From: a virus | Taxonomy: Duplodnaviria; Heunggongvirae; Uroviricota; Caudoviricetes | Virus record (IMG/VR): IMGVR_UViG_2529292720_000011 | Strand: one strand, 5' to 3' | Length of the DNA stretch: 28,769 bases | In this document: one piece after another, positions 1 to 28,769 of the stretch | Numbering within the stretch: position 1 is the stretch's first letter | How the letters are laid out: every line of letters starts with the position of its first letter | Position numbers and translations under genes: made by a program | The notes under the pieces: generated by a model | Databases searched by the model: none | Told to the model about the DNA's origin: nothing | What the model saw: only the letters and a program-made list of their open reading frames with translations

Positions 1-1002
1 TTACCCTCTATTGTCAAAAGGGTTCAATTCAACAGCAGCCTCTAAATGACCTGGAGCAAAATGCGCATAACGCATAGTCATTTTTATATCGCTATGCCCC
101 AGTATTTTTTGCAACACAAGAATATTTCCGCCCCGCATCATAAAATGACTGGCAAACGTGTGACGTAGCACATGAGTTAATTGCCCATCAGGAAGCTCGA
201 TCTTCGCTCTCTTAATTGCAGCGTCAAAAGCCTCATAACATGGTGAAAATAGCGCTCCTCGTTTTTTAGGAAGCATAGCCTGCAATTGAGGTGAAATCGG
301 TACAGTGCGGTTCTTCTTTCCTTTAGTTTTAACAAATGTGATTCGACCGGGCAGTACTTGAGATTGCTTTAATCCTTCTGCTTCACTCCACCGAGCACCA
401 GTCGCAAGCCCAATACGGACAACAACCCCCAAATCTTTATTCCGTGACTCATCACACGCAATCAGAAGGCGTTCAATCTCATCTACATACAGAAACGCCA
501 GTTCCTTTTCTTCCTCACGAAACTTGCGAATACCAGTCAGGGGGTTTTCACCAGACCACTCCCCAAGGCGCTTCAGTTCGGCAAAAACAGCATGTAGATA
601 TGACTGCTCGCGATTAACGGTTGCTTCACTAAGTTTTTTCTTCCCCTTGGGATTCCATTCTCCTGATAGCCTTCTTTCCCGATAAGTAGCAAACATATTT
701 TTGTCAAACTGCGAAGCAAATGGATCTCCCAGCCTGGAACAAATCGCCTCAAGTTTGACTTTGCGCTCTGCACCAGAGGACAAGGTTTTACCGTACATCT
801 CAAACCAACGAGCAATCAACTCAGAAAGACGAGGACCAGAACCATCTTGAAACTCGTCTCCAACTCTACTATTCATTAAACGGCGCTCATAAGAGAGCGC
901 CTCACTTTTTGTCGCAAACTGTTTACGAATGCGTTTTCCCGATGCCCCGTAGGGATAACATTCGCAAAGCCATTTACCTGATGGAATCTTACGAACCGAC
1001 AT
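1..1002 (-). CDS. int: Tyrosine recombinase / phage integrase (P2/186-type)
   Basis: 333-aa ORF; C-terminal catalytic region ...LRHTFASHFMMRGGNILVLQKILGHSDIKMTMRYAHF... has the R..HxxR..Y signature of tyrosine recombinases; N-terminus MSVRK.PSG.W resembles 186/P2-type integrases. Stop codon sits at window positions 1-3, so att lies outside the window. Confidence 0.9.
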   Translation of the reverse strand: MSVRKIPSGKWLCECYPYGASGKRIRKQFATKSEALSYERRLMNSRVGDEFQDGSGPRLSELIARWFEMYGKTLSSGAERKVKLEAICSRLGDPFASQFDKNMFATYRERRLSGEWNPKGKKKLSEATVNREQSYLHAVFAELKRLGEWSGENPLTGIRKFREEEKELAFLYVDEIERLLIACDESRNKDLGVVVRIGLATGARWSEAEGLKQSQVLPGRITFVKTKGKKNRTVPISPQLQAMLPKKRGALFSPCYEAFDAAIKRAKIELPDGQLTHVLRHTFASHFMMRGGNILVLQKILGHSDIKMTMRYAHFAPGHLEAAVELNPFDNRG

Positions 1003-1007
1003 TTTAG

Positions 1008-1313
1008 TTACTTATCACATAAATCAAATGCAGCCTTAGTGACATCCCCCAGACTCTTTTTTAACCCTGGGGCGGCATCATTATCTAGCCAAAATGGATT
1101 ATTGTTATCTAACGGTAACGCACCAAATGTTTTACCTTTTATTCGAGCCAAACCTGTAAGTGCATATAACTTATTATCGTCAAAATTCATTACATAAGGA
1201 TTACCATCAAGACACTGTAATTGAACCTCATCAGTATTAAATGGCCACACCCCATTGAAACTCTCACGTTCAATGGTTTTAAAAGGCATTGCGACGGCGG
1301 AAAAAGAAAACAT
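1008..1313 (-). CDS. Hypothetical small protein (101 aa, two Cys); possibly the frameshifted mature part of a secreted protein
   Basis: ORF directly upstream of int on the same strand. An ATG at 1352-1354 (minus) in another frame encodes a signal-peptide-like MKVKKVQLLVTFYL... that would join this ORF with a 1-nt shift. Confidence 0.4.
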   Translation of the reverse strand: MFSFSAVAMPFKTIERESFNGVWPFNTDEVQLQCLDGNPYVMNFDDNKLYALTGLARIKGKTFGALPLDNNNPFWLDNDAAPGLKKSLGDVTKAAFDLCDK

Positions 1314-1383
1314 AGATAAAAAGTAACTAATAGTTGAACCTTTTTAACTTTCATATCATTACCTCAATTTAGCTCAAGTAAGA

Positions 1384-2034
1384 TTACAAATTAAAAAACG
1401 CTCTAGAAATGACACCGCCTACCAACCCCCCTACGCAGATAAAGAATATTATTTCTTTTGGATAAAGTCGGATTAATTCTGAAGCACGAAGTCGGACTTC
1501 TGGTAAGGTCGAACTCTCTGTGTGGCTTGATGCCGATTGTTGCTCTAACCACGACAATGCAGACTGTAACTGAGAACGAGTAAGATCGTTTAAACGTCCT
1601 GTACCGAAATTGATATGGCAATACCGCAGAAGTTTTTGTCGAAGTCCACAGTCTTCACTGTTACGTAGTAATAAACTTACAAGAGCCTTACAGGCATCAT
1701 GATCTTTACATCGCTCAAGCATTGCATGCAGAAAACTCTCCGCTGTTTTATATTGATTTACTGTCATATCATCAATACCAGCTACACCAATCTCCGCATG
1801 TACTTTTTGCCAAATAATAAACGCTTCAGTATTGCTAGCTTCTGCAATAGCAGCAACCAAGCTATTTAGCTCCTTACGCTGAGCCTTAAGCAAAGGGCGA
1901 TCGTCATCATCATTATTCGAAGGGATTGCGATATTGACGGTATGAGAACCATCATATCGCTCTATCTGAATATTCTTTTCGTGAAAATCACGCCCAGCAA
2001 CGCGATTGTTTGAACCGTTTGAGTTGACGGCCAT
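1384..2034 (-). CDS. Hypothetical protein with C-terminal hydrophobic anchor (216 aa)
   Basis: ORF between repressor and int; C-terminus EIIFFICVGGLVGGVISRAFFNL is a likely transmembrane helix; N-terminus shares the motif NNR(V/I)AGRD(F/Y)(H/N)E with the C-terminus of the upstream repressor. Confidence 0.5.
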   Translation of the reverse strand: MAVNSNGSNNRVAGRDFHEKNIQIERYDGSHTVNIAIPSNNDDDDRPLLKAQRKELNSLVAAIAEASNTEAFIIWQKVHAEIGVAGIDDMTVNQYKTAESFLHAMLERCKDHDACKALVSLLLRNSEDCGLRQKLLRYCHINFGTGRLNDLTRSQLQSALSWLEQQSASSHTESSTLPEVRLRASELIRLYPKEIIFFICVGGLVGGVISRAFFNL

Positions 2035-2049
2035 GTCACCTCCCTACTA

Positions 2050-2454
2050 TCACCTGCCCTTAGTTTCGTTATAGTCACGACCAGCGATACGGTTATTACC
2101 ACCAGAAATATTTAACTCACGTCCTGATGGCTGAGTTTCCTTTTCACTGATCGCACCTTTTAAAGCCCCAATCACCGCGTTTTTCACATCTAACGAAGCT
2201 GCTCGAAAGCGAGTAATCAACTCCTGCTCATCATCGTTATAAGTTTCAGGTGAGTGAATTCCCAACACAACATACTGAACATCAAGGCCAAAACGAGACA
2301 GCGCTGCCAAATACGCAGCATCAGGAAAGCTATCTCCTTTCTCATATCTAAGCTGAGTTAGCTTTTTGACTCCACCAATGTCGCTCATGGCTACTTGACT
2401 AAGTCCCAATCTTTCCCTTTCCTCACGCAACCGCTGACCAATATCATTTTTCAT
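2050..2454 (-). CDS. XRE-family helix-turn-helix repressor (candidate CI-like immunity repressor)
   Basis: N-terminal QRLREERERLGLSQVAMSDIGGVKKLTQLRYEKG is a typical XRE/Cro-CI HTH; positioned divergently from the early operon and upstream of int, as in 186/P2-type lysogeny modules. Confidence 0.7.
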   Translation of the reverse strand: MKNDIGQRLREERERLGLSQVAMSDIGGVKKLTQLRYEKGDSFPDAAYLAALSRFGLDVQYVVLGIHSPETYNDDEQELITRFRAASLDVKNAVIGALKGAISEKETQPSGRELNISGGNNRIAGRDYNETKGR

Positions 2455-2529
2455 ACAAAAACCTTGACAGGTATCTTTTTTGATACCAAAATGATTTCAC
2501 GAGCTATTAGATGATCACAATATACCACT
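2455..2529. promoter_or_regulatory. Divergent promoter/operator region between repressor and early operon
   Basis: TTGACA at 2464-2469; perfect palindrome GGTATC-tttttt-GATACC at 2470-2487; AT-rich 75-bp gap between divergent genes. Confidence 0.4.
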
Positions 2530-2736
2530 ATGAAACAAGTTCTTCACGATACCAGATCACGCATTCCGCGTAACACCGCCACAGGTCCAAGACTGGCCCT
2601 TCGGCTGTCCCTCGAGGAGCGAGCCGTCATTGATGAAATGGCAGCTAAAGAACAACGCTCATCCTCTAACATGGCGCGCATGATCTTCCTTCGCGGCCTA
2701 GAACTAACCCAGAAAGAACAAAACAAATCTTCCTGA
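2530..2736 (+). CDS. Small early regulator, ribbon-helix-helix-like (68 aa)
   Basis: First ORF of the rightward operon; RLALRLSLEERAVIDEMAAKEQRSSSNMARMIF fits a beta-strand plus two helices of Arc/CopG-like proteins. Function inferred from position only. Confidence 0.4.
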   Translation: MKQVLHDTRSRIPRNTATGPRLALRLSLEERAVIDEMAAKEQRSSSNMARMIFLRGLELTQKEQNKSS

Positions 2737-2752
2737 TCAAGAGGCTAGTGGG

Positions 2753-2956
2753 ATGTCAGGTATAACCATCAATATCAATGTGAATGCCCCCTATGTATCC
2801 CTGCAGAAATATGCAGAGATAACAGGTATCCCTCTTAATACATGCAAAAAGATGTTGGCTGACGGTCGAATTATTATCCGCCCCAAACGCGCCAAAATGG
2901 AAAAGCCTGAAGTAAACCTTGTGGCGATGTTAAAAGACGCTTTGACTAACAGCTAA
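2753..2956 (+). CDS. Small HTH DNA-binding protein, possibly Cox/Apl-like excisionase-regulator (67 aa)
   Basis: VSLQKYAEITGIPLNTCKKMLADGRI resembles an HTH; second gene of the early operon where P2/186 carry cox/apl. Confidence 0.35.
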   Translation: MSGITININVNAPYVSLQKYAEITGIPLNTCKKMLADGRIIIRPKRAKMEKPEVNLVAMLKDALTNS

Positions 2957-2977
2957 AACAATGAACAGAGCACCATC

Positions 2978-3328
2978 ATGAAAAAAAACGCTAATAATCC
3001 ATACTCCAAATTTCGTAATGGCGTAGAACGCCATGTACACCACGTCGCTACCAGTGCATCACGTAGTAACAGTCGCTATAACCTTAACGAGACGCACGCA
3101 ACACCGGATGGCCACGCTGTAAAACAAATCGGCGAGCATGCCTGGCTGATTGAGAAAGCTGGAATCGTGGTCCACAAATGCCCACGCAATCCGTTTACCG
3201 GAAACCGCATTTTTGCTCTAAGCAGTGGCGACAATCAGTTCGGGCAGGATTTCACATTATACGAAGCACTTCGCACGGTTGATCGTCTGCTTCGCGGGCA
3301 AAGTTTTATTAAACAGGCTGATTTATAA
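2978..3328 (+). CDS. Hypothetical early protein (116 aa)
   Basis: ORF in early operon, same strand, tight spacing; no recognisable motif. Confidence 0.4.
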   Translation: MKKNANNPYSKFRNGVERHVHHVATSASRSNSRYNLNETHATPDGHAVKQIGEHAWLIEKAGIVVHKCPRNPFTGNRIFALSSGDNQFGQDFTLYEALRTVDRLLRGQSFIKQADL

Positions 3329-3338
3329 CAGGTGCTTT

Positions 3339-3626
3339 ATGACCAAAGACCATGCACAAGGTGTATTTATCCGTTTTATTGATTTTCGCGGTGAACTGTT
3401 ATTACGTGCATCCGCTATTGACGGAGTGACTCCGGCGGGTAAAAACGGAGCCGACGAAGCCACTTACGTTTATCTGAACGGCACGCGACTGCTTGTGGAA
3501 CTTCCGTACCAGACCGTACGAGAAATCATTAGCGAAGCTGAAAAGGCACGCCAGGTTAATGGCGATGAACCCTATATCGAAATTATTTGTATGGATTCAG
3601 AAGCTGAAATACAGAAAGCAGATTAA
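3339..3626 (+). CDS. Hypothetical early protein (about 95 aa from ATG 3339)
   Basis: ORF track gives 3225-3626; ATG at 3339 avoids overlap with the previous gene. No motif recognised. Confidence 0.4.
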   Translation: MTKDHAQGVFIRFIDFRGELLLRASAIDGVTPAGKNGADEATYVYLNGTRLLVELPYQTVREIISEAEKARQVNGDEPYIEIICMDSEAEIQKAD

Positions 3627-3634
3627 AGGGCGTT

Positions 3635-3880
3635 GTGATGGGCAAAGAATATAAAACTCTCATTAACAAAGCACTTGAGCGTTTTTATTTTCGCTTAAGT
3701 GCATCAGGCGCTCATGCTGAACGTGCGGCCCGTGACTCATTGACCAGAGCAATCCGAAGTCTGTATGACGTAGCTTTTTACGCTGATGATCTGGATGCAC
3801 TTAACGAACTTTCCGAGCTGATCTGTGCCGCAGAATGCGGGGAACATATTGAACCGTATAAGCTGGGGAATATCGCATGA
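3635..3880 (+). CDS. Hypothetical early protein (81 aa)
   Basis: ORF in operon context; no motif recognised. Confidence 0.4.
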   Translation: MMGKEYKTLINKALERFYFRLSASGAHAERAARDSLTRAIRSLYDVAFYADDLDALNELSELICAAECGEHIEPYKLGNIA

Positions 3881-3990
3881 GTATATTTATCTCATGGCTT
3901 GTTCTGATTATTTCGGTGGCCTGCGCTATTGGGATTATGCGAATTATTCATTCAATAAAAAAGATTGAACGCTTTTTCACTGGCGAATAA
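3877..3990 (+). CDS. Putative small membrane protein (37 aa)
   Basis: ATG overlaps previous stop (ATGA); MSIFISWLVLIISVACAIGIMRIIHSIKKIERFFTGE has one predicted TM helix and a basic tail. Below the ORF-track size cutoff. Confidence 0.3.
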   Translation: MSIFISWLVLIISVACAIGIMRIIHSIKKIERFFTGE

Positions 3991-4076
3991 CAGAACAAAT
4001 AAAACCACAGATTAAATAAGAAAATGTAAAAACAATCCGCATTCGCGGAGGTATTCGCACACGCCAAGGAGGCGTA

Positions 4077-4280
4077 ATGGCAATTAAGCATTTTCCTGTC
4101 GTTCGTTTTACCTCCAGAGGGCGGGAATACGAAGTCGACGAACGCCTGATTACCACAATCGACAAACACCGTTCAGAAAAGGATGCACATCACATCTATC
4201 TCACTGACGGCACTTACTTCTGCGCCACGAATGTGGTGCGGGTGAACCTTATCCGACAGGTACAGGAGTCACGCAGATGA
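4077..4280 (+). CDS. Hypothetical early protein (67 aa)
   Basis: Strong RBS AAGGAGG 7 nt upstream of the ATG. Confidence 0.5.
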   Translation: MAIKHFPVVRFTSRGREYEVDERLITTIDKHRSEKDAHHIYLTDGTYFCATNVVRVNLIRQVQESRR

Positions 4281-4522
4281 CCATTCTGGACTATATTGCC
4301 GCCAATCCGGGGTGTAGCGGTGGAGAAATCGCCGCAGCACTGAATACCCCAACCACAGCCATTAATGCGGAGTTACGCCGACTCTGGCGCAGCGGTTCAG
4401 TCATAAGAAAAGAGCGCAAAACAGGCGGTCGCTTTTCTTACCAGATAAACCCGATGCCGTTCGGGTGTGGCAATCCACTTACCAACATGTTTAACCAGCT
4501 ACTGAAGGAAGCCAGAGCATGA
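4277..4522 (+). CDS. Putative winged-helix DNA-binding protein (81 aa)
   Basis: Start overlaps previous stop; GGEIAAALNTPTTAINAELRRLWRSGSV resembles MarR/winged-helix recognition helices. Confidence 0.4.
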   Translation: MTILDYIAANPGCSGGEIAAALNTPTTAINAELRRLWRSGSVIRKERKTGGRFSYQINPMPFGCGNPLTNMFNQLLKEARA

Positions 4523-4818
4523 GCGCCATCAACCACAAGGAATTACGCGAACTGGCGACTGACCTGCAACGAATGGCAACGCCTCAAAAATTACTGGCGT
4601 TTCGCGCAATGCTCTCGCCGTCTGCTGTGCTGGCACTGCTGGATGAGCTGGAGCACGCCAGAACCACACCTCTCGCCATTCGCCTGACGCTCCGTCATGA
4701 AATCGAGGATTTCTGCGCGACGTTGGAGGCGCCAGGCGAACCGGAAACGCCGGAAGCAATACAGCAAGAGCTGCTGCAACGCATTGACAAGGTTTTTGAT
4801 TTTTTTCTGAACCACTAA
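4519..4818 (+). CDS. Hypothetical early protein (99 aa)
   Basis: Translationally coupled ORF (ATGA overlap); helical, no motif recognised. Confidence 0.45.
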   Translation: MSAINHKELRELATDLQRMATPQKLLAFRAMLSPSAVLALLDELEHARTTPLAIRLTLRHEIEDFCATLEAPGEPETPEAIQQELLQRIDKVFDFFLNH

Positions 4819-4920
4819 GAAACCAGAACATGCACACACAAAAAAACCGCTTGCCATGCCGCAATCAGTCAGGTTACATTTCCGCTGCACCTCATAAAAC
4901 GGGTGCCGGGTTTCGCAGCC

Positions 4921-4961
4921 CGCTGACAAACGTAGCGCACAACCGCGCCAGCGGTTTTTTT
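4921..4961 (+). terminator. Candidate intrinsic terminator within early operon
   Basis: cgctg...gcgcacaaccgcgc...cagcg stem followed by G plus TTTTTTT (4955-4961). Confidence 0.4.
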
Positions 4962-5140
4962 GTGCGTACTGTATCGCCACGTCTTTTTCGCATCTGAATT
5001 ATGGTGGGGCGTACGGGGCCGACTTCGGTCGGGCCGGGTTCTGCGTTTGCCGGTACTGCGAACCTCGTACGTCTCGCCACCCACAGTTTCGCAGCTCTGG
5101 ATGGTGAGGTTTCAAAACTTACACACGTAGAGGCCACACC

Positions 5141-5371
5141 ATGGCAAACCGCAAACAGCACCGCGCTATCGCGGAGCGTCGTCACATCCAGACTGAAATC
5201 AACCGCAGACTTTCCCGCGCATCACGCGTCGCGCAAATCATGCACATCAATATGCTGCATGAGCGTAGCTGCGAACTTTCAAACCTCTATTCATCCGCTG
5301 TTTTCAGTTATCTGGCGGATGATCTGCGCGAGCTTCAGCAGCTCATCCAGCAGCAAAACAAACTCCATTAA
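5141..5371 (+). CDS. Hypothetical basic helical protein (76 aa)
   Basis: GAGG 7 nt upstream of the ATG; Arg/Lys-rich N-terminus. Confidence 0.4.
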   Translation: MANRKQHRAIAERRHIQTEINRRLSRASRVAQIMHINMLHERSCELSNLYSSAVFSYLADDLRELQQLIQQQNKLH

Positions 5372-5443
5372 TTCCTGTTCCGGGCCTTTCCTGCACCTTG
5401 CGGCGGGAGGCCTTCGCACATCTGTAACAAGAGGATTGCCGCA

Positions 5444-5809
5444 ATGATTCTCGCCAACGACTTTCTTGAATACCTGCTCAACACAGAACGTGATCTTGCC
5501 GTTCGCGTGCGTGAACGTTATGACATGTACCTGAAATCCCTGCCTGTACCGCAGCTCGCTGACGGAAAGATTGTTATTGATGGTCGCTACATGATTGACA
5601 GCCACGAGGGAAATTACAGGCTTTACCGCATTGAAGGTGGCACCCCGTCCGTTATTGGCATTTACCAGCGCCCATCCTCTGCAATCGTCGATGTGATTGC
5701 CGACAGCATCCGCATCACACATCGCCATGCCGACACAGAAGACACCGTGCTGGAAATTCAGCGGCTGGCTACAGTCTGCCGCGACACCCTGAATGGCATA
5801 ACGAAGTAA
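5444..5809 (+). CDS. Hypothetical protein preceding the replication gene (121 aa)
   Basis: ORF immediately upstream of gpA, same strand. Confidence 0.45.
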   Translation: MILANDFLEYLLNTERDLAVRVRERYDMYLKSLPVPQLADGKIVIDGRYMIDSHEGNYRLYRIEGGTPSVIGIYQRPSSAIVDVIADSIRITHRHADTEDTVLEIQRLATVCRDTLNGITK

Positions 5810-5815
5810 ATCACT

Positions 5816-8623
5816 ATGACGGCAGAGTACATCAGGGACTGGCAGCAACCGCGCCACGCAGTGGGGCGTGAAGGAACGGGGATCCCCGCTCCTGAATCCG
5901 CGCTTTCCTCCTGGCTGGATGCCTACCGGGCAGAGAACGAGCGCTGCCAGGAAATGGCTGATGCGGCGTTCTCCGCCACGCCGCTGGGCAACCTGATTAA
6001 TAAAAGCCTGGACGCACAGGAAAAACAGGACAAAACCATCACACTGGCAGGAGACGCCAGAAAGCAGGTACGCGGCGCGGTGGATGAAGCCATGGCCTCG
6101 CTGCGCCTGCTGCCATCCTATCTGCGCGATCCGCTTATTCGCCACCTCTCCTTCCTGCGCAAAAAACAGGAATCTGACCGCCAGAAAGGTAAAAAGAACC
6201 AGCAGGCTGAACGCTACGCGCGCGGGACCCTGCGCAAAATATTCGAACGTCTGGATCGCACTGACGGGCGCTGGCTGACACCGGGTTATCGCTCCCTTGC
6301 CGGGCGCGAACGCCTGGACGATTTGCTTTCCCTGCCGCAGCTCAACAAGCACCAGATACAGACGCTGGCCACCATGACGGCGGCGATGTTCAGCAGCACC
6401 TTCGAAACACTCTGCGATGGCTTTGGTGCCAGAGATGGCGAGCTGACCATGGATGTAATGTTGAAGGCTTACCGGATGCTGGCCCGTATCGCATTACGCC
6501 TGCACATCATGCCGCCACATTACGAAGCCCTGAACAAGAGCGATCCGGATACGGAACTGTTACCGGGCGCAATCCTTCGCCTGACCTGTGCGGAATGGTG
6601 GAAACGCAAATTGTGGCTGTTACGTTGCGAGTGGAGAGAAGAACAACTCCGCGCCGCCTGTCTGGTTTCCAGAAAAACATCACCCTATCTGAGCCAGGAC
6701 GCGTTAAGCGAGTTTCGCGCACAGCGCGAGAAAACACGCGATTTCCTGAAAAGTTTCATGCTGGAAAACGAAGACGGGTTCACGATTGATCTCGAGACAG
6801 TGTATTACGCGGGAGTAAGTAACCCGGTTCACCGTAAGGCAGAAATGATGGCCACCATGAAGGGGCTGGAACTTCTGGCCGAAGCCCGTGGCGACAAAGC
6901 GGTGTTTCTGACTGTCACCTGCCCGTCAAAATACCACGCCACAACAGAGAACGGTCATCCGAATCCCAAATGGAACGGGGCCACCATGCGCGACTCCAGC
7001 GATTACCTGGTTAACACGTTTTTTGCGGCGGTCCGCAAGAAACTGAACCGCGACGGCCTGCGCTGGTATGGCATCCGCACGGTGGAGCCTCACCATGACG
7101 GCACCGTGCACTGGCATATGATGGTCTTTGCACATCCGGACGAGATTGAAACCATCGTGTCCCACGTCTGCGATATTGCCATTCAGGAAGACCGCCACGA
7201 GCTGGGCGATGACATAACTCCGCGTTTTAAGGCGGAGTACGTAGACGGCTCAAAAGGCACACCAACCAGCTACATCGCCACCTACATCGGAAAGAACCTG
7301 GACAGCCGCGCCGTGGATGGCATCGACCAGAAAACGGGCAAGCCACGCGTTGACCACGAAACCGGAAAATCAATGGCCGAGAGCGTGGAACGCGCCATCG
7401 GCTGGGCGCGCCTTCACCGGGTCCGCCAGTTCCAGTTCTTTGGCATCCCCTCCCGTCAGGTGTGGCGTGAACTCCGCCGCCTTGCCAGCCAGATGGCACG
7501 CAACCCGGAAGGCCCGCAACGGCTGAAGGATGACGCAATGGATGCGGTACTCGCTGCCGCTGATGCAGGATGTTTTGCCACCTACATAGAGAAACAGGGC
7601 GGCGTACTTGTTCCACGCAAAGACTACCTGATTCGCACCGCCTACGACCTCGCCGATGAGCTGAACGATTACGGCGAACAGAGCGTACAGATTTACGGGA
7701 TCTGGTCACCACTCATCGGGGAATCCTCCCGTGTGTGCACGCATCCGGATAACTGGAAGCTGGTAAGACGCAAACCGGAAGCGGAAGACAGCGCCCGCGA
7801 AAATGGTTTTGACCTTCAGGGCGGCCCTGCCGCCCCTTGGACTCGTGGCAATAACTGTCCCCGTGTACAGGAAACAGGCAACAGCGGGACAGAACAGTCG
7901 AAAGAACGGCCAGCACCGTGGCCGCAGCTTCCTGACGGCGTTGAAGTGAACGAATGGATGCGCTCACTGAAACGGCACGAACGCCGGGCGCTGATGCGTT
8001 CGCTTCGTGACAAACAGGTAAAAAACAGCAGTGATGAAATGCAGAGCTGGACACAGAGCCGCAAACAGCAGCGGCCTTTGCCTGATAACCACGAATTACT
8101 CGCTAAAGAATGGCGGGAGTCTGCCGAATCTCTCGGCCTGCATATCGGTGAACAGCAGATGCAGCACCTGCTACGGGGCGGCAGCCTGTACGTTGACGGC
8201 AGCATCATTGCACCGCAGGGATATGAAATTGTACGCAAACCGGATACCCGCCCGGACAGCCGAATCACGCAGCTCTGGCAGCACCTGAGCCGTAATCACG
8301 GCGTAAGCAGCACGGAGATCCGCCATAACCCGGTCGCCAGCTATCTGGCACAGCTGGGGGCATCAGACCCCGAAGCCGCCGCACGCCTGGCATCCGCACT
8401 TCAGCAGGATCAGAACACCATGAAAACACCCGTTACCGTGCTTTCTGACATGCTGCGCGCCATCCGCGACGCAGAGCACGCACAGAGAATCAGTGAAACC
8501 ACTGAACGCGCCAGCCGCAAAGCAGACCTGCTGCAGGGTGGCCTGACCAGTGGAAACAAAAAACAGACAGAAACGGGATCCACAAATCCCGTAAATGAGC
8601 AAAAAACGCGCCGCGATATATGA
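5816..8623 (+). CDS. A: Replication initiation endonuclease gpA (rolling-circle initiator, P2 A family), 935 aa
   Basis: Motifs VTCPSKYHA and TVEPHHDGTVHWHMMVF (HUH-type histidine motif) plus tyrosine-rich catalytic region; position after the early operon as in P2/186. Confidence 0.85.
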   Translation: MTAEYIRDWQQPRHAVGREGTGIPAPESALSSWLDAYRAENERCQEMADAAFSATPLGNLINKSLDAQEKQDKTITLAGDARKQVRGAVDEAMASLRLLPSYLRDPLIRHLSFLRKKQESDRQKGKKNQQAERYARGTLRKIFERLDRTDGRWLTPGYRSLAGRERLDDLLSLPQLNKHQIQTLATMTAAMFSSTFETLCDGFGARDGELTMDVMLKAYRMLARIALRLHIMPPHYEALNKSDPDTELLPGAILRLTCAEWWKRKLWLLRCEWREEQLRAACLVSRKTSPYLSQDALSEFRAQREKTRDFLKSFMLENEDGFTIDLETVYYAGVSNPVHRKAEMMATMKGLELLAEARGDKAVFLTVTCPSKYHATTENGHPNPKWNGATMRDSSDYLVNTFFAAVRKKLNRDGLRWYGIRTVEPHHDGTVHWHMMVFAHPDEIETIVSHVCDIAIQEDRHELGDDITPRFKAEYVDGSKGTPTSYIATYIGKNLDSRAVDGIDQKTGKPRVDHETGKSMAESVERAIGWARLHRVRQFQFFGIPSRQVWRELRRLASQMARNPEGPQRLKDDAMDAVLAAADAGCFATYIEKQGGVLVPRKDYLIRTAYDLADELNDYGEQSVQIYGIWSPLIGESSRVCTHPDNWKLVRRKPEAEDSARENGFDLQGGPAAPWTRGNNCPRVQETGNSGTEQSKERPAPWPQLPDGVEVNEWMRSLKRHERRALMRSLRDKQVKNSSDEMQSWTQSRKQQRPLPDNHELLAKEWRESAESLGLHIGEQQMQHLLRGGSLYVDGSIIAPQGYEIVRKPDTRPDSRITQLWQHLSRNHGVSSTEIRHNPVASYLAQLGASDPEAAARLASALQQDQNTMKTPVTVLSDMLRAIRDAEHAQRISETTERASRKADLLQGGLTSGNKKQTETGSTNPVNEQKTRRDI

Positions 8624-8699
8624 AGCGCGCACAAAACAGGCGAAAGCGGGATTTAAAAATCCCGTAAACGGTTAATTAACCAACATAAGGAAAATCGAC

Positions 8700-9659
8700 A
8701 TGAAAATTTGTATCGACGACGGCTCCACCAACATCAAGCTGGCATGGACTGAGAACGGCGAACGCCGCAACGCCATCAGCCCGAACAGCTTCAAGTCGGA
8801 ATGGTCTGCGCCGTTCGGTGGCACGCATCCCGCGAACTACATGCTTGATGGCGTGCGCTATGGCTTTGATCCGGTCAGCGATCGTTTTGTCCAGACGACT
8901 GACACGCAATACCAGTACAGCGATGTGAATGTAATCGCCATTCATCACGCGCTGGTCAAATCAGGCATCACGCCACAGGAGGTGGATGTGGTTGTCACCC
9001 TGCCACTGAGCGAGTATTTCGACACAAACGCACAGCCGGACATGGCCAACATCAACCGCAAAAAAGCGAACGTCATGCGCCCGGTGGAGTACCAGAACGG
9101 CGAAGCATTCACTATCCGTAACGTACGGGTTATGCCTGAATCCATTCCGGCTGGCTTTAAGGCACTGGCTGACATGAGTCCGTTTGAATCCCTGCTGATT
9201 GTGGATTTGGGCGGAACCACGCTGGATGTGGCAAAGGTTCAGGGGCAGCTGGCAGGTATCAGCCAGGTGTTTTGCGATCCAAACGTAGGCGTTTCCCTGA
9301 TGGCTGATGCCGTGCTGTCGGTGATGGCCACTAACGGTATGCGTACCAGTCACCACATCGCCAATACCATTATTGAGCACCGTCACGATGAAGCCTGGCT
9401 GCGCCAGCACATTCACAATGACGCGCATTACAACAGCCTGATGGCGGTTATTCGTGAAAAGGAGGAGACACTGAAACAACGAGTGATCCGCGCGCTGGCG
9501 GGTTTTTCCGGTTACGGGCGGGTGATGGTTGTCGGTGGAGGGGCGGAGATTGTGGCACCCGCTATCCGCGAAGCCTGCGGAGTTAATGCGACTTTCATCG
9601 CGGACGGGGTGCCACAGTTTGCTCTGGTTAATGGGCTGTACGCAATGAACAAGGAGTAA
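8700..9659 (+). CDS. parM: Actin-like segregation ATPase, ParM/StbA family
   Basis: N-terminus MKICIDDGSTNIKLAW...ISPNSFKSEW matches the R1 ParM N-terminus as recalled (MLVFIDDGSTNIKLQW...ISPNSFKREW); phosphate-2 LIVDLGGTTLDVA and adenosine VMVVGGGAEIV motifs present; 319 aa. Confidence 0.85.
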   Translation: MKICIDDGSTNIKLAWTENGERRNAISPNSFKSEWSAPFGGTHPANYMLDGVRYGFDPVSDRFVQTTDTQYQYSDVNVIAIHHALVKSGITPQEVDVVVTLPLSEYFDTNAQPDMANINRKKANVMRPVEYQNGEAFTIRNVRVMPESIPAGFKALADMSPFESLLIVDLGGTTLDVAKVQGQLAGISQVFCDPNVGVSLMADAVLSVMATNGMRTSHHIANTIIEHRHDEAWLRQHIHNDAHYNSLMAVIREKEETLKQRVIRALAGFSGYGRVMVVGGGAEIVAPAIREACGVNATFIADGVPQFALVNGLYAMNKE

Positions 9660-9663
9660 ACCA

Positions 9664-9975
9664 ATGACGACACCAACCAGAAGAATAAGTTTCTATCTGA
9701 AGCCAGCTGCCGTCAAGAACGAAGGAGAAGCATGCGCATGGCTGGACAGCCTTACACCAGAAGCCCGCAAAAGCGGCCAACGCGTGGCTTTTCTGGCCGG
9801 GCTGGCACTTCTGAAGACGAATCCGGCAGAGGCTTACCGACTGGCCGCATGGGCTGATGATGAGATGTTACCTGTGACACAAATCAGCTCAAAAAAGTTT
9901 GAAGCACAGTCTGCACCAGTGGCTAAGATAACCAGCCAGATGGCTGGGAATATCCGGGCGTTATTTCCTGGGTAA
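9664..9975 (+). CDS. parR: ParR-like RHH centromere-binding adaptor (103 aa)
   Basis: Immediately downstream of parM; RRISFYLKP...WLDSLTPEARKSGQRVAFLAGLALL...NIRALFPG parallels R1 ParR as recalled (RRTIAFKLNP...TLDSIPQGERSRL...ALTAGLALY...ILRSLFP). Confidence 0.6.
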   Translation: MTTPTRRISFYLKPAAVKNEGEACAWLDSLTPEARKSGQRVAFLAGLALLKTNPAEAYRLAAWADDEMLPVTQISSKKFEAQSAPVAKITSQMAGNIRALFPG

Positions 9976-10102
9976 AAGCATCTGCGCGAAAAATGCTCAC
10001 ATTTATAGAAACAGTATCATTCCATTTGGCGCACTTACTTCAATAATCGATCTGTTAAACAAATAGATTGTCTATTATCTATCGATTAAAACGATCAATT
10101 AT

Positions 10103-10131
10103 CTTGACAGTAATGTGCCTTTTTGTAAGAT
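10103..10131 (+). promoter_or_regulatory. Candidate sigma70 promoter
   Basis: TTGACA, 17-bp spacer, TAAGAT (TTGACAgtaatgtgcctttttgtAAGAT). Confidence 0.35.
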
Positions 10132-10236
10132 CGTTCGCATTGTGAGCGACAAGATAATTGCGCGGCATTGTCCATGCAAAACGCCCCAATAGCAGCAACT
10201 ATTGGGGCGTAGAACTCGGTCGGACTCACTTAACCT

Positions 10237-10323
10237 GATATGCGTGCCTTCCGAAGTAAATCAAAATGTGCGTCGTATATTTTATTGCTTACACGCACCT
10301 CTGTAAAGGCACGCATATTTTTC
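10237..10323 (+). other. Structured RNA leader / terminator-like element
   Basis: 13-bp arms atatgcgtgcctt (10238-10250) and aaggcacgcatat (10306-10318) enclose a nested hairpin gtgcgt/acgcac and are followed by a T-run; sits 17 nt upstream of the GTG at 10340. Confidence 0.4.
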
Positions 10324-10339
10324 CTATGAGGTAAATAAA

Positions 10340-10609
10340 GTGCGGGCTAAAACAGGTATTTGCAAGAACCCTCATCGTTATAACCCAACATTTCTGTCTC
10401 TCCCTGAATATCAAGGACAAGAAGGTCGGCACAAATGCGCTGCCTGTGCTTTTGAGCTAGGCATAAAAGATGCGCTTGAAGGACGCGCTATGGCTCAGAA
10501 TGATTTAGTTTTAGCTAACATTCCGTTTAGCCAGGCTGGAACTGTAAGGCACAGAGATGCTTATGAAGCATATGTTAGTGGTTGGCGATTAATACACAGC
10601 AACAATTGA
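10340..10609 (+). CDS. Hypothetical small Cys/His-containing protein (89 aa)
   Basis: GTG start with GAGG 8 nt upstream; C-x(3)-H ... H-K-C-A-A-C pattern may form a small zinc-binding knuckle; followed by a strong terminator. Confidence 0.5.
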   Translation: MRAKTGICKNPHRYNPTFLSLPEYQGQEGRHKCAACAFELGIKDALEGRAMAQNDLVLANIPFSQAGTVRHRDAYEAYVSGWRLIHSNN

Positions 10610-10616
10610 TATTTTT

Positions 10617-10642
10617 GAAGCGCCGATAAGGCGCTTTTTTTG
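10617..10642 (+). terminator. Rho-independent terminator
   Basis: gaagcgcc-gata-aggcgc stem-loop followed by TTTTTTT. Confidence 0.65.
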
Positions 10643-10643
10643 T

Positions 10644-10673
10644 TTGCACGATAGTGCACAAGTTTGCACAATT
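10644..10673. repeat. Three direct repeats of TTTGCAC/AGTGCAC with 10-bp periodicity (iteron-like)
   Basis: tttgcacgat / agtgcacaag / tttgcacaat read directly; a fourth GTGCAC at 10736-10741. Confidence 0.5.
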
Positions 10674-11169
10674 TTTTTGAACGACTTTTTGTACTTCCGG
10701 CCCGCGTGGCGGCTGGATCCGTCAAGGATCCGTACGTGCACAAAAAACGCGTTTTTTCTACGCGCAGGTGACGGGGGAACAGCCCGCGTTTCAGGGGGTA
10801 AATAGCATTCCCTGAACGATGTCGCAGAGACACAACAGAATGGCCATATTTCTCACGCTGAGCATGAAAAAGGCGTGAGGGCTTTTGATTTGATGGGGGG
10901 AAAGGTAAGGCCGTCAAAATCGCACTGAGGCAGCGAGAACATACAGTCAACGTGGTGGGATTGCGTAAGAGTCTGACCGTCGATGGTGGCGATAAACTGG
11001 AAGGCGTCGTGAAATTATCTGATTGATACAGGAGCTGGAGAGTCGGGGCATAAATTTTTTATGCCCCGGCGAAGCAGCAGACAAGCGAAGCGCGTCAGCG
11101 ATACGGCACCTTGCCGACCATACTTCGTAAGTGCAAAATACGAGCAAAGAAATCAATGGAGGCTGTCTT

Positions 11170-11694
11170 ATGGTCATTAATTACAAGCAGTTAAGAGAAA
11201 AACGGGAGCAGGTAAAGGAGAGCTTTCGCCGCAATGAAGATCTGACCCCGCTTGTACGCCTTGCCCAGGGCATTGTTGATGCTTATGAAATCTCGCTGGA
11301 GCTGCCATCACAGACCTGGACAGATAGCGACGGTAATCGCCAGCATTACGTTTCATGCGGACTGGAAGCAGCCGAAGGATTTCGCAGAATGCCTTTATCT
11401 CAGATCCCTGCCGCTACCCCCAAAGCAAGGGGCGGCAATGATGAGCGAAAACTGATTTTCAGCATTGAGACAGTGGTTGACGACACACCTGGCGAAGTCG
11501 CCTTCGTGCATACTCCTCTTTCGATCGCAATGTATAACGATGAAATACAGGTTCGCGTTAATAATAATATCGTGCCACTTAAAGAAGGTAATTCACCCTA
11601 CACCACCGTTTGTGAAGCCATTCAATATTACGTTTTCTCTGAAATTGATAATCTCAAGCCTGACGGCACCCAGAAAATGGTTCAGCTCTGGTAA
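11170..11694 (+). CDS. Hypothetical cargo protein (174 aa from ATG 11170)
   Basis: GGAGG 7 nt upstream of ATG 11170 (ORF track starts at 11131); convergent with portal gene; no motif recognised. Confidence 0.5.
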   Translation: MVINYKQLREKREQVKESFRRNEDLTPLVRLAQGIVDAYEISLELPSQTWTDSDGNRQHYVSCGLEAAEGFRRMPLSQIPAATPKARGGNDERKLIFSIETVVDDTPGEVAFVHTPLSIAMYNDEIQVRVNNNIVPLKEGNSPYTTVCEAIQYYVFSEIDNLKPDGTQKMVQLW

Positions 11695-11726
11695 AAAGGA
11701 CAGCCCCATCACGGGGCTGTTTTTTC
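11693..11726. terminator. Bidirectional intrinsic terminator between convergent genes
   Basis: AAAAA-ggacagcccc-atca-cggggctgt-TTTTTT; overlaps the last codons of the portal gene. Confidence 0.6.
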
Positions 11727-12755
11727 ATCAAGAAGAGCATAAGAGTTAAAACGGATCACCTCTTCGCCAAGCCAGTCATTGATGTGCTTCATGGCCTCCA
11801 TAACGGGCATCAGCTCGTTAATTGCGTAAACCCGCGCGGCCTTCTCCACATCACCAAACGCACTTTTTTCGCCCGGCATCGCCCCCATCAGTTGCGGCGG
11901 AACACGGTGCGCAGCCAGCACATCATCACGGGATGCCGCCTTAACATTCATGAACTCATCTTTTGCGGTGATCTGCTGGAACGGCAAAATTTGCACCCCC
12001 TCTTTGCCCCCGTTGGGCGCATGAATGAGCACGTTTTTAAACGCACCACCACCACGTGCCCCCTGTAGCGTTTCTTTCAGGGAGTCCATGCTTTCGCGGT
12101 TTACCTGCGCTGCACCGATGTAGATGATGCACCCGGCGTGGGATCCGTTGTCGTAGTACAGTTTTCTGAACATGTCCGCCGAATGAGAAAGGCTGGCCGA
12201 GAGTAATGCGCCAAGATATTCCGGCATGCCGTAGATTTCCTGGTTAATATCCGGATTCATCAGGTGGCACACTTTGCCAGGACGAAACTGAAACGCGTCC
12301 TTGCCATCCTGCACATACCACCATGATTCAAGATCGCTTCCGCGTCGCATGTATTTCGCCAGGGCGTGCCGTAATTTAAGCGGTTCGCCGAGCATATTGC
12401 TCCGAAGCTCAAGGAATGCGTTACCGAACACAAACCAGTCCAGCGCCAGCGCCGAGAAATCCTGCCGGGAAAGCAGCGGGTGCGGAATATAGCAGCCGAG
12501 CAATACATTGCGCTTAAAGTAAAGCGCAGACTGATGCCAGGACGTTTGCCGGGCAGCTCTTGCCAGACCGTACCAGTCCACCGGGGTTTCATACCACCGC
12601 CCGTTATCAGCACAGTACATATTGTCCAGCAGGTCATGCCCGGTCAGGCGATAAGGACCATCAAATGTGAATGCACTGAGCGATGATTCTTTCCTGAGCG
12701 CATCAGCGAGATCAATGCGTGAACTCATGCGCACTTTTTTATTTTTTCTGCTCAT
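11709..12755 (-). CDS. Q: Portal protein gpQ (P2 Q-like)
   Basis: 348 aa (P2 Q about 344 aa as recalled); adjacent to and co-oriented with the terminase large subunit. Confidence 0.8.
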   Translation of the reverse strand: MSRKNKKVRMSSRIDLADALRKESSLSAFTFDGPYRLTGHDLLDNMYCADNGRWYETPVDWYGLARAARQTSWHQSALYFKRNVLLGCYIPHPLLSRQDFSALALDWFVFGNAFLELRSNMLGEPLKLRHALAKYMRRGSDLESWWYVQDGKDAFQFRPGKVCHLMNPDINQEIYGMPEYLGALLSASLSHSADMFRKLYYDNGSHAGCIIYIGAAQVNRESMDSLKETLQGARGGGAFKNVLIHAPNGGKEGVQILPFQQITAKDEFMNVKAASRDDVLAAHRVPPQLMGAMPGEKSAFGDVEKAARVYAINELMPVMEAMKHINDWLGEEVIRFNSYALLDEKTAP

Positions 12756-14506
12756 CAGAACTCCATAACCGTGAAACGCTCGTTTTCTCCTTCGCCGCCA
12801 ATCGGTTCATTAATGACAGCAAGCATGGTTGCCCACGCAAGGTCGCCGTGGCTGATCCCCCTCGCTCGGTCCGTTTCGTAAGTGATAAAGCCGCCCGGTG
12901 TTTTCACCTTACGCACGGCGTTAAAGGCCGCGACCAGCTCGCGTTCGGCACGATCGTATTCCCACCGCCCGGCACGCATTATTTGCAGCATTTTCAGTAC
13001 CAGCGACCGTTTTGATGACAGCGTGAAGGTGTACGGAATAGCAGCAGGGAAAAACCGTTTCACTATCTGATAAACGGCATCCCCGTGCCCGCCAGTCGCA
13101 TCAATGCCGATGTGTTCCACGTTGTAGCGACACGTGAACTCTTCAATGACTCTGGCCTGTTCTTCAAACTCCAGCCCCTGAACGCGTCGCGTCTCCACCG
13201 TTCGAAAACGGCCACCAGGAACAGCCGGAGGAACCACCACGGACACCGCGCCGCTGTCGCCGTTTCCACTGCTGCCGTTTGCGTCATACCCAATCCATAC
13301 CGGACGATTCCCCATCGGGCGGGGAGCAAAAGGTTTCCAGTCTTTCCAGTCGTCGTATCCATCAACACCGCAGCCAATCAGGATATTCAGGTTAAATGCC
13401 GATTCCCCTTCGCGGACAAACTCACACATATAGAGATTGCGGAACTCGTCTTCGGTGTTTTCATCACGAATTTCATCAATATCGGTGTGTTTCCAGCCGT
13501 GATTAACCACATCTTCCAGCGTGACAATTTGCCGCCACGTCCGGTCGGGGCAGATAAGTCCGTTATGCAGCGTTTTCCAGTCCACAGAAAAACGCTGGCG
13601 TTTATGCGCGGCCTTTTTCTCGTTCCAGCGGTCGCCGTTCCAATAGACGTATGCCTCGTGCGTTTCGGTGGATGGCGTGGAGAAGTAGGTGCGCCGCAGT
13701 CCGCTGAGGGTTGCCATAGCGCCAGCCACCTTGCGCAGTTCAGCAAAGCGACTGACCCAGAAAAATTCATCAAAATAAAAATTGCCTGTGTAGGACTGTG
13801 CCGTCGCAGCAGAAGTACCGAGAAAATGCAGTTCTGCGCCGTTGGAGAGGATGATTTTATCGCCCCCTTTCAGCTCCACATCAACTTCAGCCGCGGCCTT
13901 CTGAATAATGCTTTTAAACTGGAACGCCTGACGACGCGACGCAGACAAAAAAATCTGGTTACGCTGGTAAGGTTGTGCCACATCGTCACGCAGCGCCATC
14001 AGCAGTGCTTCCTGTGCAAAATACCAGGTCGCCCCAATCTGTCGGGATTTCAGGATCATCCTGTTACGTATCCCGGCTTCACTGCAAAGGGTCAGGGAGT
14101 CAAACCAGCCCCGCTGATGCCACTCCAGCCTGCTGATGATTTTTTCCCGCAGTGCGGCAATCTGCTCCGGCGTGAAATGATTTTTAAGTTTTTTCGCCCG
14201 GCCTTTCTTTCCTGTGGCCGTCGCATCCGGCTGGCCATCATGCAGTTTTTTAAGCTGCCGGGTCAGCAGGTCTATTTCCTTAAAGTCACCACCTGTTTTA
14301 TTCTGTTTTTCAGTAAGCTGGATGAGGCGCGCATCGATGGACTGCGTGACACGCTGCACGGGGGGCGTTTCATCCCACTGGTCGCGTTTTTTCCACGCAT
14401 AAATCGTGTTCGGGTTTATTCCCATCAGACGTGATATTTCTGCGGGCGGATAACCCTGCCAGTAAAGTTGCCGCGCACGCTGGCGCACAAAAGCGTCCTG
14501 AATCAT
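12755..14506 (-). CDS. P: Terminase large (ATPase) subunit gpP
   Basis: 583 aa; N-terminal MIQDAFVRQRARQLYWQGYPPAEISRLMGINPNTIYAWKKRDQW is typical of P2 gpP; divergent from the capsid operon. Confidence 0.9.
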   Translation of the reverse strand: MIQDAFVRQRARQLYWQGYPPAEISRLMGINPNTIYAWKKRDQWDETPPVQRVTQSIDARLIQLTEKQNKTGGDFKEIDLLTRQLKKLHDGQPDATATGKKGRAKKLKNHFTPEQIAALREKIISRLEWHQRGWFDSLTLCSEAGIRNRMILKSRQIGATWYFAQEALLMALRDDVAQPYQRNQIFLSASRRQAFQFKSIIQKAAAEVDVELKGGDKIILSNGAELHFLGTSAATAQSYTGNFYFDEFFWVSRFAELRKVAGAMATLSGLRRTYFSTPSTETHEAYVYWNGDRWNEKKAAHKRQRFSVDWKTLHNGLICPDRTWRQIVTLEDVVNHGWKHTDIDEIRDENTEDEFRNLYMCEFVREGESAFNLNILIGCGVDGYDDWKDWKPFAPRPMGNRPVWIGYDANGSSGNGDSGAVSVVVPPAVPGGRFRTVETRRVQGLEFEEQARVIEEFTCRYNVEHIGIDATGGHGDAVYQIVKRFFPAAIPYTFTLSSKRSLVLKMLQIMRAGRWEYDRAERELVAAFNAVRKVKTPGGFITYETDRARGISHGDLAWATMLAVINEPIGGEGENERFTVMEF

Positions 14507-14660
14507 TGCTCCCCCTGAGTAATTACAGGAAGATTACCCGCGCGCGAAACCGTTCTCCTTAACCCCCTGTTCTGGCCGTTTTCTTACAACAAAAGCCCTT
14601 TGTATCAGCCTGTTACGCTTTGCCATCATGACTGAAGAACCAGTCAGAGGGGCAAAAACT

Positions 14661-15497
14661 ATGGCTAATGAAAAAAAGACATCCCGCAAAAAGTTTCGCG
14701 TGGCTGTCTCCGGATCAACTGTTGATGGCCGTGAAATCAGTCCGGTGCATCTGCGTGAAGCCGCCGAGAACTTCAACCCGGATGTTTACGCTGCCCGCGT
14801 GAACGTTGAGCACTATCTCTCGCCATGCCCGTCAAGCGAATTTTCCGCAATGGGCGATGTCACCGCACTGAGTACGGAAGACATTACGGAAGGTCCGCTG
14901 GCCGGACGTACTGCGCTGTATGCAGAAATCGAACCGACCGAGCGCATGAAGCAGCTTGTCGCGGACGGCAAGAAAATCTATTCCAGTATCGAACTGCACC
15001 CGCAGTTCTCCGTTAACGGGCGCGCCTATCTGGTCGGGCTGGCGATGACCGACACCCCGGCAAGCCTGGGCACTGAGCGCCTGAAATTCACGGCACAGCA
15101 ACGTCAGGCGGTGATGACGTTCAACAGTGTCCAGGGTGAAGCACCGCTCATTTCCGAAGCCATCGAGTCTGAAATCATCGAAATGGCAGAACAACGCCAG
15201 GAAGAAGGCACCCAGTGGTTTAACCGCGTAATGGGGATTATTGGTCGTGGCCGCAAAGCGGATGACGCCAGTTTCTCCCGTATTCAGGAAGCGGTGGAAG
15301 GCGTCGCAACGTCACAGGCCGACATTATCGACCGTTTTAATGTGCTGGAAACCCGCCATCAGCAGGACCGCCAGAAAATCACGTCACTGACCACAGAGCT
15401 GACAGCACTGAAGGAAAAACTGCGCACGCAGGACGGCGATCCGCAGAACCGCTTCACCGCAACGGGCGCAGCCTCCGACCAGCTGGCTGACTTCTGA
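14661..15497 (+). CDS. O: Capsid scaffolding protein gpO
   Basis: KKFRVAVSGSTVDGREISPVHLREAAENFNPDVYAARVNVEHYL parallels the P2 gpO N-terminus as recalled; start chosen at ATG 14661 (MANEKK...). Confidence 0.8.
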   Translation: MANEKKTSRKKFRVAVSGSTVDGREISPVHLREAAENFNPDVYAARVNVEHYLSPCPSSEFSAMGDVTALSTEDITEGPLAGRTALYAEIEPTERMKQLVADGKKIYSSIELHPQFSVNGRAYLVGLAMTDTPASLGTERLKFTAQQRQAVMTFNSVQGEAPLISEAIESEIIEMAEQRQEEGTQWFNRVMGIIGRGRKADDASFSRIQEAVEGVATSQADIIDRFNVLETRHQQDRQKITSLTTELTALKEKLRTQDGDPQNRFTATGAASDQLADF

Positions 15498-15519
15498 TAA
15501 GACAAAGGAGCAAATTTTT

Positions 15520-16572
15520 ATGAATCTGGTGATGTCAGATATTACCCGCAACAAGCTGGGTTGCTATATGGCGCAGCAGGCGTCGCTTAACAATATCCCG
15601 GTATCTGCACTGGTATCGCGATTTACCGTGGAACCCTCGGTGCAGCAGCGTTTTGAAAACGCAGTAAAGGAGAGCACTGAATTTACAAAAAAAATTAACG
15701 TGTTCGGTGTGACTGACCAGAAAGGCGAAAAAATCCTCCTGGACACCACCGGGCCGATTGCGCGCACGAATACCAGTTATGACGGCACAAAACGCCGTAA
15801 CCCGAATAACGTGGTTGATCTGAAAAACCGCAAATACCAGTGCGAACAGGTGAACTACGACACGTTTATTTCGTATCCGCAGCTTGATGCCTGGGCGGCA
15901 CACCCTGATTTTCAGTCCCGCGTCAGCACACAGATTGCCCGGCAGGTGGCGCTTGACCGCATCATGATCGGTTTCAACGGCACGTCTCACGCGGATGAGT
16001 CCAACTTCAGCACTAACAAGCTGCTTCAGGACGTTAACGTGGGATGGCTGGAGCACATCAGAACCGACGCCAGCGAGCGCGTTATGAATGATGTAACGCT
16101 GACCTCCCGCAACATGGACAACACCGTGGCGCACGCGGGTAAATATGCGAACGCTGATGCACTGGTACAGGACGCGCGCTCATCCCTGCTGGATGAATGG
16201 CACAAGGAAGCTGACGACCTCGTGGTGATTATGGGGCGCAACCTGTTTAACTCGCTGCGTCTGCCCGTGCTGAACAGCATCAGCGGCCAGAATCCCAATG
16301 CGGAATTACTTGCCGGACAGCTCATCCTGTCATCGCGCGCCATTGGCGGGCTGGATGTATTCCTTGCGCCGTTCTTCCCGGATGCAACGATGCTGATCAC
16401 CTCGTTCAACAACCTGTCAATTTACTGGCAGAAAGGAACAATGCGTCGCCTGATGAAAGACGAGCCGGAATACAACCGCATCGCCACCTACCAGTCCATC
16501 AATGACGCTTATGTCGTTGAAGACTATGGCAAGTGCGCGATGGTCACTGGCCTGAAGTTCGCCGACAGCTAA
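15520..16572 (+). CDS. N: Major capsid protein gpN
   Basis: 350 aa; FTVEPSVQQ...KYQCEQVNYDTFISYPQLDAWA...MIGFNGT...LQDVNVGWL align with P2 gpN as recalled. Confidence 0.9.
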   Translation: MNLVMSDITRNKLGCYMAQQASLNNIPVSALVSRFTVEPSVQQRFENAVKESTEFTKKINVFGVTDQKGEKILLDTTGPIARTNTSYDGTKRRNPNNVVDLKNRKYQCEQVNYDTFISYPQLDAWAAHPDFQSRVSTQIARQVALDRIMIGFNGTSHADESNFSTNKLLQDVNVGWLEHIRTDASERVMNDVTLTSRNMDNTVAHAGKYANADALVQDARSSLLDEWHKEADDLVVIMGRNLFNSLRLPVLNSISGQNPNAELLAGQLILSSRAIGGLDVFLAPFFPDATMLITSFNNLSIYWQKGTMRRLMKDEPEYNRIATYQSINDAYVVEDYGKCAMVTGLKFADS

Positions 16573-16617
16573 TCCCCTCACGGCGGGCATCATGCCCGCC
16601 TGTAACGGAGAGAAAAA

Positions 16618-17418
16618 ATGATTACTCCTGCACAGCAACACTGGCAGAACGTGATGGCACAGCGCGCAGGCCGGGCGAATGAAGGCGTGGACCATGCCGC
16701 GCGTACCGCGCATGAAGAGGTGCTGTATCGTCTGCGTCTGGCACAGGCCCGGCTTAAGGGCGTACAGGCCAGAAGCGCGAAAGCCGCCATCAAAAAAGAG
16801 TTATTGCCGGACTTTTCCGGCTGGATTGAGGGAACGCTGGAGGCTGACGGCGGGCAGCAGGATGAAGTGATTGCCACGCTGATGGTGTGGGCGATTGACT
16901 GCGGCGATCTTCCGCTGGCGCTGCGTATTGGTGCATATGTGGTCCGTCACAACCTCATCATGCCGGATAACTTTGGACGTACTGCTGCCACGGTACTGAC
17001 CGAAGAAATCTGTAATCCGGTACTGACGCAGGCCGGGACGGATGCCGACGCGGATTTGTCCGCCTTTATCGAACCACTGGACACCCTCCGGGAGATTGTC
17101 ACCGACCAGGACATGCCGGACGAAGTGCGCGCCAAATTATGCAAAGCGTGCGCCTTTGCCCGCCGTGGCCTGACCGATGCGGACAGCATGGCCTCATCAC
17201 TGAAGCTGCTGCGCGAAGCGATGCACCTGAACCCGAACGCAGGTGTGAAACGCGAGATTGCAACCCTTTCCCGCGCCCTGAAAAAAGCCGATTCCGCAGC
17301 CGCACCAGAAGATGCCAGCACACCGCAGGCGCAGGACGAAAGCAGCAAAAGTAAAAAGACAACGCGGAAGCCTGCAACACGAAAAACCACCGCGACGCAG
17401 AAGGCGAAGCGCGGTTAA
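16618..17418 (+). CDS. M: Terminase small (endonuclease) subunit gpM
   Basis: MITPAQQHW...KKELLPDF...DMPDEVRAKL...AGVKREI parallels P2 gpM; basic C-terminal tail. Confidence 0.8.
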   Translation: MITPAQQHWQNVMAQRAGRANEGVDHAARTAHEEVLYRLRLAQARLKGVQARSAKAAIKKELLPDFSGWIEGTLEADGGQQDEVIATLMVWAIDCGDLPLALRIGAYVVRHNLIMPDNFGRTAATVLTEEICNPVLTQAGTDADADLSAFIEPLDTLREIVTDQDMPDEVRAKLCKACAFARRGLTDADSMASSLKLLREAMHLNPNAGVKREIATLSRALKKADSAAAPEDASTPQAQDESSKSKKTTRKPATRKTTATQKAKRG

Positions 17419-17521
17419 CGACTGACCCCGTCAGCGGGCGGCGTGCGCGGTGTTCCGGTTTGACTCCGTGACCGTTTACACCGCGCACCCACCGCCCGAT
17501 TTTTTTCAGGAGTGAACCCCC

Positions 17522-18016
17522 ATGAGTATGGTTGCCAGAACTGAACCAAGACCCGCAGAGGACGACATCACCGATACCGATGATGGTGATACCCGTATTT
17601 CAGCGGGTGCATTCTGGCCGGATATTGTGCTGCGTGAGCTGCGTCTGGCGATACGACTGCCGGGCCGTGTGACCACCTCCCGCCTGCTGCATACCGCCAC
17701 CGGGGCAGTGGCACACGTTACCCGCGAGCTGGAAGCGTGGCAGCAGGAACAGCAGGCGGCTGGCCATCAGACGCTGGCCGATGTTCCGGCACCCGTAATT
17801 AACGGAGAAAGCGTCAATCTCTGGCACTGGCGCAATGCGGTTTACACCGCCACACGCGCCCTGATTCTGGAGCGTTACCGCGATGCGGACACAACGGACA
17901 AGGGCGACCGCCGGGCGGACGCACTGGATATACAGACATCGGATTTGTGGCGCGATGTGAGCTGGGCCATCTCTGACATTCTGTGCCGCCCGCGAATCTT
18001 TGCGGAGTTGTGCTGA
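17522..18016 (+). CDS. L: Head completion/stabilization protein gpL
   Basis: 164 aa, at the gpL position after gpM (P2 L about 169 aa). Confidence 0.7.
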   Translation: MSMVARTEPRPAEDDITDTDDGDTRISAGAFWPDIVLRELRLAIRLPGRVTTSRLLHTATGAVAHVTRELEAWQQEQQAAGHQTLADVPAPVINGESVNLWHWRNAVYTATRALILERYRDADTTDKGDRRADALDIQTSDLWRDVSWAISDILCRPRIFAELC

Positions 18017-18216
18017 TGAAAGTGAAGGCACTGGAAGGCGACACCGTGGATTCGCTCTGTTTTCGGTACTACGGCACGACGCAGGGCGTCACCGAAAAGG
18101 TGCTGGATGCCAACCCCGGACTCTGTCAGCAGGTATTTCTGGACGCCGGGCAGGAAGTGGAGATGCCGGAGCCGGAGAAGAAGAAACGAGAAATGATTCA
18201 GTTGTGGGGGGAGTAG
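18016..18216 (+). CDS. X: Tail protein gpX (66 aa)
   Basis: ATG overlaps the L stop (TGATG); size and position match P2 X. Confidence 0.6.
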   Translation: MKVKALEGDTVDSLCFRYYGTTQGVTEKVLDANPGLCQQVFLDAGQEVEMPEPEKKKREMIQLWGE

Positions 18217-18218
18217 CA

Positions 18219-18542
18219 GTGAGCACCATTCAAACAGGGATCACAGAGCAGGTTATTGCGTGGCTCTTTGACCACCTGCCAACGGTGTATGCAGTAGGCG
18301 CGGCGGTCAGCATTTCCGCGCTGATGAGTCTTTATGACGGACGAACACTGGTTCAGACCGTAACGGGATCGCTGGCGTGCGGCGTTCTTGCCATGGCCGT
18401 GGCCGGGTCGTTGCGCTTCTTCGGGTTTCCTGAAGATGCCGTGACGTTTATCGGCGCATCAATCGGTTTTATGGGTGCAGAGAAAGCACGCGACAAGGTT
18501 ATTGCGGCCTTTAATCGCAGGGTGAAGGAGAAAGACGAATGA
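18219..18542 (+). CDS. Holin (gpY-like), two predicted TM helices
   Basis: GTG start; hydrophobic segments VIAWLFDHLPTVYAVGAAVSISALM and LACGVLAMAVAGSLRFFGF with a charged C-terminus; directly upstream of the endolysin. Confidence 0.6.
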   Translation: MSTIQTGITEQVIAWLFDHLPTVYAVGAAVSISALMSLYDGRTLVQTVTGSLACGVLAMAVAGSLRFFGFPEDAVTFIGASIGFMGAEKARDKVIAAFNRRVKEKDE

Positions 18543-18931
18543 GCAACACATTTAAATTCAGCAGCCGGAGCGAAAAGAATTTGCAGGGCGTAAATCCTGA
18601 TCTGGTGAAAGTGACCCGACGAGCACTGGAAATCTCGGAAGTGGATTTTGGTATCACCGAAGGGTTGCGCAGCCGTTACCGCCAGAAGCAACTTGTGGCC
18701 ACAGGTAAGAGCCAGACCAGGAACAGCCGCCACCTTACGGGGCATGCCGTGGATGTTGTGGCTTATATCGGCAGCCAGGTGTCATGGGAATGGCCGCTGT
18801 ACGAAAAAATCGCAGCAGCATTCAGACAGGCCAGCCGGGAACTGAATATTCCGGTGGAATGGGGCGGCGACTGGAAGACCCTGAAAGACGGACCGCATTT
18901 TCAGTTACCACACGGAGCCTATCCGGCATGA
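18539..18931 (+). CDS. Endolysin, L-alanyl-D-glutamate peptidase (M15/LAS zinc peptidase fold)
   Basis: Zinc-binding motif SRHLTGHAVDV (H-x6-D) and C-terminal GGDW...DGPHFQL His; 130 aa; lysis cassette context. Confidence 0.75.
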   Translation: MSNTFKFSSRSEKNLQGVNPDLVKVTRRALEISEVDFGITEGLRSRYRQKQLVATGKSQTRNSRHLTGHAVDVVAYIGSQVSWEWPLYEKIAAAFRQASRELNIPVEWGGDWKTLKDGPHFQLPHGAYPA

Positions 18932-19335
18932 AGCTCTGGCCCACGCTGGGCGTCGCTTTCCTTCTGATTGCCGCATGGGGAACATCCATGCGTCTGTCGT
19001 GGTCGCTGGGCCGGGAGAACGCCAGAAACGAAGCGCAGGCCAGCACCCTGAAAAGTACCGTCGACACCCTGAATATCATCAGCGCCGGGGTACAGGATAT
19101 GCAGCAGGTGCTGGCACAACTCCGCGTGGAAAATCAGCAACGCAATCAGGACGGAGAAGCCAGACGTGAACAGCTACGCAACGATATTGCAAAAGATGAA
19201 TGCGCCCCCGCTTTGCCTGATGCTCGTTTTACTGACAGGTTGCGCAGGCACGCTGAACGCGCCACGGCCAGCGCCGTCAGTCCGGCTTATACCGCAGACG
19301 CTGACCATACCGGTAACGCCTCCCCCCGTCCCTGA
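18928..19335 (+). CDS. i-spanin (Rz/LysB-like)
   Basis: N-terminal TM MKLWPTLGVAFLLIAAWG then coiled-coil-like Q/R-rich periplasmic domain; ATG overlaps endolysin stop. Confidence 0.6.
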   Translation: MKLWPTLGVAFLLIAAWGTSMRLSWSLGRENARNEAQASTLKSTVDTLNIISAGVQDMQQVLAQLRVENQQRNQDGEARREQLRNDIAKDECAPALPDARFTDRLRRHAERATASAVSPAYTADADHTGNASPRP

Positions 19336-19486
19336 CACTCCCACATGGGGAAATCTCGGTATATGGGGCGACCGCCTTCTGGATGCACTGGAAACCTGTA
19401 ACGCGGATAAACGGGCCATTGAATTACTGGAACAGCGCAGGCTGCAACGACTGAACAACGAGGACAACAACCATGCTGAAAACTGA
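19196..19486 (+). CDS. o-spanin (Rz1/LysC-like outer-membrane lipoprotein)
   Basis: Signal peptide plus lipobox MNAPPLCLMLVLLTGCAG; Pro-rich mature part; starts inside the i-spanin gene in another frame and extends beyond it. Confidence 0.65.
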   Translation: MNAPPLCLMLVLLTGCAGTLNAPRPAPSVRLIPQTLTIPVTPPPVPDTPTWGNLGIWGDRLLDALETCNADKRAIELLEQRRLQRLNNEDNNHAEN

Positions 19487-19940
19487 TTCCCTGCGTGAAG
19501 CCATGACCCGTTCATGCCGATGGTGTCAGGCCAACCCGGAAAAATTCACCATTTTCGTGGAGAGCGGCAACATTGAAACGACCGGAGAAACGCCCTCGTT
19601 TGTTTAACGCTATCAGATGGTGATGTTTGTCATGGATTACGCCGGGGAGCTGGACGACCTCACGCTGCCGCTACTGGCGTGGTTATCCGAAAATCAGCCA
19701 CAGTTGTTGCTCAATCCGGAGCGTAATCAGGACATCAAATTTTCCGCCGTTATCAATGACGATGACAGCGCCGATCTCCTGTTTACGCTCCCCCTGCGGG
19801 AACGCGTTCGCATTACGCGCAACAGTCAGGGGACACCGCAGGCAGAACACCTGCCGGAGCCAAAACCCCGTCTGCCCTCTTCCGAAGGCGACTGGTCGCA
19901 TGTATTCCAGGATGTGACGTGGGGTGAAAGCAATGGATAA
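19473..19940 (+). pseudogene. R: Tail completion protein gpR interrupted by an in-frame TAA at codon 45 (19605-19607)
   Basis: Fragments 19473-19604 (MLKTDSLR...) and 19617-19940 share one frame; together they span 155 codons, the size of P2 gpR, and the stop aligns with a Lys in the recalled P2 R sequence (...SFEKRY... vs ...SFV*RY...). Confidence 0.55.
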
Positions 19941-20592
19941 GGCATTCACCCGTGTGGATGAAACCTTTGAGGCCATCCGTGACAGCCTGAATCAGCAGGT
20001 CATCAATAACATCGCCAGAAAGCTGGCACAGGATTTACGCCGCGCCCAGCAGGCACGTATCCGGTCACAGAAAGCGCCGGACGGGACCGCGTGGACACCT
20101 CGCAGACGCCGCGTAACCCGGATACAGGAGCGCATTCGCTTTATCTGGAATAACGAAGCACGCACGCTGAAAAACTGGCATCACGACACGGGGAAATACG
20201 GGCGAACCATTACCGGGTGGGATGAGGATAAAAACAATATCCGCACGTTTTACCGGGATGACATCGACCGTTTTCTGGAAATACGCACCCGGCGCATCAA
20301 CCAGGACAGCACAAAGCGCGTCCCCATGTTCGTAAAACTGCGCACCGCCCGCTACCTGAAAGCCCGTGCAGATGCTTCCGGTGTGACGGTGGGTTACAGC
20401 GGCGTGGCCGCACGTATTGCCCGCGTTCATCAGTTCGGTGAGCGCGATCAGGTTGCGCCGGGCATTTTCACCGATTACCCGGTACGTGAGCTGCTGGGTA
20501 TCAGCCAGGCAGATGAGCGCCTGATTTATAACACGGTGCTGGGCCGGATTGCGGAGGCTGTACGGGGAGCGCAGAACTCATGCGACTGCTGA
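19933..20592 (+). CDS. S: Virion morphogenesis / tail completion protein gpS-like
   Basis: Position between R and V; about 220 aa (GTG 19924 or ATG 19933 start). Confidence 0.55.
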   Translation: MDKAFTRVDETFEAIRDSLNQQVINNIARKLAQDLRRAQQARIRSQKAPDGTAWTPRRRRVTRIQERIRFIWNNEARTLKNWHHDTGKYGRTITGWDEDKNNIRTFYRDDIDRFLEIRTRRINQDSTKRVPMFVKLRTARYLKARADASGVTVGYSGVAARIARVHQFGERDQVAPGIFTDYPVRELLGISQADERLIYNTVLGRIAEAVRGAQNSCDC

Positions 20593-21146
20593 GCAATATC
20601 ATCCGCACCGGGATCATCTCTGAAGTTGATGAGAAGTCCTGGCGCGTGCGCGTTCGCAGCGGCGAACTGGAAACAGGCTGGTTGCGCTGGAACACCACGC
20701 GCGCGGGAGCCTTCAATGTGTGGCTGCCGCCATCACCAGGCGAACAGGTGGTAATTGCCTGCATTGGCGGCAACCCGGAAACCGCCATGATAATTGGCAG
20801 CCTGTGGAGTGATACCAGTCCGGCACCCGGCAAAAGCCTGAAAGAAATCGTGATCAGCGCGCCGGACGGCGCGGTGTTCCGCTACGACGCGGACGCAGGC
20901 GCACTGAGCGCCAGCGGCATGAAAACGGCCACCCTGCAGGCATCCGTCAGCGTGAAACTGGATACGCCCGTCGTGGAATGCACAAACCTTCTGAGAACGG
21001 CGACGCTTGACGTCACAAAAGGAGGAAAGATGAGCGGCAATATCACGCACAGCGGCGGCAACTTCACCTCAAACGGCATTACCGTGCATACGCATAAACA
21101 CGGTGGCGTGAAAGGCGGCGGCGATTCGACAGGAGGCCCGCAGTGA
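20580..21146 (+). CDS. V: Baseplate spike/assembly protein gpV
   Basis: 188 aa; Gly-rich C-terminus HTHKHGGVKGGGDSTGG typical of V-type spikes; position. Confidence 0.75.
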   Translation: MRLLSNIIRTGIISEVDEKSWRVRVRSGELETGWLRWNTTRAGAFNVWLPPSPGEQVVIACIGGNPETAMIIGSLWSDTSPAPGKSLKEIVISAPDGAVFRYDADAGALSASGMKTATLQASVSVKLDTPVVECTNLLRTATLDVTKGGKMSGNITHSGGNFTSNGITVHTHKHGGVKGGGDSTGGPQ

Positions 21147-21493
21147 CAACCCGCTACACAGGAATGAACCCGGACGGAACGGGAAACCTGAATGATATGG
21201 AGCACCTGAAACAGTCAGTCAGGGACATCCTGACCACCCCGCTGGCAAGCCGGGTTATGCGACGGGAATATGGCAGCCTTGTGCCTGATTTGATTGACGA
21301 ACCCATGAATAACACCACGCGTCTGCAATGCATGAGTGCTGCCGTGATTGCGCTGACACGATGGGAACCCCGCATTGCCCTGGATGCCATCGACGTTGTC
21401 TGGAAAGCGGGAGGCCGCGCCGGGGTGACACTGTCGGGCACTGTCATGCAGACCATGCAGAATGTTGAGTTAACCATCACGCTGAGGGAGTAA
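21143..21493 (+). CDS. W: Baseplate protein gpW
   Basis: 116 aa; GTG start with AGGAGG RBS overlapping the V stop; size and position match P2 W. Confidence 0.75.
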   Translation: MTTRYTGMNPDGTGNLNDMEHLKQSVRDILTTPLASRVMRREYGSLVPDLIDEPMNNTTRLQCMSAAVIALTRWEPRIALDAIDVVWKAGGRAGVTLSGTVMQTMQNVELTITLRE

Positions 21494-21496
21494 ATC

Positions 21497-22393
21497 ATGC
21501 CCGCCGTTGACCTTTCCCAGTTACCGGAACCCGCCATCATCGCGGAGCCTGACTTTGAAGCAATTCTGGCTGACACAAAAGCCATGATGATTGCGTCCTA
21601 TCCCGCCGAACAGCGTGAAGCCGTTTCCGCCGCACTGGAGCTGGAATCGGAACCCCTTAACGTTATCGCTCAAACCATGTCGTTTCGTGAAATGCTGTTA
21701 CGCCAGCGGGTCAATGAGGGTGCACGCGCCTGCATGTTAAGCCACAGCGCCGGGACAAACCTGGACAACCTCGCAGGCAATATGAACACAAAGCGCCTGG
21801 TTATCACTCCGGCAACGGATACCACCGACGCGGTGATGGAGAGCGACACCTCGCTGAGACTGCGGGCGCAACGGGCGTATGACGGCCTGAGCGTTGCTGG
21901 CCCGTCAGGCGCATACGAGTATTTTGCCCGCAGCGCCAGCGGTCTGGTGCGTGATGCGCGGGCTATCAGTCCGTCTCCGGCAAATGTGACGGTTTCCATC
22001 CTGTCCACTGAAGGCGACGGCACGGCAACGGAGGCGTTGCTTAATACCGTTCGCGCCGTTCTGAATGCAGAGGATACCCGCCCGGTGGCCGACCGCCTGA
22101 CCGTACAGAGCGCCAGAATCGTGACATGGCGGCTGAATGCAAAACTGTACTTTTACCCCGGCCCGGAATCCGAACCTATTCTGGCCGCGGCGGAATCGTC
22201 ATTCAGGAAGTGGCTGGCTGAACAGGGGCTTATCGGTCAGGACGTGGCGTTGTCAGCCATTGCTGCCGCACTGCATGTGCACGGTGTGCAACGCGTGGAG
22301 ATAATCGAACCCACACAAAATATGGCCATCAGCGACATACAGGCGGCGCGCTGTGAGTCATTCACCATCAGCGAAGGTGGGCGTAATGAGTAA
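21497..22393 (+). CDS. J: Baseplate protein gpJ
   Basis: 298 aa, position and size match P2 J (about 302 aa). Confidence 0.8.
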   Translation: MPAVDLSQLPEPAIIAEPDFEAILADTKAMMIASYPAEQREAVSAALELESEPLNVIAQTMSFREMLLRQRVNEGARACMLSHSAGTNLDNLAGNMNTKRLVITPATDTTDAVMESDTSLRLRAQRAYDGLSVAGPSGAYEYFARSASGLVRDARAISPSPANVTVSILSTEGDGTATEALLNTVRAVLNAEDTRPVADRLTVQSARIVTWRLNAKLYFYPGPESEPILAAAESSFRKWLAEQGLIGQDVALSAIAAALHVHGVQRVEIIEPTQNMAISDIQAARCESFTISEGGRNE

Positions 22394-22916
22394 TTCACTG
22401 TTACCGCCATCAGCCAGCAATTTCATGCGTTGTGCCGAAGCTGTCGGAACACGCATTACAGACATCCCGGTAGACCTCAACACGCTGTGGTCGCCGGACA
22501 CCTGCCCGGTGCATCTGCTGCCTTATCTCGCCTGGGCATTTTCCGTTGACCGCTGGGATCGCAACTGGCCGGAAGAGACAAAGCGACAGGTGATTCGTGA
22601 TGCATGGCTGATACACCGACACAAGGGAACCATCAGCGCACTGCGCCGGGCCATTGAGCCGCTGGGATATCTCATTCGTGTGTCTGAGTGGTGGGAGTTC
22701 GGCGGGGAACCGGGAACATTTACCGTTGAAGTCGGCACGCTGGACAGTGGCGTGACGGAGGAAATGTATCTGGAAATGGAGCGGTTGATTGCTGATGCCC
22801 GCCCGGTCAGCCGCCACATGACAGGGCTGAATATCATTCAGGAGATCCCGGGAGATATTTTCGCGGCGGCAGCAACTTACGACGGTGAAGTCATTACCAT
22901 TTATCCGGACGATTAA
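22386..22916 (+). CDS. I: Baseplate protein gpI
   Basis: ATG 22386 overlaps the J stop; 176 aa from that start matches P2 gpI size. Confidence 0.75.
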   Translation: MSNSLLPPSASNFMRCAEAVGTRITDIPVDLNTLWSPDTCPVHLLPYLAWAFSVDRWDRNWPEETKRQVIRDAWLIHRHKGTISALRRAIEPLGYLIRVSEWWEFGGEPGTFTVEVGTLDSGVTEEMYLEMERLIADARPVSRHMTGLNIIQEIPGDIFAAAATYDGEVITIYPDD

Positions 22917-22918
22917 GC

Positions 22919-25201
22919 ATGAGTACCACAACACGTAAATTTAAAACCGTTATCACCAATACGGGTGCCAAAAAATTAGCTCAGGCAGCCGCGCCAGATG
23001 GTAAGCCTGTCCGCCTGACTCATATGGCCGTGGGTGACGGCGGCGGCACTTTACCCTCGCCAGACAGTAAGCAGACCCGTCTGGTGCATGAGGTGTGGCG
23101 ACACACTGTTAATCGCGTCTTCCTGGACGCAACACATCAGAACCGCATTATTGCGGAGCTGGTTGTTCCTCCAGAAACGGGCGGATTCTGGATCCGGGAA
23201 ATTGGTGTGTTTGATGAGCACGGCGATTTAATCGCAGTAGGCAATACTGCCGAAAGTTACAAGCCAACCGTTGCCGAAGGGTCAGGACGTGCACAAACAT
23301 TTCGCACCATTCTGACCGTATCCAGCACTGCCACTATGGCGCTTACCGTGGATAACACCATGGTAATGGCCACAGTGGATTACGTGGATGACAAACTGAA
23401 AGAGCATGAACAGTCACGACGTCACCCGGACGCCTCGCTGACCGCAAAAGGCTTTGTTCAACTTAGCAGCGCCACTAACAGCACATCTGAAACGCTGGCT
23501 GCGACACCTAAGGCTGTTAAGGCAGCATATGACCTGGCTAATGGCAAATACACCGCACAGGACGCAACCACTGCGCGGAAAGGGATAGTTCAGCTCAGTA
23601 GCGCCACCAACAGCACGTCTGAAACGCTTGCGGCAACGCCAAAGTCTGTTAAGGCGGCATATGACCTGGCTAATGGCAAATACACCGCACAGGACGCTAC
23701 CACTGCGCGAAAAGGGATAGTTCAGCTCAGTAGCGCCACTAACAGCACATCTGAAACGCTGGCTGCAACGCCGAAAGCAGTAAAGGCCGCATATGACCTT
23801 GCTAACGCAAAATATACCGCTCAGGACGCAACGACGGCACGAAAAGGGATAGTTCAGCTCAGTAGCGCCACTAACAGCACATCTGAAACGCTGGCTGCGA
23901 CGCCAAAAGCTGTTAAGGCGGTAATGGATGAAACGAACAAGAAAGCGCCCTTAAATAGTCCTGCACTGACCGGAACGCCAACAACGCCAACTGCGCCGAA
24001 AGGGACTAATAATACTCAGATCGCAAGCACGGCTTATGTGATGGCCGCGATTGCCGCACTTGTAGACTCGTCGCCTGACGCACTGAATACGTTGAACGAG
24101 TTAGCGGCGGCGCTGGGAAACGACCCGAATTTTGCGACCACCATGACTAAAGCGCTTGCGGGTAAGCAACCGAAAGATGCCACCCTGACGGCGCTGGCCG
24201 GGCTTGCTACTGCGGCAGACAAGTTTCCGTATTTTACGGGGAATGATGTCGCCAGCCTGGCAACCCTGACAAAAGTCGGGCGGGATATTCTTGCGAAATC
24301 GACCGTTGCCGCTGTTATCGAATACCTCGGTTTACAGGAAACGGTAAACAGGGCCAGGAACGCCGTGCAAAAGAATGGCGATACCTTGTCCGGTGGGCTT
24401 ACTTTTGAAAACGACTCAATCCTTGCCTGGATTCGAAATACTGACTGGGCGAAGATTGGATTTAAAAATGATGCCGACAGCGATACTGATTCATTCATGT
24501 GGTTTGAAACAGGCGACAACGGCAATGAATATTTCAAATGGAGAAGCAAACAAAGCACCACAACAAAAGACCTGATGACGCTGAAATGGGATGCACTAAA
24601 TATTCTTGTTAATGCCGTCATTAATGGCAGCCTTGGAGTTGGTACGACGAATGCGTTAGGTGGTAGCTCTATTGTTCTTGGTGATAATGATACCGGATTT
24701 AAACAGAATGGAGACGGTATTCTGGATGTTTACGCTAATAGTCAGCGAGTATTCCGCTTTCAGAATGGAGTGGCTATTGCTTTTAAAAACATTCAGGCAG
24801 GTGATAGTAAAAAATTCTCGCTATCCAGCTCCAACAACTCTACGAAGAACGTAAGGTTTAATTTATGGGGCACTTCATCAAGACCAACTGTTGCAGAGCT
24901 TGGTGATGATTCAGGCTGGCATTTCTATAGTCAGCGAAATACAGATAACTCGGTAATATTTTCTGTTAACGGTCAGATACAGCCCAGCAACTGGGGGAAT
25001 TTTGATTCACGCTATGTAAAAGATGTTCGCCTGGGTACGCGAGTTGTTCAATTGATGGCGCGTGGTGGTCGTTATGAAAAAGCAGGACACGCAATTACCG
25101 GATTAAGAATCATTGGTGAAGTAGATGGCGATGATGAAGCCATCTTCAGACCAATACAAAAATACATCAATGGCACATGGTATAACGTAGCACAGGTGTA
25201 A
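22919..25201 (+). CDS. H: Tail fibre protein gpH (constant N-terminal part fused to the currently expressed variable C-terminal part)
   Basis: 760 aa; N-terminus MSTTTRKFKTVITNTGAKKLAQAAAP..., internal 44-aa repeats, C-terminus ...AIFRPIQKYINGTWYNVAQV; near-collinear with P2 gpH as recalled. Confidence 0.9.
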   Translation: MSTTTRKFKTVITNTGAKKLAQAAAPDGKPVRLTHMAVGDGGGTLPSPDSKQTRLVHEVWRHTVNRVFLDATHQNRIIAELVVPPETGGFWIREIGVFDEHGDLIAVGNTAESYKPTVAEGSGRAQTFRTILTVSSTATMALTVDNTMVMATVDYVDDKLKEHEQSRRHPDASLTAKGFVQLSSATNSTSETLAATPKAVKAAYDLANGKYTAQDATTARKGIVQLSSATNSTSETLAATPKSVKAAYDLANGKYTAQDATTARKGIVQLSSATNSTSETLAATPKAVKAAYDLANAKYTAQDATTARKGIVQLSSATNSTSETLAATPKAVKAVMDETNKKAPLNSPALTGTPTTPTAPKGTNNTQIASTAYVMAAIAALVDSSPDALNTLNELAAALGNDPNFATTMTKALAGKQPKDATLTALAGLATAADKFPYFTGNDVASLATLTKVGRDILAKSTVAAVIEYLGLQETVNRARNAVQKNGDTLSGGLTFENDSILAWIRNTDWAKIGFKNDADSDTDSFMWFETGDNGNEYFKWRSKQSTTTKDLMTLKWDALNILVNAVINGSLGVGTTNALGGSSIVLGDNDTGFKQNGDGILDVYANSQRVFRFQNGVAIAFKNIQAGDSKKFSLSSSNNSTKNVRFNLWGTSSRPTVAELGDDSGWHFYSQRNTDNSVIFSVNGQIQPSNWGNFDSRYVKDVRLGTRVVQLMARGGRYEKAGHAITGLRIIGEVDGDDEAIFRPIQKYINGTWYNVAQV
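23449..23976 (+). repeat. Four tandem 132-bp (44-aa) repeats inside gpH
   Basis: KG(F/I)VQLSSATNSTSETLAATPK(A/S)VKAAYDLANGKYTAQDATTAR repeated at 23449, 23581, 23713 and 23845 (period exactly 132 nt); fourth copy diverges after AVKA. Confidence 0.85.
24315..24340. repeat. Left crossover site (gix/cix-like) for the DNA invertase, inside gene H
   Basis: ttatcgaatacctcggtttacaggaa matches the reverse complement of 27242-27267 at 24 of 26 positions. Confidence 0.65.
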
Positions 25202-25204
25202 ATT

Positions 25205-25732
25205 ATGCAGCATTTAAAAAATATTAAGTCAGGAAATCCAAAAACAAAAGAGCAATATCAGCTAACAAAGAATTTTGATGTTATCTGGTTATATACAGAA
25301 GACGGTAAAAACTGGTATGAGGAAGTAAATAGCTTTCAGGAAGACACCATAAAGATTGTTTACGACGAAAATAATATTATTGTTGCCATAACCAAAGATG
25401 CCTCAACGCTTAATCCCGAAGGCTTTAGTGTCGTTGAGATTCCAGATATAACAGTCAATCGTCGTGCCGATGATTCAGGGAAGTGGATGTTTAAGGACGG
25501 AACTGTGGTTAAGCGGATTTATACAGCAGACGAACAGCAACAACAGGCCGAATCACAAAAGGCCGCATTGCTTTCCGAAGCTGAATCAGTCATCCAGCCA
25601 CTGGAACGCGCTGCCAGGCTGAATATGGCAACAGACGAGGAGCGCACACGACTGGAGTCATGGGAACGCTACAGTGTTCTGGTCAGCCGTGTGGATACGG
25701 CAAATCCTGAATGGCCACAAAAGCCTGAATAA
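25205..25732 (+). CDS. G: Tail fibre assembly chaperone gpG (U-like)
   Basis: 175 aa; [24 protein letters not shown]...; N-terminus nearly identical to the minus-strand paralogue at 25761-26294. Confidence 0.85.
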
Positions 25733-25737
25733 AAATT

Positions 25738-25757
25738 AAGGCCCGCTATCGGGCCTT
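25738..25757. terminator. Hairpin/terminator between the convergent tail fibre assembly genes
   Basis: aaggcccg-ctat-cgggcctt flanked by A-run on one side (T-run for the minus strand). Confidence 0.5.
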
Positions 25758-25760
25758 GTC

Positions 25761-26294
25761 TCATTCAGGTTGTTCGGGAAACGTTACTGGCAGGCTGGAA
25801 GTGTCTGTAGATTCGACTTTCTGCGCAAAGAGTATCCACTCTGTTAATTTTTGTTTACTCTCGTCGGAAATGATGCCCAGCCGTAGCTGTGAGTCCCATA
25901 ACTGGGTTTTATCCCTGACAAGTTGCAACAGGCTTTGCTTTTCATTCTCTGCCTGCTGCCTCTGCTCTTCCCCGGTATAAGTTCGCTTTATCACTACGCC
26001 ATCTTTGAACATCCATTTACCCGAAATATCAGCCCGGCGATTTGCTGTAATATCAGGTAATTCAACGACGCTTGCGCCTTCTGGATTAATTACTGAAACA
26101 TCCTTTTCAATACAAATAATAACGCCGTTACGGTCATAGACCATTTTCAACGTATCAGGCTGAAAGTTCTTTTGTTCCTCATACCAGTTTTTTCCATCAT
26201 CTGAATAAAGCCATTTGATGTTAAATTGTTTCGTTAGCTGGTATTGCTCTTTTGTTTTAGGGTTGCCAGCAGTAATGTTTTTTAAGTGCATCAT
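25761..26294 (-). CDS. Alternative tail fibre assembly chaperone (U'-like)
   Basis: 177 aa; [24 protein letters not shown]... conserved N-terminus, divergent C-terminus relative to gpG. Confidence 0.8.
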   Translation of the reverse strand: MMHLKNITAGNPKTKEQYQLTKQFNIKWLYSDDGKNWYEEQKNFQPDTLKMVYDRNGVIICIEKDVSVINPEGASVVELPDITANRRADISGKWMFKDGVVIKRTYTGEEQRQQAENEKQSLLQLVRDKTQLWDSQLRLGIISDESKQKLTEWILFAQKVESTDTSSLPVTFPEQPE

Positions 26295-26296
26295 AA

Positions 26297-27241
26297 TTAA
26301 ATACTCCCCGCGTTATACCACCTTCCATTAATGCAATACTGAATTGGCCTTGCCTGAGTTGTATCAATTAATTCATCACGGTTTCCGTTAACTGAACCCG
26401 TAACGACATAACCTGACCTGTCAGACCAGCCGGGACCATTCCATGTCTGAACAGATGACAGACCGCCCAGGCGAATACCTGTAATAAACCTTGAGTTACA
26501 TTCTGCCTGCGTATATGCACCAACATCCCCCGCAGAGGGTTTGCGGGTTGTGGTGTAAAACTCTGACCAGTTAGCTTCAAAGCCATAACCATCACGCGCT
26601 GAACGATAAAAGATACCGCCGTTTTTATAATTCACGCGGAACTGTACAGCAGGGCAACTCCCCGCATTCATATTAAAGTGGAGGATTAATGTCGATGCGC
26701 CACTGATATCTGCATCATAAACGCCGCTATTCCAGTTCCAGCCAACAGCTTTATCATTTGCAACCCTGCTTCCTGTTTGCCCTAAAGCAAATGCAGGCTG
26801 CTGGTTTTTCGTGTTGTAGTCTCGTCGCCAGCCAGGAGCATAAGCATCACCATGATTAATATAGGTGAATTGAGCGTTAGTAATTCCGCCACCGCTGGAT
26901 GTACTCGGCGTAGTAACGCGTATGGTCATTGCGCCGCGAGTGCCAATAACTTCCACCACAGCACCTGCAAGACAAATATTTCCGCAACCTGTATCTGTAA
27001 TGACCTTATTGTTTGCATAAGCCCATGAGCCTTTGCACATCCAGTAAGGATGGTTAAATGCCCCCTGACTCTCCAGCCACGAAATGAATTGTGCGGTTGT
27101 CCAGGTCTGACTATCGCCACCAATATTCAGCCATGCGCTATATGCGCGGCAGGCACCAATATTTTTGGTGAAGGTATCTTTTCCTGGAATATCTGCGCCG
27201 TTCTGTTTTTTCTGTAATGCACCAGAAGCCTGATTTACCGT
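26297..27241 (-). CDS. Alternative tail fibre C-terminal segment (Sv'-like), no start codon, silent in this orientation
   Basis: Minus-strand frame is open from the right crossover site to 26297 (ETVNQASGALQKKQ...ARPIQYCINGRWYNAGSI), with a stop inside the crossover site on its outer side; the ORF track only shows the part after the first Met (26297-27040). Confidence 0.7.
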   Translation of the reverse strand, partial: TVNQASGALQKKQNGADIPGKDTFTKNIGACRAYSAWLNIGGDSQTWTTAQFISWLESQGAFNHPYWMCKGSWAYANNKVITDTGCGNICLAGAVVEVIGTRGAMTIRVTTPSTSSGGGITNAQFTYINHGDAYAPGWRRDYNTKNQQPAFALGQTGSRVANDKAVGWNWNSGVYDADISGASTLILHFNMNAGSCPAVQFRVNYKNGGIFYRSARDGYGFEANWSEFYTTTRKPSAGDVGAYTQAECNSRFITGIRLGGLSSVQTWNGPGWSDRSGYVVTGSVNGNRDELIDTTQARPIQYCINGRWYNAGSI

Positions 27242-27267
27242 TTCCTGTAAACCGAGGTTTTAGATAA
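27242..27267. repeat. Right crossover site (gix/cix-like)
   Basis: ttcctgtaaaccgaggttttagataa, inverted relative to 24315-24340 and about 55 bp upstream of the invertase start. Confidence 0.65.
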
Positions 27268-27321
27268 TGGCCGTTTCTGGCCTGCATGGCATGATTTGCG
27301 CTTTTGGACGGGAGATTCAGT

Positions 27322-27909
27322 GTGCTGATTGGCTATGTAAGGGTATCAACAAATGACCAGAATACAGACCTGCAACGAAACGCTCTTGTTTGTGCAGGAT
27401 GTGAACAGATATTTGAAGATAAATTAAGCGGGACAAAGACAGACCGACCGGGATTAAAACGCGCTTTAAAGCGCCTTCAAAAAGGTGACACGCTGGTTGT
27501 CTGGAAACTGGATCGCCTCGGGCGAAGCATGAAACATCTGATTTCTCTCGTCGGGGAACTACGGGAGCGAGGGATTAATTTTCGCAGTCTGACCGACAGC
27601 ATAGATACATCTTCTCCAATGGGGCGTTTTTTCTTCCACGTGATGGGGGCCCTGGCTGAAATGGAACGTGAATTAATTGTTGAACGTACACTGGCCGGAC
27701 TGGCGGCAGCGCGCGCACGGGGGCGCACAGGCGGACGTCGACCGAAGCTGACAAAAGAACAGCATGAGCAAATAGCAAGGCTGATTAAAAACGGTCACGA
27801 CAGAAAACAACTGGCAATAATTTACGGCATTGGTATATCGACGATTTATCGTTACCACCCCGCAGGAGAACCAAGCGGAACAATTGAGAAGAGTCAGGAA
27901 ACAAAATAA
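27322..27909 (+). CDS. Serine DNA invertase (Gin/Cin/Pin/Hin family)
   Basis: From GTG 27322: VLIGYVRVSTNDQNTDLQRNAL...VVWKLDRLGRSMKHLISLVGELRERGINFRSLTDSIDTSSPMGRFFFHVMGALAEMEREL... with catalytic Ser in YVRVSTNDQ and C-terminal HTH; near-identical pattern to Mu Gin as recalled. Confidence 0.9.
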   Translation: MLIGYVRVSTNDQNTDLQRNALVCAGCEQIFEDKLSGTKTDRPGLKRALKRLQKGDTLVVWKLDRLGRSMKHLISLVGELRERGINFRSLTDSIDTSSPMGRFFFHVMGALAEMERELIVERTLAGLAAARARGRTGGRRPKLTKEQHEQIARLIKNGHDRKQLAIIYGIGISTIYRYHPAGEPSGTIEKSQETK

Positions 27910-27938
27910 CCGCTAATCTGACCATTAGCGGTTTTTGT
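27909..27938. terminator. Bidirectional terminator between invertase and gpU-like gene
   Basis: accgctaat-ctgacc-attagcggt stem followed by TTTTT; A-rich on the other side. Confidence 0.55.
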
Positions 27939-27944
27939 GTTAAA

Positions 27945-28439
27945 TCAGAACATCCCTTTAACTGAACTGGCCGCGCTGTTAAGAGATGATGTCACCTTAT
28001 CTTTGAAGCCGGACAGCATATCGCTGAATGATGAGGATTGCAGGCGCTCCCGCAAATCCTCATCACAGCGTTCAAGTGTCAGTGAAAATTCTATCTTTTT
28101 CGCCTTACCGTAGCGATCAAACTCGGAACGGGTCGTATTCGTTCCGGTCAGGACATACATGCCGTAAATCTGCCCGACACCATCAATCAGAGGCCAGGGG
28201 CGTCCTGTATATGCCTGCGTGGTCAGCAGCGAAAGCGACACTTCGCCACCTGTAATTTCAGGATAAAGCACGCCAGAAAGCACGATGCGATCATCACCTG
28301 CACCGATATACTGCCAGCTTGCTGAGCGGTTTACGCGCTCATTTTTCACATGCCGCCAGCTTTTGTTTTGCTGTAACTGCTGATGCGGCAATGTGCGCAG
28401 CTCAAAAACAAACATGCCGTAGATCATCATCATGGCCAT
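27945..28439 (-). CDS. U: Phage tail protein gpU-like (164 aa), opposite orientation to the rest of the late genes
   Basis: MAMMMIYGMFVFELRTLPHQQLQ...IVLSGVLYPEITGGEVSL... matches the recalled P2 gpU N-terminal pattern. Confidence 0.55.
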   Translation of the reverse strand: MAMMMIYGMFVFELRTLPHQQLQQNKSWRHVKNERVNRSASWQYIGAGDDRIVLSGVLYPEITGGEVSLSLLTTQAYTGRPWPLIDGVGQIYGMYVLTGTNTTRSEFDRYGKAKKIEFSLTLERCDEDLRERLQSSSFSDMLSGFKDKVTSSLNSAASSVKGMF

Positions 28440-28479
28440 GACTCCTCAATCTTTATCGTAAAAACTGCCACGTCCGGCA

Positions 28480-28769
<290 letters not shown>

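Follow-up and report, generated by a model that had tools for sequence, protein, structure and literature searches.

Type II partition systems couple an actin-like ATPase, ParM, to an adaptor, ParR, which has a ribbon-helix-helix (RHH) domain and contacts ParM through a conserved C-terminal tail, while the centromere, parC, consists of repeats upstream of the operon that overlap its promoter (reviewed in PMC5016525). The ParMRC system of R1 and R100 (StbA/StbB/parC) resides on low-copy plasmids, but plasmid residence is a feature of the context of such systems and not of their machinery. A preliminary description of the DNA studied here took type II systems to be a property of low-copy plasmids, a premise that is too narrow in view of two systems from integrative elements. 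One is AlpA/AlpC/alpS of the integrated prophage CGP3 of Corynebacterium glutamicum, which pairs an actin-like ATPase with a DNA-binding adaptor whose binding sites lie upstream of its own operon; the alp genes come on early when the prophage is induced, and phage DNA depends on them to replicate efficiently (PMC4446434). The other is SrpMRC of the SXT/R391 integrative conjugative elements, a ParMRC-like system of a normally integrated element, which is expressed only together with excision and replication functions, has its centromere upstream of srpM, and stabilises the transient excised form that replicates by rolling circle (PMC4489591). In P2-like phages, too, a partition cassette is already known: RefSeq annotates both parM and parR, and Rousset et al. 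2022 (PMC9122126) noted a putative partition system at this position in about a quarter of the P2-like phages of E. coli, raising the question whether such phages are maintained as plasmids. Neither the cassette nor the plasmid idea can therefore be presented as new. About three quarters of these phages are without the cassette (PMC9122126), so that P2-type replication and lysogeny can evidently do without it.

The window that we analysed, the whole stretch of 28,769 nucleotides, comes from a P88-like (Xuanwuvirus) P2-family prophage of E. coli. It is 99.9% identical to the chromosome of ETEC H10407, where the full P2-type gene set is found, and it carries an integrase (1-1002, minus strand) and a portal gene (11709-12755, minus strand), in agreement with the integrative P2-like context proposed earlier. 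Every gene between 2530 and 9975 lies on the plus strand. The last core gene of this early operon encodes a gpA-like rolling-circle replication endonuclease of 935 amino acids (5816-8623, plus strand; Pfam Phage_GPA, E = 7e-129; PHROG 91, "nicking at origin of replication"; "replication endonuclease" in RefSeq), and parM follows after a gap of 76 bp. The order gpA-ParM-ParR-variable cargo-portal recurs in P2-like prophages of five genera (E. coli, Hafnia, Plesiomonas, Serratia and Enterobacter). The cassette is constant beside gpA, similarity among relatives ends right after parR, and the cargo beyond it varies. We found the prophage in 1304 of 5426 complete E. coli genomes (~24%), with 1450 of its 1452 occurrences on the chromosome.

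The parM gene (8700-9659, plus strand) encodes an actin-like ATPase of 319 amino acids, a predicted filament former, whose identity is supported by Pfam (StbA_N, E = 3e-82; ParM C-terminal domain, E = 2e-68), by PHROG 691 ("partition protein") and by a phmmer search of the PDB, in which residues 2-316 align with R1 ParM (1mwk, E = 8.5e-93). Over its full length it shares 52% identity with R1 ParM, and the ATPase motifs are common to both: the nucleotide-binding blocks DDGSTNIKL (N-terminal), DLGGTTLD and GGGAE are intact, giving the phosphate-1, phosphate-2 and adenosine motifs characteristic of type II ATPases. The gene was full-length in 60 of the 62 copies retrieved, with a dN/dS of 0.067 across 50 distinct alleles. 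In a neighbour-joining tree the prophage ParMs fall into two neighbouring clades, separate from the plasmid ParMs.

Starting 5 nt past the parM stop codon, parR (9664-9975, plus strand) has the typical position of a type II adaptor gene, being small, directly 3' of parM, and encoding a protein with an R1-like N-terminus. The product, of 103 amino acids, matches Pfam PF10784 (Plasmid_stab_B, the ParR/StbB family; E = 1e-23), as R1 ParR also does, belongs to PHROG 2515, and shows in BLASTP 33% identity to R1 ParR across the first 61 residues. Alignment gives an N-terminal block homologous to that of R1 ParR, a predicted DNA-binding region of ribbon-helix-helix type, then a variable linker, and finally a NIxxLFP helix at the C-terminus, in register with the tail by which R1 ParR binds ParM; the protein is shorter than the 117 residues of R1 ParR because this linker is trimmed. 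N96 is invariant, and L100, F101 and P102 are conserved in at least 90% of sequences. For parR, dN/dS is 0.03 in the N-terminus, 0.57 in the linker and 0.05 in the C-terminal tail, and by this measure parM and both ends of parR are under strong purifying selection. An AlphaFold2 monomer model, of low confidence (mean pLDDT 57), has an N-terminal strand region followed by helices at 20-29, 32-52, 54-61 and 87-100, with pLDDT below 50 in segment 65-88; the predicted secondary structure is compatible with an RHH fold, which at this confidence is a prediction only, and a comparison of ParR with solved ParR structures gave no sequence match. Both protein assignments of the preliminary description are thus borne out by the database searches that it had proposed as a check.

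Upstream of parM, the motif CGGGAT-N6-ATCCCGTAAA occurs at 8574 and 8647, and these are its only exact matches in the 28.8-kb window. When three mismatches were allowed there were four matches against 0.21 expected, a number that none of 100 shuffles reached. The first copy (cgggatccacaaatcccgtaaatg, 8574-8597) lies within the 3' end of gpA, and the second (cgggatttaaaaatcccgtaaacg, 8647-8670) starts 53 nt ahead of the parM ATG, leaving 29 nt between motif and start codon. The two 24-bp motifs are where they had been described, although the repeat is in fact longer: they sit in 39-nt direct repeat units that are 79% identical and 73 bp apart. Candidate parC site 1 (8557-8597) comprises the unit 8557-8595 with CGGGAT-CCACAA-ATCCCGTAAATG, and candidate site 2, possibly also an operator (8630-8670), comprises the unit 8630-8668 with CGGGAT-TTAAAA-ATCCCGTAAACG; no strand is assigned to either. 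As in R1 and R100, the order would then be parC-parM-parR with repeated sites upstream of parM. The sequences themselves, however, are unrelated: R1 parC has ten A/C-rich iterons flanking the promoter, and characterised parC centromeres have 8-10 iterons, whereas here there are two inverted-repeat sites of ~24 bp and no consensus promoter was detected within the candidate centromere.

Among 49 distinct upstream variants the arms of the motif are conserved and its 6-nt spacer varies. Two GGGA-N8-CCC sites, 72-73 bp apart, are present in E. coli, Hafnia and Plesiomonas, and their distance to parM is conserved as well, the equivalents of site 1 being at -129 in Hafnia and -132 in Plesiomonas, and those of site 2 at -56 and -60, respectively. 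This conservation of position and spacing persists even though the flanking DNA of Hafnia and Plesiomonas no longer aligns. In Hafnia L008, where an extra ORF separates gpA from parM, the motif stays with parM, and in L076, where the upstream sequence differs, site 2 still adjoins parM; the motifs track parM, not gpA.

One may also consider that the motifs are not bound by ParR, but act as RNA hairpins in the processing, stability or attenuation of the early transcript, or as elements for gpA or another phage regulator. Both E. coli copies are indeed predicted to form stable hairpins (-10.3 and -13.5 kcal/mol, z-scores -4.0 and -3.4), copy 1 lies inside coding sequence and is flagged as terminator-like in a minus-strand scan (copy 2 is not, though a T-containing tract follows its stem), and two copies are few next to the classical iteron arrays. 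Yet predicted stability drops from about -10 to -11.5 kcal/mol in E. coli to between -4.6 and -6.7 in Hafnia and Plesiomonas, where only 3-4 base pairs are left, while the bases GGGA...CCC persist, as do the number of copies, their spacing and how far they lie from parM. Such a loss of hairpin potential with retention of the sites favours protein-binding sites, and hence a candidate parC. Taken together with the association with parM instead of gpA, with the lack of any Rfam family match for the motifs, and with the absence of the motif from the immunity region around 2454-2530, this makes a role unrelated to ParR improbable. The sequence comparisons therefore favour the two sites as candidate ParR operator/centromere sites, as the preliminary description had suggested. 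The picture is not uniform, however, since Serratia and Enterobacter relatives have another upstream architecture, with a long inverted repeat of ~19 bp, while the beta-strand region of their ParR is similar, so that the assignment of sites to protein is not fully coherent across the family.

Between site 2 and parM lies a leader (8671-8699, plus strand), near-invariant in the 49 variants, in which a TTAATTAA box and AAGGAA, the ribosome-binding site of parM, are found. The box, TTAAT(T/C)AA, is also found in Hafnia and Plesiomonas, and the leader may contain a weak -10-like element as well. A consensus scan found no sigma-70 promoter in 8671-8699 or elsewhere between gpA and parM, which, with the gene order and the 76-bp gap, suggests that parM and parR are co-transcribed with gpA.

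In our view this is probably a genuine working type II (ParMRC) cassette, a conserved module of P88-like phages that acts on the phage genome while it is a free circle. Both GGGA-N8-CCC sites would be occupied by ParR dimers, and those on site 2, immediately ahead of the ribosome-binding site of parM, may in addition control expression; with its conserved C-terminal helix ParR would capture the ends of ParM filaments, and ATP-driven ParM polymerisation would push circles of phage DNA apart or position them. Since the cassette ends the early operon, on the gpA strand, and the prophage is nearly always integrated, we infer that it works only on the free circle, distributing or positioning genome copies after infection and before integration, after excision, and during gpA-driven circle-to-circle replication. 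By analogy, such a role would match those of AlpAC on CGP3 and of SrpMRC on excised SXT/R391. Among partition-like systems of integrative phages, AlpAC is functionally the best analogue, although AlpC is only distantly related within the actin-like proteins, the gene for AlpA precedes that for AlpC, and the phage is an unrelated one of an actinobacterial host, whereas the proteins here are close relatives of canonical plasmid ParM and ParR. SrpMRC, in turn, belongs to a conjugative element and not to a phage, and SrpR is without a recognisable ParR domain, whereas our ParR is a PF10784 member; SrpMRC is backed directly by experiments, while our cassette is predicted from sequence.

An alternative, in line with the episomal plasmid-prophage lifestyle put forward in the preliminary description, is that the phage is a facultative plasmid prophage, kept for many generations by the cassette as a low-copy episome, in a phage-plasmid or carrier state, instead of integrating. 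The cassette is after all a complete plasmid-type partition system, and the ParM of the P1-like phage D6, likewise a tailed temperate phage with an StbA-type ParM, is 48% identical to ours. D6-type phages, however, are plasmid lysogens with dedicated plasmid replicons, while P88-like phages have an integrase, which phage-plasmids usually lack, and are found integrated. Indeed, the autonomous low-copy plasmid that is the classical setting of type II systems, R1 and R100 included, is here replaced by an integrase-bearing P2-type prophage with the overwhelmingly chromosomal distribution given above. Only seven of 72,556 plasmid records match, and six of these are large replicons (four of 228 kb-1.4 Mb and one of 272 kb) or a linear fragment, consistent with integrated prophage or an unplaced contig. 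The sole stand-alone circular record, NZ_CP148288.1 (34,461 bp, labelled plasmid), is an entire P88-like phage genome, integrase included, and could be seen as such an episome, the more so as another strain of the same study series has the identical phage in integrated form, but spontaneous induction can likewise give a circular phage contig in an assembly. Furthermore, no theta-type plasmid replicon was seen in the element, and the only replication gene identified, gpA, is a rolling-circle initiator of the early lytic operon. Going by P2 and 186, the immunity repressor should silence this gene in a lysogen, which also counts against replication as a plasmid. Stable plasmid lysogeny is thus poorly supported, and we regard it as unlikely. 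What stands of the preliminary description is a complete pair of the R1/StbAB family with good candidate sites; the episomal lifestyle finds little support, and the plasmid-only premise is too narrow.

Least probable of all is that the system has been repurposed, whether as lysogenic-conversion cargo of the gpA-gpQ locus, for centromere incompatibility against incoming related phages or plasmids, or as a filament that does not move phage DNA: the cassette does border this hotspot for anti-phage cargo (PMC9122126), and a chromosomal ParMR of Anabaena has been repurposed for cell-shape control (bioRxiv 10.1101/2025.06.27.661541), but PADLOC gave no defence model match for ParM or ParR, the cassette is fixed beside gpA while the cargo beyond it changes, tblastn of the 72,556 plasmids found this ParR type only in prophage-like records and in no true plasmid, so that there is no plasmid target for incompatibility, and both ends of ParR (predicted to bind DNA and ParM) are conserved jointly with the cis sites, as DNA transport predicts.

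As an annotation the finding is ordinary, both genes being named in RefSeq and the idea being in print, but the cassette is very common and strongly conserved by selection. If our preferred reading, a cassette acting on phage DNA, is correct, it would provide a simple E. coli model of an integrative phage that uses an actin-like filament, and would carry the precedents of AlpAC and SrpMRC over to a major prophage family of enterobacteria. Such a role would have consequences, too, for prophage stability and for the efficiency of lysogenisation and replication, which matters because variable defence and virulence cargo adjoins the cassette. More tentatively, it is possible that in P88-like phages and in related prophages of at least four other enterobacterial genera a plasmid-derived actin spindle separates and positions the monomeric circles that gpA makes by rolling-circle replication, or else takes unintegrated genomes through cell divisions in a bet-hedging carrier state, from a minimal two-site centromere lying partly in gpA. 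In that case a genetically tractable integrative phage, found in about one E. coli genome in four, would have a cytoskeletal function that is widespread.

The window carries three co-oriented open reading frames on the plus strand: a gpA-type replication endonuclease (5816-8623, 935 aa), parM (8700-9659, 319 aa) and parR (9664-9975, 103 aa), the last of which starts 5 nt past the parM stop codon and has its own ribosome-binding site, AAGGAG. That the latter two form a complete ParM/ParR pair, as the preliminary description had proposed, is borne out by database searches. The 319-aa protein contains the StbA_N (E = 3e-82) and ParM C-terminal (E = 2e-68) Pfam domains, aligns along its whole length with R1 ParM as known from the crystal (E = 8.5e-93) and has all of the nucleotide-binding blocks DDGSTNIKL, DLGGTTLD and GGGAE. 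The 103-aa protein matches PF10784 (Plasmid_stab_B, the StbB/ParR family; E = 1e-23) and is 33% identical to R1 ParR across the first 61 residues, the R1 query sequence being confirmed by a 100% match in many plasmids; a PDB sequence search with the window ParR gave no match. In type II systems parC is bound by an N-terminal RHH, and the C-terminal tail, which is conserved, docks into a hydrophobic pocket on ParM (PMC5016525). An AlphaFold2 model of the ParR monomer, built on a 22-sequence alignment and of low confidence (mean pLDDT 57), has helices at residues 20-29, 32-52, 54-61 and 87-100 and a low-confidence segment at 65-88, a predicted secondary structure that fits an N-terminal RHH followed by a linker and a C-terminal tail.

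The element itself is a P88-like P2-family prophage (genus Xuanwuvirus, Peduoviridae), to which several ETEC chromosomes are identical at 100% and that of ETEC H10407 at 99.9%. The H10407 annotation shows the standard P2 layout, with integrase and repressor facing left, an early operon facing right whose last genes are gpA, ParM and ParR and, past this operon, a short variable region followed by portal, terminase, capsid, lysis and tail genes. The parMR segment is present in 1304 of 5426 complete E. coli genomes, and also in isolated phages, including P88, phiSM (Citrobacter rodentium), PhiR44_2, Chuche, 569R5 and others; outside this group, only the phage-plasmid D6 among isolated phages has a ParM belonging to the family (48% identity). 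RefSeq names the products "plasmid segregation protein ParM" and "plasmid partitioning/stability family protein". This enterobacterial prophage ParM (97% identity) was also seen on a 226-kb contig labelled Vagococcus sp., a Firmicute (NZ_JBQPOM010000071.1), which is probably due to assembly contamination or mislabelling.

Upstream of parM, two copies of a 24-bp motif (CGGGAT-N6-...) sit exactly where the preliminary description had placed them, copy 1 at 8574-8597 in the 3' end of gpA and copy 2 at 8647-8670, and these are the only exact matches in the whole window; allowing up to three mismatches gives 4 matches versus 0.21 expected. Both form the core of a 39-nt direct repeat (8557-8595 and 8630-8668) with 79% identity between its copies and a spacing of 73 bp. 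Inside gpA, at 7692-7701 and about 880 bp upstream of the full sites, there is one isolated exact half-site, TTTACGGGAT (in reverse complement, ATCCCGTAAA), which has no adjoining partner half-site; about 0.05 chance matches to this 10-mer are expected in the window.

Among 49 distinct upstream variants of the E. coli clade, the GGGA and TCCCGTAAA arms are kept and the 6-nt spacer varies (CCACAA, CTCACG or TTCACA in copy 1; TTAAAA, TTCAGA or TTGAAA in copy 2), although this can be taken only as limited proof of conservation, the clade being too shallow. Stronger evidence is provided by the Hafnia and Plesiomonas prophages, where the surrounding DNA is no longer alignable and exactly two yGGGAy-N6-AwCCCr sites are found in each, a pattern that was composed after the sequences had been inspected, so that a formal probability is not applicable. 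Relative to the parM ATG, the sites lie at -126 and -53 in E. coli (spacing 73 bp), at -129 and -56 in Hafnia (73 bp) and at -132 and -60 in Plesiomonas (72 bp). A 73-bp spacing is about seven helical turns, and thus both sites would face the same side of the DNA.

In the Hafnia locus a 167-aa ORF lies between gpA and parM, with the sites within and after that ORF, and in a retrieved locus with a different upstream context (L076) copy 2 still adjoins parM; the sites thus go with parM, not with gpA. Mainly for this reason we rejected the motif as a gpA origin; the P2 ori lies earlier within gene A. A role as an immunity-repressor operator was likewise rejected, since the motif is absent from the immunity region, the C/Cox intergenic region holding no copy. 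One may also consider that the motifs, whatever the function of the proteins, serve as RNA or regulatory elements and not as targets of ParR. The E. coli copies have hairpin energies of -10.3 and -11.5 kcal/mol, but this potential falls in Hafnia (-4.6 and -4.7 kcal/mol) and Plesiomonas (-6.7 and -5.8 kcal/mol), and an Rfam scan of 8000-11800 found nothing at either motif, which makes such a reading improbable. A hairpin that is not conserved argues for a protein that would recognise specific bases, rather than for an RNA or DNA stem-loop.

A comparison by eye shows no relation between the motif and R1 parC, whose iterons are A/C-rich. In the Serratia and Enterobacter prophages (L011 and L012, 5860-5990), the region upstream of parM is dominated by an inverted repeat of about 19 bp (AGGAACGAAATAGAAAAAT and its complement, arms about 30 bp apart), short GC-arm/TTAAA/GC-arm sites are present too, and the ParRs are longer (133-134 aa). 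This different architecture indicates that the cis-element varies between sub-families, as is usual for parC. Judged on sequence, the two sites in the window make a good candidate pair for a minimal parC and operator: their proposed standing as ParR operator/centromere is strengthened by their conservation in Hafnia and Plesiomonas, and ParR binding itself stays a prediction.

Selection appears to have kept both genes intact. Full-length parM is found in 60 of 62 retrieved copies, 59 of these 60 have a parR of 102-104 aa, and parM has a dN/dS of 0.067 relative to the window allele. On the same basis parR is heterogeneous, with dN/dS of 0.03 in codons 1-50 (the DNA-binding region), 0.57 in codons 51-90 (the linker) and 0.05 in codons 91-103 (the C-terminal tail). 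An alignment of ParRs from E. coli, Hafnia, Plesiomonas, Serratia, Enterobacter and R1 shows the N-terminal residues R6, F10, L12 and P14 to be conserved, together with a C-terminal motif (NIxxLFP in E. coli, KNAxxLFP in the other prophages, KKNAMKLIN in R1), and the linker to be variable in both length and sequence. Among the P88-like phages of E. coli, parR comes in at least three alleles, encoding 103, 104 and 101 aa with about 55% mutual identity (e.g. window 9664-9975 and, in another retrieved locus, L002 3665-3979), which have the first 18 codons and the C-terminal NIxxLFP in common. Nucleotide similarity breaks near window position 9718, which suggests recombination within parR; the upstream motif arms are identical across these alleles.

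ParM homologues of at least 91% identity cluster tightly as an E. coli clade; after a gap come prophage proteins from Plesiomonas (63%, L010), Hafnia (62%, L008), Serratia (58%, L011) and Enterobacter (54%, L012). Since a scan of genome contigs yielded only 3 close relatives and one of viral contigs only relatives of at least 83% identity, these distant ones were found by looking up the contigs that encode them. In 4 of 4 loci, ParM and a PF10784 ParR lie just 3' of a Phage_GPA gene, from which zero to two small ORFs separate ParM, and the cassette is upstream of variable cargo, Ogr and the portal gene. In a neighbour-joining tree, which has no support values and a sampling biased to matches of the window ParM query, prophage ParMs fall into two adjacent clades separate from plasmid ParMs, including that of R1; the tree is compatible with a possible old association of ParM with P2-like phages. 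Outside phages, ParM and a PF10784 ParR were also observed on a Dickeya chromosome (L095 7001-8373), in an ICE-like context near an integrase and TraG/TraU, and on a Mangrovibacter chromosome (L096 7001-8361), near Rep3, ParAB and anti-restriction genes, in what looks like an integrated plasmid.

Similarity to relatives stops exactly at the end of parR, directly past which lies the gpA-gpQ hotspot of P2 with its variable cargo (9976-11700), where ETEC H10407 has an IS1 insertion. The two ORFs of this region, at 10340-10609 (89 aa, phrog_3941) and 11131-11694 (187 aa, phrog_5091), had no Pfam or PADLOC match. Ahead of the cargo is an operator-like arrangement (10043-10210), comprising an imperfect 26-nt inverted repeat (10043-10102), a promoter-like TTGACA-16-TAAGAT (10104-10131) flanked by a perfect 11-nt inverted repeat (CAATTATCTTG/CAAGATAATTG, 10096-10160), and a perfect 12-bp hairpin (10181-10210) that is terminator-like on the minus strand and gives a sub-threshold Rfam match to "sar RNA" (22 bits versus a gathering score of 43, E = 0.44).

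What would such a cassette do in an integrative phage? We consider it probable that the module works and that it partitions and positions phage circles outside the chromosome. As in R1 ParMRC, site-bound ParR would link phage DNA to ParM filaments at their growing ends, and this action would be confined to a transient free-circle phase, after infection, after excision or during replication. The preliminary description had instead raised an episomal, plasmid-prophage lifestyle, which as a stable or facultative state we regard as unlikely, because 1450 of the 1452 parMR places in complete E. coli genomes are chromosomal and because only one stand-alone circular record was found among 72,556 plasmid records. 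This 34,461-bp "plasmid" from a cat E. coli isolate (strain Z1323PEC0009, NZ_CP148288.1) is a complete P88-like genome with integrase, Cox, gpA and parMR, but a circular phage contig can also arise by spontaneous induction, and a 100% identical copy is integrated in the chromosome of the sister strain Z1323HEC0067 (NZ_CP148378.1). Two other candidates were rejected: "Escherichia phage 520873" (a CP accession) is a linear excerpt with frameshifts and the flanking host genes yecA and mokW-like, and a Shigella boydii "plasmid" match is a linear piece of prophage riddled with IS elements. That the function is competitive or repurposed is very doubtful, for although a repurposed chromosomal ParMR is known in Anabaena, no true plasmid among the 72,556 records searched has the window ParR type, and a PADLOC scan of ParM, ParR, gpA and two downstream ORFs matched no defence model, so that a known defence system is unlikely.

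A free-circle role is also favoured over stable plasmid lysogeny because gpA is the sole replication function found and parMR lies directly behind it on the same strand, after a gap of 76 bp in which no consensus promoter was found; all genes from 2530 to 9975 are co-oriented. In P2 and 186 the early operon is silenced in lysogens by the immunity repressor, and replication produces monomeric double-stranded circles that are also the packaging substrate. Two known systems follow the same logic as the role proposed here. AlpAC, which an integrated prophage (CGP3) encodes, is induced early and binds sites 5' of its operon, and the phage DNA depends on it to replicate efficiently (PMC4446434). SXT/R391 elements express SrpMRC solely in conjunction with excision, and it stabilises their excised form, which replicates by rolling circle (PMC4489591).

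The gpA-gpQ locus of E. coli P2-like phages was analysed by Rousset et al. 2022 (PMC9122126), where both the initial observation of this pair and its interpretation are already published, and the phiSM paper names the gene among "fitness" factors but does not analyse it; our literature searches found no work on what ParMR does in P2-like phages. Three points appear to be undescribed so far, and are refinements of a known, annotated feature: the candidate centromere with its two sites, conserved across genera; the way selection differs from segment to segment of ParR; and the presence of the same module in P2-like prophages of four further genera, Hafnia, Plesiomonas, Serratia and Enterobacter. 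The interest of the finding lies mainly in a contrast: the cassette is common and well conserved, yet little has been reported on its role.

Follow-up and report, generated by a model that had tools for sequence, protein, structure and literature searches.

The closest described counterpart of the locus analysed here is the gpA-gpQ hotspot, a cos-proximal position defined in E. coli P2-like phages by Rousset et al. 2022 (PMC9122126). That study found non-defence genes at the position too, reported "a putative plasmid partitioning system" in about one-quarter of P2-like phages, and listed in its Table S5 the exact four-protein arrangement described below, which is absent from the systems tested there. 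Tin/old occupies the corresponding place in P2. P88 itself was flagged as a possible phage-plasmid by Pfeifer 2021.

Layout of the interval between genes A and Q

We analysed a stretch of 28,769 nucleotides (hereafter the window), which is an integrated P88-like (Xuanwuvirus) P2-family prophage of E. coli; the phage encodes an integrase and a repressor. The interval 8624–11708 is bounded on the left by replication gene A (5816–8623, plus strand, 935 aa; PF05840 Phage_GPA 7e-129, phrog_91; annotated in RefSeq as replication endonuclease) and on the right by portal gene Q (11709–12755, minus strand; phrog_68 5e-153, PF04860), and it includes a block read below as cos. A preliminary description had named this A-Q junction a variable cargo hotspot, and its position, between a Phage_GPA gene and gene Q and beside cos, is indeed that of the gpA-gpQ hotspot; as in P2 and its relatives, the contents vary among related phages. 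The locus is a catalogued hotspot and therefore largely ordinary.

The same description had viewed the interval as a single AT-rich island carrying four cargo genes. Instead, the interval is made up of two blocks that are conserved and two slots whose content varies. Among 5426 complete E. coli genomes, the parM-parR pair was carried by 1303, the cos block by 1142, slot 2 by 397 and slot 1 by 166, and comparison with other P88-like phages showed both slots to be variable, whereas parMR and the cos block are conserved. AT-richness was clear at 9976–10640 (slot 1, 41.4% GC) and mild in slot 2 (47.4%), but did not extend to parM (55.2%), parR (52.6%) or the cos block (51.1%), against a window mean of 51.8%. 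The cargo view likewise stood for two of the genes, orf89 and orf174, each of which occupies a swappable single-gene slot, and not for parMR, which is fixed in the lineage and was present in every Xuanwuvirus record found. Recurrence of the gene set as a conserved module, which would have spoken against the island, thus applied to parMR alone; variation in gene content among close relatives was true of slots 1 and 2, and untrue of parMR within the lineage.

The interval contains 1018 bp of non-coding DNA, close to the 1 kb first estimated. It is dense in hairpins, as had been claimed, with 14 terminator-like sites compared with 3.9 ± 1.9 in shuffled sequences, but not in promoters, with three sigma-70-like sites where 3.6 were expected. 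We regard it as probable that four units (a partition cassette, slot 1, cos and slot 2) make up this part of the known hotspot, which in the P88-like lineage, in contrast to the hotspot as described, is divided by cos into two slots with a fixed parMR module ahead of them. Cassettes are probably exchanged by recombination within flanking sequences that are conserved, namely the cos block and the 3' ends of parR and Q.

The parM-parR pair and its upstream palindromes

The identification of ParM-like and ParR-like genes was borne out. parM (8700–9659, plus strand, 319 aa) encodes an actin-like segregation ATPase with StbA_N and ParM C-terminal domains (PF06406 3e-82, PF21523 2e-68), which matched R1 ParM structures in the PDB at an E value of 8.5e-93. 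Four base pairs downstream lies parR (9664–9975, plus strand, 103 aa), encoding an adaptor/centromere-binding protein (PF10784 1e-23, phrog_2515), an arrangement that characterises type II (ParMRC) partition systems. A sequence search of solved structures with ParR gave no match. Between two ParR alleles identity is 56%; the N-terminal 18 aa are invariant and the C-terminal tail is conserved. The pair resembles R1 parMRC in the order of an actin-like ATPase followed by a PF10784 ParR, and in having candidate cis sites upstream of parM that overlap a putative promoter. It differs in that its ParM is just 46–52% identical to plasmid ParMs and in that its carrier is an integrative prophage, nearly always chromosomal, whereas type II partition belongs to extrachromosomal replicons: 1449 of the 1451 parMR occurrences mapped in complete E. 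coli genomes were chromosomal. In the phage collection, occurrences of this ParM were confined to phage D6 and a set of near-identical Xuanwuvirus records.

The chromosomal location, together with the integrase and repressor of the phage and the lack of a visible classical iteron array, would suit a gene pair that has lost its function, left over from a plasmid ancestor or from recombination with a plasmid and simply carried along by an integrative prophage. We consider this very improbable, given dN/dS values of 0.05–0.09 for parM and 0.24–0.28 for parR (over dS of 0.11–0.42), intact genes at a coverage of at least 80% in 1278 genomes, and conservation of the palindromes upstream. Purifying selection on parM is strong, and within this lineage parMR, whose GC content is normal, is a core module and not swappable cargo.

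A repeat scan upstream of parM revealed no iteron array; instead, it returned two conserved palindromes 73 bp apart, which belong to a 39-nt direct repeat. Palindrome 1, ACGGGAT-N6-ATCCCGT (8573–8592), falls within the 3' end of gene A and is a candidate parC-like ParR site, and palindrome 2, GCGGGAT-N6-ATCCCGT (8646–8665), occupies part of the 76 bp that separate A from parM and is a candidate ParR operator/centromere. The exact form CGGGAT-N6-ATCCCG occurs in the whole window at just these two sites, and across P88-like phages the arms are conserved and the centres variable. The parC site of R1 consists of ten 11-bp iterons, in contrast to the two 18–20-bp palindromes here, which could equally well be RNA hairpins or sites of another protein. 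Read by eye, palindrome 2 shares bases with a weak −35-like TTTAAA; scanning for consensus promoters gave none there.

No plus-strand terminator separates gene A from parM, and parMR may be transcribed together with the early/replication operon. ParR would bind the two palindromes, and ParM filaments would then separate circular phage genomes during an episomal stage, whether before integration, after excision, or in hosts that do not permit integration. Since nearly all copies of parMR are integrated, this episomal role is a conjecture.

The proposed cos block and the two variable slots

The conserved non-coding block at about 10641–11098 is read as the cos (packaging) region. It lies where cos lies in P2, directly upstream of the Q terminator, and aligns with DNA adjoining P2 cosL; its core (10633–10788) retains 72–78% identity even in non-P88 P2-like phages, and the linear P88_4B11 record breaks within it, at 10689/10690. 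The block contains TGCAC(A/G)A three times (10645–10671), GCGTGGCGG (10704–10712), GGATCCGT twice (10715–10733), CGCGCAGGTGACGGGGG (10761–10777) and a hairpin (11044–11068). Its cut sites are candidates that disagree, with motif resemblance pointing to 10704–10720 and the alignment to about 10742–10760. The P88 paper holds neither cos nor partition data. Small ORFs are annotated in the block in some records, among them a 42-aa ORF in P88 and H10407, and the block might accordingly be a regulatory/late-promoter or small-gene region and not cos. That is unlikely in view of the P2-like position, the similarity to the P2 cos flank, the conservation in distant P2-like phages, and the record break, and the 42-aa ORF was rejected as a real gene, its start codon having been lost in this window (GTG to GGG).

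Slot 1 (9976–10640, plus strand), between parR and cos, corresponds in position to tin/old of P2. In comparison with other P88-like phages, homology ends at about 9968 and restarts at about 10618–10645, delimiting an AT-rich moron composed of a leader, the 89-aa ORF and a terminator. A promoter-like TTGACA-16-TAAGAT for the ORF (10104–10131, plus strand), identified by consensus matching, is flanked by a perfect 11-nt inverted repeat (10096–10106 and 10150–10160), and the slot is closed by an intrinsic-terminator-like hairpin with an 8-bp stem of which five pairs are G-C, followed by a T-run (10617–10645, plus strand). On the minus strand, a promoter-like TTTACA-17-TAAAAT (10307–10279) and a terminator hairpin with a T-run (10210–10181) delimit a hypothetical antisense small RNA of about 95 nt (10175–10307). 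Folding gave z scores of −3.2 for this candidate and −4.1 for the plus-strand leader, and Rfam returned a weak partial sar match on the terminator hairpin (E 0.52, below the family gathering score) and no other match.

Slot 2 (11099–11733, plus strand) is a cassette that holds the 174-aa gene and includes the last codons of Q. It is absent from P88, phiSM and P88_4B11, and the Q C-terminus reads ...DEKTAP where the cassette is present and ...DTQPTS where it is missing. The cassette encodes orf174 (11170–11694, plus strand), an acidic alpha/beta protein that is a real gene product, as had been supposed (phrog_5091 1e-66), and is under purifying selection (dN/dS about 0.1). A hairpin found by the repeat and terminator scans (11695–11725) sits between orf174 and Q, which converge, in the position of a bidirectional terminator. 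In the places examined, orf174 was limited to this hotspot of P2-like phages. From its fold class we infer, weakly, that it may be a protein-binding inhibitor or an immunity-like factor.

Both slots resemble the morons of lambdoid phages, each being a single ORF flanked by a promoter-like site and a terminator that belong to it; the GC content of slot 1 is deviant, and presence or absence varies among otherwise near-identical phages. They depart from the lambdoid type in that promoters and terminators here are consensus matches only and the edge of slot 2 falls inside the 3' end of Q.

The orf89 family and its defence neighbourhoods

The product of orf89 (10340–10609, plus strand) is a small basic Cys/His protein of 89 aa (pI 8.9). 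Its reality, already proposed, was confirmed by phrog_3941 (2e-48) and by 173 relatives among 1.8 billion representatives; the family, which is unnamed, comprises 1410 clusters. Members share a C-x3-H ... C-x2-C pattern and basic motifs, and the predicted structure of orf89 is an internally duplicated hairpin-helix unit, for which fold comparison with the PDB gave no solved relative; a profile search of solved structures also gave no match. Across orf89 and its relatives (37 sequences), Pfam yielded no family model, merely sub-threshold matches to RMF and Fil motifs, and no helix-turn-helix (HTH) family matched orf89 or 36 relatives, from which fold the predicted structure also differs. NCBIfam gave no match for orf89 or orf174, and literature searches with the protein accessions, DUF6996, DUF6997 and DUF7226 found nothing. 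From its sequence we infer that orf89 is a putative zinc-binding, nucleic-acid-binding module.

In relatives, the orf89 domain is fused to DndB/DpdB, to a NOV_C/PD-T4-1-like nuclease, and to HNH and WYL domains. In operons, homologues adjoin a Dam-like methyltransferase with DpnII or with PADLOC REase_II, and further neighbours include DUF4062 and a Pycsar-like cyclase. Among 80 sampled bacterial species loci, a methyltransferase of any type lay beside the homologue in 45, mostly as part of Dam-like/DpnII-type restriction-modification operons, a Dam-like one lay within 6 kb in 39, and none was nearby in the other 35. The orf89 family is strongly associated with restriction-modification genes, in many phyla, and with other defence genes, and its link to restriction-modification clusters is a new observation here. 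Solo copies also exist, one in the same hotspot of a second P2-like lineage and others in mobile-element contexts in Enterobacteriaceae. Because the orf89 promoter carries three GATC sites, recognition of GATC was considered; the sites are not family-wide, and this candidate was rejected, the DNA upstream of 77 homologues containing 2.1 GATC per kb against a background of 3.4 per kb.

The nearest described proteins are the controller (C) proteins and the products of other small accessory genes found in type II restriction-modification systems. Likewise, orf89 homologues are small and basic, and their genes run in the same direction as those for the methyltransferase and nuclease, closely linked to them at the 5' or 3' end of the operon. 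C proteins, which time nuclease expression by binding operators upstream of their own gene or that of the nuclease, are defined by an HTH_3-type domain, which orf89 does not possess, having instead the Cys/His motif and the duplicated hairpin-helix unit; moreover, in one architecture the homologue accompanies a separate HTH C-protein, and the domain also occurs fused to nucleases.

The place of orf89 and orf174 in a validated defence hotspot raises the question of anti-phage function. Both have the anatomy of morons, with a promoter-like site and a terminator for each, the GC content of slot 1 is foreign, and the orf89 domain is elsewhere fused to defence nucleases and housed in defence loci, so that either or both genes could act in lysogenic conversion, like tin and old in function, being transcribed in the lysogen from promoters of their own and excluding other phages. 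We find this rather doubtful. A check for defence models showed that none of the four proteins matched a PADLOC v2 model at E ≤ 0.1; for this reason, the earlier statement that none resembles tin or old holds, and the locus differs from P2 in lacking tin, old or any other recognised defence system. Both proteins are small and single, with no recognisable enzymatic or membrane-effector domain, and in bacterial loci the orf89 homologue is an accessory partner of the nuclease or methyltransferase and not the effector. Other cargos of slot 1, sampled from further P88-like phages, likewise contained no recognised defence system, with just one weak Csx27-like match in PADLOC, and the hotspot houses non-defence genes as well.

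Rather than being a defence effector itself, the solo phage orf89 may modulate restriction or defence, either by regulating it or by serving as a decoy. A rival reading makes orf89 an anti-restriction or anti-defence factor of the phage: as a lone copy of an accessory protein from restriction-modification systems, it would block or mis-regulate systems of the DpnII family in a newly infected host, or would force premature nuclease expression from incoming elements bearing such systems (regulator-mediated exclusion). The tight linkage inside restriction-modification operons across many phyla is consistent with this, as are the solo copies in two P2-like lineages and in mobile-element contexts, the proximity of the gene to the genome end, and the fact that identity to orf89 is as high in restriction-associated members (54%) as in the other phage copy (53%). 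On the other hand, E. coli is Dam+ and DpnII-type enzymes cut only unmethylated GATC, so the DNA of phages grown there would already be protected by methylation; the protein is basic and therefore not a DNA mimic, the family has no known inhibitor activity, and the 35 homologues noted above adjoin no methyltransferase. We regard this reading as rather unlikely.

A broader proposal, to which we give similarly low credence, is that the orf89 family is an undescribed, widespread small zinc-binding domain that forms a working part of DpnII/Dam-type restriction-modification systems and other defence nucleases, and that solo copies have been captured by P2-like phages at the cos-adjacent hotspot to manipulate such systems. 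If the family is such a component, the domain could be a regulator, a reader of DNA or its modification, or a modulator of the nuclease, and the captured copies would confer anti-restriction or regulator-mediated exclusion of competing elements.

Collectively, these observations correct the reading of this locus in about one-quarter of E. coli P2-like prophages: parMR is lineage-core, cos splits the hotspot, and two small slots are swappable. Why a partition system of the actin type should be maintained by strong selection in an integrative prophage is a puzzle, which the candidate cis sites named here make directly testable. The 89-aa protein points to an unnamed family tied to Dam-like/DpnII-type restriction-modification operons in many phyla and, if this family is functional, it would represent a new accessory component for systems of a classic type and perhaps, in phages, a new counter-measure as well.

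Block structure of the gpA–gpQ interval

The region at 8624–11708 is the gpA–gpQ interval of an integrative P2-family prophage. The window runs from an integrase (1–1002, minus strand) and a helix-turn-helix repressor-like gene through an early operon closing with the 935-aa gpA to Q, P and P2-type head and tail genes, and was therefore assigned to such a prophage from this gene content together with its P88-like matches. P88-like phages (genus Xuanwuvirus, Peduoviridae) were 93–97% identical to the region, and prophages of ETEC-type E. coli chromosomes, such as that of H10407, were 99.9% identical. Compared with 761 aa in P2, gpA (5816–8623) is 935 aa long; its Phage_GPA domain stops at residue 498 and is followed by a long C-terminal extension. 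A 216-aa ORF without a Pfam match (1384–2034, minus strand) separates the integrase from the repressor-like gene and may represent another cargo position.

The four ORFs of the preliminary description (parM, parR, an 89-aa ORF and a 174-aa ORF, here orf89 and orf174) were all present where it placed them, and its estimate of about 1 kb of non-coding DNA agreed with the total of 1018 bp. This description had also portrayed the interval as hairpin- and promoter-dense, which held for hairpins (14 terminator-like sites versus 3.9 ± 1.9 in shuffled sequences) but not for promoters (3 promoter-like sites versus 3.6). The proposed AT-rich island was borne out only in part: GC content was 41.4% at 9976–10640 against a window mean of 51.8%, with 55.2% for parM, 52.6% for parR, 51.1% at 10641–11098 and 47.4% at 11099–11708. 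The view of the interval as a variable hotspot proved sound, its position and variability being those of the gpA–gpQ hotspot of Rousset et al., and the locus is this hotspot.

Each sub-segment was searched separately against 5426 complete E. coli genomes, giving matches in 1303 genomes for the parMR segment (8624–9975), 166 for 9976–10620, 1142 for 10621–11102 and 397 for 11103–11708. In pairwise comparison of the window with seven P88-like loci, homology ended at ~9968, restarted at ~10618–10645 and reached 11098; in phages lacking orf174 it next restarted only at 11728–11734. The genome counts and pairwise breaks thus divide the interval into conserved parMR, a variable slot 1 (9976–10640), a conserved non-coding block (10641–11098) and a variable slot 2 (11099–11733). 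The C-terminus of Q reads ...DEKTAP with orf174 and ...DTQPTS without it, the last five residues being switched (11709–11733). Because the end of Q changes with the presence of orf174, the slot 2 cassette boundary lies inside this essential gene. In P88, slot 1 holds two other small ORFs and slot 2 is empty; other relatives have DUF4760 together with a 280-aa protein, a protein of 196 aa, or a membrane protein of 172 aa. Insertion sequences recur in the interval: IS1 splits orf174 in H10407 (6990–7687 of the retrieved locus L001, window ~11557) and in SEC470, IS1X4 occurs in slot 1 of strain CH4793 (listed beside database match H51), and an O157:H7 prophage remnant has an IS3 fragment after parR (listed beside L113:4387–5390, in another retrieved locus).

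The partition cassette and a candidate centromere

The product of parM (8700–9659) matched PF06406 (3e-82), PF21523 (2e-68) and R1 ParM structures (8.5e-93), and that of parR (9664–9975) matched PF10784 (1e-23). ParM truly falls within the R1 family, though in a clade of its own that shares 46–52% identity with plasmid ParMs. Only six plasmid records, including NZ_CP110658.1 (match H77, a 272-kb Salmonella plasmid), carried a ParM 95–99% identical to that of the phage, which suggests P88-like elements inserted in plasmids or existing as plasmids. Within the phage collection, ParM was confined to Xuanwuvirus and one P1-like phage, D6. Both genes are under strong selection, with dN/dS of 0.05–0.09 for parM and 0.24–0.28 for parR. 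The cassette is probably co-transcribed with the early operon, since no plus-strand terminator lies between A and parM.

The only candidate centromere (parC) is a pair of CGGGAT-N6-ATCCCG palindromes at 8573–8592, inside the 3' end of A, and 8646–8665. They lie 73 bp apart inside a 39-nt direct repeat, and the pattern was found nowhere else in the window; the 3'-terminal codons of the gpA gene overlap the first palindrome. The parC of R1 has ten iterons, whereas two candidate palindromes are present here. Across phages the palindrome arms are constant and the central bases variable. ParR occurs as two alleles (window 9664–9975; L029:2541–2855 and L113:4041–4355 in retrieved loci) that are just 56% identical, with identical first 18 residues and conserved C-terminal tails. 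By analogy with ribbon-helix-helix ParR proteins, residues 1–18 would include the DNA-reading strand, and the invariant N-terminus fits the unchanged arms as putative ParR-binding sites. The two alleles may mark incompatibility or specificity groups. Many genomes matched parMR only to query position 1095, placing a recombination break near window 9718, and the dS of parR was ~3 times that of parM.

The proteins encoded by parMR are those expected for type II partition; 1449 of 1451 parMR places were chromosomal rather than on an extrachromosomal replicon of the kind that such systems act on. The cassette would act at an episomal stage, which could precede integration, follow excision or arise when the phage fails to integrate. 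Since nearly every copy is integrated, this is a role that we infer. The idea is not new: Pfeifer et al. flagged P88 as a phage that may exist in both an episomal and an integrative state.

The putative cos site and the cargo of the two slots

The conserved non-coding block at 10641–11098 is most likely cos. In P2, cos is flanked by old and Q and is ~160 bp away from the Q terminator. A core at 10633–10788 was 72–78% identical to non-P88 P2-like phages (Trabulsiella, metagenome), and was the sole part of the interval still alignable there. In a multiple alignment, CGCGCAGGTGACGGGGG (10761–10777) aligned with P2 TGCGCGCTGACGGTGG, directly right of cosL, while GCGTGGCGG (10704–10712) is similar to the first bases of the P2 end GGCGAGGCGG and of the phage 186 end. 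Ahead of both motifs, TGCAC(A/G)A occurs three times with 10-bp spacing (10645–10671). The linear P88_4B11 record breaks at 10689/10690; the two sequence cues for the cut position are ~40 bp apart. A 42-aa ORF is annotated in this block (10898–11026) in P88, P88_4B11 and H10407; its start codon is lost in the window (GTG to GGG), which makes it unlikely that the ORF is a genuine gene or one that is needed.

Both orf89 and orf174 are real genes. Slot 1 has the anatomy of a moron: a promoter-like site (TTGACA-16-TAAGAT, 10104–10131, plus strand), a leader of ~200 nt, a GAGG ribosome-binding site, orf89 (10340–10609) and a terminator (10617–10637, followed by a T-run). A perfect 11-nt inverted repeat (10096–10106/10150–10160) flanks the promoter-like site, and folding of the leader is strong (z −4.1). 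A minus-strand pair of promoter-like site (10307–10279) and terminator hairpin (10210–10181, followed by a T-run) could yield a hypothetical antisense RNA of ~95 nt (from ~10271 to 10175; z −3.2), for which Rfam returned a sub-threshold sar fragment alone. At the orf89 promoter-like site, 81 bp contain three GATC sites (10049, 10093 and 10129), one overlapping the −10 hexamer. They form the densest GATC cluster of the window, where the maximum of three per 150 bp is reached at 115 of ~28,600 window positions. The cluster suggests that expression may be Dam-sensitive. The idea of orf89 as a GATC reader was put to the test and found unsupported; the cluster is not shared across the family at large.

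The orf89 product is basic (pI 8.9) and matched only a PHROG family of unknown function; Pfam, NCBIfam and PADLOC contained no model for it. A search of 1.8 billion representative proteins gave 173 relatives, and a profile search gave 1410 clusters. The family signature, C-x3-HR ... Q ... GRHKCAGCAYE-G ... SQAG-x-x-RHK ... AY-x-x-GY, was read from the alignments as an internally duplicated hairpin-helix unit with a possibly zinc-binding C/H/C/C set. Domain fusions joined it to DndB/DpdB-like proteins (three cases), NOV_C/PD-T4-1-like nucleases (two), an HNH restriction-type nuclease and a WYL protein. Stand-alone relatives occurred in operons with a Dam-like methyltransferase and a 425-aa protein (PADLOC REase_II, 4e-148), or with DpnII, two methyltransferases and an HTH C-protein. 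Genomic context was sampled at 80 loci, each from a different species (Proteobacteria, Bacteroidota, Firmicutes, Actinobacteria, Campylobacterota, Spirochaetota, Chloroflexota and Myxococcota): a Dam-like methyltransferase lay within 6 kb of the homologue at 39 loci, a DpnII or REase_II protein was nearby at 28, and any methyltransferase at 45. Other homologues lay upstream of a gene for a DUF4062 protein or of a Pycsar-like cyclase pair, or amid invertase and transposase genes, and a solo relative, 53% identical, occupied the gpA–gpQ interval of a second P2-like lineage. From these fusions and genomic contexts, we take the family to be a nucleic-acid-binding module that is accessory to restriction and defence systems. 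The copy in the phage stands alone, which favours a role as modulator (regulator, decoy or anti-restriction factor) over one as effector. Proteins of ~425 aa with DUF6996, DUF6997 and DUF7226, the REase_II proteins above, are the nuclease partners of Dam-like methyltransferases (3704–4981 in retrieved locus L009; homologues in L013, L016, L022 and L023), had no relatives in PDB or NCBIfam, and often share an operon with DUF3644 (PADLOC candidate PDC-S19).

In slot 2, orf174 (11170–11694) has its own ribosome-binding site, a dN/dS of ~0.1, and only a PHROG match to a family of unknown function. It is preceded by a hairpin (11044–11068) positioned like the Q terminator of phages without slot 2, and at its 3' end is a hairpin that it shares with Q, which runs towards it. 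Just 19 clusters (from E. coli, Salmonella and Trabulsiella) make up the family, and in the other contexts examined it again lay in the gpA–gpQ interval, with or without parMR. The protein is acidic (pI 5.0), with a predicted model (pLDDT 78) of an antiparallel sheet and helices packed on it; our best guess, held with low confidence, is a protein-binding inhibitor or immunity-like factor. As the gene is split by IS1 in H10407, orf174 is dispensable for prophage maintenance.

Relation to catalogued hotspot loci

The exact arrangement (WP_000686506, WP_000211267, WP_001390707 and WP_000236489) is listed in Table S5 of Rousset et al. (PMC9122126), where 'StbA' appears only in locus tables S1 and S5 and is absent from S2, the table of systems evaluated. 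PADLOC gave no match to a recognised defence system at this locus. With the hotspot fit, these findings indicate that the locus is real but largely catalogued. What is new is modest: a finer anatomy in which the putative cos divides two slots, one with a boundary inside Q; a candidate parC; and an unnamed orf89 family linked to restriction-modification systems.

Follow-up and report, generated by a model that had tools for sequence, protein, structure and literature searches.

Introduction

In toxin-antitoxin (TA) systems of type I such as hok/sok of plasmid R1, ldr/rdl and symE/symR, a small gene carries a long folded leader that hides its start, and a strong promoter within this leader drives a short antisense RNA with two hairpins, the whole forming a stand-alone cassette of mobile elements. 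The hok/sok locus (parB) accompanies parMRC on plasmid R1. The product is usually a hydrophobic or membrane peptide of less than 60 aa, or a nuclease like SymE or RalR. In the sar/ant (immI) and sas/sieB pairs of the temperate phage P22, too, a gene of accessory or exclusion function is controlled by a short cis-antisense RNA, whose promoter converges with the sense promoter. Antisense RNAs with two stem-loops operate in CopA/CopT of R1, FinP/traJ and pT181/pIP501, where loops of the leader are complementary to the antisense RNA and pairing may start loop to loop. Finally, RNA-IN and RNA-OUT of IS10 are expressed from convergent promoters, the antisense RNA is stable, pIN is under Dam control and a GATC overlaps the sense −10 box.

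Here, we analysed a cassette from a P2-like prophage that resembles each of these systems in part. Our best reading is that it encodes an undescribed sense/antisense RNA pair, which would govern a small uncharacterised protein within a prophage defence hotspot. As in type I TA loci, a small gene follows a long folded leader and a predicted two-hairpin antisense RNA starts within this leader; the predicted RNA is complementary to the mRNA, with a conserved minus-strand promoter and terminator bracketing 10272-10176. The cassette also stands alone on a mobile element and adjoins parM/parR, just as hok/sok adjoins parMRC. Unlike type I toxins, the encoded protein is 89 aa long, hydrophilic and predicted to adopt a soluble alpha/beta fold, so that it is not a membrane peptide of the usual size, nor does it count as a proven nuclease like SymE or RalR. 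The antisense RNA would end around 55 nt upstream of the Shine-Dalgarno (SD) sequence, leaving it uncovered, and we found no sequence or Rfam relationship between type I loci and the cassette. Regarding P22, a homologous cassette lies beside cI in a P22-like phage and a weak Rfam match to sar falls on the minus-strand terminator hairpin; however, sar overlaps the ant ribosome-binding site, unlike the RNA of the cassette, and the regulated proteins are unrelated. With the plasmid countertranscripts, the locus shares the two stem-loops, the complementary leader loops and a three-segment logic comprising a target arm, a 3′ arm and its partner at the SD or terminator. In clades C2 and C3, antisense binding favours in silico a hairpin just upstream of the start, which recalls pT181/pIP501; the effect was nil in C4 and modest in the window. 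It differs from them in that no replication or transfer gene is controlled and in that the U-run of the locus follows the long leader hairpin itself, not an alternative hairpin. Convergent promoters and a GATC within the sense −10 hexamer (10129-10132) recall IS10, whose RNA-OUT covers the transposase start region, whereas the predicted RNA of the cassette (10176-10272) is confined to the leader and does not reach the SD (10328-10332) or the start codon (10340). Nothing resembling the cassette appears in a 2025 review on the sRNAs of phages (PMC12197685), and literature searches by accession, by hairpin sequence, for transcriptomes of ETEC H10407 and for antisense RNAs of P2-like phages returned no description of it.

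Results

The window, that is, the whole stretch of 28,769 nucleotides under analysis (IMG/VR record IMGVR_UViG_2529292720_000011), is a P2-like prophage of E. coli (Peduoviridae, Xuanwuvirus). The region of interest is placed between the replication gene A (5816-8623) and the portal gene Q (11709-12755, minus strand), an interval that constitutes a P2 defence hotspot according to Rousset et al. (PMC9122126). There, it is preceded by parM (8700-9659) and parR/stbB (9664-9975). The region contains a single gene on the plus strand, named X here (10340-10609; phrog_3941), which starts with GTG, encodes the soluble 89-aa protein and is closed by an intrinsic terminator that the terminator scan located at 10617-10637 on the plus strand. 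Another ORF of 187 aa (phrog_5091) follows this terminator within the A-Q interval. Comparison of the 89-aa protein, the 187-aa protein, ParM and ParR with PADLOC-DB 2.0 yielded no matches. The Escherichia phages 520873 and 503458 carried the region at 98-99.9% identity, and so did 166 out of 5426 complete E. coli genomes, always in the chromosome; in the lysogen ETEC H10407, identity was 99.9%. Among close E. coli variants, 28 out of 665 columns were variable and none of them fell in either promoter or in the arms of the long hairpin P2 described below; since substitutions were so few, these variants were uninformative.

Pattern searches based on back-translation provided more distant versions, namely around 47 diverged viral loci and one locus in a Providencia chromosome. 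The architecture of the window was found before homologues of the 89-aa gene in around 38 diverged phage and island loci. Nearly all copies from gammaproteobacterial phages, whose proteins were 47-63% identical, had 200-260 nt upstream with this common architecture but a different sequence. The elements appeared in the order sense promoter, hairpin P0, purine motif, GC-rich hairpin P1, A-rich linker, P2 with its inner hairpin and ribosome-binding site. The cassette travels as a whole, comprising promoter, leader with the antisense unit, gene and terminator. In P2-like phages it sits after parMR, elsewhere beside lysis genes or umuDC, and in the P22-like Salmonella phage BIS08P22 directly after cI, the site equivalent to that of rexAB in lambda. 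In phages, two of these locations, the gpA-gpQ hotspot of P2 and the rexAB-equivalent site by cI, are classic defence slots. An all-clade MAFFT alignment combined with RNAalifold recovered only three pairs, with the arms out of register; structures were compared using per-clade alifold, anchored hairpin extraction and covariance-model alignment.

A sequence-only reading had proposed a near-consensus promoter followed by a structured RNA. The promoter was confirmed with small corrections: the −35 box TTGACA occupies 10104-10109, starting at 10104 and not at 10103, and is separated from the −10 box TAAGAT (10126-10131) by 16 nt instead of 17. All clades presented an equivalent plus-strand promoter with a spacing of 16-17 nt as read from the leader sequences, the variants being TTGACA, TTGATC, TTGAAG or TTGAGG for the −35 and TAGGAT, TATAAT or TATTAT for the −10 box. 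From its position, the mRNA is predicted to start near 10138, which would give a structured 5′ UTR of around 200 nt (10138-10339). In agreement with the structure proposed, the plus-strand RNA 10132-10345 folded with −73.6 kcal/mol versus −53.3 ± 4.5 in dinucleotide shuffles (z = −4.56; none of 200 as good). This leader comprises P0 (TTGCG...TGCAA, 10158-10179), which lies near the mRNA 5′ end and outside the predicted antisense RNA; P1; and P2 (10238-10318), whose outer arms are located at 10238-10250 and 10306-10318 and whose inner hairpin is formed by 10268-10277 and 10290-10298. The nested structure that the earlier reading had described, with 13-bp arms ATATGCGTGCCTT/AAGGCACGCATAT, is present exactly at these outer-arm positions, and the T-run at 10319-10323 indeed ends 17 nt ahead of the GTG at 10340. 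The SD sequence GAGGT is found in between (10328-10332) and is paired in the minimum free energy fold of the window with AACCU at 10232-10236.

A second promoter was found on the minus strand at 10307-10279. Its −35 box TTTACA (10307-10302) and its −10 box TAAAAT (10284-10279) are separated by 17 bp, and it was also picked up by the promoter scan. Promoter-like matches alone were not above chance in the region (two found versus 2.5 expected); it is their conservation in diverged homologous loci that places both promoters above chance. When 24 leader sequences were aligned, the only invariant columns corresponded to GTAAAG and A...TA, which on the minus strand are the −35 box and T1, A2 and T6 of the −10 box. 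In each of the 38 loci with a leader, among them the distant L114, L117 and L119, the minus strand carried TTTAC(A/T), 17 bp (18 in L119) and TAnnnT at 57-70 nt upstream of the start codon, with CACAAT as −10 in L114 and L117. The −10 variants included TAAAAT, TAGACT, TACGAT, TACAAT, TAGAAT, TAATCT, TAGTCT and TAAACT. Free variation among loci was seen both within the spacer and at the inner −10 positions. Given the fixed 17-bp spacing and the box pattern, retained in spite of proteins being only 47-63% identical, this conservation reads as a sigma-70 recognition signature and not as an RNA pocket.

Downstream of this promoter by around 65-95 nt, the minus strand presents P1, a GC-rich stem of 11-12 bp that behaves as a predicted intrinsic terminator (10210-10174; stem 10209-10199/10192-10182, loop UUGCUG, followed by UUUUGCAU). 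This is the hairpin ccccaatag/ctattgggg that had been noticed as a 9-bp stem (10184-10192/10199-10207); it does exist and lengthens to 10182-10192/10199-10209, but comparative data favour reading it as a minus-strand terminator. P1 would not stop sense transcription, because on the plus strand it is followed by UAGAACUC. Minus-strand tails were canonical, with six to seven U residues, in the distant L114, L117 and L119 and in a Serratia island locus, and U-poor in most clades (UUUCCCUUAU, UUCCCUAUAU). Promoter and terminator positions, from which the ends were taken, define a putative cis-antisense RNA of around 97 nt (10272-10176, minus strand) consisting of a single-stranded 5′ end, a stem-loop (SL1) and the terminator hairpin. 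It folds with −35.6 kcal/mol (z = −3.3), and its complementarity to the mRNA leader is complete over 10176-10272, a stretch that takes in the 5′ arm of P2; its two-hairpin architecture is present in all clades. We consider it very probable that an antisense gene exists. The sequence-only reading had listed an RNA antitoxin or regulator among its options while missing the minus-strand promoter and terminator. Its broader proposal of RNA-level control of the 89-aa gene agrees with the sense promoter and the structured 5′ UTR, with the amendment that the regulatory RNA most likely lies on the opposite strand. For the discrete plus-strand sRNA of around 190 nt ending at 10323 that it also named, the data speak neither for nor against.

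Covariation in homologous loci, on which the structure had been made to depend, was found for P1 and for the antisense RNA. In 36 unique P1 sequences collected by anchored hairpin extraction, we counted 374 Watson-Crick positions, seven A·C (equivalent to G·U in the minus strand) and one plus-sense G·U, and most stem positions showed 2-4 types of Watson-Crick pairs. This count is model-free and hence a cleaner strand test than the model-fitted alignment. The single plus-sense G·U is a bulge artefact. A covariance model of SL1 plus the terminator (R1) matched 26 out of 26 loci, each of them once and on the strand opposite to the gene; it did not match the most distant versions (Serratia/L119-type), which were recognised by eye. 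In the antisense RNA alignment, which was fitted to the modelled antisense structure, 76% of cells were paired versus 63% in shuffles, the covariation score was 0.383 versus 0.193 when shuffled (reached by 0 out of 500) with slid controls at or below 0.147, 16 out of 22 pairs presented double changes and wobbles amounted to 70 G·U versus 14 A·C in minus sense.

Other parts of the leader showed the opposite preference. The P0 region was more stable as plus-strand RNA in 18 out of 21 representatives (mean −10.5 versus −6.2 kcal/mol for the minus strand), and the same applied to the P2 outer stem in 15 out of 21 (mean −17.3 versus −15.1 kcal/mol). P1 and SL1 are therefore conserved in minus sense and P0 and P2 in plus sense, so that both transcripts carry selected structure. 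The P2 outer stem is topologically equivalent in every clade in spite of its different sequences: AUAUGCGUGCCUU/AAGGCACGCAUAU in the window, CAGGGUUUUACA/UGUAAAGCCCUG in the Providencia type, AAAGCAUUA..GGGCUUUAUU/AAGUAAAGCCC..UAAUGCUU in clade C3 and GUGCU-GAAUGUUUU/AAAGCGUUCGGCAC in clade C4. The antisense −35 box runs into its 3′ arm, and the antisense RNA has its 5′ arm as target.

To mimic antisense binding, the target was blocked in silico. In the window, the unpaired probability decreased at the start codon (0.75 to 0.46) and, as a small effect, at the SD (0.54 to 0.45). In clades C2 and C3, SD accessibility dropped from 0.35-0.81 to 0.11-0.35. Target blocking never raised SD accessibility by more than 0.06. 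In C4 it had no effect on SD accessibility, and the SD hairpin GGCACCUU/AAGGUGCU, whose 5′ arm is common with P2, was predicted in either state, so there was no uniform answer across clades. In loci L082-L091, blocking led to a CCCUG...CAGGG hairpin followed by UUUU.

The module was also rich in GATC. Clades C1-C4 presented 2-5 GATC per 260 nt versus around 0.9 expected, a 3-6-fold enrichment, at conserved positions: in the sense promoter and, in C2-C4, also flanking the antisense −10 box. In the window, one of them overlaps the sense −10 box, as indicated above, and the antisense promoter is devoid of GATC.

The Rfam 15 scan of 9900-11200 gave no matches at gathering level and nothing usable at permissive thresholds; no riboswitch or other known leader family matched. 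The best sub-threshold matches all fell on the minus strand: ctRNA_pGA1 (22.1 bits, threshold 45), sar (22.0, threshold 43) and Spot_42 (18.5, threshold 80). With about half of the bits required, the cassette RNA does not belong to the sar family.

No assignment of the 89-aa protein was obtained in Pfam, NCBIfam or PADLOC, and a PDB sequence search was negative. AlphaFold2 modelled it with a mean pLDDT of 90.8 as a soluble fold of helices and strands, for which no matching PDB fold was found. A single-sequence, word-indexed protein search retrieved only two near-identical proteins, whereas exhaustive HMMER retrieved 173 cluster representatives at E ≤ 1e-3 and a profile search extended the family to at least 1494 clusters, none of which has a name or any annotation other than hypothetical protein. 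Within the protein, the pattern LP..Q.G..RHK.A..AY..G is repeated in tandem, and the conserved C8, H12, C33 and C36 suggest a zinc site. Outside phages, protein X recurs as the product of an additional gene in restriction-modification operons of the Dam type, with the orders D12 methylase, R.DpnII, X and N6_N4 methylase in Bacteroidales; D12 methylase, PD-(D/E)XK_11 nuclease and X; or D12 methylase, a DUF6996/6997/7226 protein and X. No antisense leader was seen at these Dam-type copies. Fusions of X with DndB, WYL, NOV_C and HNH_2 domains were also found. Both the operons and the fusions point to a DNA-directed role of X in restriction or defence.

Discussion

The findings presented here suggest that a stand-alone accessory gene (moron) of the P2-like prophage is controlled by an RNA module encoded on both strands of the region, a reading that we hold to be likely. 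We would give similar credit to the complete repression model, in which the cassette would be antisense-controlled and the 89-aa protein kept off. According to this model, the antisense RNA would be constitutively produced in the lysogen, its transcription beginning near 10272 and proceeding leftward into P1, and it would pair with the leader. The P1 loops, being perfectly complementary, could be the first to pair, before the antisense RNA invades the P2 5′ arm. Complementarity of the predicted antisense RNA extends over P1, the linker and the P2 5′ arm, so that it carries a copy of the 3′ arm and could displace the latter. Once free, the 3′ arm would find a new partner around the SD or the start codon and occlude the start. 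This partner would be the SD region in the Providencia-type and C3 clades; in the window, GCAC...AUAUUU would be joined to AAAUAAAGUGC across the GTG. The long duplex would likely be an RNase III substrate, whose cleavage probably contributes to repression, as would convergent transcription or promoter interference. A further layer of control might come from Dam, by methylation of the GATC that lies across the sense −10 box. Once the antisense RNA is lost or outrun, for example through host shut-off by a phage, loss of the prophage or induction, the 89-aa protein would be expressed. A labile-antisense lock located in defence slots, on a protein that may be harmful or time-critical, would follow the logic of type I TA and abortive-infection modules. 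Why the protein would require such tight control is a matter of guesswork, any harm by it being only potential.

The main rival to repression is that the antisense RNA activates the gene. If P2 and the U-run 10319-10323 were a real sense terminator, the antisense RNA, by pairing with the 5′ arm, would open P2, permit read-through and raise expression. The 13-bp stem of the window directly precedes AUAUUUUU, the P2 5′ arm falls within the antisense target and, in several clades, the P2 3′ arm leads into U-rich tracts (CUUAUUUUU in C4, UUAUUUAU in L003 and AUUUUAUU in L075). Nevertheless, P2 was not called by the terminator scan, an interior of 55 nt like that of P2 is uncommon in terminators and the position of the U-tract relative to P2 varies among clades; the terminator-like outer hairpin plus T-run of the sequence-only reading is not conserved as such across clades. 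The attenuator reading fits the other clades poorly: the U-rich tract of C4 is the loop of the SD-sequestering hairpin and, in L082-L091, P2 is followed by AAAUGCAUA and the U-run follows the alternative hairpin, which forms only when P2 is opened. To our knowledge, antisense RNAs that activate by antitermination are rare. We consider attenuation relieved by the antisense RNA rather unlikely. A purely cis-acting leader (a riboswitch, thermosensor, protein-binding attenuator or plus-strand sRNA), with the minus-strand promoter motif being coincidental or an RNA motif, would account for the strong plus-strand fold and the plus-sense conservation of P0 and P2. It would leave the invariant bases, which draw the sigma-70 pattern TTTACA, fixed 17 bp and TAnnnT with variable inner positions, without explanation; P1 favours the minus strand, distant clades carry canonical minus-strand terminators and Rfam returned no leader family, making this a very improbable option.

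Control could alternatively reside in the DNA, with two face-to-face promoters around 135 bp apart interfering with each other, Dam and SeqA acting on the clustered GATC sites and RNA being secondary. The conservation of the convergent promoters, the enrichment of GATC at conserved places, including the sense −10 box of the window, and the presence of protein homologues in Dam-type (D12) operons are all compatible with it. However, strand-specific wobbles and compensatory changes in P1, SL1, P0 and P2 reveal selection on RNA structure in both strands, interference alone needs no dedicated antisense terminator and the antisense promoter of the window carries no GATC; we regard control mainly at the DNA level as improbable, less so than the purely cis-acting leader and more so than attenuation. 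The least credible option, with hardly any chance in our view, is that the minus-strand RNA serves mainly in trans, as a prophage sRNA directed against host or competing-phage mRNAs, and overlaps the leader incidentally. Prophage sRNAs with trans targets are known (PMC12197685), and a single-stranded 5′ end followed by a terminator hairpin would suit such a role. Yet the predicted RNA is always tied to the 89-aa gene family, its sequence diverges along with the leader and no seed is conserved across clades except for promoter-proximal GATC palindromes, which are absent from the window.

If the repression model is confirmed, the cassette would add a family of antisense RNAs that neither Rfam nor the literature searched describes, and it would extend the RNA lock of type I TA and sar/ant systems to a soluble and probably DNA-directed protein. 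It would also provide the first functional handle on a widespread, unannotated protein family of at least 1494 clusters. The model is compact and testable, with the antisense promoter built into the regulatory hairpin of the mRNA itself, and the value of the module derives mainly from the restriction-modification-linked protein that it would control. On a more speculative note, the locked gene might encode a small, probably zinc-binding, DNA-recognition protein derived from Dam-type (GATC) operons and placed under a type-I-like switch, a proposal that we put forward as unlikely. Were it true, the module could sense the methylation or replication state via Dam and transcriptional health via the labile antisense RNA, and the released protein would act on DNA or restriction systems, resulting in abortive infection, exclusion or anti-restriction.

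Three further ideas were considered and dropped: a retron, because no reverse transcriptase is present; a type III TA system, because inspection of the leader revealed no tandem repeat; and a leader peptide, because on inspection no short leader ORF recurred in other clades. Elsewhere in the window, Rfam matches were confined to isrK and C4, around 5 kb away from the cassette.

Partition genes and an inverted repeat next to the sense promoter

Upstream of the proposed antisense cassette, the P2 hotspot of the prophage holds a complete plasmid-type partition pair, with ParM (PF06406/PF21523) and ParR/StbB (PF10784) both encoded on the plus strand within 8700-9975. Such a pair is odd for an integrated element, and the prophage carrying parMR was chromosomal in all 172 of its E. 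coli occurrences and plasmid-borne in none. The proximity of parMR to the cassette is reminiscent of plasmid R1, where parMRC is paired with hok/sok. An imperfect inverted repeat (26 nt, 73% complementary, with an 8-nt gap; 10043-10102) directly abuts the -35 box of the sense promoter and contains two GATC sites, at 10049 and 10093. The relatives at loci L075-L079 keep this repeat and also have parMR. The repeat could be a ParR centromere or operator, or else an operator of the sense promoter.

GATC motifs and methylase operons

In most other clades of leaders (L003, L080-L113 and L122), the 5′ end of the predicted antisense RNA is a GATC-containing palindrome, either CGAGAUCUCG or GUGAUCAC, and a further GATC lies in the spacer of the antisense promoter, about 30 bp from the palindrome. 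These two elements pair with each other in the inner hairpin of the mRNA. Both are absent from the window, which has CGCACA, and from locus L075, which has GAGCUC. Homologues of the 89-aa protein recur as the third or fourth gene of restriction-modification operons with a D12 (Dam-like) methylase (L004-L006, L118 and L126-L128), DpnII-type systems among them, and in L004 and L005 the homologous domain forms the N-terminus of a 279-aa protein. The homologue appears to be an undescribed accessory component of D12 methylase restriction-modification systems.

Other regions of the prophage

Downstream of the 89-aa gene, a 187-aa ORF (phrog_5091; 11131-11694, plus strand) showed no match in Pfam, NCBIfam or PADLOC. 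The ORF appears in the E. coli E2855 annotation and is missing from that of phage 520873, so the hotspot may carry it as a second, variable cargo gene. At about 10513, in the 3′ end of the 89-aa ORF, the record of Escherichia phage 500465-2 begins, and from there onward it is a 98% match to the window; the boundary inside the 89-aa gene reflects either recombination at the hotspot or the edge of a prophage record. Replication gene A is a single 935-aa ORF in the window (5816-8623, plus strand); the RefSeq record of phage 520873 divides this region into three separate annotated CDSs, and in E. coli E2855 an IS3-family element interrupts it. Further upstream, adjoining gathering-level Rfam matches to isrK RNA (4887-4961, 69.6 bits) and C4 antisense RNA (4997-5084, 80.4 bits) span 4887-5084 on the plus strand, with ORFs at 5001-5447 and 5444-5809 downstream of the pair. 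Together they look like an immunity/antirepressor RNA module, similar to P1/P7 immI or Gifsy-1 isrK, in a P2-like prophage.

What the first reader, a model, noticed from the sequence alone, without database searches (positions are those of the whole stretch)
10340..10642. Stand-alone 89-aa Cys/His protein with its own structured leader and strong terminator
MRAKTGICKNPHRYNPTFLSLPEYQGQEGRHKCAACAFELGIKDALEG... is a single-gene transcription unit in the cargo island. The C-x3-H ... H-x-C-x2-C spacing suggests a small metal-binding knuckle. I do not recognise the family. Tight regulation plus small size fits a toxin, anti-defence protein or regulator.
Basis: inference. Interest (0 to 1): 0.5.

Follow-up and report, generated by a model that had tools for sequence, protein, structure and literature searches.

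The report
Prophage zinc protein linked to GATC restriction
The 89-residue Cys/His gene is real and tightly regulated; it belongs to an unnamed protein family that outside phages sits inside or beside GATC-specific restriction-modification gene clusters, so it more likely recognises DNA than acts as a toxin.

Summary
ORF 10340-10609 (GTG start, 89 aa) has its own sigma-70-like promoter, a ~200-nt structured leader and a terminator. It sits in a variable cargo slot of a P88-like (P2-family) E. coli prophage.

The protein matches phrog_3941 (unknown function). It has no Pfam, NCBIfam, PADLOC or PDB match, and the confident AF2 model has no fold neighbour. It is an internal duplication of an LPxxQxGxxRH(K/R)...A(Y/F)xxG unit. 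C8, H12, C33 and C36 are conserved as a likely zinc site.

Across many phyla, homologs lie in or beside DpnII-type GATC restriction-modification cassettes. They occur stand-alone, next to a small PD-(D/E)XK-like protein, or fused to NOV_C, HNH or DndB domains.

In enterobacterial and Gilliamella phages the gene travels as a ~550-bp module. The module keeps a sense promoter with nearby GATC sites, an invariant antisense promoter inside the 5' UTR, a hairpin that fits the antisense strand better, and a hairpin that pairs the ribosome-binding site and start codon.

Best reading: a DNA-recognition module, probably for GATC, captured by phages and made only transiently. Its role in the phage is inferred, not shown. 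A classical type I toxin is unlikely.

The parts
10043..10102 (.). Imperfect 26-nt inverted repeat with ATCGAT palindromes and two GATC sites (10049, 10093), directly upstream of the sense -35. It may be a ParR/parC-type or operator site; it is specific to this phage context.
   Evidence: Shared with L038 and L042 only.
10104..10131 (+). Sense promoter TTGACA-16-TAAGAT. GATC 10129-10132 overlaps the -10, and GATC 10093-10096 lies 8 nt upstream of the -35.
   Evidence: The TAnnnT positions are invariant in 21 diverged loci (T50, A51, T55 of alignment A3). GATC positions.
10138..10339 (+). 5' UTR of about 200 nt. It contains hairpin 10182-10209, a long hairpin with arms 10238-10250 and 10306-10318, and local pairing of the SD (GAGG 10328-10331) and the GTG.
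   Evidence: z = -4.1; SD and start codon pairing in all groups.
10279..10307 (-). Antisense promoter inside the leader: -35 TTTACA (10307..10302), 17-nt spacer, -10 TAAAAT (10284..10279).
   Evidence: GTAAAG is invariant in 21 of 21 loci, and A203, T207, A208 (the reverse complement of TAnnnT) are invariant.
10176..10272 (-). Predicted cis-antisense sRNA of about 95 nt. It starts near 10272 and ends at hairpin 10209..10182 followed by UUUUG. It is complementary to nt ~50-135 of the mRNA leader.
   Evidence: Rfam gives only weak ctRNA_pGA1 and sar terminator-like hits (E ~0.2). No expression data.
10340..10609 (+). 89-aa protein. It is a tandem duplication of LPxxQxGxxRH(K/R)...A(Y/F)xxG, with likely zinc ligands C8, H12, C33, C36.
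10617..10645 (+). Intrinsic terminator (8-bp stem, T-run). This is also the right boundary of the mobile module.

Best explanation
The gene encodes a small zinc-stabilised DNA-recognition module. It has two pseudo-symmetric beta-beta-alpha-like repeats, each presenting a Q...RH(K/R) motif. The family is a dedicated accessory of GATC-specific (DpnII-type) restriction-modification cassettes, where it works beside or fused to nucleases. Its most likely ligand is therefore the palindromic GATC site, possibly read according to methylation state.

Temperate phages of Enterobacterales and Gilliamella have captured the stand-alone form as a self-contained ~550-bp moron, meaning a cargo gene with its own promoter and terminator. 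Its synthesis appears to be gated at three levels:
1. A sense promoter with GATC sites beside and over it. This could be sensitive to Dam methylation or regulated by the protein itself.
2. A short cis-antisense RNA made from a conserved promoter inside the 5' UTR.
3. A hairpin that sequesters the ribosome-binding site and start codon.

The inferred outcome is a brief burst of protein when the phage DNA is unmethylated or hemimethylated, after infection or induction. The protein would then occupy GATC sites or compete with GATC-directed nucleases, and it would be silent in the settled lysogen.

Shown here: the gene and family are real, the genomic linkage and fusions exist, the internal repeat exists, and the promoters and hairpins are conserved. 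Inferred: DNA/GATC binding, zinc binding, expression of the antisense RNA, Dam dependence, and the biological role.
For: Family and structure:
- 173 clusters at E <= 1e-3, mostly 80-100 aa.
- Invariant C8, H12, R30, G41, Q65, R70.
- N-half versus C-half profile comparison: hhalign probability 98.9%, E = 2.9e-17.
- AF2 pLDDT 90.9, showing two repeats of bridge, 3-10 turn, bridge, long helix.

Linkage to GATC systems:
- In 80 genome loci, neighbours cluster into a D12 Dam-like methyltransferase (39 loci), DpnII endonuclease (33) and an N6_N4 methyltransferase (33).
- The usual Clostridia order is M1-small-R-M2, with gaps of 1-20 nt where the R start does not overlap.
- Independent gene calls confirm the linkage.

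Linkage to nucleases:
- Of 55 long homologs, 25 carry NOV_C, 8 carry HNH, 5 carry HNH_2 and 3 carry DndB.
- The three NOV_C fusions looked up (from a family of 943 clusters) lie inside DpnII operons.
- Elsewhere the gene follows a small protein with a PD...ExK motif. That protein matches PDDEXK_11 at 23 bits against a cut-off of 23.7.

Regulation in phages:
- Both promoters show the invariant TAnnnT signature across loci with only ~50-60% protein identity.
- The GC hairpin has 29 G-U pairs on the minus strand versus 8 on the plus strand, with summed energies of -408 versus -381 kcal/mol.
- The SD and start codon are paired in every group by different sequences.
- Blocking the antisense target lowers predicted SD accessibility in 12 of 13 loci.
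- Leaders carry 2-5 GATC per ~265 nt (3-5 in all but the window) against ~0.9 expected, at conserved columns.
- The window as a whole is depleted in GATC (68 versus 102 +/- 10 expected), yet three sites lie within 84 bp at this promoter.

Mobility: the module occurs in three different phage hotspots.
Against: - No binding, zinc or expression data exist.
- Genomic linkage to GATC systems does not prove that GATC is the ligand. The protein could bind the methyltransferase or the endonuclease instead.
- GATC is not enriched upstream of the restriction-modification operons.
- In the window allele the antisense promoter itself has no GATC site.
- The antisense terminator has a short U-tract, and the consensus terminator scan did not list it.
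- A protein that shields GATC sites would seem counter-productive inside a restriction operon. The native role may therefore be target recognition for a second nuclease, which leaves the role of the nuclease-less phage copy uncertain.
- Some homologs sit in unrelated contexts: next to DUF4062 plus an integrase, or next to a relaxase.
Confidence: 0.45

Rival explanations
1. It is a non-HTH controller-like transcription regulator. In restriction-modification cassettes it would time expression of the endonuclease. The phage copy would be an orphan regulator that controls itself or phage genes, or interferes with incoming restriction-modification systems.
For: It is small and basic (pI 8.9). In Clostridia it sits immediately upstream of, and co-oriented with, the DpnII gene, as classical C genes do. 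One homolog is fused to a WYL regulator domain and three to DndB, which regulates the dnd genes.
Against: The putative contact residues are invariant across phyla. That fits one universal ligand rather than locus-specific operators. Many cassettes already have a regulator: an HTH_17 domain on the methyltransferase in the one case scanned (L107; other Clostridia M1 genes are of similar length), or a separate Xre-type HTH gene in the same operon. Thirty-eight of 55 long homologs are nuclease fusions. No conserved operator was found upstream of the gene in restriction-modification loci.
Confidence: 0.2
2. It binds a protein rather than DNA. It would be an inhibitor or adaptor of a DpnII-type endonuclease, a Dam-like methyltransferase or MutH, and the phage copy would act as an anti-restriction factor by binding the enzyme.
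For: It is strictly linked to Dam-like methyltransferase and DpnII genes. It sits in phage moron hotspots where anti-defence genes are common. Its control would allow a burst of expression at DNA entry.
Against: N-terminal fusion to HNH_2 or NOV_C nucleases is the usual layout of a DNA-reader domain plus nuclease (the comparison with known reader-nuclease enzymes rests on general knowledge). A constitutive inhibitor encoded inside a restriction operon would disable it. There is no similarity to known anti-restriction families in Pfam or PADLOC.
Confidence: 0.15
3. It is the toxin of a type I toxin-antitoxin pair. The antisense sRNA would be the antitoxin, and the module would stabilise the prophage or abort infection.
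For: The architecture resembles tisB/istR-1, zorO/orzO and hok/sok. There is a long structured 5' UTR, a sequestered SD, and a small RNA made from the opposite strand against the 5' UTR. The module is self-contained and mobile.
Against: The protein is 89 aa and hydrophilic, with no membrane segment. Homologs are ordinary co-oriented operon members in many phyla, with no antisense partner detected. The antisense leader is restricted to the Enterobacterales and Gilliamella phage clade.
Confidence: 0.12
4. The small RNA is the functional product, for example a trans-acting or exclusion RNA, and the ORF is secondary or decaying.
For: The antisense promoter and hairpin are conserved.
Against: The ORF is conserved across phyla with invariant residues and folds confidently. 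The small RNA is absent from most of the family.
Confidence: 0.05

Closest known systems
Controller (C) proteins of type II restriction-modification systems (e.g. C.PvuII, C.Esp1396I)
   Same: A small protein encoded inside a restriction-modification operon, often directly upstream of the endonuclease gene.
   Different: C proteins are Xre-type helix-turn-helix dimers that bind system-specific C-boxes. This family has no HTH, has a Cys/His site, has contact-candidate residues invariant across phyla, often co-occurs with a separate HTH regulator, and is frequently fused to nucleases.
Reader-domain plus nuclease restriction enzymes (DpnI winged helix, SRA-HNH or PUA-HNH type IV enzymes)
   Same: A small N-terminal domain fused to HNH_2, HNH or a PD-(D/E)XK-type nuclease, associated with one DNA methylation motif (GATC).
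   Different: The fold is unrelated, with no PDB neighbour. The three NOV_C fusions examined lie inside operons that also methylate GATC, so dependence on methylated GATC is unlikely. The phage protein has no nuclease.
Type I toxin-antitoxin loci with 5'-UTR-targeting sRNAs (tisB/istR-1, zorO/orzO, hok/sok, symE/symR)
   Same: A long structured leader, a sequestered ribosome-binding site, and a small RNA from the opposite strand against the leader.
   Different: The protein is not a small hydrophobic peptide, and its homologs sit in ordinary operons without an antitoxin RNA. Toxicity is untested.
IS10 pIN/pOUT (Dam-sensitive promoter plus antisense RNA-OUT) and traJ/finP
   Same: A GATC overlaps the sense -10, combined with a cis-antisense RNA. 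This would couple expression to the methylation state of the DNA.
   Different: The gene product here is itself linked to GATC systems. Dam sensitivity was not tested. The comparison rests on general knowledge of IS10.
P22 sar/ant and plasmid countertranscript RNAs
   Same: A short antisense RNA with a terminator-like hairpin limits a phage accessory gene. There are weak Rfam hits to the sar and ctRNA_pGA1 terminators (E ~0.2).
   Different: The scores are far below the gathering thresholds (22 bits against 43-45). There is no sequence family relationship.

Membership tests
phrog_3941 (phage protein family of unknown function) | Full-length match to the family profile | tested here: met
   E = 2.1e-48; residues 4-89 match profile positions 1-86 of 86.
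RH-x-C-x2-C and SQAG-x2-RH(K/R) motifs | tested here: met
   The window protein keeps all invariant residues.
   The window copy is stand-alone between parR and the cos/portal region. No ORF of methyltransferase size near the locus, and none of the ORFs scanned matched one. Homologs in other phyla do meet this feature.
Restriction-modification controller (C) proteins | Xre-type helix-turn-helix fold | tested here: not met
   No HTH family in Pfam or NCBIfam. The AF2 topology is two beta-bridge/helix repeats.
Restriction-modification controller (C) proteins | Gene immediately upstream of and co-transcribed with the endonuclease gene | tested here: inconclusive
   True for the Clostridia homologs (M1-small-R-M2). 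Not true for the Bacteroidota, Treponema or phage copies.
Restriction-modification controller (C) proteins | Palindromic C-box operator upstream of its own gene | tested here: inconclusive
   A conserved TTCnAG..nnGAA inverted repeat lies in the Clostridia operon promoter. It could equally serve the HTH domain carried on the methyltransferase.
Type I toxin-antitoxin systems | Small (usually under 60 aa) hydrophobic or membrane toxin | tested here: not met
   89 aa, GRAVY -0.53, maximum Kyte-Doolittle (19-residue window) 0.58.
Type I toxin-antitoxin systems | Antisense or small-RNA partner complementary to the toxin mRNA | tested here: met
   Met in silico only: a conserved minus-strand promoter and hairpin inside the 5' UTR.
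Type I toxin-antitoxin systems | Growth inhibition on expression, relieved by the RNA | not testable with these tools
   Needs experiments.
Zinc-finger or treble-clef-type metal sites | Four conserved Cys/His ligands in a knuckle plus a helix N-terminus | tested here: met
   C8 and H12 invariant; C33 and C36 at least 90% conserved. H31 also recurs in the Cys-less second repeat as H71, so it is probably not a ligand. Metal content is untested.
Zinc-finger or treble-clef-type metal sites | Structural similarity to a solved zinc-finger fold | tested here: not met
Known anti-phage defence or anti-restriction families | Profile match | tested here: not met
   PADLOC 0 hits. Pfam gave only a 13.6-bit spurious hit.

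The most novel reading that the evidence does not exclude
This is a previously unrecognised class of minimal, pseudo-dimeric zinc-finger reader of the palindromic GATC site. It would be an overlooked accessory component of DpnII-type restriction-modification systems, targeting a second nuclease either in trans (the small PD-ExK partner) or in cis (NOV_C or HNH fusions). Temperate phages would have taken the nuclease-less reader and placed it under methylation-gated, antisense-RNA-gated control. There it would act as a transient GATC shield or decoy against GATC-directed nucleases while their DNA is under-methylated.
Probability: 0.25. Interest if true: 0.85.

Novelty: new variant of a known kind. 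Interest (0 to 1): 0.7.

Why it matters
GATC is one of the best-studied epigenetic sites in bacteria (Dam, SeqA, MutH, DpnI and DpnII). Even so, a widespread conserved accessory domain of GATC restriction-modification cassettes has no name, no Pfam model and no structural relative.

If it reads GATC, three things follow. It would be a new minimal DNA-reader fold. It would imply that many 'DpnII' cassettes are multi-nuclease systems. And it would give a concrete, testable candidate for how temperate enterobacterial phages cope with GATC-directed attack; the window is itself depleted in GATC.

The phage module is also a compact example of three stacked controls on one 89-aa gene: a promoter with GATC sites at it, a cis-antisense RNA, and sequestration of the ribosome-binding site.

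Tried and rejected
- Pfam, NCBIfam and PADLOC scans of the protein gave nothing. The only Pfam hit was spurious (O-methyltransferase dimerisation domain, 13.6 bits).
- A PDB sequence profile search gave 0 hits.
- The word-indexed protein search with the window protein found only 2 near-identical clusters. The exhaustive search was needed.
- The search for related loci with the 48-sequence alignment failed because it was too diverged. It was redone with 8 sequences.
- Rfam gave only two sub-threshold terminator-like hits.
- RNAalifold on the antisense-RNA alignment recovered only the 6 basal pairs, because the inner stems differ too much for MAFFT to align. Per-sequence folds were used instead. 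One alignment call was wasted on wrong coordinates.
- I tested whether restriction-modification operon promoters are GATC-rich, as expected if the protein were a GATC-binding autoregulator there. They are not.
- I looked for a phage Dam-like methyltransferase near the locus. No ORF has the expected size and none of the ORFs scanned matched one.
- Literature searches (phrog_3941; DpnII plus controller protein; DUF3883 plus DpnII plus DndB; type I TA plus P2-like) found no description of the family or of the small RNA.
- The membrane-toxin reading was rejected on hydropathy and on the operon context of homologs.
- The ~160-176-aa genes in some Bacteroidota cassettes turned out to be a different, hydrophobic family from the PD-ExK-like partner.

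Full report
**Context.** The window is a P88-like (Xuanwuvirus, Peduoviridae, P2-family) E. coli prophage. The local gene order is:
- gpA-like replication protein, 5816-8623
- ParM, 8700-9659
- ParR/StbB, 9664-9975
- the 89-aa gene
- an ORF-free stretch that probably holds cos
- a 187-aa cargo ORF of unknown function
- portal gene Q on the minus strand, 11709-12755

Related phages P88 and PhiR44_2 carry other small genes in the same slot. Their similarity to the window resumes at 10645 (P88) or 10618 (PhiR44_2), at or just inside the terminator. The locus is therefore a true cargo hotspot. The 551-bp module occurs in 166 of 5,426 complete E. coli genomes, always on the chromosome, and in most of the 12 rows listed the gene carries no annotation.

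**Observation.** The ORF (10340-10609, GTG start, GAGG 8 nt upstream), the terminator (10617-10645) and a sense promoter TTGACA-16-TAAGAT (10104-10131) are all present. The ~200-nt leader folds far better than shuffled sequence (z = -4.1).

**The protein.**
- It matches phrog_3941, a family of unknown function (E = 2e-48).
- It matches nothing in Pfam, NCBIfam, PADLOC or PDB sequences. Where a source names a relative, the name is 'hypothetical protein', and none has a precomputed Pfam domain.
- An exhaustive HMMER search of 1.84 billion representative proteins found 173 clusters at E <= 1e-3. Most are 80-100 aa.
- AF2 with a 48-sequence alignment gives a confident model (pLDDT 90.9, pTM 0.84). 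It shows two repeats of beta-bridge, 3-10 turn, beta-bridge and a long helix.
- Profile comparison of the N-half with the C-half gives probability 98.9% and E = 2.9e-17. The domain is therefore an internal duplication of LPxxQxGxxRH(K/R)xxxxA(Y/F)xxG.
- Only the first repeat carries Cys residues. Because the RH motif recurs in the Cys-less second repeat, the likely zinc ligands are C8, H12, C33 and C36. The Q...RH(K/R) motifs would then be the functional surface. This step is inference.
- The protein is hydrophilic and mildly basic: GRAVY -0.53, pI 8.9, no hydrophobic segment.

**Where the family lives.** Eighty loci from one-genome-per-species contigs span Bacteroidota, Clostridia, Treponema, Myxococcota, Xanthomonadales, Neisseria, Helicobacter and others.
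- Clustering the neighbouring ORFs gave three families present in 33-39 loci. Pfam identifies them as a D12 Dam-like N6-adenine methyltransferase, the DpnII restriction endonuclease and an N6_N4 (DpnA-like) methyltransferase. Together these make up the classical GATC-specific DpnII cassette.
- The usual Clostridia order is M1-small-R-M2, with gaps of 1-20 nt where the R start does not overlap. The usual Bacteroidota order is M1-R-x-M2-small. In Treponema the small gene is antiparallel inside the operon. A few loci pair it with the Dam-like methyltransferase alone.
- Among 55 longer homologs, 25 carry NOV_C/DUF3883, 13 carry HNH or HNH_2, 3 carry DndB, 1 carries WYL and 1 carries HEPN.
- The NOV_C fusions form a family of 943 clusters and carry two copies of the Cys-bearing half. 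The three examined all lie inside DpnII operons, between DndB-like and N6_N4 methyltransferase genes.
- In another Firmicutes layout the small gene ends a divergent operon: Xre-type HTH, then a 175-aa protein, then the small gene. The 175-aa protein is conserved in Bacteroidales and Neisseria (37% identity, E = 1e-32). It has a PD...ExK motif and a near-threshold PDDEXK_11 match.

The domain is thus repeatedly encoded next to, or fused with, nucleases in a GATC-methylating context. That is the usual signature of a target-recognition module. Three features fit a single palindromic ligand such as GATC: invariant candidate contact residues across phyla, pseudo-two-fold symmetry, and the exclusive link to GATC systems. 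None of this is demonstrated.

**The phage module.** Homologs with ~50-63% identity occur in several phage settings:
- other P88-like phages, as a second allele in the same slot (L038)
- a P22-like Salmonella phage, downstream of cI in the position lambda uses for rex
- Providencia and Proteus lambdoid phages, between Q and the lysis genes on the opposite strand
- Gilliamella, Yersinia, Rahnella and Pantoea prophages

In all of them the ~265 nt upstream of the start codon are alignable and keep the following features.
1. **A sense promoter.** Its -10 shows invariant T, A and T at the positions that matter (T50, A51, T55).
2. **An antisense promoter.** GTAAAG is invariant 33-46 nt upstream of the start codon in 20 of the 21 loci (27 nt in L068). 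It is the reverse complement of a -35 (C)TTTAC(A), which reads TTTACA in 20 of 21 loci and TTTACT in L061. Seventeen nt further on there is a minus-strand TAnnnT with invariant A203, T207 and A208. This is the textbook conservation pattern of a promoter, pointing away from the gene.
3. **A GC-rich hairpin** 30-45 nt downstream of the predicted antisense start (57 nt in the window allele). Its sequence differs in every lineage while pairing is kept. It folds better as minus-strand RNA: 29 G-U pairs versus 8, and summed energies of -408 versus -381 kcal/mol. It is followed on that strand by a U/C-rich tail.
4. **A local hairpin that pairs the SD and usually the start codon.** Different sequences do this in each lineage.

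The predicted antisense RNA is ~65-80 nt in most loci and ~95 nt in the window (10272 to 10176). It is complementary to nt ~18-105 of the mRNA (50-135 in the window). Constraining that stretch as occupied lowers predicted SD/AUG accessibility in 12 of 13 loci. This is weak, in-silico support for repression through refolding. Rfam has no family for this RNA.

**GATC in the leader.** Leaders carry 2-5 GATC per ~265 nt (3-5 in all but the window) against ~0.9 expected, and the sites fall at conserved alignment columns:
- upstream of the sense -35 (19 of 21 loci)
- at the sense -10 or transcription start (11 of 21)
- at the antisense transcription start, within GAGATCTC or GTGATCAC (18 of 21)
- beside the antisense -35 (13 of 21)

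The window allele has only the two sites at the sense promoter (10093 and 10129) plus one at 10049. The window overall is depleted in GATC (68 versus 102 +/- 10 expected), so three sites within 84 bp stand out. By analogy with IS10 pIN/pOUT and finP/traJ (general knowledge), this suggests either methylation-sensitive promoters or autoregulation at GATC. Neither was testable here.

**Interpretation.** I commit to a GATC-linked DNA-recognition module that phages have captured and express only transiently. Toxicity is unlikely, given the hydropathy and the ordinary operon membership of homologs. A C-protein-like regulator and an enzyme-binding anti-restriction factor remain live rivals. The native role in cassettes is more likely to be targeting a second nuclease than shielding DNA. 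The nuclease-less phage copy could therefore act as a competitor or shield at GATC sites while phage DNA is under-methylated. That step is speculative.

**Novelty.** No curated library or paper found here describes the family, its link to DpnII cassettes or the antisense RNA.

Noticed in passing
window 10043-10102: A 26-nt imperfect inverted repeat (73% complementary) with ATCGAT palindromes lies between the parR stop codon and the sense -35. It is shared only with other P88-like loci (L038, L042). It may be a parC centromere or ParR operator placed downstream of parMR. Only ~75 nt separate gpA from parM upstream.
   Followed up: partly
window 11131-11694 (+): A 187-aa ORF (phrog_5091, unknown function; no Pfam, NCBIfam or PADLOC hit) is a second variable cargo gene, wedged between the cos region and portal gene Q. 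It is absent from phage 520873 and present in PhiR44_2 and vB_EcoM-569R5.
   Followed up: partly
whole window: GATC is under-represented: 68 sites versus 102 +/- 10 in dinucleotide-preserving shuffles, and all 100 shuffles had at least 68.
   Followed up: partly
window 10645-11130: An ORF-free stretch with several hairpins and GGATCC...GGATCC at 10715-10731. The genome record of phage P884B11 starts at about window 10694, so the cos site is probably here.
   Followed up: no
L165 2547-8243; L166 3730-7703; L168 1698-6840: Bacteroidota 'extended DpnII cassettes' have the order: Dam-like methyltransferase, DpnII, a ~160-176-aa hydrophobic protein, a DndB-like protein, the double-half-repeat::NOV_C nuclease, and an N6_N4 methyltransferase. 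This looks like a multi-component system beyond a classical type II restriction-modification system.
   Followed up: partly
L172 3191-4258 (also L173-L175, L154): A divergent accessory operon (Xre-type HTH, then a 175-aa PD...ExK-like protein, then the small Cys/His protein) sits opposite a block of three methyltransferase genes and an endonuclease gene. In L173 the DpnII gene is replaced by an Mrr_cat nuclease.
   Followed up: partly
L038 4989-5621: A second allele of the module (92 aa, 63% identity) occupies the same slot in another P88-like phage. It is followed by an extra 95-aa gene (phrog_33929, unknown function).
   Followed up: partly
L110 4308-5303; L127 4309-5313: In Citrobacter and Klebsiella, a 47-49% identical homolog lacks the antisense leader. 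It is followed by a DUF4062 protein and an integrase, which suggests a different island context.
   Followed up: no
L116, L124, L136, L142, L156, L157 (about 40-70 nt upstream of M1): The promoters of the Clostridia DpnII operons share GGTATTGC..TTCnAGnTTTnGAATATAAT, with an inverted repeat between the -35 and -10. This is probably the operator for the HTH_17 domain at the N-terminus of the methyltransferase.
   Followed up: no
window 5816-8623: The gpA-like rolling-circle replication protein is 935 aa, with a long C-terminal extension. By memory, P2 gpA is about 760 aa. In some phage records the gene is annotated as split.
   Followed up: no

Follow-up and report, generated by a model that had tools for sequence, protein, structure and literature searches.

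A predicted cos site with helically phased TGCAC boxes between the cargo locus and the portal gene of a P88-like prophage

The window analyzed here is the whole 28,769-nucleotide stretch of IMG/VR virus record IMGVR_UViG_2529292720_000011. The genes in this part of the window follow the order A, ParM, ParR-like, cargo, the non-coding gap under study, Q and P, which matches the annotation in P88-type phages (Table 1). Positions 10600–11098 were 91–97% identical to Escherichia phage P88, PhiR44_2, 520873 and 500465-2, Citrobacter phage phiSM and Xuanwuvirus P88_4B11. On the basis of this identity and the shared gene order, the window is assigned to a P88-like (Xuanwuvirus, Peduoviridae) prophage of the P2 family, a type common in E. 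coli. The gap is flanked on one side by the variable locus that follows A and on the other by the portal gene Q, which runs away from the gap, and this is the layout of the P2 family: in P2, the cohesive ends sit in the corresponding interval, from the old/tin cargo to Q. The element also encodes the cognate P2-type terminase, consisting of gpM and gpP. The small subunit, gpM, was 62% identical to that of phiT5282H, 60% to those of Klebsiella phages and 49% to that of SEN5, all of which have a cos of the TGCAC type described below. The gpM of P2 was absent among the best 60 records in this comparison, the divergence being too great.

Table 1. Genes and features in and around the gap under study. 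Offsets are relative to the first base of the 19-mer at 10767.
Feature	Position	Strand	Remarks
Replication gene A	5816-8623
ParM	8700-9659		PF06406/PF21523
ParR/StbB-family protein	9664-9975		PF10784
89-aa cargo ORF	10340-10609
Intrinsic terminator, GAAGCGCC..GGCGCTT and T-run	10617-10641	+	Of the 89-aa cargo gene; upstream of and outside cos; from terminator scan
TTTGCAC / AGTGCAC / TTTGCAC	10643-49, 10653-59, 10663-69		TGCAC cores start at 10645, 10655 and 10665
Whole predicted cos unit (packaging signal)	10645-10800	+	Left third of the stretch
Three direct, helically phased boxes, TGCACGA, TGCACAA, TGCACAA	10645-10671	+	Offsets -122, -112, -102
T-tracts (T7, GAACGAC, T5)	10673-10694	+	Directly after the boxes; conserved across genera in the consensus
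GC-rich imperfect dyad CCGGCCCGCGTGGCGGCTGG	10697-10716	+
GGATCCGT pair	10715-22, 10726-33		11 bp apart
Proximal box TGCACAAAAAA	10737-10747	+	Offset -30; belongs to the published 55-bp P2-family core
Dyad region left of the predicted nick, AAAAAACGCGTTTTTT and ACGCG..CGCGC	10742-10765	+	AAAAAACGCGTTTTTT is a perfect palindrome at 10742-57
Predicted cohesive-end sequence (cosN) GGTGACGGGGGAACAGCCC	10767-10785	+	19-mer; nicks uncertain by 2-3 nt
Lineage-specific non-coding spacer	10801-11043		Between cos and the old portal terminator
Perfect 11-bp hairpin at the position of the portal-operon terminator (tQ)	11044-11068	minus	Arms 11044-54 and 11058-68; folding z = -4.15
Inserted module	11099-11708	+	Between cos and Q
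174-aa ORF of the module	ATG 11171 to 11694	+	No Pfam match
Module's own terminator	11700-11726
Portal Q	11709-12755	minus	Homologues annotated in P88 and relatives
Terminase large subunit gpP	12755-14506	minus	Adjoins Q; homologues annotated in P88 and relatives
Terminase small subunit gpM	16618-17418	+	PF05944, E = 5.7e-37

A preliminary description of the stretch had listed iteron-like repeats, palindromes, a hairpin and a possible cohesive-end sequence, GGTGACGGGGGAACAGCCC, in about 490 bp of non-coding DNA. Every one of these features is present in the sequence, mostly 1 nt to the left of where it had been placed. The cohesive end of P2 quoted there is exactly as in the P2 record, and the count of 13 matching positions out of 19 is correct. 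As support for cos, however, this match is at chance level: nine sites in the window match the P2 sequence at 13 or more of the 19 positions, four of them at 14, compared to an average of 5.5 in shuffled sequences. The case for a cos site depends on the architecture of the region and its conservation, and not on the 19-mer match.

A 55-bp core is conserved in P2-family cos sites, as cited from Ziermann & Calendar 1990 in passages of later papers (PMC9594776, PMC3931495, PMC5694545). The elements by which such a core is recognized, a TGCAY box followed by an A-run about 29–31 bp before the cut, a dyad, a GGYGW start, a G-run and CGCG, are all found at 10737–10790, which by these features is a diverged copy of the core. 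Counterparts of the proximal box are found at -29 in P2 (GTGCATTAAAAC), 186 (CTGCATTAAAAC) and SEN5 (TTGCACAAAAAA), and GTGCAGAAAAAG occupies the same place in phiCTX (-28) and Smp131 (-29). P2 and P4 have a CGCCC..GGGCG dyad where the window has the dyad region at 10742–10765; the sequence itself changes from genus to genus, and what persists is its place and its dyad character. The cos sites of P2, 186, PSP3 and P4, which give 19-nt 5' cohesive ends, agree with the predicted site in several respects. They too are flanked by the variable locus after A and by Q, and have TGCAY and an A-run some 30 bp ahead of the cut, a dyad immediately next to it, and a GC-rich cohesive sequence with a GGYGW start and a G-run, to which CGCG is joined. 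Further out, at offsets of about -101 to -124, there are three distal TGCAY boxes, and the terminase genes are of the P2 type. The cohesive sequence of the window differs from that of P2 at 6 of 19 ungapped positions, and there are effectively 2 nt fewer before the G-run. The window also differs from the P2 group in having boxes of the type TGCAC(AA) rather than TGCAT, and an extra GGATCCGT copy and T-tracts in the middle of the site.

The exact limits of the predicted overhang are less clear. Published cohesive ends start with GGYGW in P2, 186, Smp131 and phiRSA1 (GGTGAGG...; ends reported from earlier experimental work), which favors a top-strand nick before 10767. In a MAFFT alignment with P2, 186 and SEN5, the overhang is shifted by 2 nt, to 10765–10783. 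The sequence of one metagenome contig breaks off within the core, at the base corresponding to 10782 (...GGACAG) and beyond 9 nt that match the end of a Nextera adapter, which is no more than suggestive and may place the bottom nick after 10782. P88_4B11 lacks CCCGC (10783–87), and its record begins 77 nt to the left of cos. Because these indications conflict, we give 10767–10785 as a best guess, with an uncertainty of 2–3 nt for each nick. Among the IMG/VR matches listed (at least 120), no locus ended inside the core. One IMG/VR relative (L016) keeps its homology as far as GCGCAGG and has unrelated DNA from there to the tQ hairpin, so that a recombination breakpoint coincides exactly with the cut predicted here. 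A second candidate, GCGTGGCGG (10703–11), has a 9-nt identity to the cohesive end of 186, and was rejected because it varies in a close relative (L014) and lies at the wrong distance from the proximal box. In the literature, records and contigs searched, we found no mapped virion ends for any P88-like phage, and in the literature searched no description of a P88-like cos, and the P88 paper is silent on cos.

The distal boxes fall outside the published 55-bp core. Their positions were compared in reference records that start at the cohesive ends (P2, 186, P4 and PSP3; cos is annotated in P2 and 186) by joining the right and left ends of each record and measuring how far each TGCAY motif lies from the base at which the cohesive sequence begins. 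This gave TGCAT boxes at -123, -111, -101 and -29 in P2, at -124, -111, -101 and -29 in both 186 and P4, and at -120, -111, -101 and -29 in PSP3. SEN5 has boxes at -134, -111, -101, -37 and -29. The window has four TGCAC boxes, at -122, -112, -102 and -30. Between P4 and P2, the sequences between and outside the boxes are unrelated, yet the box distances are retained. Among the IMG/VR matches listed (at least 120), 84 unique cos regions have the near box at -31 and the other boxes mostly at -123, -113 and -103; of the 90 copies in which a near box occurs, 57 have the three distal boxes at exactly these offsets, and conservation in the 84 unique copies falls to nothing to the left of -124. In an alignment of 13 sequences with MAFFT, the TGCA of boxes 2 and 3 and of the proximal box, the A-run and the G-run of the cohesive sequence are invariant. 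The comparison with the P2 and 186 cos regions that the preliminary description had proposed produced matching box distances and invariant columns. The repeats that it had called iteron-like belong to the predicted cos site, and equivalents lie at equal distances in P2, 186, P4 and PSP3. In phiCTX and Smp131, the near box and A-run are present and the repeats further out are apparently of a CGCAG type; the phiCTX record annotates repeat families around cos.

The DNA between the distal and proximal boxes is less uniform. The T-tract segment at 10673–10694 is possibly bent intrinsically. Dyads analogous to CCGGCCCGCGTGGCGGCTGG are found at the same place in P4 (CCGCGCC..GGCGCGG), 186 and phiT5282H (CCGCC..GGCGG), and L014 carries uncompensated changes in this dyad. 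In the GGATCCGT pair, the second copy (GGATC) alone is conserved beyond the genus. Two relatives (L011 and L013) are without box 3 and the following 82 bp; either the middle of cos is dispensable or these prophages are defective.

P88-like sequences become homologous precisely from the first box onward; the DNA to the left of 10643 is unrelated cargo. On the other side, the homology that joins P88-like sequences, remoter genera and satellite-sized elements stops shortly after the 19-mer. In Enterobacter phage phiT5282H (Novemvirus), it is confined to 10639–10788 of the window and includes an identical 24-nt block, GCGCAGGTGACGGGGGAACAGCCC. Klebsiella Reipivirus phages have the same cos layout. 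More generally, phiT5282H, Reipivirus Kp4845-1 and its relatives, and Senquatrovirus SEN4 and SEN5 have the same TGCAC type of cos, with boxes at about -123, -113, -103 and -31 and a core, GCGCAGGTGACGGGGG(A/G), that is identical or nearly so to that of the window; they differ from it in the DNA that separates the boxes and in that beyond the right edge of the core, and cos is unannotated in their records. The ends proposed for SEN4 and SEN5, GGCGAGGCGGGGGAACGAG (PMC5261728), are the only ones in this group. Of 5426 complete E. coli genomes, 1101 (about 20%) have the unit with an identity of at least 90%; the matches listed mostly start at 10645, and no annotated feature lies under any of them. 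When species-representative genomes were scanned for this pattern, 23 loci with the same architecture were recovered, most of them from Enterobacterales. In 15 of these, Q lies directly on the cos-left side, and P is found there too (tblastn).

Several of the cos loci do not belong to phages, but to satellite-sized elements that encode an integrase, an 889-aa Toprim primase, an Ash-family protein and a P2-family major capsid protein. No portal or terminase match was found in the up to 8 kb examined per locus. One of them, the metagenome contig mentioned above, is longer than unit length and carries two cos copies 12.2 kb apart. The DNA that these elements have in common with the window is limited to 10645–10788 (L041 and L046), 10645–10796 (L036) or 10645–10809 (L053, from Escherichia sp.). 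Similarly, cos is the sole homologous region between P2 and P4 (PMC9122126). That the satellite-sized elements share cos alone, like P2 and P4, is the strongest comparative argument that the boxes and the core together make up the packaging signal. It is also what would be expected if this cos were sufficient in cis for packaging and were pirated by satellites.

Taken together, these comparisons make it very probable that 10645 to about 10800 is the cos site of a P88-like P2-family prophage. The earlier proposal, which located cos in the interval from the cargo locus to Q and took GGTGACGGGGGAACAGCCC for the cohesive end, is supported by the architecture of the reference phages and by the conservation of the site. 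After excision and replication, the gpM/gpP terminase would recognize four direct TGCAC(A)A boxes, of which three, 10 bp apart, would lie on one face of the helix about 100–120 bp from the cut, and the fourth 30 bp from it. The T-tracts and GC-rich dyads between the boxes would let the DNA bend or wrap, and the terminase would make staggered nicks in the GC-rich core around GGTGACGGGGGAACAGCCC, producing 5' cohesive ends of roughly 19 nt. The genome would then be packaged through the portal, gpQ, and after injection the ends would anneal, so that cos is formed again. In this scheme, it is the gpM binding to the boxes, the exact nicks and the bending that we infer. We consider it reasonably probable, by analogy, that the phased boxes are the binding site for gpM, like the R sites of lambda cosB. 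This part of the scheme is indirectly consistent with the better transduction by P2/P4 cosmids that have longer cos flanks, by about 11,600- to 50,800-fold over a shorter packaging signal (PMC9594776). No function assigned to the distal boxes was found in the literature searched, which did not include Ziermann & Calendar 1990.

Lambda cos (cosQ-cosN-cosB, with R sites for gpNu1 and the IHF site I1) follows the same logic as that proposed for the window, a nicking site with an adjacent array of small-terminase repeats and bent DNA between them. There is no sequence homology between the two, however, and the boxes of the window are direct repeats of 5–7 bp, whereas the lambda R elements are 16 bp. 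The IHF consensus WATCAANNNNTTR had no match anywhere in the window. The likeness to lambda cos is one of function and not of membership.

Other explanations for the repeats were considered. The prophage encodes ParM (PF06406/PF21523) and a StbB/ParR-family protein (PF10784), and the parC centromere of type II ParMRC systems, such as that of plasmid R1, typically has short direct repeats about one helical turn apart, so that the phased TGCAC repeats could be a centromere bound by the ParR-like protein, an alternative already raised in the preliminary description. The boxes, however, are neither upstream of parM nor adjacent to it. They lie downstream of parR at a distance of 670 bp, and the cargo in between is not the same in all relatives, while their distance to cos is fixed. 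Nor is their occurrence tied to ParM and ParR: boxes at equal distances from cos are found in P2, 186, P4, PSP3, SEN5, phiT5282H and 500465-2, none of which is among the 16 phage records that encode ParM, and ParM homologues are restricted to Xuanwuvirus records and the plasmid-prophage D6. Satellite-sized elements likewise carry the boxes and gave no ParM match. Moreover, a better parC candidate exists in the canonical position upstream of parM, where two 39-nt direct repeats with CGGGAT..ATCCCG dyads are found at 8557–8595 and 8630–8668. The occurrence of the boxes in phages and satellite-sized elements without ParM speaks against the centromere, which we regard as extremely improbable.

A replication origin that has these repeats as its iterons, or a set of sites for a regulator of the cargo, with cos confined to the GC-rich core, is also very unlikely, if somewhat less so. 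In P2, the first boxes do reach into the segment immediately preceding the start points of the old-tin transcripts, and boxes 2 and 3 together with the T-run score as a weak terminator-like hairpin. However, the cargo beside the boxes is wholly different among relatives while the boxes remain fixed relative to cos, and P4 has the P2 distances despite unrelated intervening and flanking sequence. The replication origin of P2 lies inside gene A, which also counts against origin iterons. A chance cluster of small repeats in functionless, recombination-scarred intergenic DNA would account for the perfect 16-nt palindrome (one in the window, 0.46 expected), for the GGATCCGT pair, which is unremarkable by itself (10 close 8-mer repeats of this kind, 3.7 expected), and for the 19-mer match, all of which are within chance expectation, as well as for the right two thirds of the stretch, which are variable spacer with a junction scar. 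It does not account for the triple box at 10-bp spacing, which occurs once in the window and in none of 100 shuffles, nor for the sharply limited conservation across genera and the presence of the unit in about a fifth of complete E. coli genomes. The conservation data refute this explanation for 10645–10800, and for the stretch as a whole we give it next to no credence.

The cos reading does not extend over the whole of the roughly 490 bp of the stretch. To the right of the cos unit, the remaining 330 bp or so are made up of spacer, the hairpin of an old terminator and the junction of a module. The spacer (10801–11043) is replaced by unrelated DNA in L016 and is divergent in L011 and L013. 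A 42-aa ORF of the relatives (P88 gp22 family; 10898–11026) was rejected as coding: variable columns number 5, 15 and 7 at the three codon positions, one relative has a frameshift, and the GTG start is GGG in the window. An Rfam scan of 9900–11800 (E ≤ 1) gave no match in the stretch. (Two sub-threshold antisense-RNA matches were seen outside it, at 10181–10210.) Folding of the spacer RNA on both strands gave z-values of -2.3 to +1.2, so there is no case for a structured RNA in the spacer and the hairpin at 11044–11068 alone stands out, and a sigma-70 promoter scan returned nothing in the stretch.

Perfect 11-bp hairpins like that at 11044–11068 occur at two places in the window, with 0.01 expected. 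In P88, the Q stop codon is 27 nt upstream (on the minus strand) of the hairpin at the tQ position, and in P2, tQ lies 6 nt after the Q stop. The position of the hairpin, which is without a U-tract, suggests that it is the former terminator of Q. In the window, it is separated from Q by the inserted module, the left junction of which coincides exactly with the TCA (11095–97) that serves as the Q stop codon in P88-type relatives, and Q has had its last 12 codons exchanged. In the alignment, relatives fall into a group with the module and a group without it. The interval between cos and Q is about 330 bp in the window, or about 940 bp with the module, compared to 187 bp in P2. The cos-Q interval (cosL-Q) is an insertion hotspot in P2-like phages (PMC5694545), and the interval from A to cos is a hotspot for defense genes (PMC9122126).

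A broader proposal, which we put forward tentatively and which as a whole may well not hold, combines these observations. The four TGCAY boxes, at about -123, -112, -102 and -30, would be a real terminase-recognition element, equivalent to cosB, of the enterobacterial P2-family phages examined, extending well beyond the 55-bp core. The TGCAT and TGCAC types would represent separate groups of packaging specificity, and the elements of about 12 kb with a cos of the TGCAC (P88/Novemvirus) type would be satellites of P88-like helpers, unlike P4.

The cos unit is an ordinary, expected element in a widespread group of prophages, unsurprising to phage biologists, that has gone unannotated. Marking it would lead to correct genome ends for P88-like phages and would bound the defense and cargo hotspots on its two sides. 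The signal of about 150 bp could serve in cosmid and transduction tools for the P88-like group, though its practical value is modest. By this comparison, the predicted packaging signal that enterobacterial P2-family phages conserve covers about 150 bp with phased distal boxes, in place of the usual 55-bp core. A signal of this length may explain the up to 50,000-fold better transduction by longer cos fragments (PMC9594776).

The cos unit varied among relatives. In L016 (IMGVR_UViG_2579778812_000023), homology extended up to and including GCGCAGG and resumed at the tQ hairpin, the position of the portal-operon terminator; between these points lay unrelated DNA with another cohesive sequence (GGCGACGAGGG...). 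Two further loci, L011 and L013, displayed an 82-bp deletion between two copies of GTGCACAA (window 10654 and 10736), which removed the third TGCAC box and the GGATCCGT repeats. The contig QAKE01000006.1 begins at locus L041, of which nucleotides 1–30 read TACACATCT followed directly by CTGTCCCCCCGTCACC, and the contig is thus broken inside the cos core, directly after ...GGTGACGGGGGGACAG. This break may represent a physical DNA end. The 9 nt ahead of it are the same as the terminal bases of the Nextera mosaic-end complement.

Features flanking the cos unit (window coordinates).
Feature	Position	Description
Direct repeats	8557–8668	two 39-nt copies, 79% alike, CGGGAT..ATCCCG dyad in each
Gap after ParR-like gene	9976–10339	365 bp; ATCGAT/GATC-rich repeats and strong hairpin
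Strong hairpin	10181–10212	
89-aa ORF	10340–10609	directly after the gap
Gene module between cos and Q	11099–11744	174-aa ORF and own terminator
Module terminator	11700–11726	bidirectional-looking

The gap after the ParR-like gene and the 89-aa ORF constitute a variable cargo hotspot adjoining cos. The strong hairpin gave sub-threshold Rfam matches, on the minus strand, to ctRNA/sar antisense RNAs. Neither the 89-aa ORF nor the 174-aa ORF on the other side of cos had a Pfam match. The module that includes the latter is found in some P88-like relatives and missing from others, and the last 12 codons of the portal gene Q differ in sequence from those of P88, with the length unchanged. The ParM/ParR module is carried here by an integrating prophage. 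The 39-nt repeats, which span the end of gene A just upstream of parM, are a candidate, in the canonical position, for the parC centromere or operator of ParM/ParR.

In the spacer, the window has G at 10899, where all ten relatives aligned there have T, four of them being otherwise identical to the window over 601 nt. The change abolishes the GTG start of a small ORF (P88 gp22 family) that is annotated in relatives. Even apart from the change, this ORF does not look coding.

Window 28483–28759 matched positions 3181–3456 of L036, from Apirhabdus apintestini, with 76.6% identity over 278 nt, ≈3.5 kb away from the cos copy in that locus.

The cos unit (window 10645–10788/10809) was the only homology to the window in a set of satellite-like elements of ≈12 kb: L041/L046 (QAKE01000006.1), L053 (Escherichia sp. 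MOD1-EC7003), L036 (Apirhabdus) and L045 (Arsenophonus). Pooled over this set, though never all together in a single locus, were genes for an integrase, an 889-aa Toprim primase, an Ash-family protein and a P2-family major capsid protein; no portal or terminase match was found in the 8 kb or less examined per locus. These elements look like satellites of P88/Novemvirus-type helpers and, with a capsid gene of its own present in the set, differ from the P2 satellite P4, which has none.

Follow-up and report, generated by a model that had tools for sequence, protein, structure and literature searches.

The 174-aa open reading frame that stands against the portal gene of this P2-family prophage is a genuine gene under purifying selection, and the single-gene cassette that carries it is almost certainly an autonomous, non-structural moron. 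Involvement of the gene in phage-phage or phage-host conflict is, on balance, the favoured general interpretation, and it is tentatively proposed that the product serves as a prophage-expressed, non-enzymatic exclusion or defence factor. The gene is already catalogued as "hypothetical", both as PHROG 5091 and in Table S5 of Rousset et al. 2022 (PMC9122126), where the ST131 variant WP_000236495 carries this label, and the kind of element to which it belongs (hotspot or moron cargo) is known.

Structure of the cassette and its insertion site

The window, that is, the whole stretch of 28,769 nucleotides analysed here, is a P2-family prophage of the P88 type (genus Xuanwuvirus), with its closest megablast matches in the Escherichia phages PhiR44_2 and vB_EcoM-569R5/705R2 and in P88 relatives (94-97% identity). 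The partition genes are followed by a short variable stretch with an 89-aa ORF, a putative cos region and the 174-aa gene, 3' of which the genes Q, P, O, N, and M lie in this order. The features of the window used below are:

1-1002, minus strand: integrase
5816-8623: replication gene A
8700-9975: partition genes ParM/StbA and Plasmid_stab_B
11044-11068: perfect 11-bp hairpin CGGGGCATAAA/TTTATGCCCCG, now stranded 5' of the cassette
11095-11097, minus strand: former Q stop codon (plus-strand reading tca), preserved as a relic at the left cassette junction, from comparison of the window with P88
11099-11726: inserted cassette of about 630 bp, with its left junction just past the Q-stop relic and its right junction inside the last Q codons
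11111-11139, plus strand: weak promoter-like site (8 of 12 consensus matches), with -35 TTGCCG (11111-11116), a 17-nt spacer and -10 CAAAAT (11134-11139)
11158-11162, plus strand: Shine-Dalgarno sequence GGAGG, with a 7-nt spacer to the ATG; GGAG is invariant in the locus alignment
11170-11694, plus strand: coding sequence of 174 aa, an acidic soluble protein (19.8 kDa, pI 5.0) and member of PHROG 5091
11695-11725: predicted bidirectional intrinsic terminator (A5, GC-rich stem of 8-9 bp, T6), common to the 174-aa gene and the convergent Q-P operon
11709-12755, minus strand: portal gene Q (348 aa), whose C-terminus ..LLDEKTAP* is encoded by the cassette terminator
12755-14506, minus strand: large terminase gene P, following Q

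The limits of the gene were read from the sequence (ATG 11170-11172, TAA 11692-11694). All homologues begin at this ATG, with the N-terminus MVINY or MTVNY, and their sequences diverge 5' of GGAG while GGAG itself is kept, identifying ATG 11170 as the right start, in agreement with an earlier note on this DNA that had placed the start there on the basis of the GGAGG ribosome-binding site. The program-made ORF list opens the same frame at GTG 11131, yielding 187 aa; this start was rejected for want of conservation and because it falls within the spacer between the promoter-like -35 and -10 elements.

Comparison with P88 located both junctions of the cassette. The P88 sequence at this site reads ...GGGGCATAAATTTTTTATGCCCCGGCGAAGCAGCAGACAAGCGAAGCGCG-TCA-GGATGTGGGCTGGGTATC..., in which TCA is the Q stop codon. 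The left flank in the window is identical to P88, including the TCA, up to 11098, and the match resumes at about 11727 inside Q, indicating that the cassette takes the place of the last five Q codons and the stop codon. The portal protein ends in ..LLDEKTAP* here versus ..LLDTQPTS* in P88; its final six codons (D-E-K-T-A-P) are encoded by the terminator stem and T-run, its stop codon (11709-11711) falls within the hairpin loop, and fourteen bases separate the stop codon of the 174-aa gene from the last base of the convergent portal ORF. In addition, the G+C content of the cassette (47.5%) is below that of Q (53.1%) and P (53.8%).

The terminator stem ACAGCCCC/GGGGCTGT at 11700-11720 is flanked by A5 (11695-11699) and T6 (11720-11725), and with the stem between these two runs the element should be able to stop transcription from either side, as the earlier note had claimed for a bidirectional terminator shared with Q. 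Relatives at 60-84% identity have a hairpin and T-run at the same place with another stem sequence; among the aligned loci, all of which have such an element between gene and portal, the stems differ (AGCCCC/GGGGCT versus GGCCTG/CAGGCC). The P88 counterpart of the hairpin at 11044-11068 lies about 25 nt past the Q stop codon, just outside Q, which is the position of tQ in P2. By its predicted structure, the cassette thus gives the Q-P operon a new terminator, with the old hairpin left upstream.

The promoter-like site ends 30 nt 5' of the ATG. A consensus promoter scan with a threshold of 9 of 12 matches called nothing upstream of the gene. CTTG, CAAAAT, and the spacing between them are invariant across five loci, the other four of which encode proteins 97, 84, 63, and 60% identical to the present one, and in the two most diverged of these loci the upstream sequence is otherwise unalignable. 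The site may act as a weak promoter of the sigma-70 type for the 174-aa gene. Moreover, the layout of promoter-like site, gene, and terminator points to expression in the lysogen, where the cassette is most likely transcribed on its own. Distant lambdoid homologues have their own terminator 20-48 bp past the stop codon, and a promoter-like site just upstream in two of three cases.

The gene lies between replication gene A and portal gene Q, which is the position of the gpA-gpQ hotspot of P2-like prophages. The cargo behind which it stands differs among loci. The 89-aa ORF WP_001390707 precedes it in this window, O55:H7 DEC5A, and 2013C-4361; DUF4760, a hypothetical gene, and IS421 precede it in ST131, and four hypothetical genes in PhiR44_2, while some loci have no annotated cargo upstream. 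Upstream of the relatives at 60-84% identity, genes for DUF3800, HTH/Peptidase_M78, or the YafO toxin were found, and all of these relatives lie 15-38 bp from a convergent portal gene. A scan of IMG/VR with a degenerate motif yielded 53 loci, 52 of which encode a homologue; in 42 of the loci a convergent P2-type portal gene follows 0-128 bp downstream, and the interval to StabB/gpA ranges between 1.0 and 4.1 kb. This free combination with different hotspot cargos demonstrates that the gene is not part of the multi-gene "system" with which it was binned, and the ST131-type arrangement treated as one system is a concatenation of separate modules. The earlier note had called the gene the last cargo gene of an island; its location between A and Q stood, whereas the island gave way to an independent cassette in a fixed slot within the 3' end of Q, found behind at least three upstream gene sets.

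Distribution, protein family, and selection

Four of 16 related phage records contain the gene, and the remaining 12 match the flanks in two pieces (megablast). The cassette is missing from phage P88 with clean junctions, and the gene is not in P2, in which the cosL-Q interval of 186 bp holds tQ only. Among 5426 complete E. coli genomes, 397 (7.3%) carry the cassette, in all cases on the chromosome and adjoining a "phage portal protein", and 1101 carry the conserved left flank, from which it follows that about one third of P88-type prophages contain the cassette. The gene is common in the ST131, O55:H7, and O111 pathotypes. In strain SEC470 the cassette is 100% identical but split by IS1, and the databases also hold truncated or partial copies of the gene. 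Outside these genomes, it occurred in 5 of 50,697 phage records and 2 of 72,556 plasmid records. The gene is a dispensable insertion/deletion polymorphism, which answers the check on presence and absence across related prophages that the earlier note had suggested. Its proposal of a moron is likewise consistent with this polymorphism, the private terminator, the conserved promoter-like site, and the lower G+C content.

Beyond P2-type prophages, the gene recurs at other positions. In eight of ten non-P2 IMG/VR loci, it lies 389-721 bp 5' of the lysozyme and Rz genes on the same strand and/or 3' of the late antiterminator gene Q, and phage CharmingMan and contig L004 have it in the same slot between antiterminator Q and lysis genes. 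One further locus has it between the lysis genes and the terminase gene. Two myovirus contigs carry it, co-oriented, in accessory islets within tail modules near HicAB, Arc, and Ant, and the Trabulsiella copy stands directly after gpA and before HicB and Phd/Fic. Ant (P22_AR), Bro-N, and KilA-N proteins are among the neighbours at distant loci, and no conserved partner gene was found in about 15 diverse contexts. A search for related loci with a shallow alignment (A1) returned two species representatives only. The family thus represents a mobile cassette of one gene, specific to temperate phages, which is found repeatedly in slots known for morons.

The protein has a GRAVY of -0.48 and no hydrophobic segment, and the family has a median pI of 5.1, with all values below 6.6. 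A word-indexed search retrieved proteins of E. coli, Salmonella, E. albertii, Yersinia, and Trabulsiella only, all annotated as "hypothetical", and an exhaustive profile search gave 87 matches, including about 60 full-length representatives (155-175 aa, 21-32% identity). The family shares the motifs Y-x2-S-L-x-L-P-x2-T-W-x-D-x2-G-x4-Y-V, F-x-I-x-T-V-x-D-D-x-P, and V-C-x-A-I-K, and its invariant residues are Y39, S42, L43, L45, W50, Y60, F97, T101, D104-D105, and C148. In PHROGs, the protein matches phrog_5091, of "unknown function", at E=1.4e-66 (residues 1-168 against profile positions 1-164 of 164), and so do all 57 aligned relatives, likewise over the full length. This membership says nothing on function, as the family has no name, Pfam entry, structure, or phenotype, and no paper discussing the protein was found in the literature by accession or PHROG identifier. 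Neither Pfam nor NCBIfam has a family for the 174-aa protein, and Pfam has none for the 57 relatives; a Pfam match to Complex1_LYR (E=0.18) was regarded as noise. PADLOC-DB 2.0 returned no match for the protein and two isolated ones (E about 0.005-0.009) for the 57 relatives, and no catalytic or effector domain (nuclease, NADase, pore, protease) was found in the protein or its relatives.

The AlphaFold2 model built from the 57-sequence alignment was confident (pLDDT 82, pTM 0.72), with N-terminal helices at residues 5-22 and 26-42, an antiparallel sheet at 49-135, and a C-terminal helix at 145-159. Foldseek comparison of this model with the PDB and BFVD gave no match at E<=0.001, with no resemblance strong enough for assignment to a fold family, and the 57-sequence profile (A2) retrieved no PDB sequence. 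Designed helical-repeat proteins of the PDB, matched by the shallow profile A1 with E values down to 4.7e-10, were dismissed as spurious because they vanished with A2. No function is therefore transferable to the protein by homology or fold. The structure prediction advised in the earlier note has thereby yielded a confident model with no significant fold match, and for the candidate defence or anti-defence effector of that note, neither known defence families nor folds gave a pointer in either direction. Its remark that no motif was recognisable holds for Pfam, NCBIfam, and PADLOC, and the homology it had named as counter-evidence, to a conserved P2 structural or packaging protein, was not found in Pfam, NCBIfam, or annotated PHROGs, the gene being absent from both P2 and P88.

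Selection was estimated by pairwise Nei-Gojobori dN/dS. Values were 0.07-0.21 in all pairs with estimable dS and 0.11-0.21 away from synonymous saturation, with 0.11-0.12 against the ST131 and PhiR44_2 alleles, 0.17-0.21 against a relative of 84% identity, and 0.19 for a pair of Salmonella-type alleles; more divergent pairs were synonymously saturated. Together with the 87 family-profile matches and the phrog_5091 match, these ratios establish that the gene noticed earlier against the portal gene is real.

Candidate roles of the product

In the proposed exclusion or defence role, the cassette, consisting of a weak sigma-70-type promoter, a ribosome-binding site, one ORF, and an intrinsic terminator, would be transcribed in the lysogen independently of its neighbours. 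The small, acidic, soluble alpha+beta protein that it encodes would be non-enzymatic and act by stoichiometric binding, either to a protein of an incoming competitor phage or to a host factor which that phage needs, so that development of the competitor would be blocked, in a logic like that of P2 Tin or phi80 Tai. Both the binding mode of action and the anti-phage phenotype are put forward here as candidate properties, suggested by the resemblance of the protein to a binder rather than an enzyme, by a promoter and terminator layout that suits expression during lysogeny, and by a slot in the hotspot where P2 keeps tin and old.

P2 Tin is not known to have a catalytic domain. Like the 174-aa protein it is a single protein, it is expressed in the lysogen, and the P2 record describes it as a nonessential lysogenic-conversion protein blocking T-even growth; there is no sequence relation between the two (hhalign probability 0.3%). 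The P2 tin/old "TO region" is likewise a variably present part of the gpA-gpQ interval (Odegrip 2006; PMC9122126), but on the other side of cos, whereas the 174-aa gene occupies a fixed slot within the 3' end of Q and apparently belongs to the Q side. Of all systems cloned from the P4 and P2 hotspots together, the latter being the gpA-gpQ hotspot, more than one third gave defence (PMC9122126). The table of the same study contains at least 167 loci with the present gene, and the gene does not figure among its tested systems, which include no DUF4760 or StbA entry in Table S2 or the main text (PMC9122126). A second comparison is offered by Tai (tail assembly inhibition, e.g., phi80 orf63 taiEcA), a single-gene, domain-less defence that PADLOC and DefenseFinder miss; it resides mostly in temperate-phage moron loci beside the packaging module, antisense to the late operon, and is inactivated by IS insertion when costly (PMC11364771), comparable to the IS1 in the SEC470 copy. 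There is no detectable similarity to Tai, with an hhalign probability of 0.05% against a phi80 204-aa minus-strand ORF that was assigned as orf63 by gene order, and no homology to the neighbour of this ORF at the TaiEcA position. Furthermore, no Ati-like partner was seen adjoining the 174-aa gene. Characterised lambdoid morons (HK97 gp15, lambda bor/lom) are mostly membrane or surface proteins, in contrast to the cytoplasmic, acidic 174-aa protein. Morons in the Juhala/Hendrix definition are likewise units of promoter, gene, and terminator between conserved genes, absent from close relatives and deviating in base composition.

Several observations speak against exclusion or defence. PADLOC models and the search for effector-like domains give no support, the promoter-like site is weak and below the scan threshold, and the gene is co-oriented with late genes in the lambdoid and tail-module contexts, an arrangement that also suits a role in the phage's own lytic growth. 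Moreover, the family is seen in phages, is almost absent from plasmids, and was not found in non-prophage contexts, while many defence genes move between element types. The same restriction to phages, along with absence from plasmids and defence catalogues, would fit a counter-defence protein that binds and inactivates a host immune protein, or captures the signal of that protein, and thereby protects induction and lytic growth of its own phage; portal, terminase, capsid, or another late protein might trigger the system that it targets. A small, acidic, soluble, non-enzymatic protein without a known domain is typical of anti-defence, the fold weakly resembles immunity and Acr-type small alpha+beta proteins, the lambdoid copies, in the orientation of the late genes, stand first in the late operon with antiterminator Q on one side and the lysis genes on the other, and those of the two myovirus contigs are co-oriented inside the tail module. 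However, a private terminator and promoter-like site within late operons suit lysogen-time expression better, the P2-type slot is convergent with the late Q-P operon rather than part of it, and no aca-like regulator adjoins the gene. Counter-defence is considered unlikely, but it is the main rival of exclusion or defence. In a 2026 survey of P2-like prophages, recognisable anti-defence genes were very scarce (PMC13586616), a result with little bearing on families not yet recognised. A lysogenic-conversion or regulatory role outside phage immunity, for instance in a host pathway, a stress response, a virulence trait, or lysis-lysogeny circuitry with an Ant/Bro/KilA-type partner, is also judged improbable. 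The moron architecture suits any host-benefit gene, and the frequency in ST131, O55:H7, and O111 pathotypes and the Ant, Bro-N, and KilA-N neighbours at distant loci are in its favour. The lambdoid slot between Q and the lysis genes also houses stx and other virulence morons, which is a further point for such a role. On the other hand, the protein has no DNA-binding or enzymatic domain and no gene partner is conserved across contexts; the lack of a signal peptide or membrane segment also makes a surface or secreted virulence role unlikely.

A phage-intrinsic accessory of head assembly or DNA packaging, such as a portal-associated or packaged protein, would account for the fixed position of the gene, which adjoins the portal gene in 42 of 42 P2-type IMG/VR loci and, among relatives, at identities as low as 60%. 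Yet P2, P88, and roughly two in three P88-type prophages do without the gene, IS1 interrupts it in SEC470, it is transcribed towards the portal operon and has a promoter-like site of its own, and neither PHROGs nor Pfam annotates it as structural; members of the family are also found at a distance from the portal gene in lambdoid siphoviruses and in further myoviruses whose portals are unrelated, and this explanation is accordingly very unlikely. The truncated or partial database copies and the IS1-disrupted one would be expected of a functionless, decaying hitch-hiker linked to the portal gene, but a dN/dS of 0.1-0.2 over 3-40% protein divergence, the retention of frame, ribosome-binding site, promoter-like motif, and terminator in Salmonella and E. 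coli lineages, and about 60 diverged full-length representatives in the family leave hardly any room for it.

The cos-proximal hotspot of P2-like phages is a proven anti-phage reservoir, yet a large share of its cargo is "hypothetical", and the 174-aa gene is among its commonest unexplained pieces and had been binned with unrelated neighbours. As an autonomous one-gene cassette under purifying selection that recurs in moron slots of unrelated temperate phages, it offers a clean target for assays. A defence or anti-defence role would add a new non-enzymatic family to the catalogue and bear on the phage susceptibility of clinical lineages, whereas with neither role the gene would be an ordinary orphan moron. 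That PHROG 5091 founds a new mechanism of immunity or counter-immunity carried out by a single protein, temperate-phage-specific, with an orphan fold and acting by protein binding, is a speculative proposition and somewhat doubtful; if true, the mechanism would be present in about 7% of the complete E. coli genomes, pandemic ST131 among them, with dedicated slots that adjoin the portal gene in the P2-like phages and, in lambdoids, separate antiterminator Q from the lysis genes.

Placement relative to cos

In P2, cosL occupies positions 1-19 and tQ 160-181, Q starts from 187, and tin and old are located at the opposite end of the linear molecule. A search of the window for the 19-mer of P2 cos found no copy, and the P2 junction sequence gave no significant local alignment with 10560-11110, so that the position of cos can only be placed indirectly. 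The linear record of P88_4B11 begins at the equivalent of about 10690, near which stands GCGTGGCGG, which we take to resemble the core of the P2/186 cohesive end, and three TGCAC repeats are located at 10642-10672. These observations point to a cos region near 10.64-10.72 kb. The cassette would then probably be on the Q side of cos, apart from the classical variable region of the tin/old type, and if this placement is true, the 174-aa gene would come first on the virion DNA, counted from the left end.

Remodelling at the 174-aa gene and the former end of Q

Insertion of the cassette carrying the 174-aa gene left two elements upstream of it in the window, on the side away from the portal gene Q:
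11044-11068, hairpin with a perfect 11-bp stem and AT-rich loop
11095-11097, relic TCA stop codon

The hairpin and the TCA jointly constitute the ancestral 3' end of Q, as in the cassette-free related phage P88. The portal C-terminus has been recoded by the cassette terminator, from DTQPTS to DEKTAP.

The locus of the 174-aa gene is also under active remodelling by insertion sequences. In E. coli SEC470 (NZ_CP007594.1; locus L009, 4076-5216), the copy of the gene is split by IS1 and is otherwise 100% identical, and in an ST131 prophage (L008, 2094-3206) IS421 lies within the cargo upstream of the gene. The IS1 in SEC470 may be compared with phi80 taiEcA, the tail assembly inhibition moron, which is disrupted by insertion sequences when costly (PMC11364771).

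Region between replication gene A and the cassette

The following features were found in the window:
8700-9975, two partition genes (ParM/StbA-like actin; Plasmid_stab_B), immediately 3' of replication gene A
10104-10131 and 10307-10279, promoter-like sites near the 89-aa ORF, both strands represented
10340-10609 (+), 89-aa ORF, hypothetical (RefSeq WP_001390707.1)
10617-10637, strong terminator belonging to the 89-aa ORF
10640-10725, putative cos region of the P88-type phage
10898-11026, 42-codon open frame

A putative partition system of this type occurs in about one quarter of P2-like phages, in which plasmid maintenance may occur (Rousset et al., PMC9122126). The classical variable region of the window prophage (partition genes to cos) has a single piece of annotated cargo, the 89-aa ORF, whose product contains a C-A-A-C motif.

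The region 10640-10725 is probably the cos of the P88-type phage, as suggested by three TGCAC repeats (within 10642-10672), GCGTGGCGG at ~10706-10714, and the first base of the linear P88_4B11 record, equivalent to ~10690. GCGTGGCGG resembles the cohesive-end core of P2/186; local alignment of the P2 cos junction against 10640-10725 and its flanks (10560-11110) gave no significant match.

In P88, SEC470 and PhiR44_2 (a related phage with the 174-aa gene), the 42-codon frame carries an annotation as a small hypothetical gene. Its start codon in the window is changed from GTG to GGG (T to G at 10899) and the frame is still open; it is probably either no real gene or one inactivated in this prophage.

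PHROG 5091 members at other positions

Relatives of the 174-aa gene were located elsewhere as follows:
L045, 4766-5296, distant member, lambdoid prophage
L026, 5624-6187, distant member, lambdoid prophage
L019, 4980-5510, distant member, lambdoid prophage
L005, 8001-10053, homologue region, Trabulsiella guamensis P2-like prophage

The three lambdoid loci define a second recurrent slot, with the late antiterminator Q on one side and holin/lysozyme/Rz on the other, and each gene (3/3) has its own terminator. In Stx phages this slot is occupied by stx. The Trabulsiella homologue (47% identical) is immediately 3' of gpA, with toxin-antitoxin genes of the HicB-like and Phd/Fic types downstream of it, and is the sole P2-type exception seen to a position against the portal, on a contig that stops short of the portal.

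Follow-up and report, generated by a model that had tools for sequence, protein, structure and literature searches.

A Predicted Gin-Type Invertible Tail-Fibre Switch in a P88-Like Escherichia coli Prophage

Introduction

Can the 3′ part of the tail-fibre gene H, found in a window of 28,769 nucleotides of viral DNA (IMG/VR record IMGVR_UViG_2529292720_000011), be turned round so as to exchange one fibre tip for another, and would such a switch still operate in this copy of the phage? The initial annotation had described an invertible host-range switch in a P2-like phage. The analysis presented here makes it highly probable that the locus is a Gin/gix-type inversion switch, predicted to depend on Fis and an enhancer, that is closely homologous to the G segment of phage Mu and that a P88-like prophage carries in its tail-fibre operon.

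Carrier Prophage

Positions 1–23919 of the window showed 95–97% identity to phage 520873 and P88 over 82–94% of the length. Markers of the P2 type were also present, namely, the Pfam families Phage_GPA and Phage_P2_GpU and a P2-family capsid annotation. On sequence identity, the carrier is a P88-like Xuanwuvirus (Peduoviridae) prophage. The gpR-like tail-completion gene contains a nonsense codon at 19605–19607, and an IS100 element is present at 28483, in the tape-measure gene (between the tape-measure gene and gpU). Both the insertion and the stop codon were found only in a few near-identical strains. This prophage copy looks defective, and infectious particles may not be made; owing to the nonsense codon and IS100, a switch of host range may have no effect here. 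The accessory ORFs at 11131–11694, 1384–2034, 1008–1313, 5001–5447, and 10340–10609 gave no defence-system matches in PADLOC or NCBIfam.

Crossover Sites and Genes of the Invertible Segment

Inverted crossover sites of 26 bp had been proposed at 24315–24340 and 27242–27267. Both were found to be present, but the repeat runs slightly longer than had been described, the arms at 24315–24348 and 27234–27267 being 34 nt in length and 94% complementary, with 25 contiguous identical bases in common. The left site (gixL-like, plus strand) lies inside H and has the core TTATCGAATACCTCGGTTTACAGGAA with the central dinucleotide at 24327–24328, and the right site (gixR-like, minus strand) has, as reverse complement, the core TTATCTAAAACCTCGGTTTACAGGAA with the central dinucleotide at 27254–27255. 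The two cores differ by two mismatches, both in the outer half-site, and the central dinucleotide TC/GA is identical in the two. The locus thus has two inverted 26-bp sites with the same central dinucleotide, as is characteristic of the Gin, Hin, Cin, and Pin systems. Comparison with the gix sites of Mu showed 24 of 26 matching positions for the left site (gixL) and 25 of 26 for the right site (gixR), and the left site is the same, letter for letter, in P88, H10407, and ETEC-2264. A search of the 28.8-kb window with up to three mismatches returned exactly two matches, the two cores themselves, and none of the 100 shuffles used as chance control contained any match. No third site, as known from the shufflons of p15B Min or of one EPEC P2-like locus, was detected in the window at the same threshold.

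Gene H as a whole occupies 22919–25201 on the plus strand and encodes 760 amino acids. Its constant part, Hc (22919–24326, plus strand), runs as an ORF up to the crossover point and contains the Phage_tail_fib N-terminal domain followed by four Phage_fiber_2 repeats (Pfam). Residues 1–580 of H share 76% identity with P2 gpH and 86% with P88 H. The variable C-terminus that is now expressed, Sv (24329–25201, plus strand), is of the Mu G(+)-side/P2 H-like type and is mosaic. Over residues 467–758, H shows 48% identity with Mu S, and over its whole length it shows 76% with P2 H; Sv matches the structure of the Mu tail fibre S (PDB 5yvq); the DNA at 24617–24995 has a match in ETEC prophages but none in P88, Mu, or P1. 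The tail-fibre assembly chaperone of the current variant (25205–25732, plus strand; Caudo_TAP, E = 2.4e-35), belonging to the P2 G/Mu U type, shares 94% of its residues with Mu U and 91% with P2 G. A second chaperone, of the Mu U′ type (25761–26294, minus strand; Caudo_TAP, E = 1.1e-33; 94% identity to Mu U′), is silent in the present orientation. Between these convergent genes lies a G+C-rich hairpin (25738–25757) with a terminator-like score and a T-run on the minus strand only. The startless alternative fibre C-terminus Sv′ (26297–27259, minus strand, including the stop codon at 26297–26299) is of the Mu G(−) type; it is identical to Mu S′ at 305 of 318 residues (96%) and matches PDB 8ju3 with E = 6.5e-214. 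ORFs, translation, and Pfam domains all agree with the gene content given in the initial annotation, i.e., a fibre C-terminus with its chaperone and, on the opposite strand, a chaperone with a startless C-terminus. The alternative frame had been described as open exactly up to the crossover site; it is open from 27259, its upstream limit being a TAA at 27260–27262 in the outer half of the right site. The G+C content was 38–47% inside the module as against 55–60% outside.

Simulated inversion joined H in frame to Sv′ and reproduced the fusion that had been predicted, ...EYLGLQETVNQASGALQKK..., so that the two orientations encode in-frame proteins of 760 (Hc–Sv) and 788 (Hc–Sv′) amino acids. H has its promoter, its start codon, and its first 469 codons outside the segment. 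Since Hc is outside, one orientation would express Hc–Sv together with its chaperone and the other Hc–Sv′ together with U′. This is the layout of the Mu G and P1 C segments, with a constant 5′ part outside and two opposed 3′ parts inside, each accompanied by its own chaperone.

DNA Invertase and Recombinational Enhancer

The gene beyond the right site, which had been assigned to the Gin/Hin family, proved to be of the Gin type with its catalytic residues intact. It encodes a serine DNA invertase of 195 amino acids with a GTG start (27322–27909, plus strand) and combines a resolvase-type catalytic domain (Pfam Resolvase, E = 1.5e-50) with a C-terminal helix-turn-helix (HTH_7, E = 1.8e-13), the domain composition of the small serine recombinases. 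The best solved relatives are the Gin structures PDB 4m6f and 3uj3 (E about 1e-100). Residues 1–119 are identical to those of Mu Gin at 118 of 119 positions, and the DNA-binding domain (residues 138–195) at 26 of 56 (46%). Residues Y5, R7, S9, D64, R65, R68, and M114 (wild type) are all present, and the first six of these are invariant in comparison with Gin, Cin, and the P88 invertase. The role of S9 in Gin and the phenotypes of the S9A and M114V mutants have been described (PMC3575834). The codon TTG at 27304 was rejected as the start in favour of the likely start GTG 27322, which is in agreement with the Mu gin start and with the P88 and RefSeq annotations and has a GGGAGA ribosome-binding site 5 nt upstream.

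A recombinational enhancer (sis) is predicted at 27340–27411 (plus strand), within the 5′ end of the invertase gene, from its likeness to the Mu and P1 enhancers. A Fis motif scan located Fis-consensus sites at 27344–27358 and 27392–27406, with their centres 48 bp apart. Positions +1 to +100 of the gene, the enhancer included, differ from Mu gin by a single base, and the predicted enhancer corresponds to the annotated Cin enhancer at +19 to +90 of P1 cin. Between the invertase gene and the convergent tail gene gpU, a hairpin at 27908–27933 gave a terminator score on both strands.

Orientation of the Segment among Related Prophages

The prophage of ETEC H10407 is 98–99.9% identical to the present one and has 24315–27267 inverted. 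The breakpoints of this flip fall exactly at the repeats, the outer half-sites being unmoved and the inner flanks swapped. The simulated inverted junction was found at 100% identity in at least seven complete genomes, prophages that are 98–100% identical outside the segment differ in orientation, and strain 90-9280 combines the same IS100 junction with an inverted segment. Comparison between genomes has thus revealed both orientations, with breakpoints at the sites. The initial annotation had named a single orientation and a dead invertase as the outcome that would tell against a switch; by sequence, near-identical prophages display both orientations, and Ser9 is intact.

Roughly one complete E. 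coli genome in ten carries the switch. Within the P88-like context, as defined by context-specific 2.35-kb queries (segment, invertase, and gpU), 62 of these genomes have the segment as here and 60 have it inverted. Counts based on the left junction (358 vs. 106 genomes) were dropped as confounded because this stretch also occurs in invertase-less P2-type phages and in lambdoid prophages; they were replaced by invertase-linked junction counts and the 2.35-kb queries.

Proposed Mechanism and Alternative Explanations

Following the Gin/Hin paradigm, invertase dimers would bind both 26-bp sites, and synapsis of the sites would take place at the enhancer, occupied by Fis, in the 5′ region of the invertase gene. 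Cleavage by Ser9 at the central 2-bp TC/GA, a 180° rotation of subunits, and religation would then leave about 2.93 kb flipped. By analogy with Mu, the two fibre tips would bind different lipopolysaccharide cores, rendering a lysate mixed for host range. We infer recognition of the sites by the invertase from their co-occurrence in flipped relatives and not from the biochemistry of Mu. Orientation-specific adsorption is suggested by Mu and by work on P88, in which the C-terminal region of the fibre sets the host range (PMC5285337). The switch in this copy probably still flips.

An intact switch in a decaying prophage could also have been retained for some other role, serving the host, a reading that is compatible with the basic mechanism and that we regard as unlikely. 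The invertase might act in trans on orphan invertible segments at other places in the genome, or one of the fibre fusions might be of benefit to the host, for instance if it blocked adsorption of other phages. All parts of the switch are intact although the prophage is damaged by the nonsense codon and IS100, and the near-identical strain ETEC-2264 also has a lambdoid prophage whose segment is 99.2% identical and whose sites are the same, but whose recombinase is truncated. There is a published precedent, as PinQ, encoded by the cryptic prophage Qin, inverts the P segment of e14 and so gives rise to a StfE2 fusion that blocks T2 adsorption (PMC12529663). However, the damage may be recent, the insertion and the stop codon being confined to a few near-identical strains; moreover, the switch also occurs in relatives that are intact, such as P88 and the prophage of H10407, and the window is without a second invertible segment. 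It is improbable that the invertase serves the bacterium by flipping orphan segments, such as that of the ETEC-2264 lambdoid prophage, with one of the fibre fusions possibly being a phase-variable surface or anti-phage factor.

The switch could, alternatively, be intact by sequence but have lost inversion in this lineage, for instance through an unexpressed invertase or a divergent DNA-binding domain that no longer fits the sites, the orientation differences being old. A simple scan from the right site to the GTG detected no sigma-70 promoter for the invertase, which would fit such a loss, but a scan of this kind is uninformative for a weakly expressed gene, and Mu gin itself is weakly expressed. 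Similarly, the two outer half-sites disagree at two positions and also depart from those of Mu, and the DNA-binding domain shows 46% identity with that of Gin; however, the same sites and the same variant of this domain co-occur throughout the relatives. The orientation split of about 1:1 in closely related prophages (62 vs. 60), the differing orientation of prophages that are 98–100% identical outside the segment, and the occurrence of both states among the few strains with the derived IS100 insertion render a loss of inversion very unlikely. RecA-dependent homologous recombination between the 34-bp repeats is a most improbable source of the inversions, for although the 25 contiguous identical bases are near the minimum homology for RecA recombination, a complete conserved invertase, enhancer, and sites adjoin in every flipped relative, the homologous systems of Mu, P1, and e14 invert by invertase, and the near-equal split implies frequent flipping, beyond what 25-bp homology gives.

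The preferred reading, a textbook Gin-type switch carried by prophages of a family common in E. coli, matters mainly for annotation. The minus-strand “tail fiber protein” or “hypothetical protein” of public records is no gene of its own but the startless alternative C-terminus of H. The orientation shown in assemblies of these prophages is arbitrary, and tail-fibre comparisons as well as host-range work on P88-like phages should allow for the switch. The locus also suggests that such a switch is able to outlive its carrier phage.

Comparison with Known Inversion Systems

The G segment of Mu and D108 has the same architecture (Sc, gix, Sv–U/U′–Sv′, gix, and invertase), and its DNA is 92–94% identical over 24308–27701, save for the divergent stretch 24617–25165. 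The identity with Mu begins 7 nt to the left of the left site (24308) and ends in the middle of the invertase gene (27701), and for the segment itself it is about 93%; with respect to the Mu G and P1 C segments together, DNA identity amounts to 92–95%. Like the invertase gene described here, Mu gin starts with GTG. Mu is, however, a transposable phage, whereas the present carrier is a P2-like myovirus, and the constant part is not Mu Sc but H of the P2 type, which has a tail-collar domain as well as fibre repeats. On the G(+) side, the variable part has had its middle replaced in comparison with Mu, the DNA-binding domain of the invertase has diverged to the 46% identity given above, and the outer half-sites are off at one or two positions.

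The C segment of P1 and P7 (Cin) and the P segment of e14 (Pin) belong to the same switch family. The P1/P7 segment shows 90–95% DNA identity over much of its length, and its enhancer likewise lies inside the invertase gene. In contrast, the cix sites of P1 have mismatches at 6 of 26 positions, Cin is 72% identical to the present invertase, and cin is located on the other side of the segment in the other orientation. The invertases Gin, Cin, and Pin can substitute for one another.

P2 has H (76%) and G (91%) in the matching operon position, and at the corresponding point of its H there is a gix-like sequence that differs from the left site by one mismatch. It has neither a second fibre/chaperone set nor a second site nor an invertase, G being followed by a terminator and fun(Z); the statement in the initial annotation that P2 is without an invertase is borne out by this gene content. 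The mosaic acquisition proposed there holds insofar as Mu, P1/P7, and lambdoid prophages have the module in common with this prophage by horizontal exchange and the module coincides with a drop in G+C. The module may have been gained here or lost in P2, whose H keeps a solitary gix-like site.

In the P2-like prophages of EPEC E2348/69, which likewise carry an invertase and inverted repeats inside the tail-fibre gene, inversion was observed within clonal cultures, with both orientations coexisting (Goldberg et al., 2014, PMC4272514). With three repeats and four variants, one of these EPEC loci is shufflon-like; the present locus, compared by layout, has two sites and two states. Close systems also occur in the P88/Xuanwuvirus group, with P88 itself, phage 520873, P884B11, Citrobacter Shae_phiSM, and the ETEC H10407 prophage, which have a backbone of 95–97% DNA identity, the common order H, chaperone, chaperone′, Sv′, DNA invertase, and gpU, identical crossover sites, and a 98% identical invertase. 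There are also differences: the current Sv is unlike that of P88 in its middle (24617–24995 without match), the segment is oppositely oriented in H10407 and 520873, and the present copy carries IS100 and the nonsense codon. The switch was already known, as the layout found here is annotated in the public records of P88 and phage 520873 and inversion has been shown in P2-like prophages (PMC4272514). As judged from these sequences, the layout is standard for P88/Xuanwuvirus and many other Peduoviridae and is no peculiarity of one phage.

Identity of the Prophage

The window opens with the integrase stop codon and shows 95–97% identity to Escherichia phages 520873 and P88 over positions 1–23919; on the basis of its sequence, it is assigned to a P88-like prophage (genus Xuanwuvirus, Peduoviridae). 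The annotations of P88 and phage 520873 present the same layout, i.e., tail fiber, assembly protein, assembly protein (−), "tail fiber protein" (−), DNA invertase, and gpU-type tail protein. Two stretches of the window, 11102–11734 and 4524–5329, are missing from phage 520873. In the former, immediately upstream of portal, a 187-aa ORF (11131–11694) had no NCBIfam or PADLOC match; it may represent an accessory or moron gene. The plus strand of 10610–11130 showed no ORF of ≥60 aa, and cos may lie within this interval. Two cargo genes, 1008–1313 and 1384–2034 (−), are placed between the integrase and a repressor-like HTH gene. A DUF2511 ORF, carrying a frameshift flag in ETEC-2264, is one of them; the other encodes a 216-aa membrane protein that is weakly Flk-like (NCBIfam score of 58 bits, with the cutoff at 353 bits).

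Genes and Crossover Sites of the Invertible Segment

Analysis of ORFs and Pfam domains revealed the gene content described in the initial annotation. The tail-fiber gene H (22919–25201, plus strand) encodes 760 aa with a Phage_tail_fib domain and four Phage_fiber_2 repeats, and is followed by a chaperone gene (25205–25732, plus strand; Caudo_TAP). A second chaperone gene (25761–26294; Caudo_TAP) and an open frame without a start codon, the alternative C-terminus Sv' (from 27259 down to the stop at 26297–26299), are located on the minus strand, and the invertase gene (27322–27909; Resolvase, HTH_7) on the plus strand. Within the constant part of H (Hc), a 132-nt tandem repeat at 23456–23921 (3.5 copies, 88% matches) codes for the Phage_fiber_2 repeats; its copy number differs among relatives, H of ETEC-2264 being longer by exactly 132 nt (44 aa). 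Public records annotate the silent Sv' (window 26297–27040, minus strand) from an internal ATG as a gene in its own right, termed "tail fiber protein" or "hypothetical protein," for example, AIZ95150 in P88 and ETEC_RS10885 in H10407, and the P88 host-range paper nowhere mentions the invertase or inversion (PMC5285337).

The 26-bp inverted crossover sites proposed at 24315–24340 and 27242–27267 were confirmed. The best inverted repeat detected by a repeat finder in 22000–28769 had arms at 24315–24348 and 27234–27267 (34 nt, 94% complementary); a search with the crossover-site pattern (≤3 mismatches) retrieved exactly two places across the window, namely, these two sites; and 100 shuffles yielded no match. 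The left core is TTATCGAATACCTCGGTTTACAGGAA and the right core, as its reverse complement, TTATCTAAAACCTCGGTTTACAGGAA. Two positions distinguish them, each within the outer half-site, and they have the central dinucleotide TC/GA in common. Compared with the gix crossover site of Mu, the left site has two mismatches and the right site one.

Inversion was simulated at the central dinucleotides by taking the reverse complement of 24327–27255. This generated an uninterrupted 788-aa H' reading ...AAVIEYLGLQETVNQASGALQKK..., the same fusion of constant H to the alternative domain that had been predicted. Upstream, the Sv' frame runs into a TAA at 27260–27262; this stop belongs to the outer half-site on the right and hence remains outside the segment once inverted.

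The Invertase and Its Predicted Enhancer

The invertase gene starts with GTG at 27322, as does Mu gin. Its product is identical to Gin at 118 of 119 residues in positions 1–119, in agreement with its earlier placement next to the segment as a member of the Gin/Hin family, while the DNA-binding domain (residues 138–195) shares only 26 of 56 residues (46%) with Gin. The invertase is thus chimeric, its two parts meeting near 27701. The same DNA-binding domain is found in P88-type phages and in one P1-like phage record annotated as "Hin2." The active-site serine, mutation of which would have indicated a dead enzyme, is present (S9), along with Y5, R7, D64, R65, and R68.

The first 100 nt of the invertase gene differ from Mu gin by one base and include a stretch homologous to the enhancer of the P1 record, +19 to +90 of cin. 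Fis sites were predicted from consensus matches at 27344–27358 and 27392–27406, at the same positions as in Mu and P1, with centers 48 bp apart. The enhancer spacing in Hin, Gin, and Cin is 48 bp. Residue M114 of the invertase is wild type; the substitution M114V renders Gin Fis-independent (PMC3575834).

Orientation of the Segment in E. coli Genomes

Flipping was judged by comparison with other genomes. The prophage of ETEC H10407 aligned with the window at 18119–24352 (98.0%), in reverse at 27267→24315 (98.8%), and again at 27229–28482 (99.9%). In H10407, the outer half-sites stay with Hc and with the invertase and the inner flanks are swapped, which is the outcome expected of crossover within the sites. 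At least seven complete E. coli genomes contain a 400-nt stretch 100% identical to the left junction of the simulated inversion. Raw left-junction counts (358 vs. 106 genomes) are confounded, as this stretch is also present in invertase-less P2-type phages and in lambdoid prophages. The invertase-adjacent junction occurred in the present orientation in 129 genomes and inverted in 228, and a context-specific 2.35-kb query spanning the segment, invertase, and gpU placed 62 genomes with the P88-like context in the present orientation and 60 in the inverted one. Strain DS26-1 (NZ_CP035879.1) harbors two P88-like copies of the module, at ∼5062046–5066399 and 16881–21233, separated by ∼38 kb that span the record origin; the segment is in the present orientation in one (99.9%) and inverted in the other (98.6%). 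For P2-like prophages of EPEC E2348/69, experiments have demonstrated inversion in clonal cultures (PMC4272514), and Mu-like tail-fiber inversions of E. coli prophages, with confirmation by long reads, appear in systematic surveys (PMC9881135).

Condition of the Prophage

The prophage bearing the switch looks defective, judging from two lesions. The gpR-like tail-completion gene (19473–19940) contains an in-frame TAA at 19605–19607 (codon 45), where the H10407 homologue has Tyr; in ETEC-2264, a strain matching the window at 99.8% identity, RefSeq flags this gene as a pseudogene owing to an internal stop. Matches to H10407, P88, and 520873 all end at 28482, and the remainder (28483–28769) matches ETEC-2264, the record of which annotates there the istA transposase of an IS100-family element. 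This IS21-like element begins at 28483, with the istA start at 28569, and the window ends within it. Relative to H10407, the element sits 37 nt within the 3' end of the tape-measure gene, which it parts from gpU, downstream in the same minus-strand operon. Together, the two lesions suggest a defective prophage, and this copy may yield no infectious particles.

Despite this damage, the switch itself is intact at the sequence level. The same IS100 insertion is present in ETEC-2264, LR882978, and strain 90-9280 and absent from H10407, P88, and 520873; ETEC-2264 and LR882978 carry this junction with the segment in the present orientation, and 90-9280 with the segment inverted. The occurrence of both orientations among strains sharing the junction suggests that flipping continued after the IS insertion. 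In a lambdoid prophage adjoining potB (NZ_CP023349, 1294139–1306538), ETEC-2264 harbors the segment a second time, at 99.2% identity to window 23710–27512. The crossover sites of this copy are identical and the recombinase is reduced to a 64-aa remnant; this segment could be flipped in trans by the invertase of the P88-like prophage in the same genome. PinQ has been reported to act in trans on the e14 segment, resulting in an adsorption-blocking fusion (PMC12529663), and for this reason, a host-serving role of the switch is conceivable, albeit as a small possibility.

Comparison With Mu, P1, and P2

The invertible module is common to unrelated phages. Its DNA is 92–94% identical to the G region of Mu/D108 and 90–95% identical to the C segment of P1/P7; similarity to Mu sets in 7 nt before the left site (24308) and extends to 27701, midway through the invertase gene. 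The G+C content falls from 55–60% in the baseplate genes and Hc to 38–47% within the segment. Sv' is identical to the Mu fiber part S' at 305 of 318 residues (96%), the structure of S' having been solved as a fusion with S (8ju3), and each of the two chaperones is 94% identical to its Mu counterpart (U and U'). The currently expressed C-terminus, Sv, is a mosaic; H residues 467–758 show 48% identity to Mu S, H as a whole shows 76% identity to P2 H, and window 24617–24995 found no match in P88, Mu, or P1.

Among 5,426 complete E. coli genomes, 621 contained the junction between the invertase and a P2-type gpU (501-nt query, ≥80% covered). When the DNA-binding domain served as tblastn query, annotated invertases were retrieved from further P2-like phages, such as pro483 and an isolate from O157:H43 labeled "phage P2," as well as from Salmonella and Klebsiella phages. 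P2 itself is without an invertase and a second site, gene G being followed by a terminator and fun(Z). Its H contains a single gix-like sequence, TTATCGAATATCTCGGTTTACAGGAA (AF063097, 2405–2430), at the position homologous to the left site and with one mismatch to it. Of the proposed mosaic acquisition, the absence of an invertase from P2 was borne out; the module may have been gained by P88-like phages, or half of it may have been lost by P2, whose H keeps this solitary sequence.

Both the observation of the switch and its mechanistic interpretation were correct. The only mildly unusual features are the chimeric invertase, combining a Gin catalytic domain with a foreign DNA-binding domain, the retention of a complete switch by a damaged prophage, and the second segment copy in ETEC-2264 accompanied by a truncated recombinase. 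The switch belongs to a well-known system, and the records of close relatives already annotate it.
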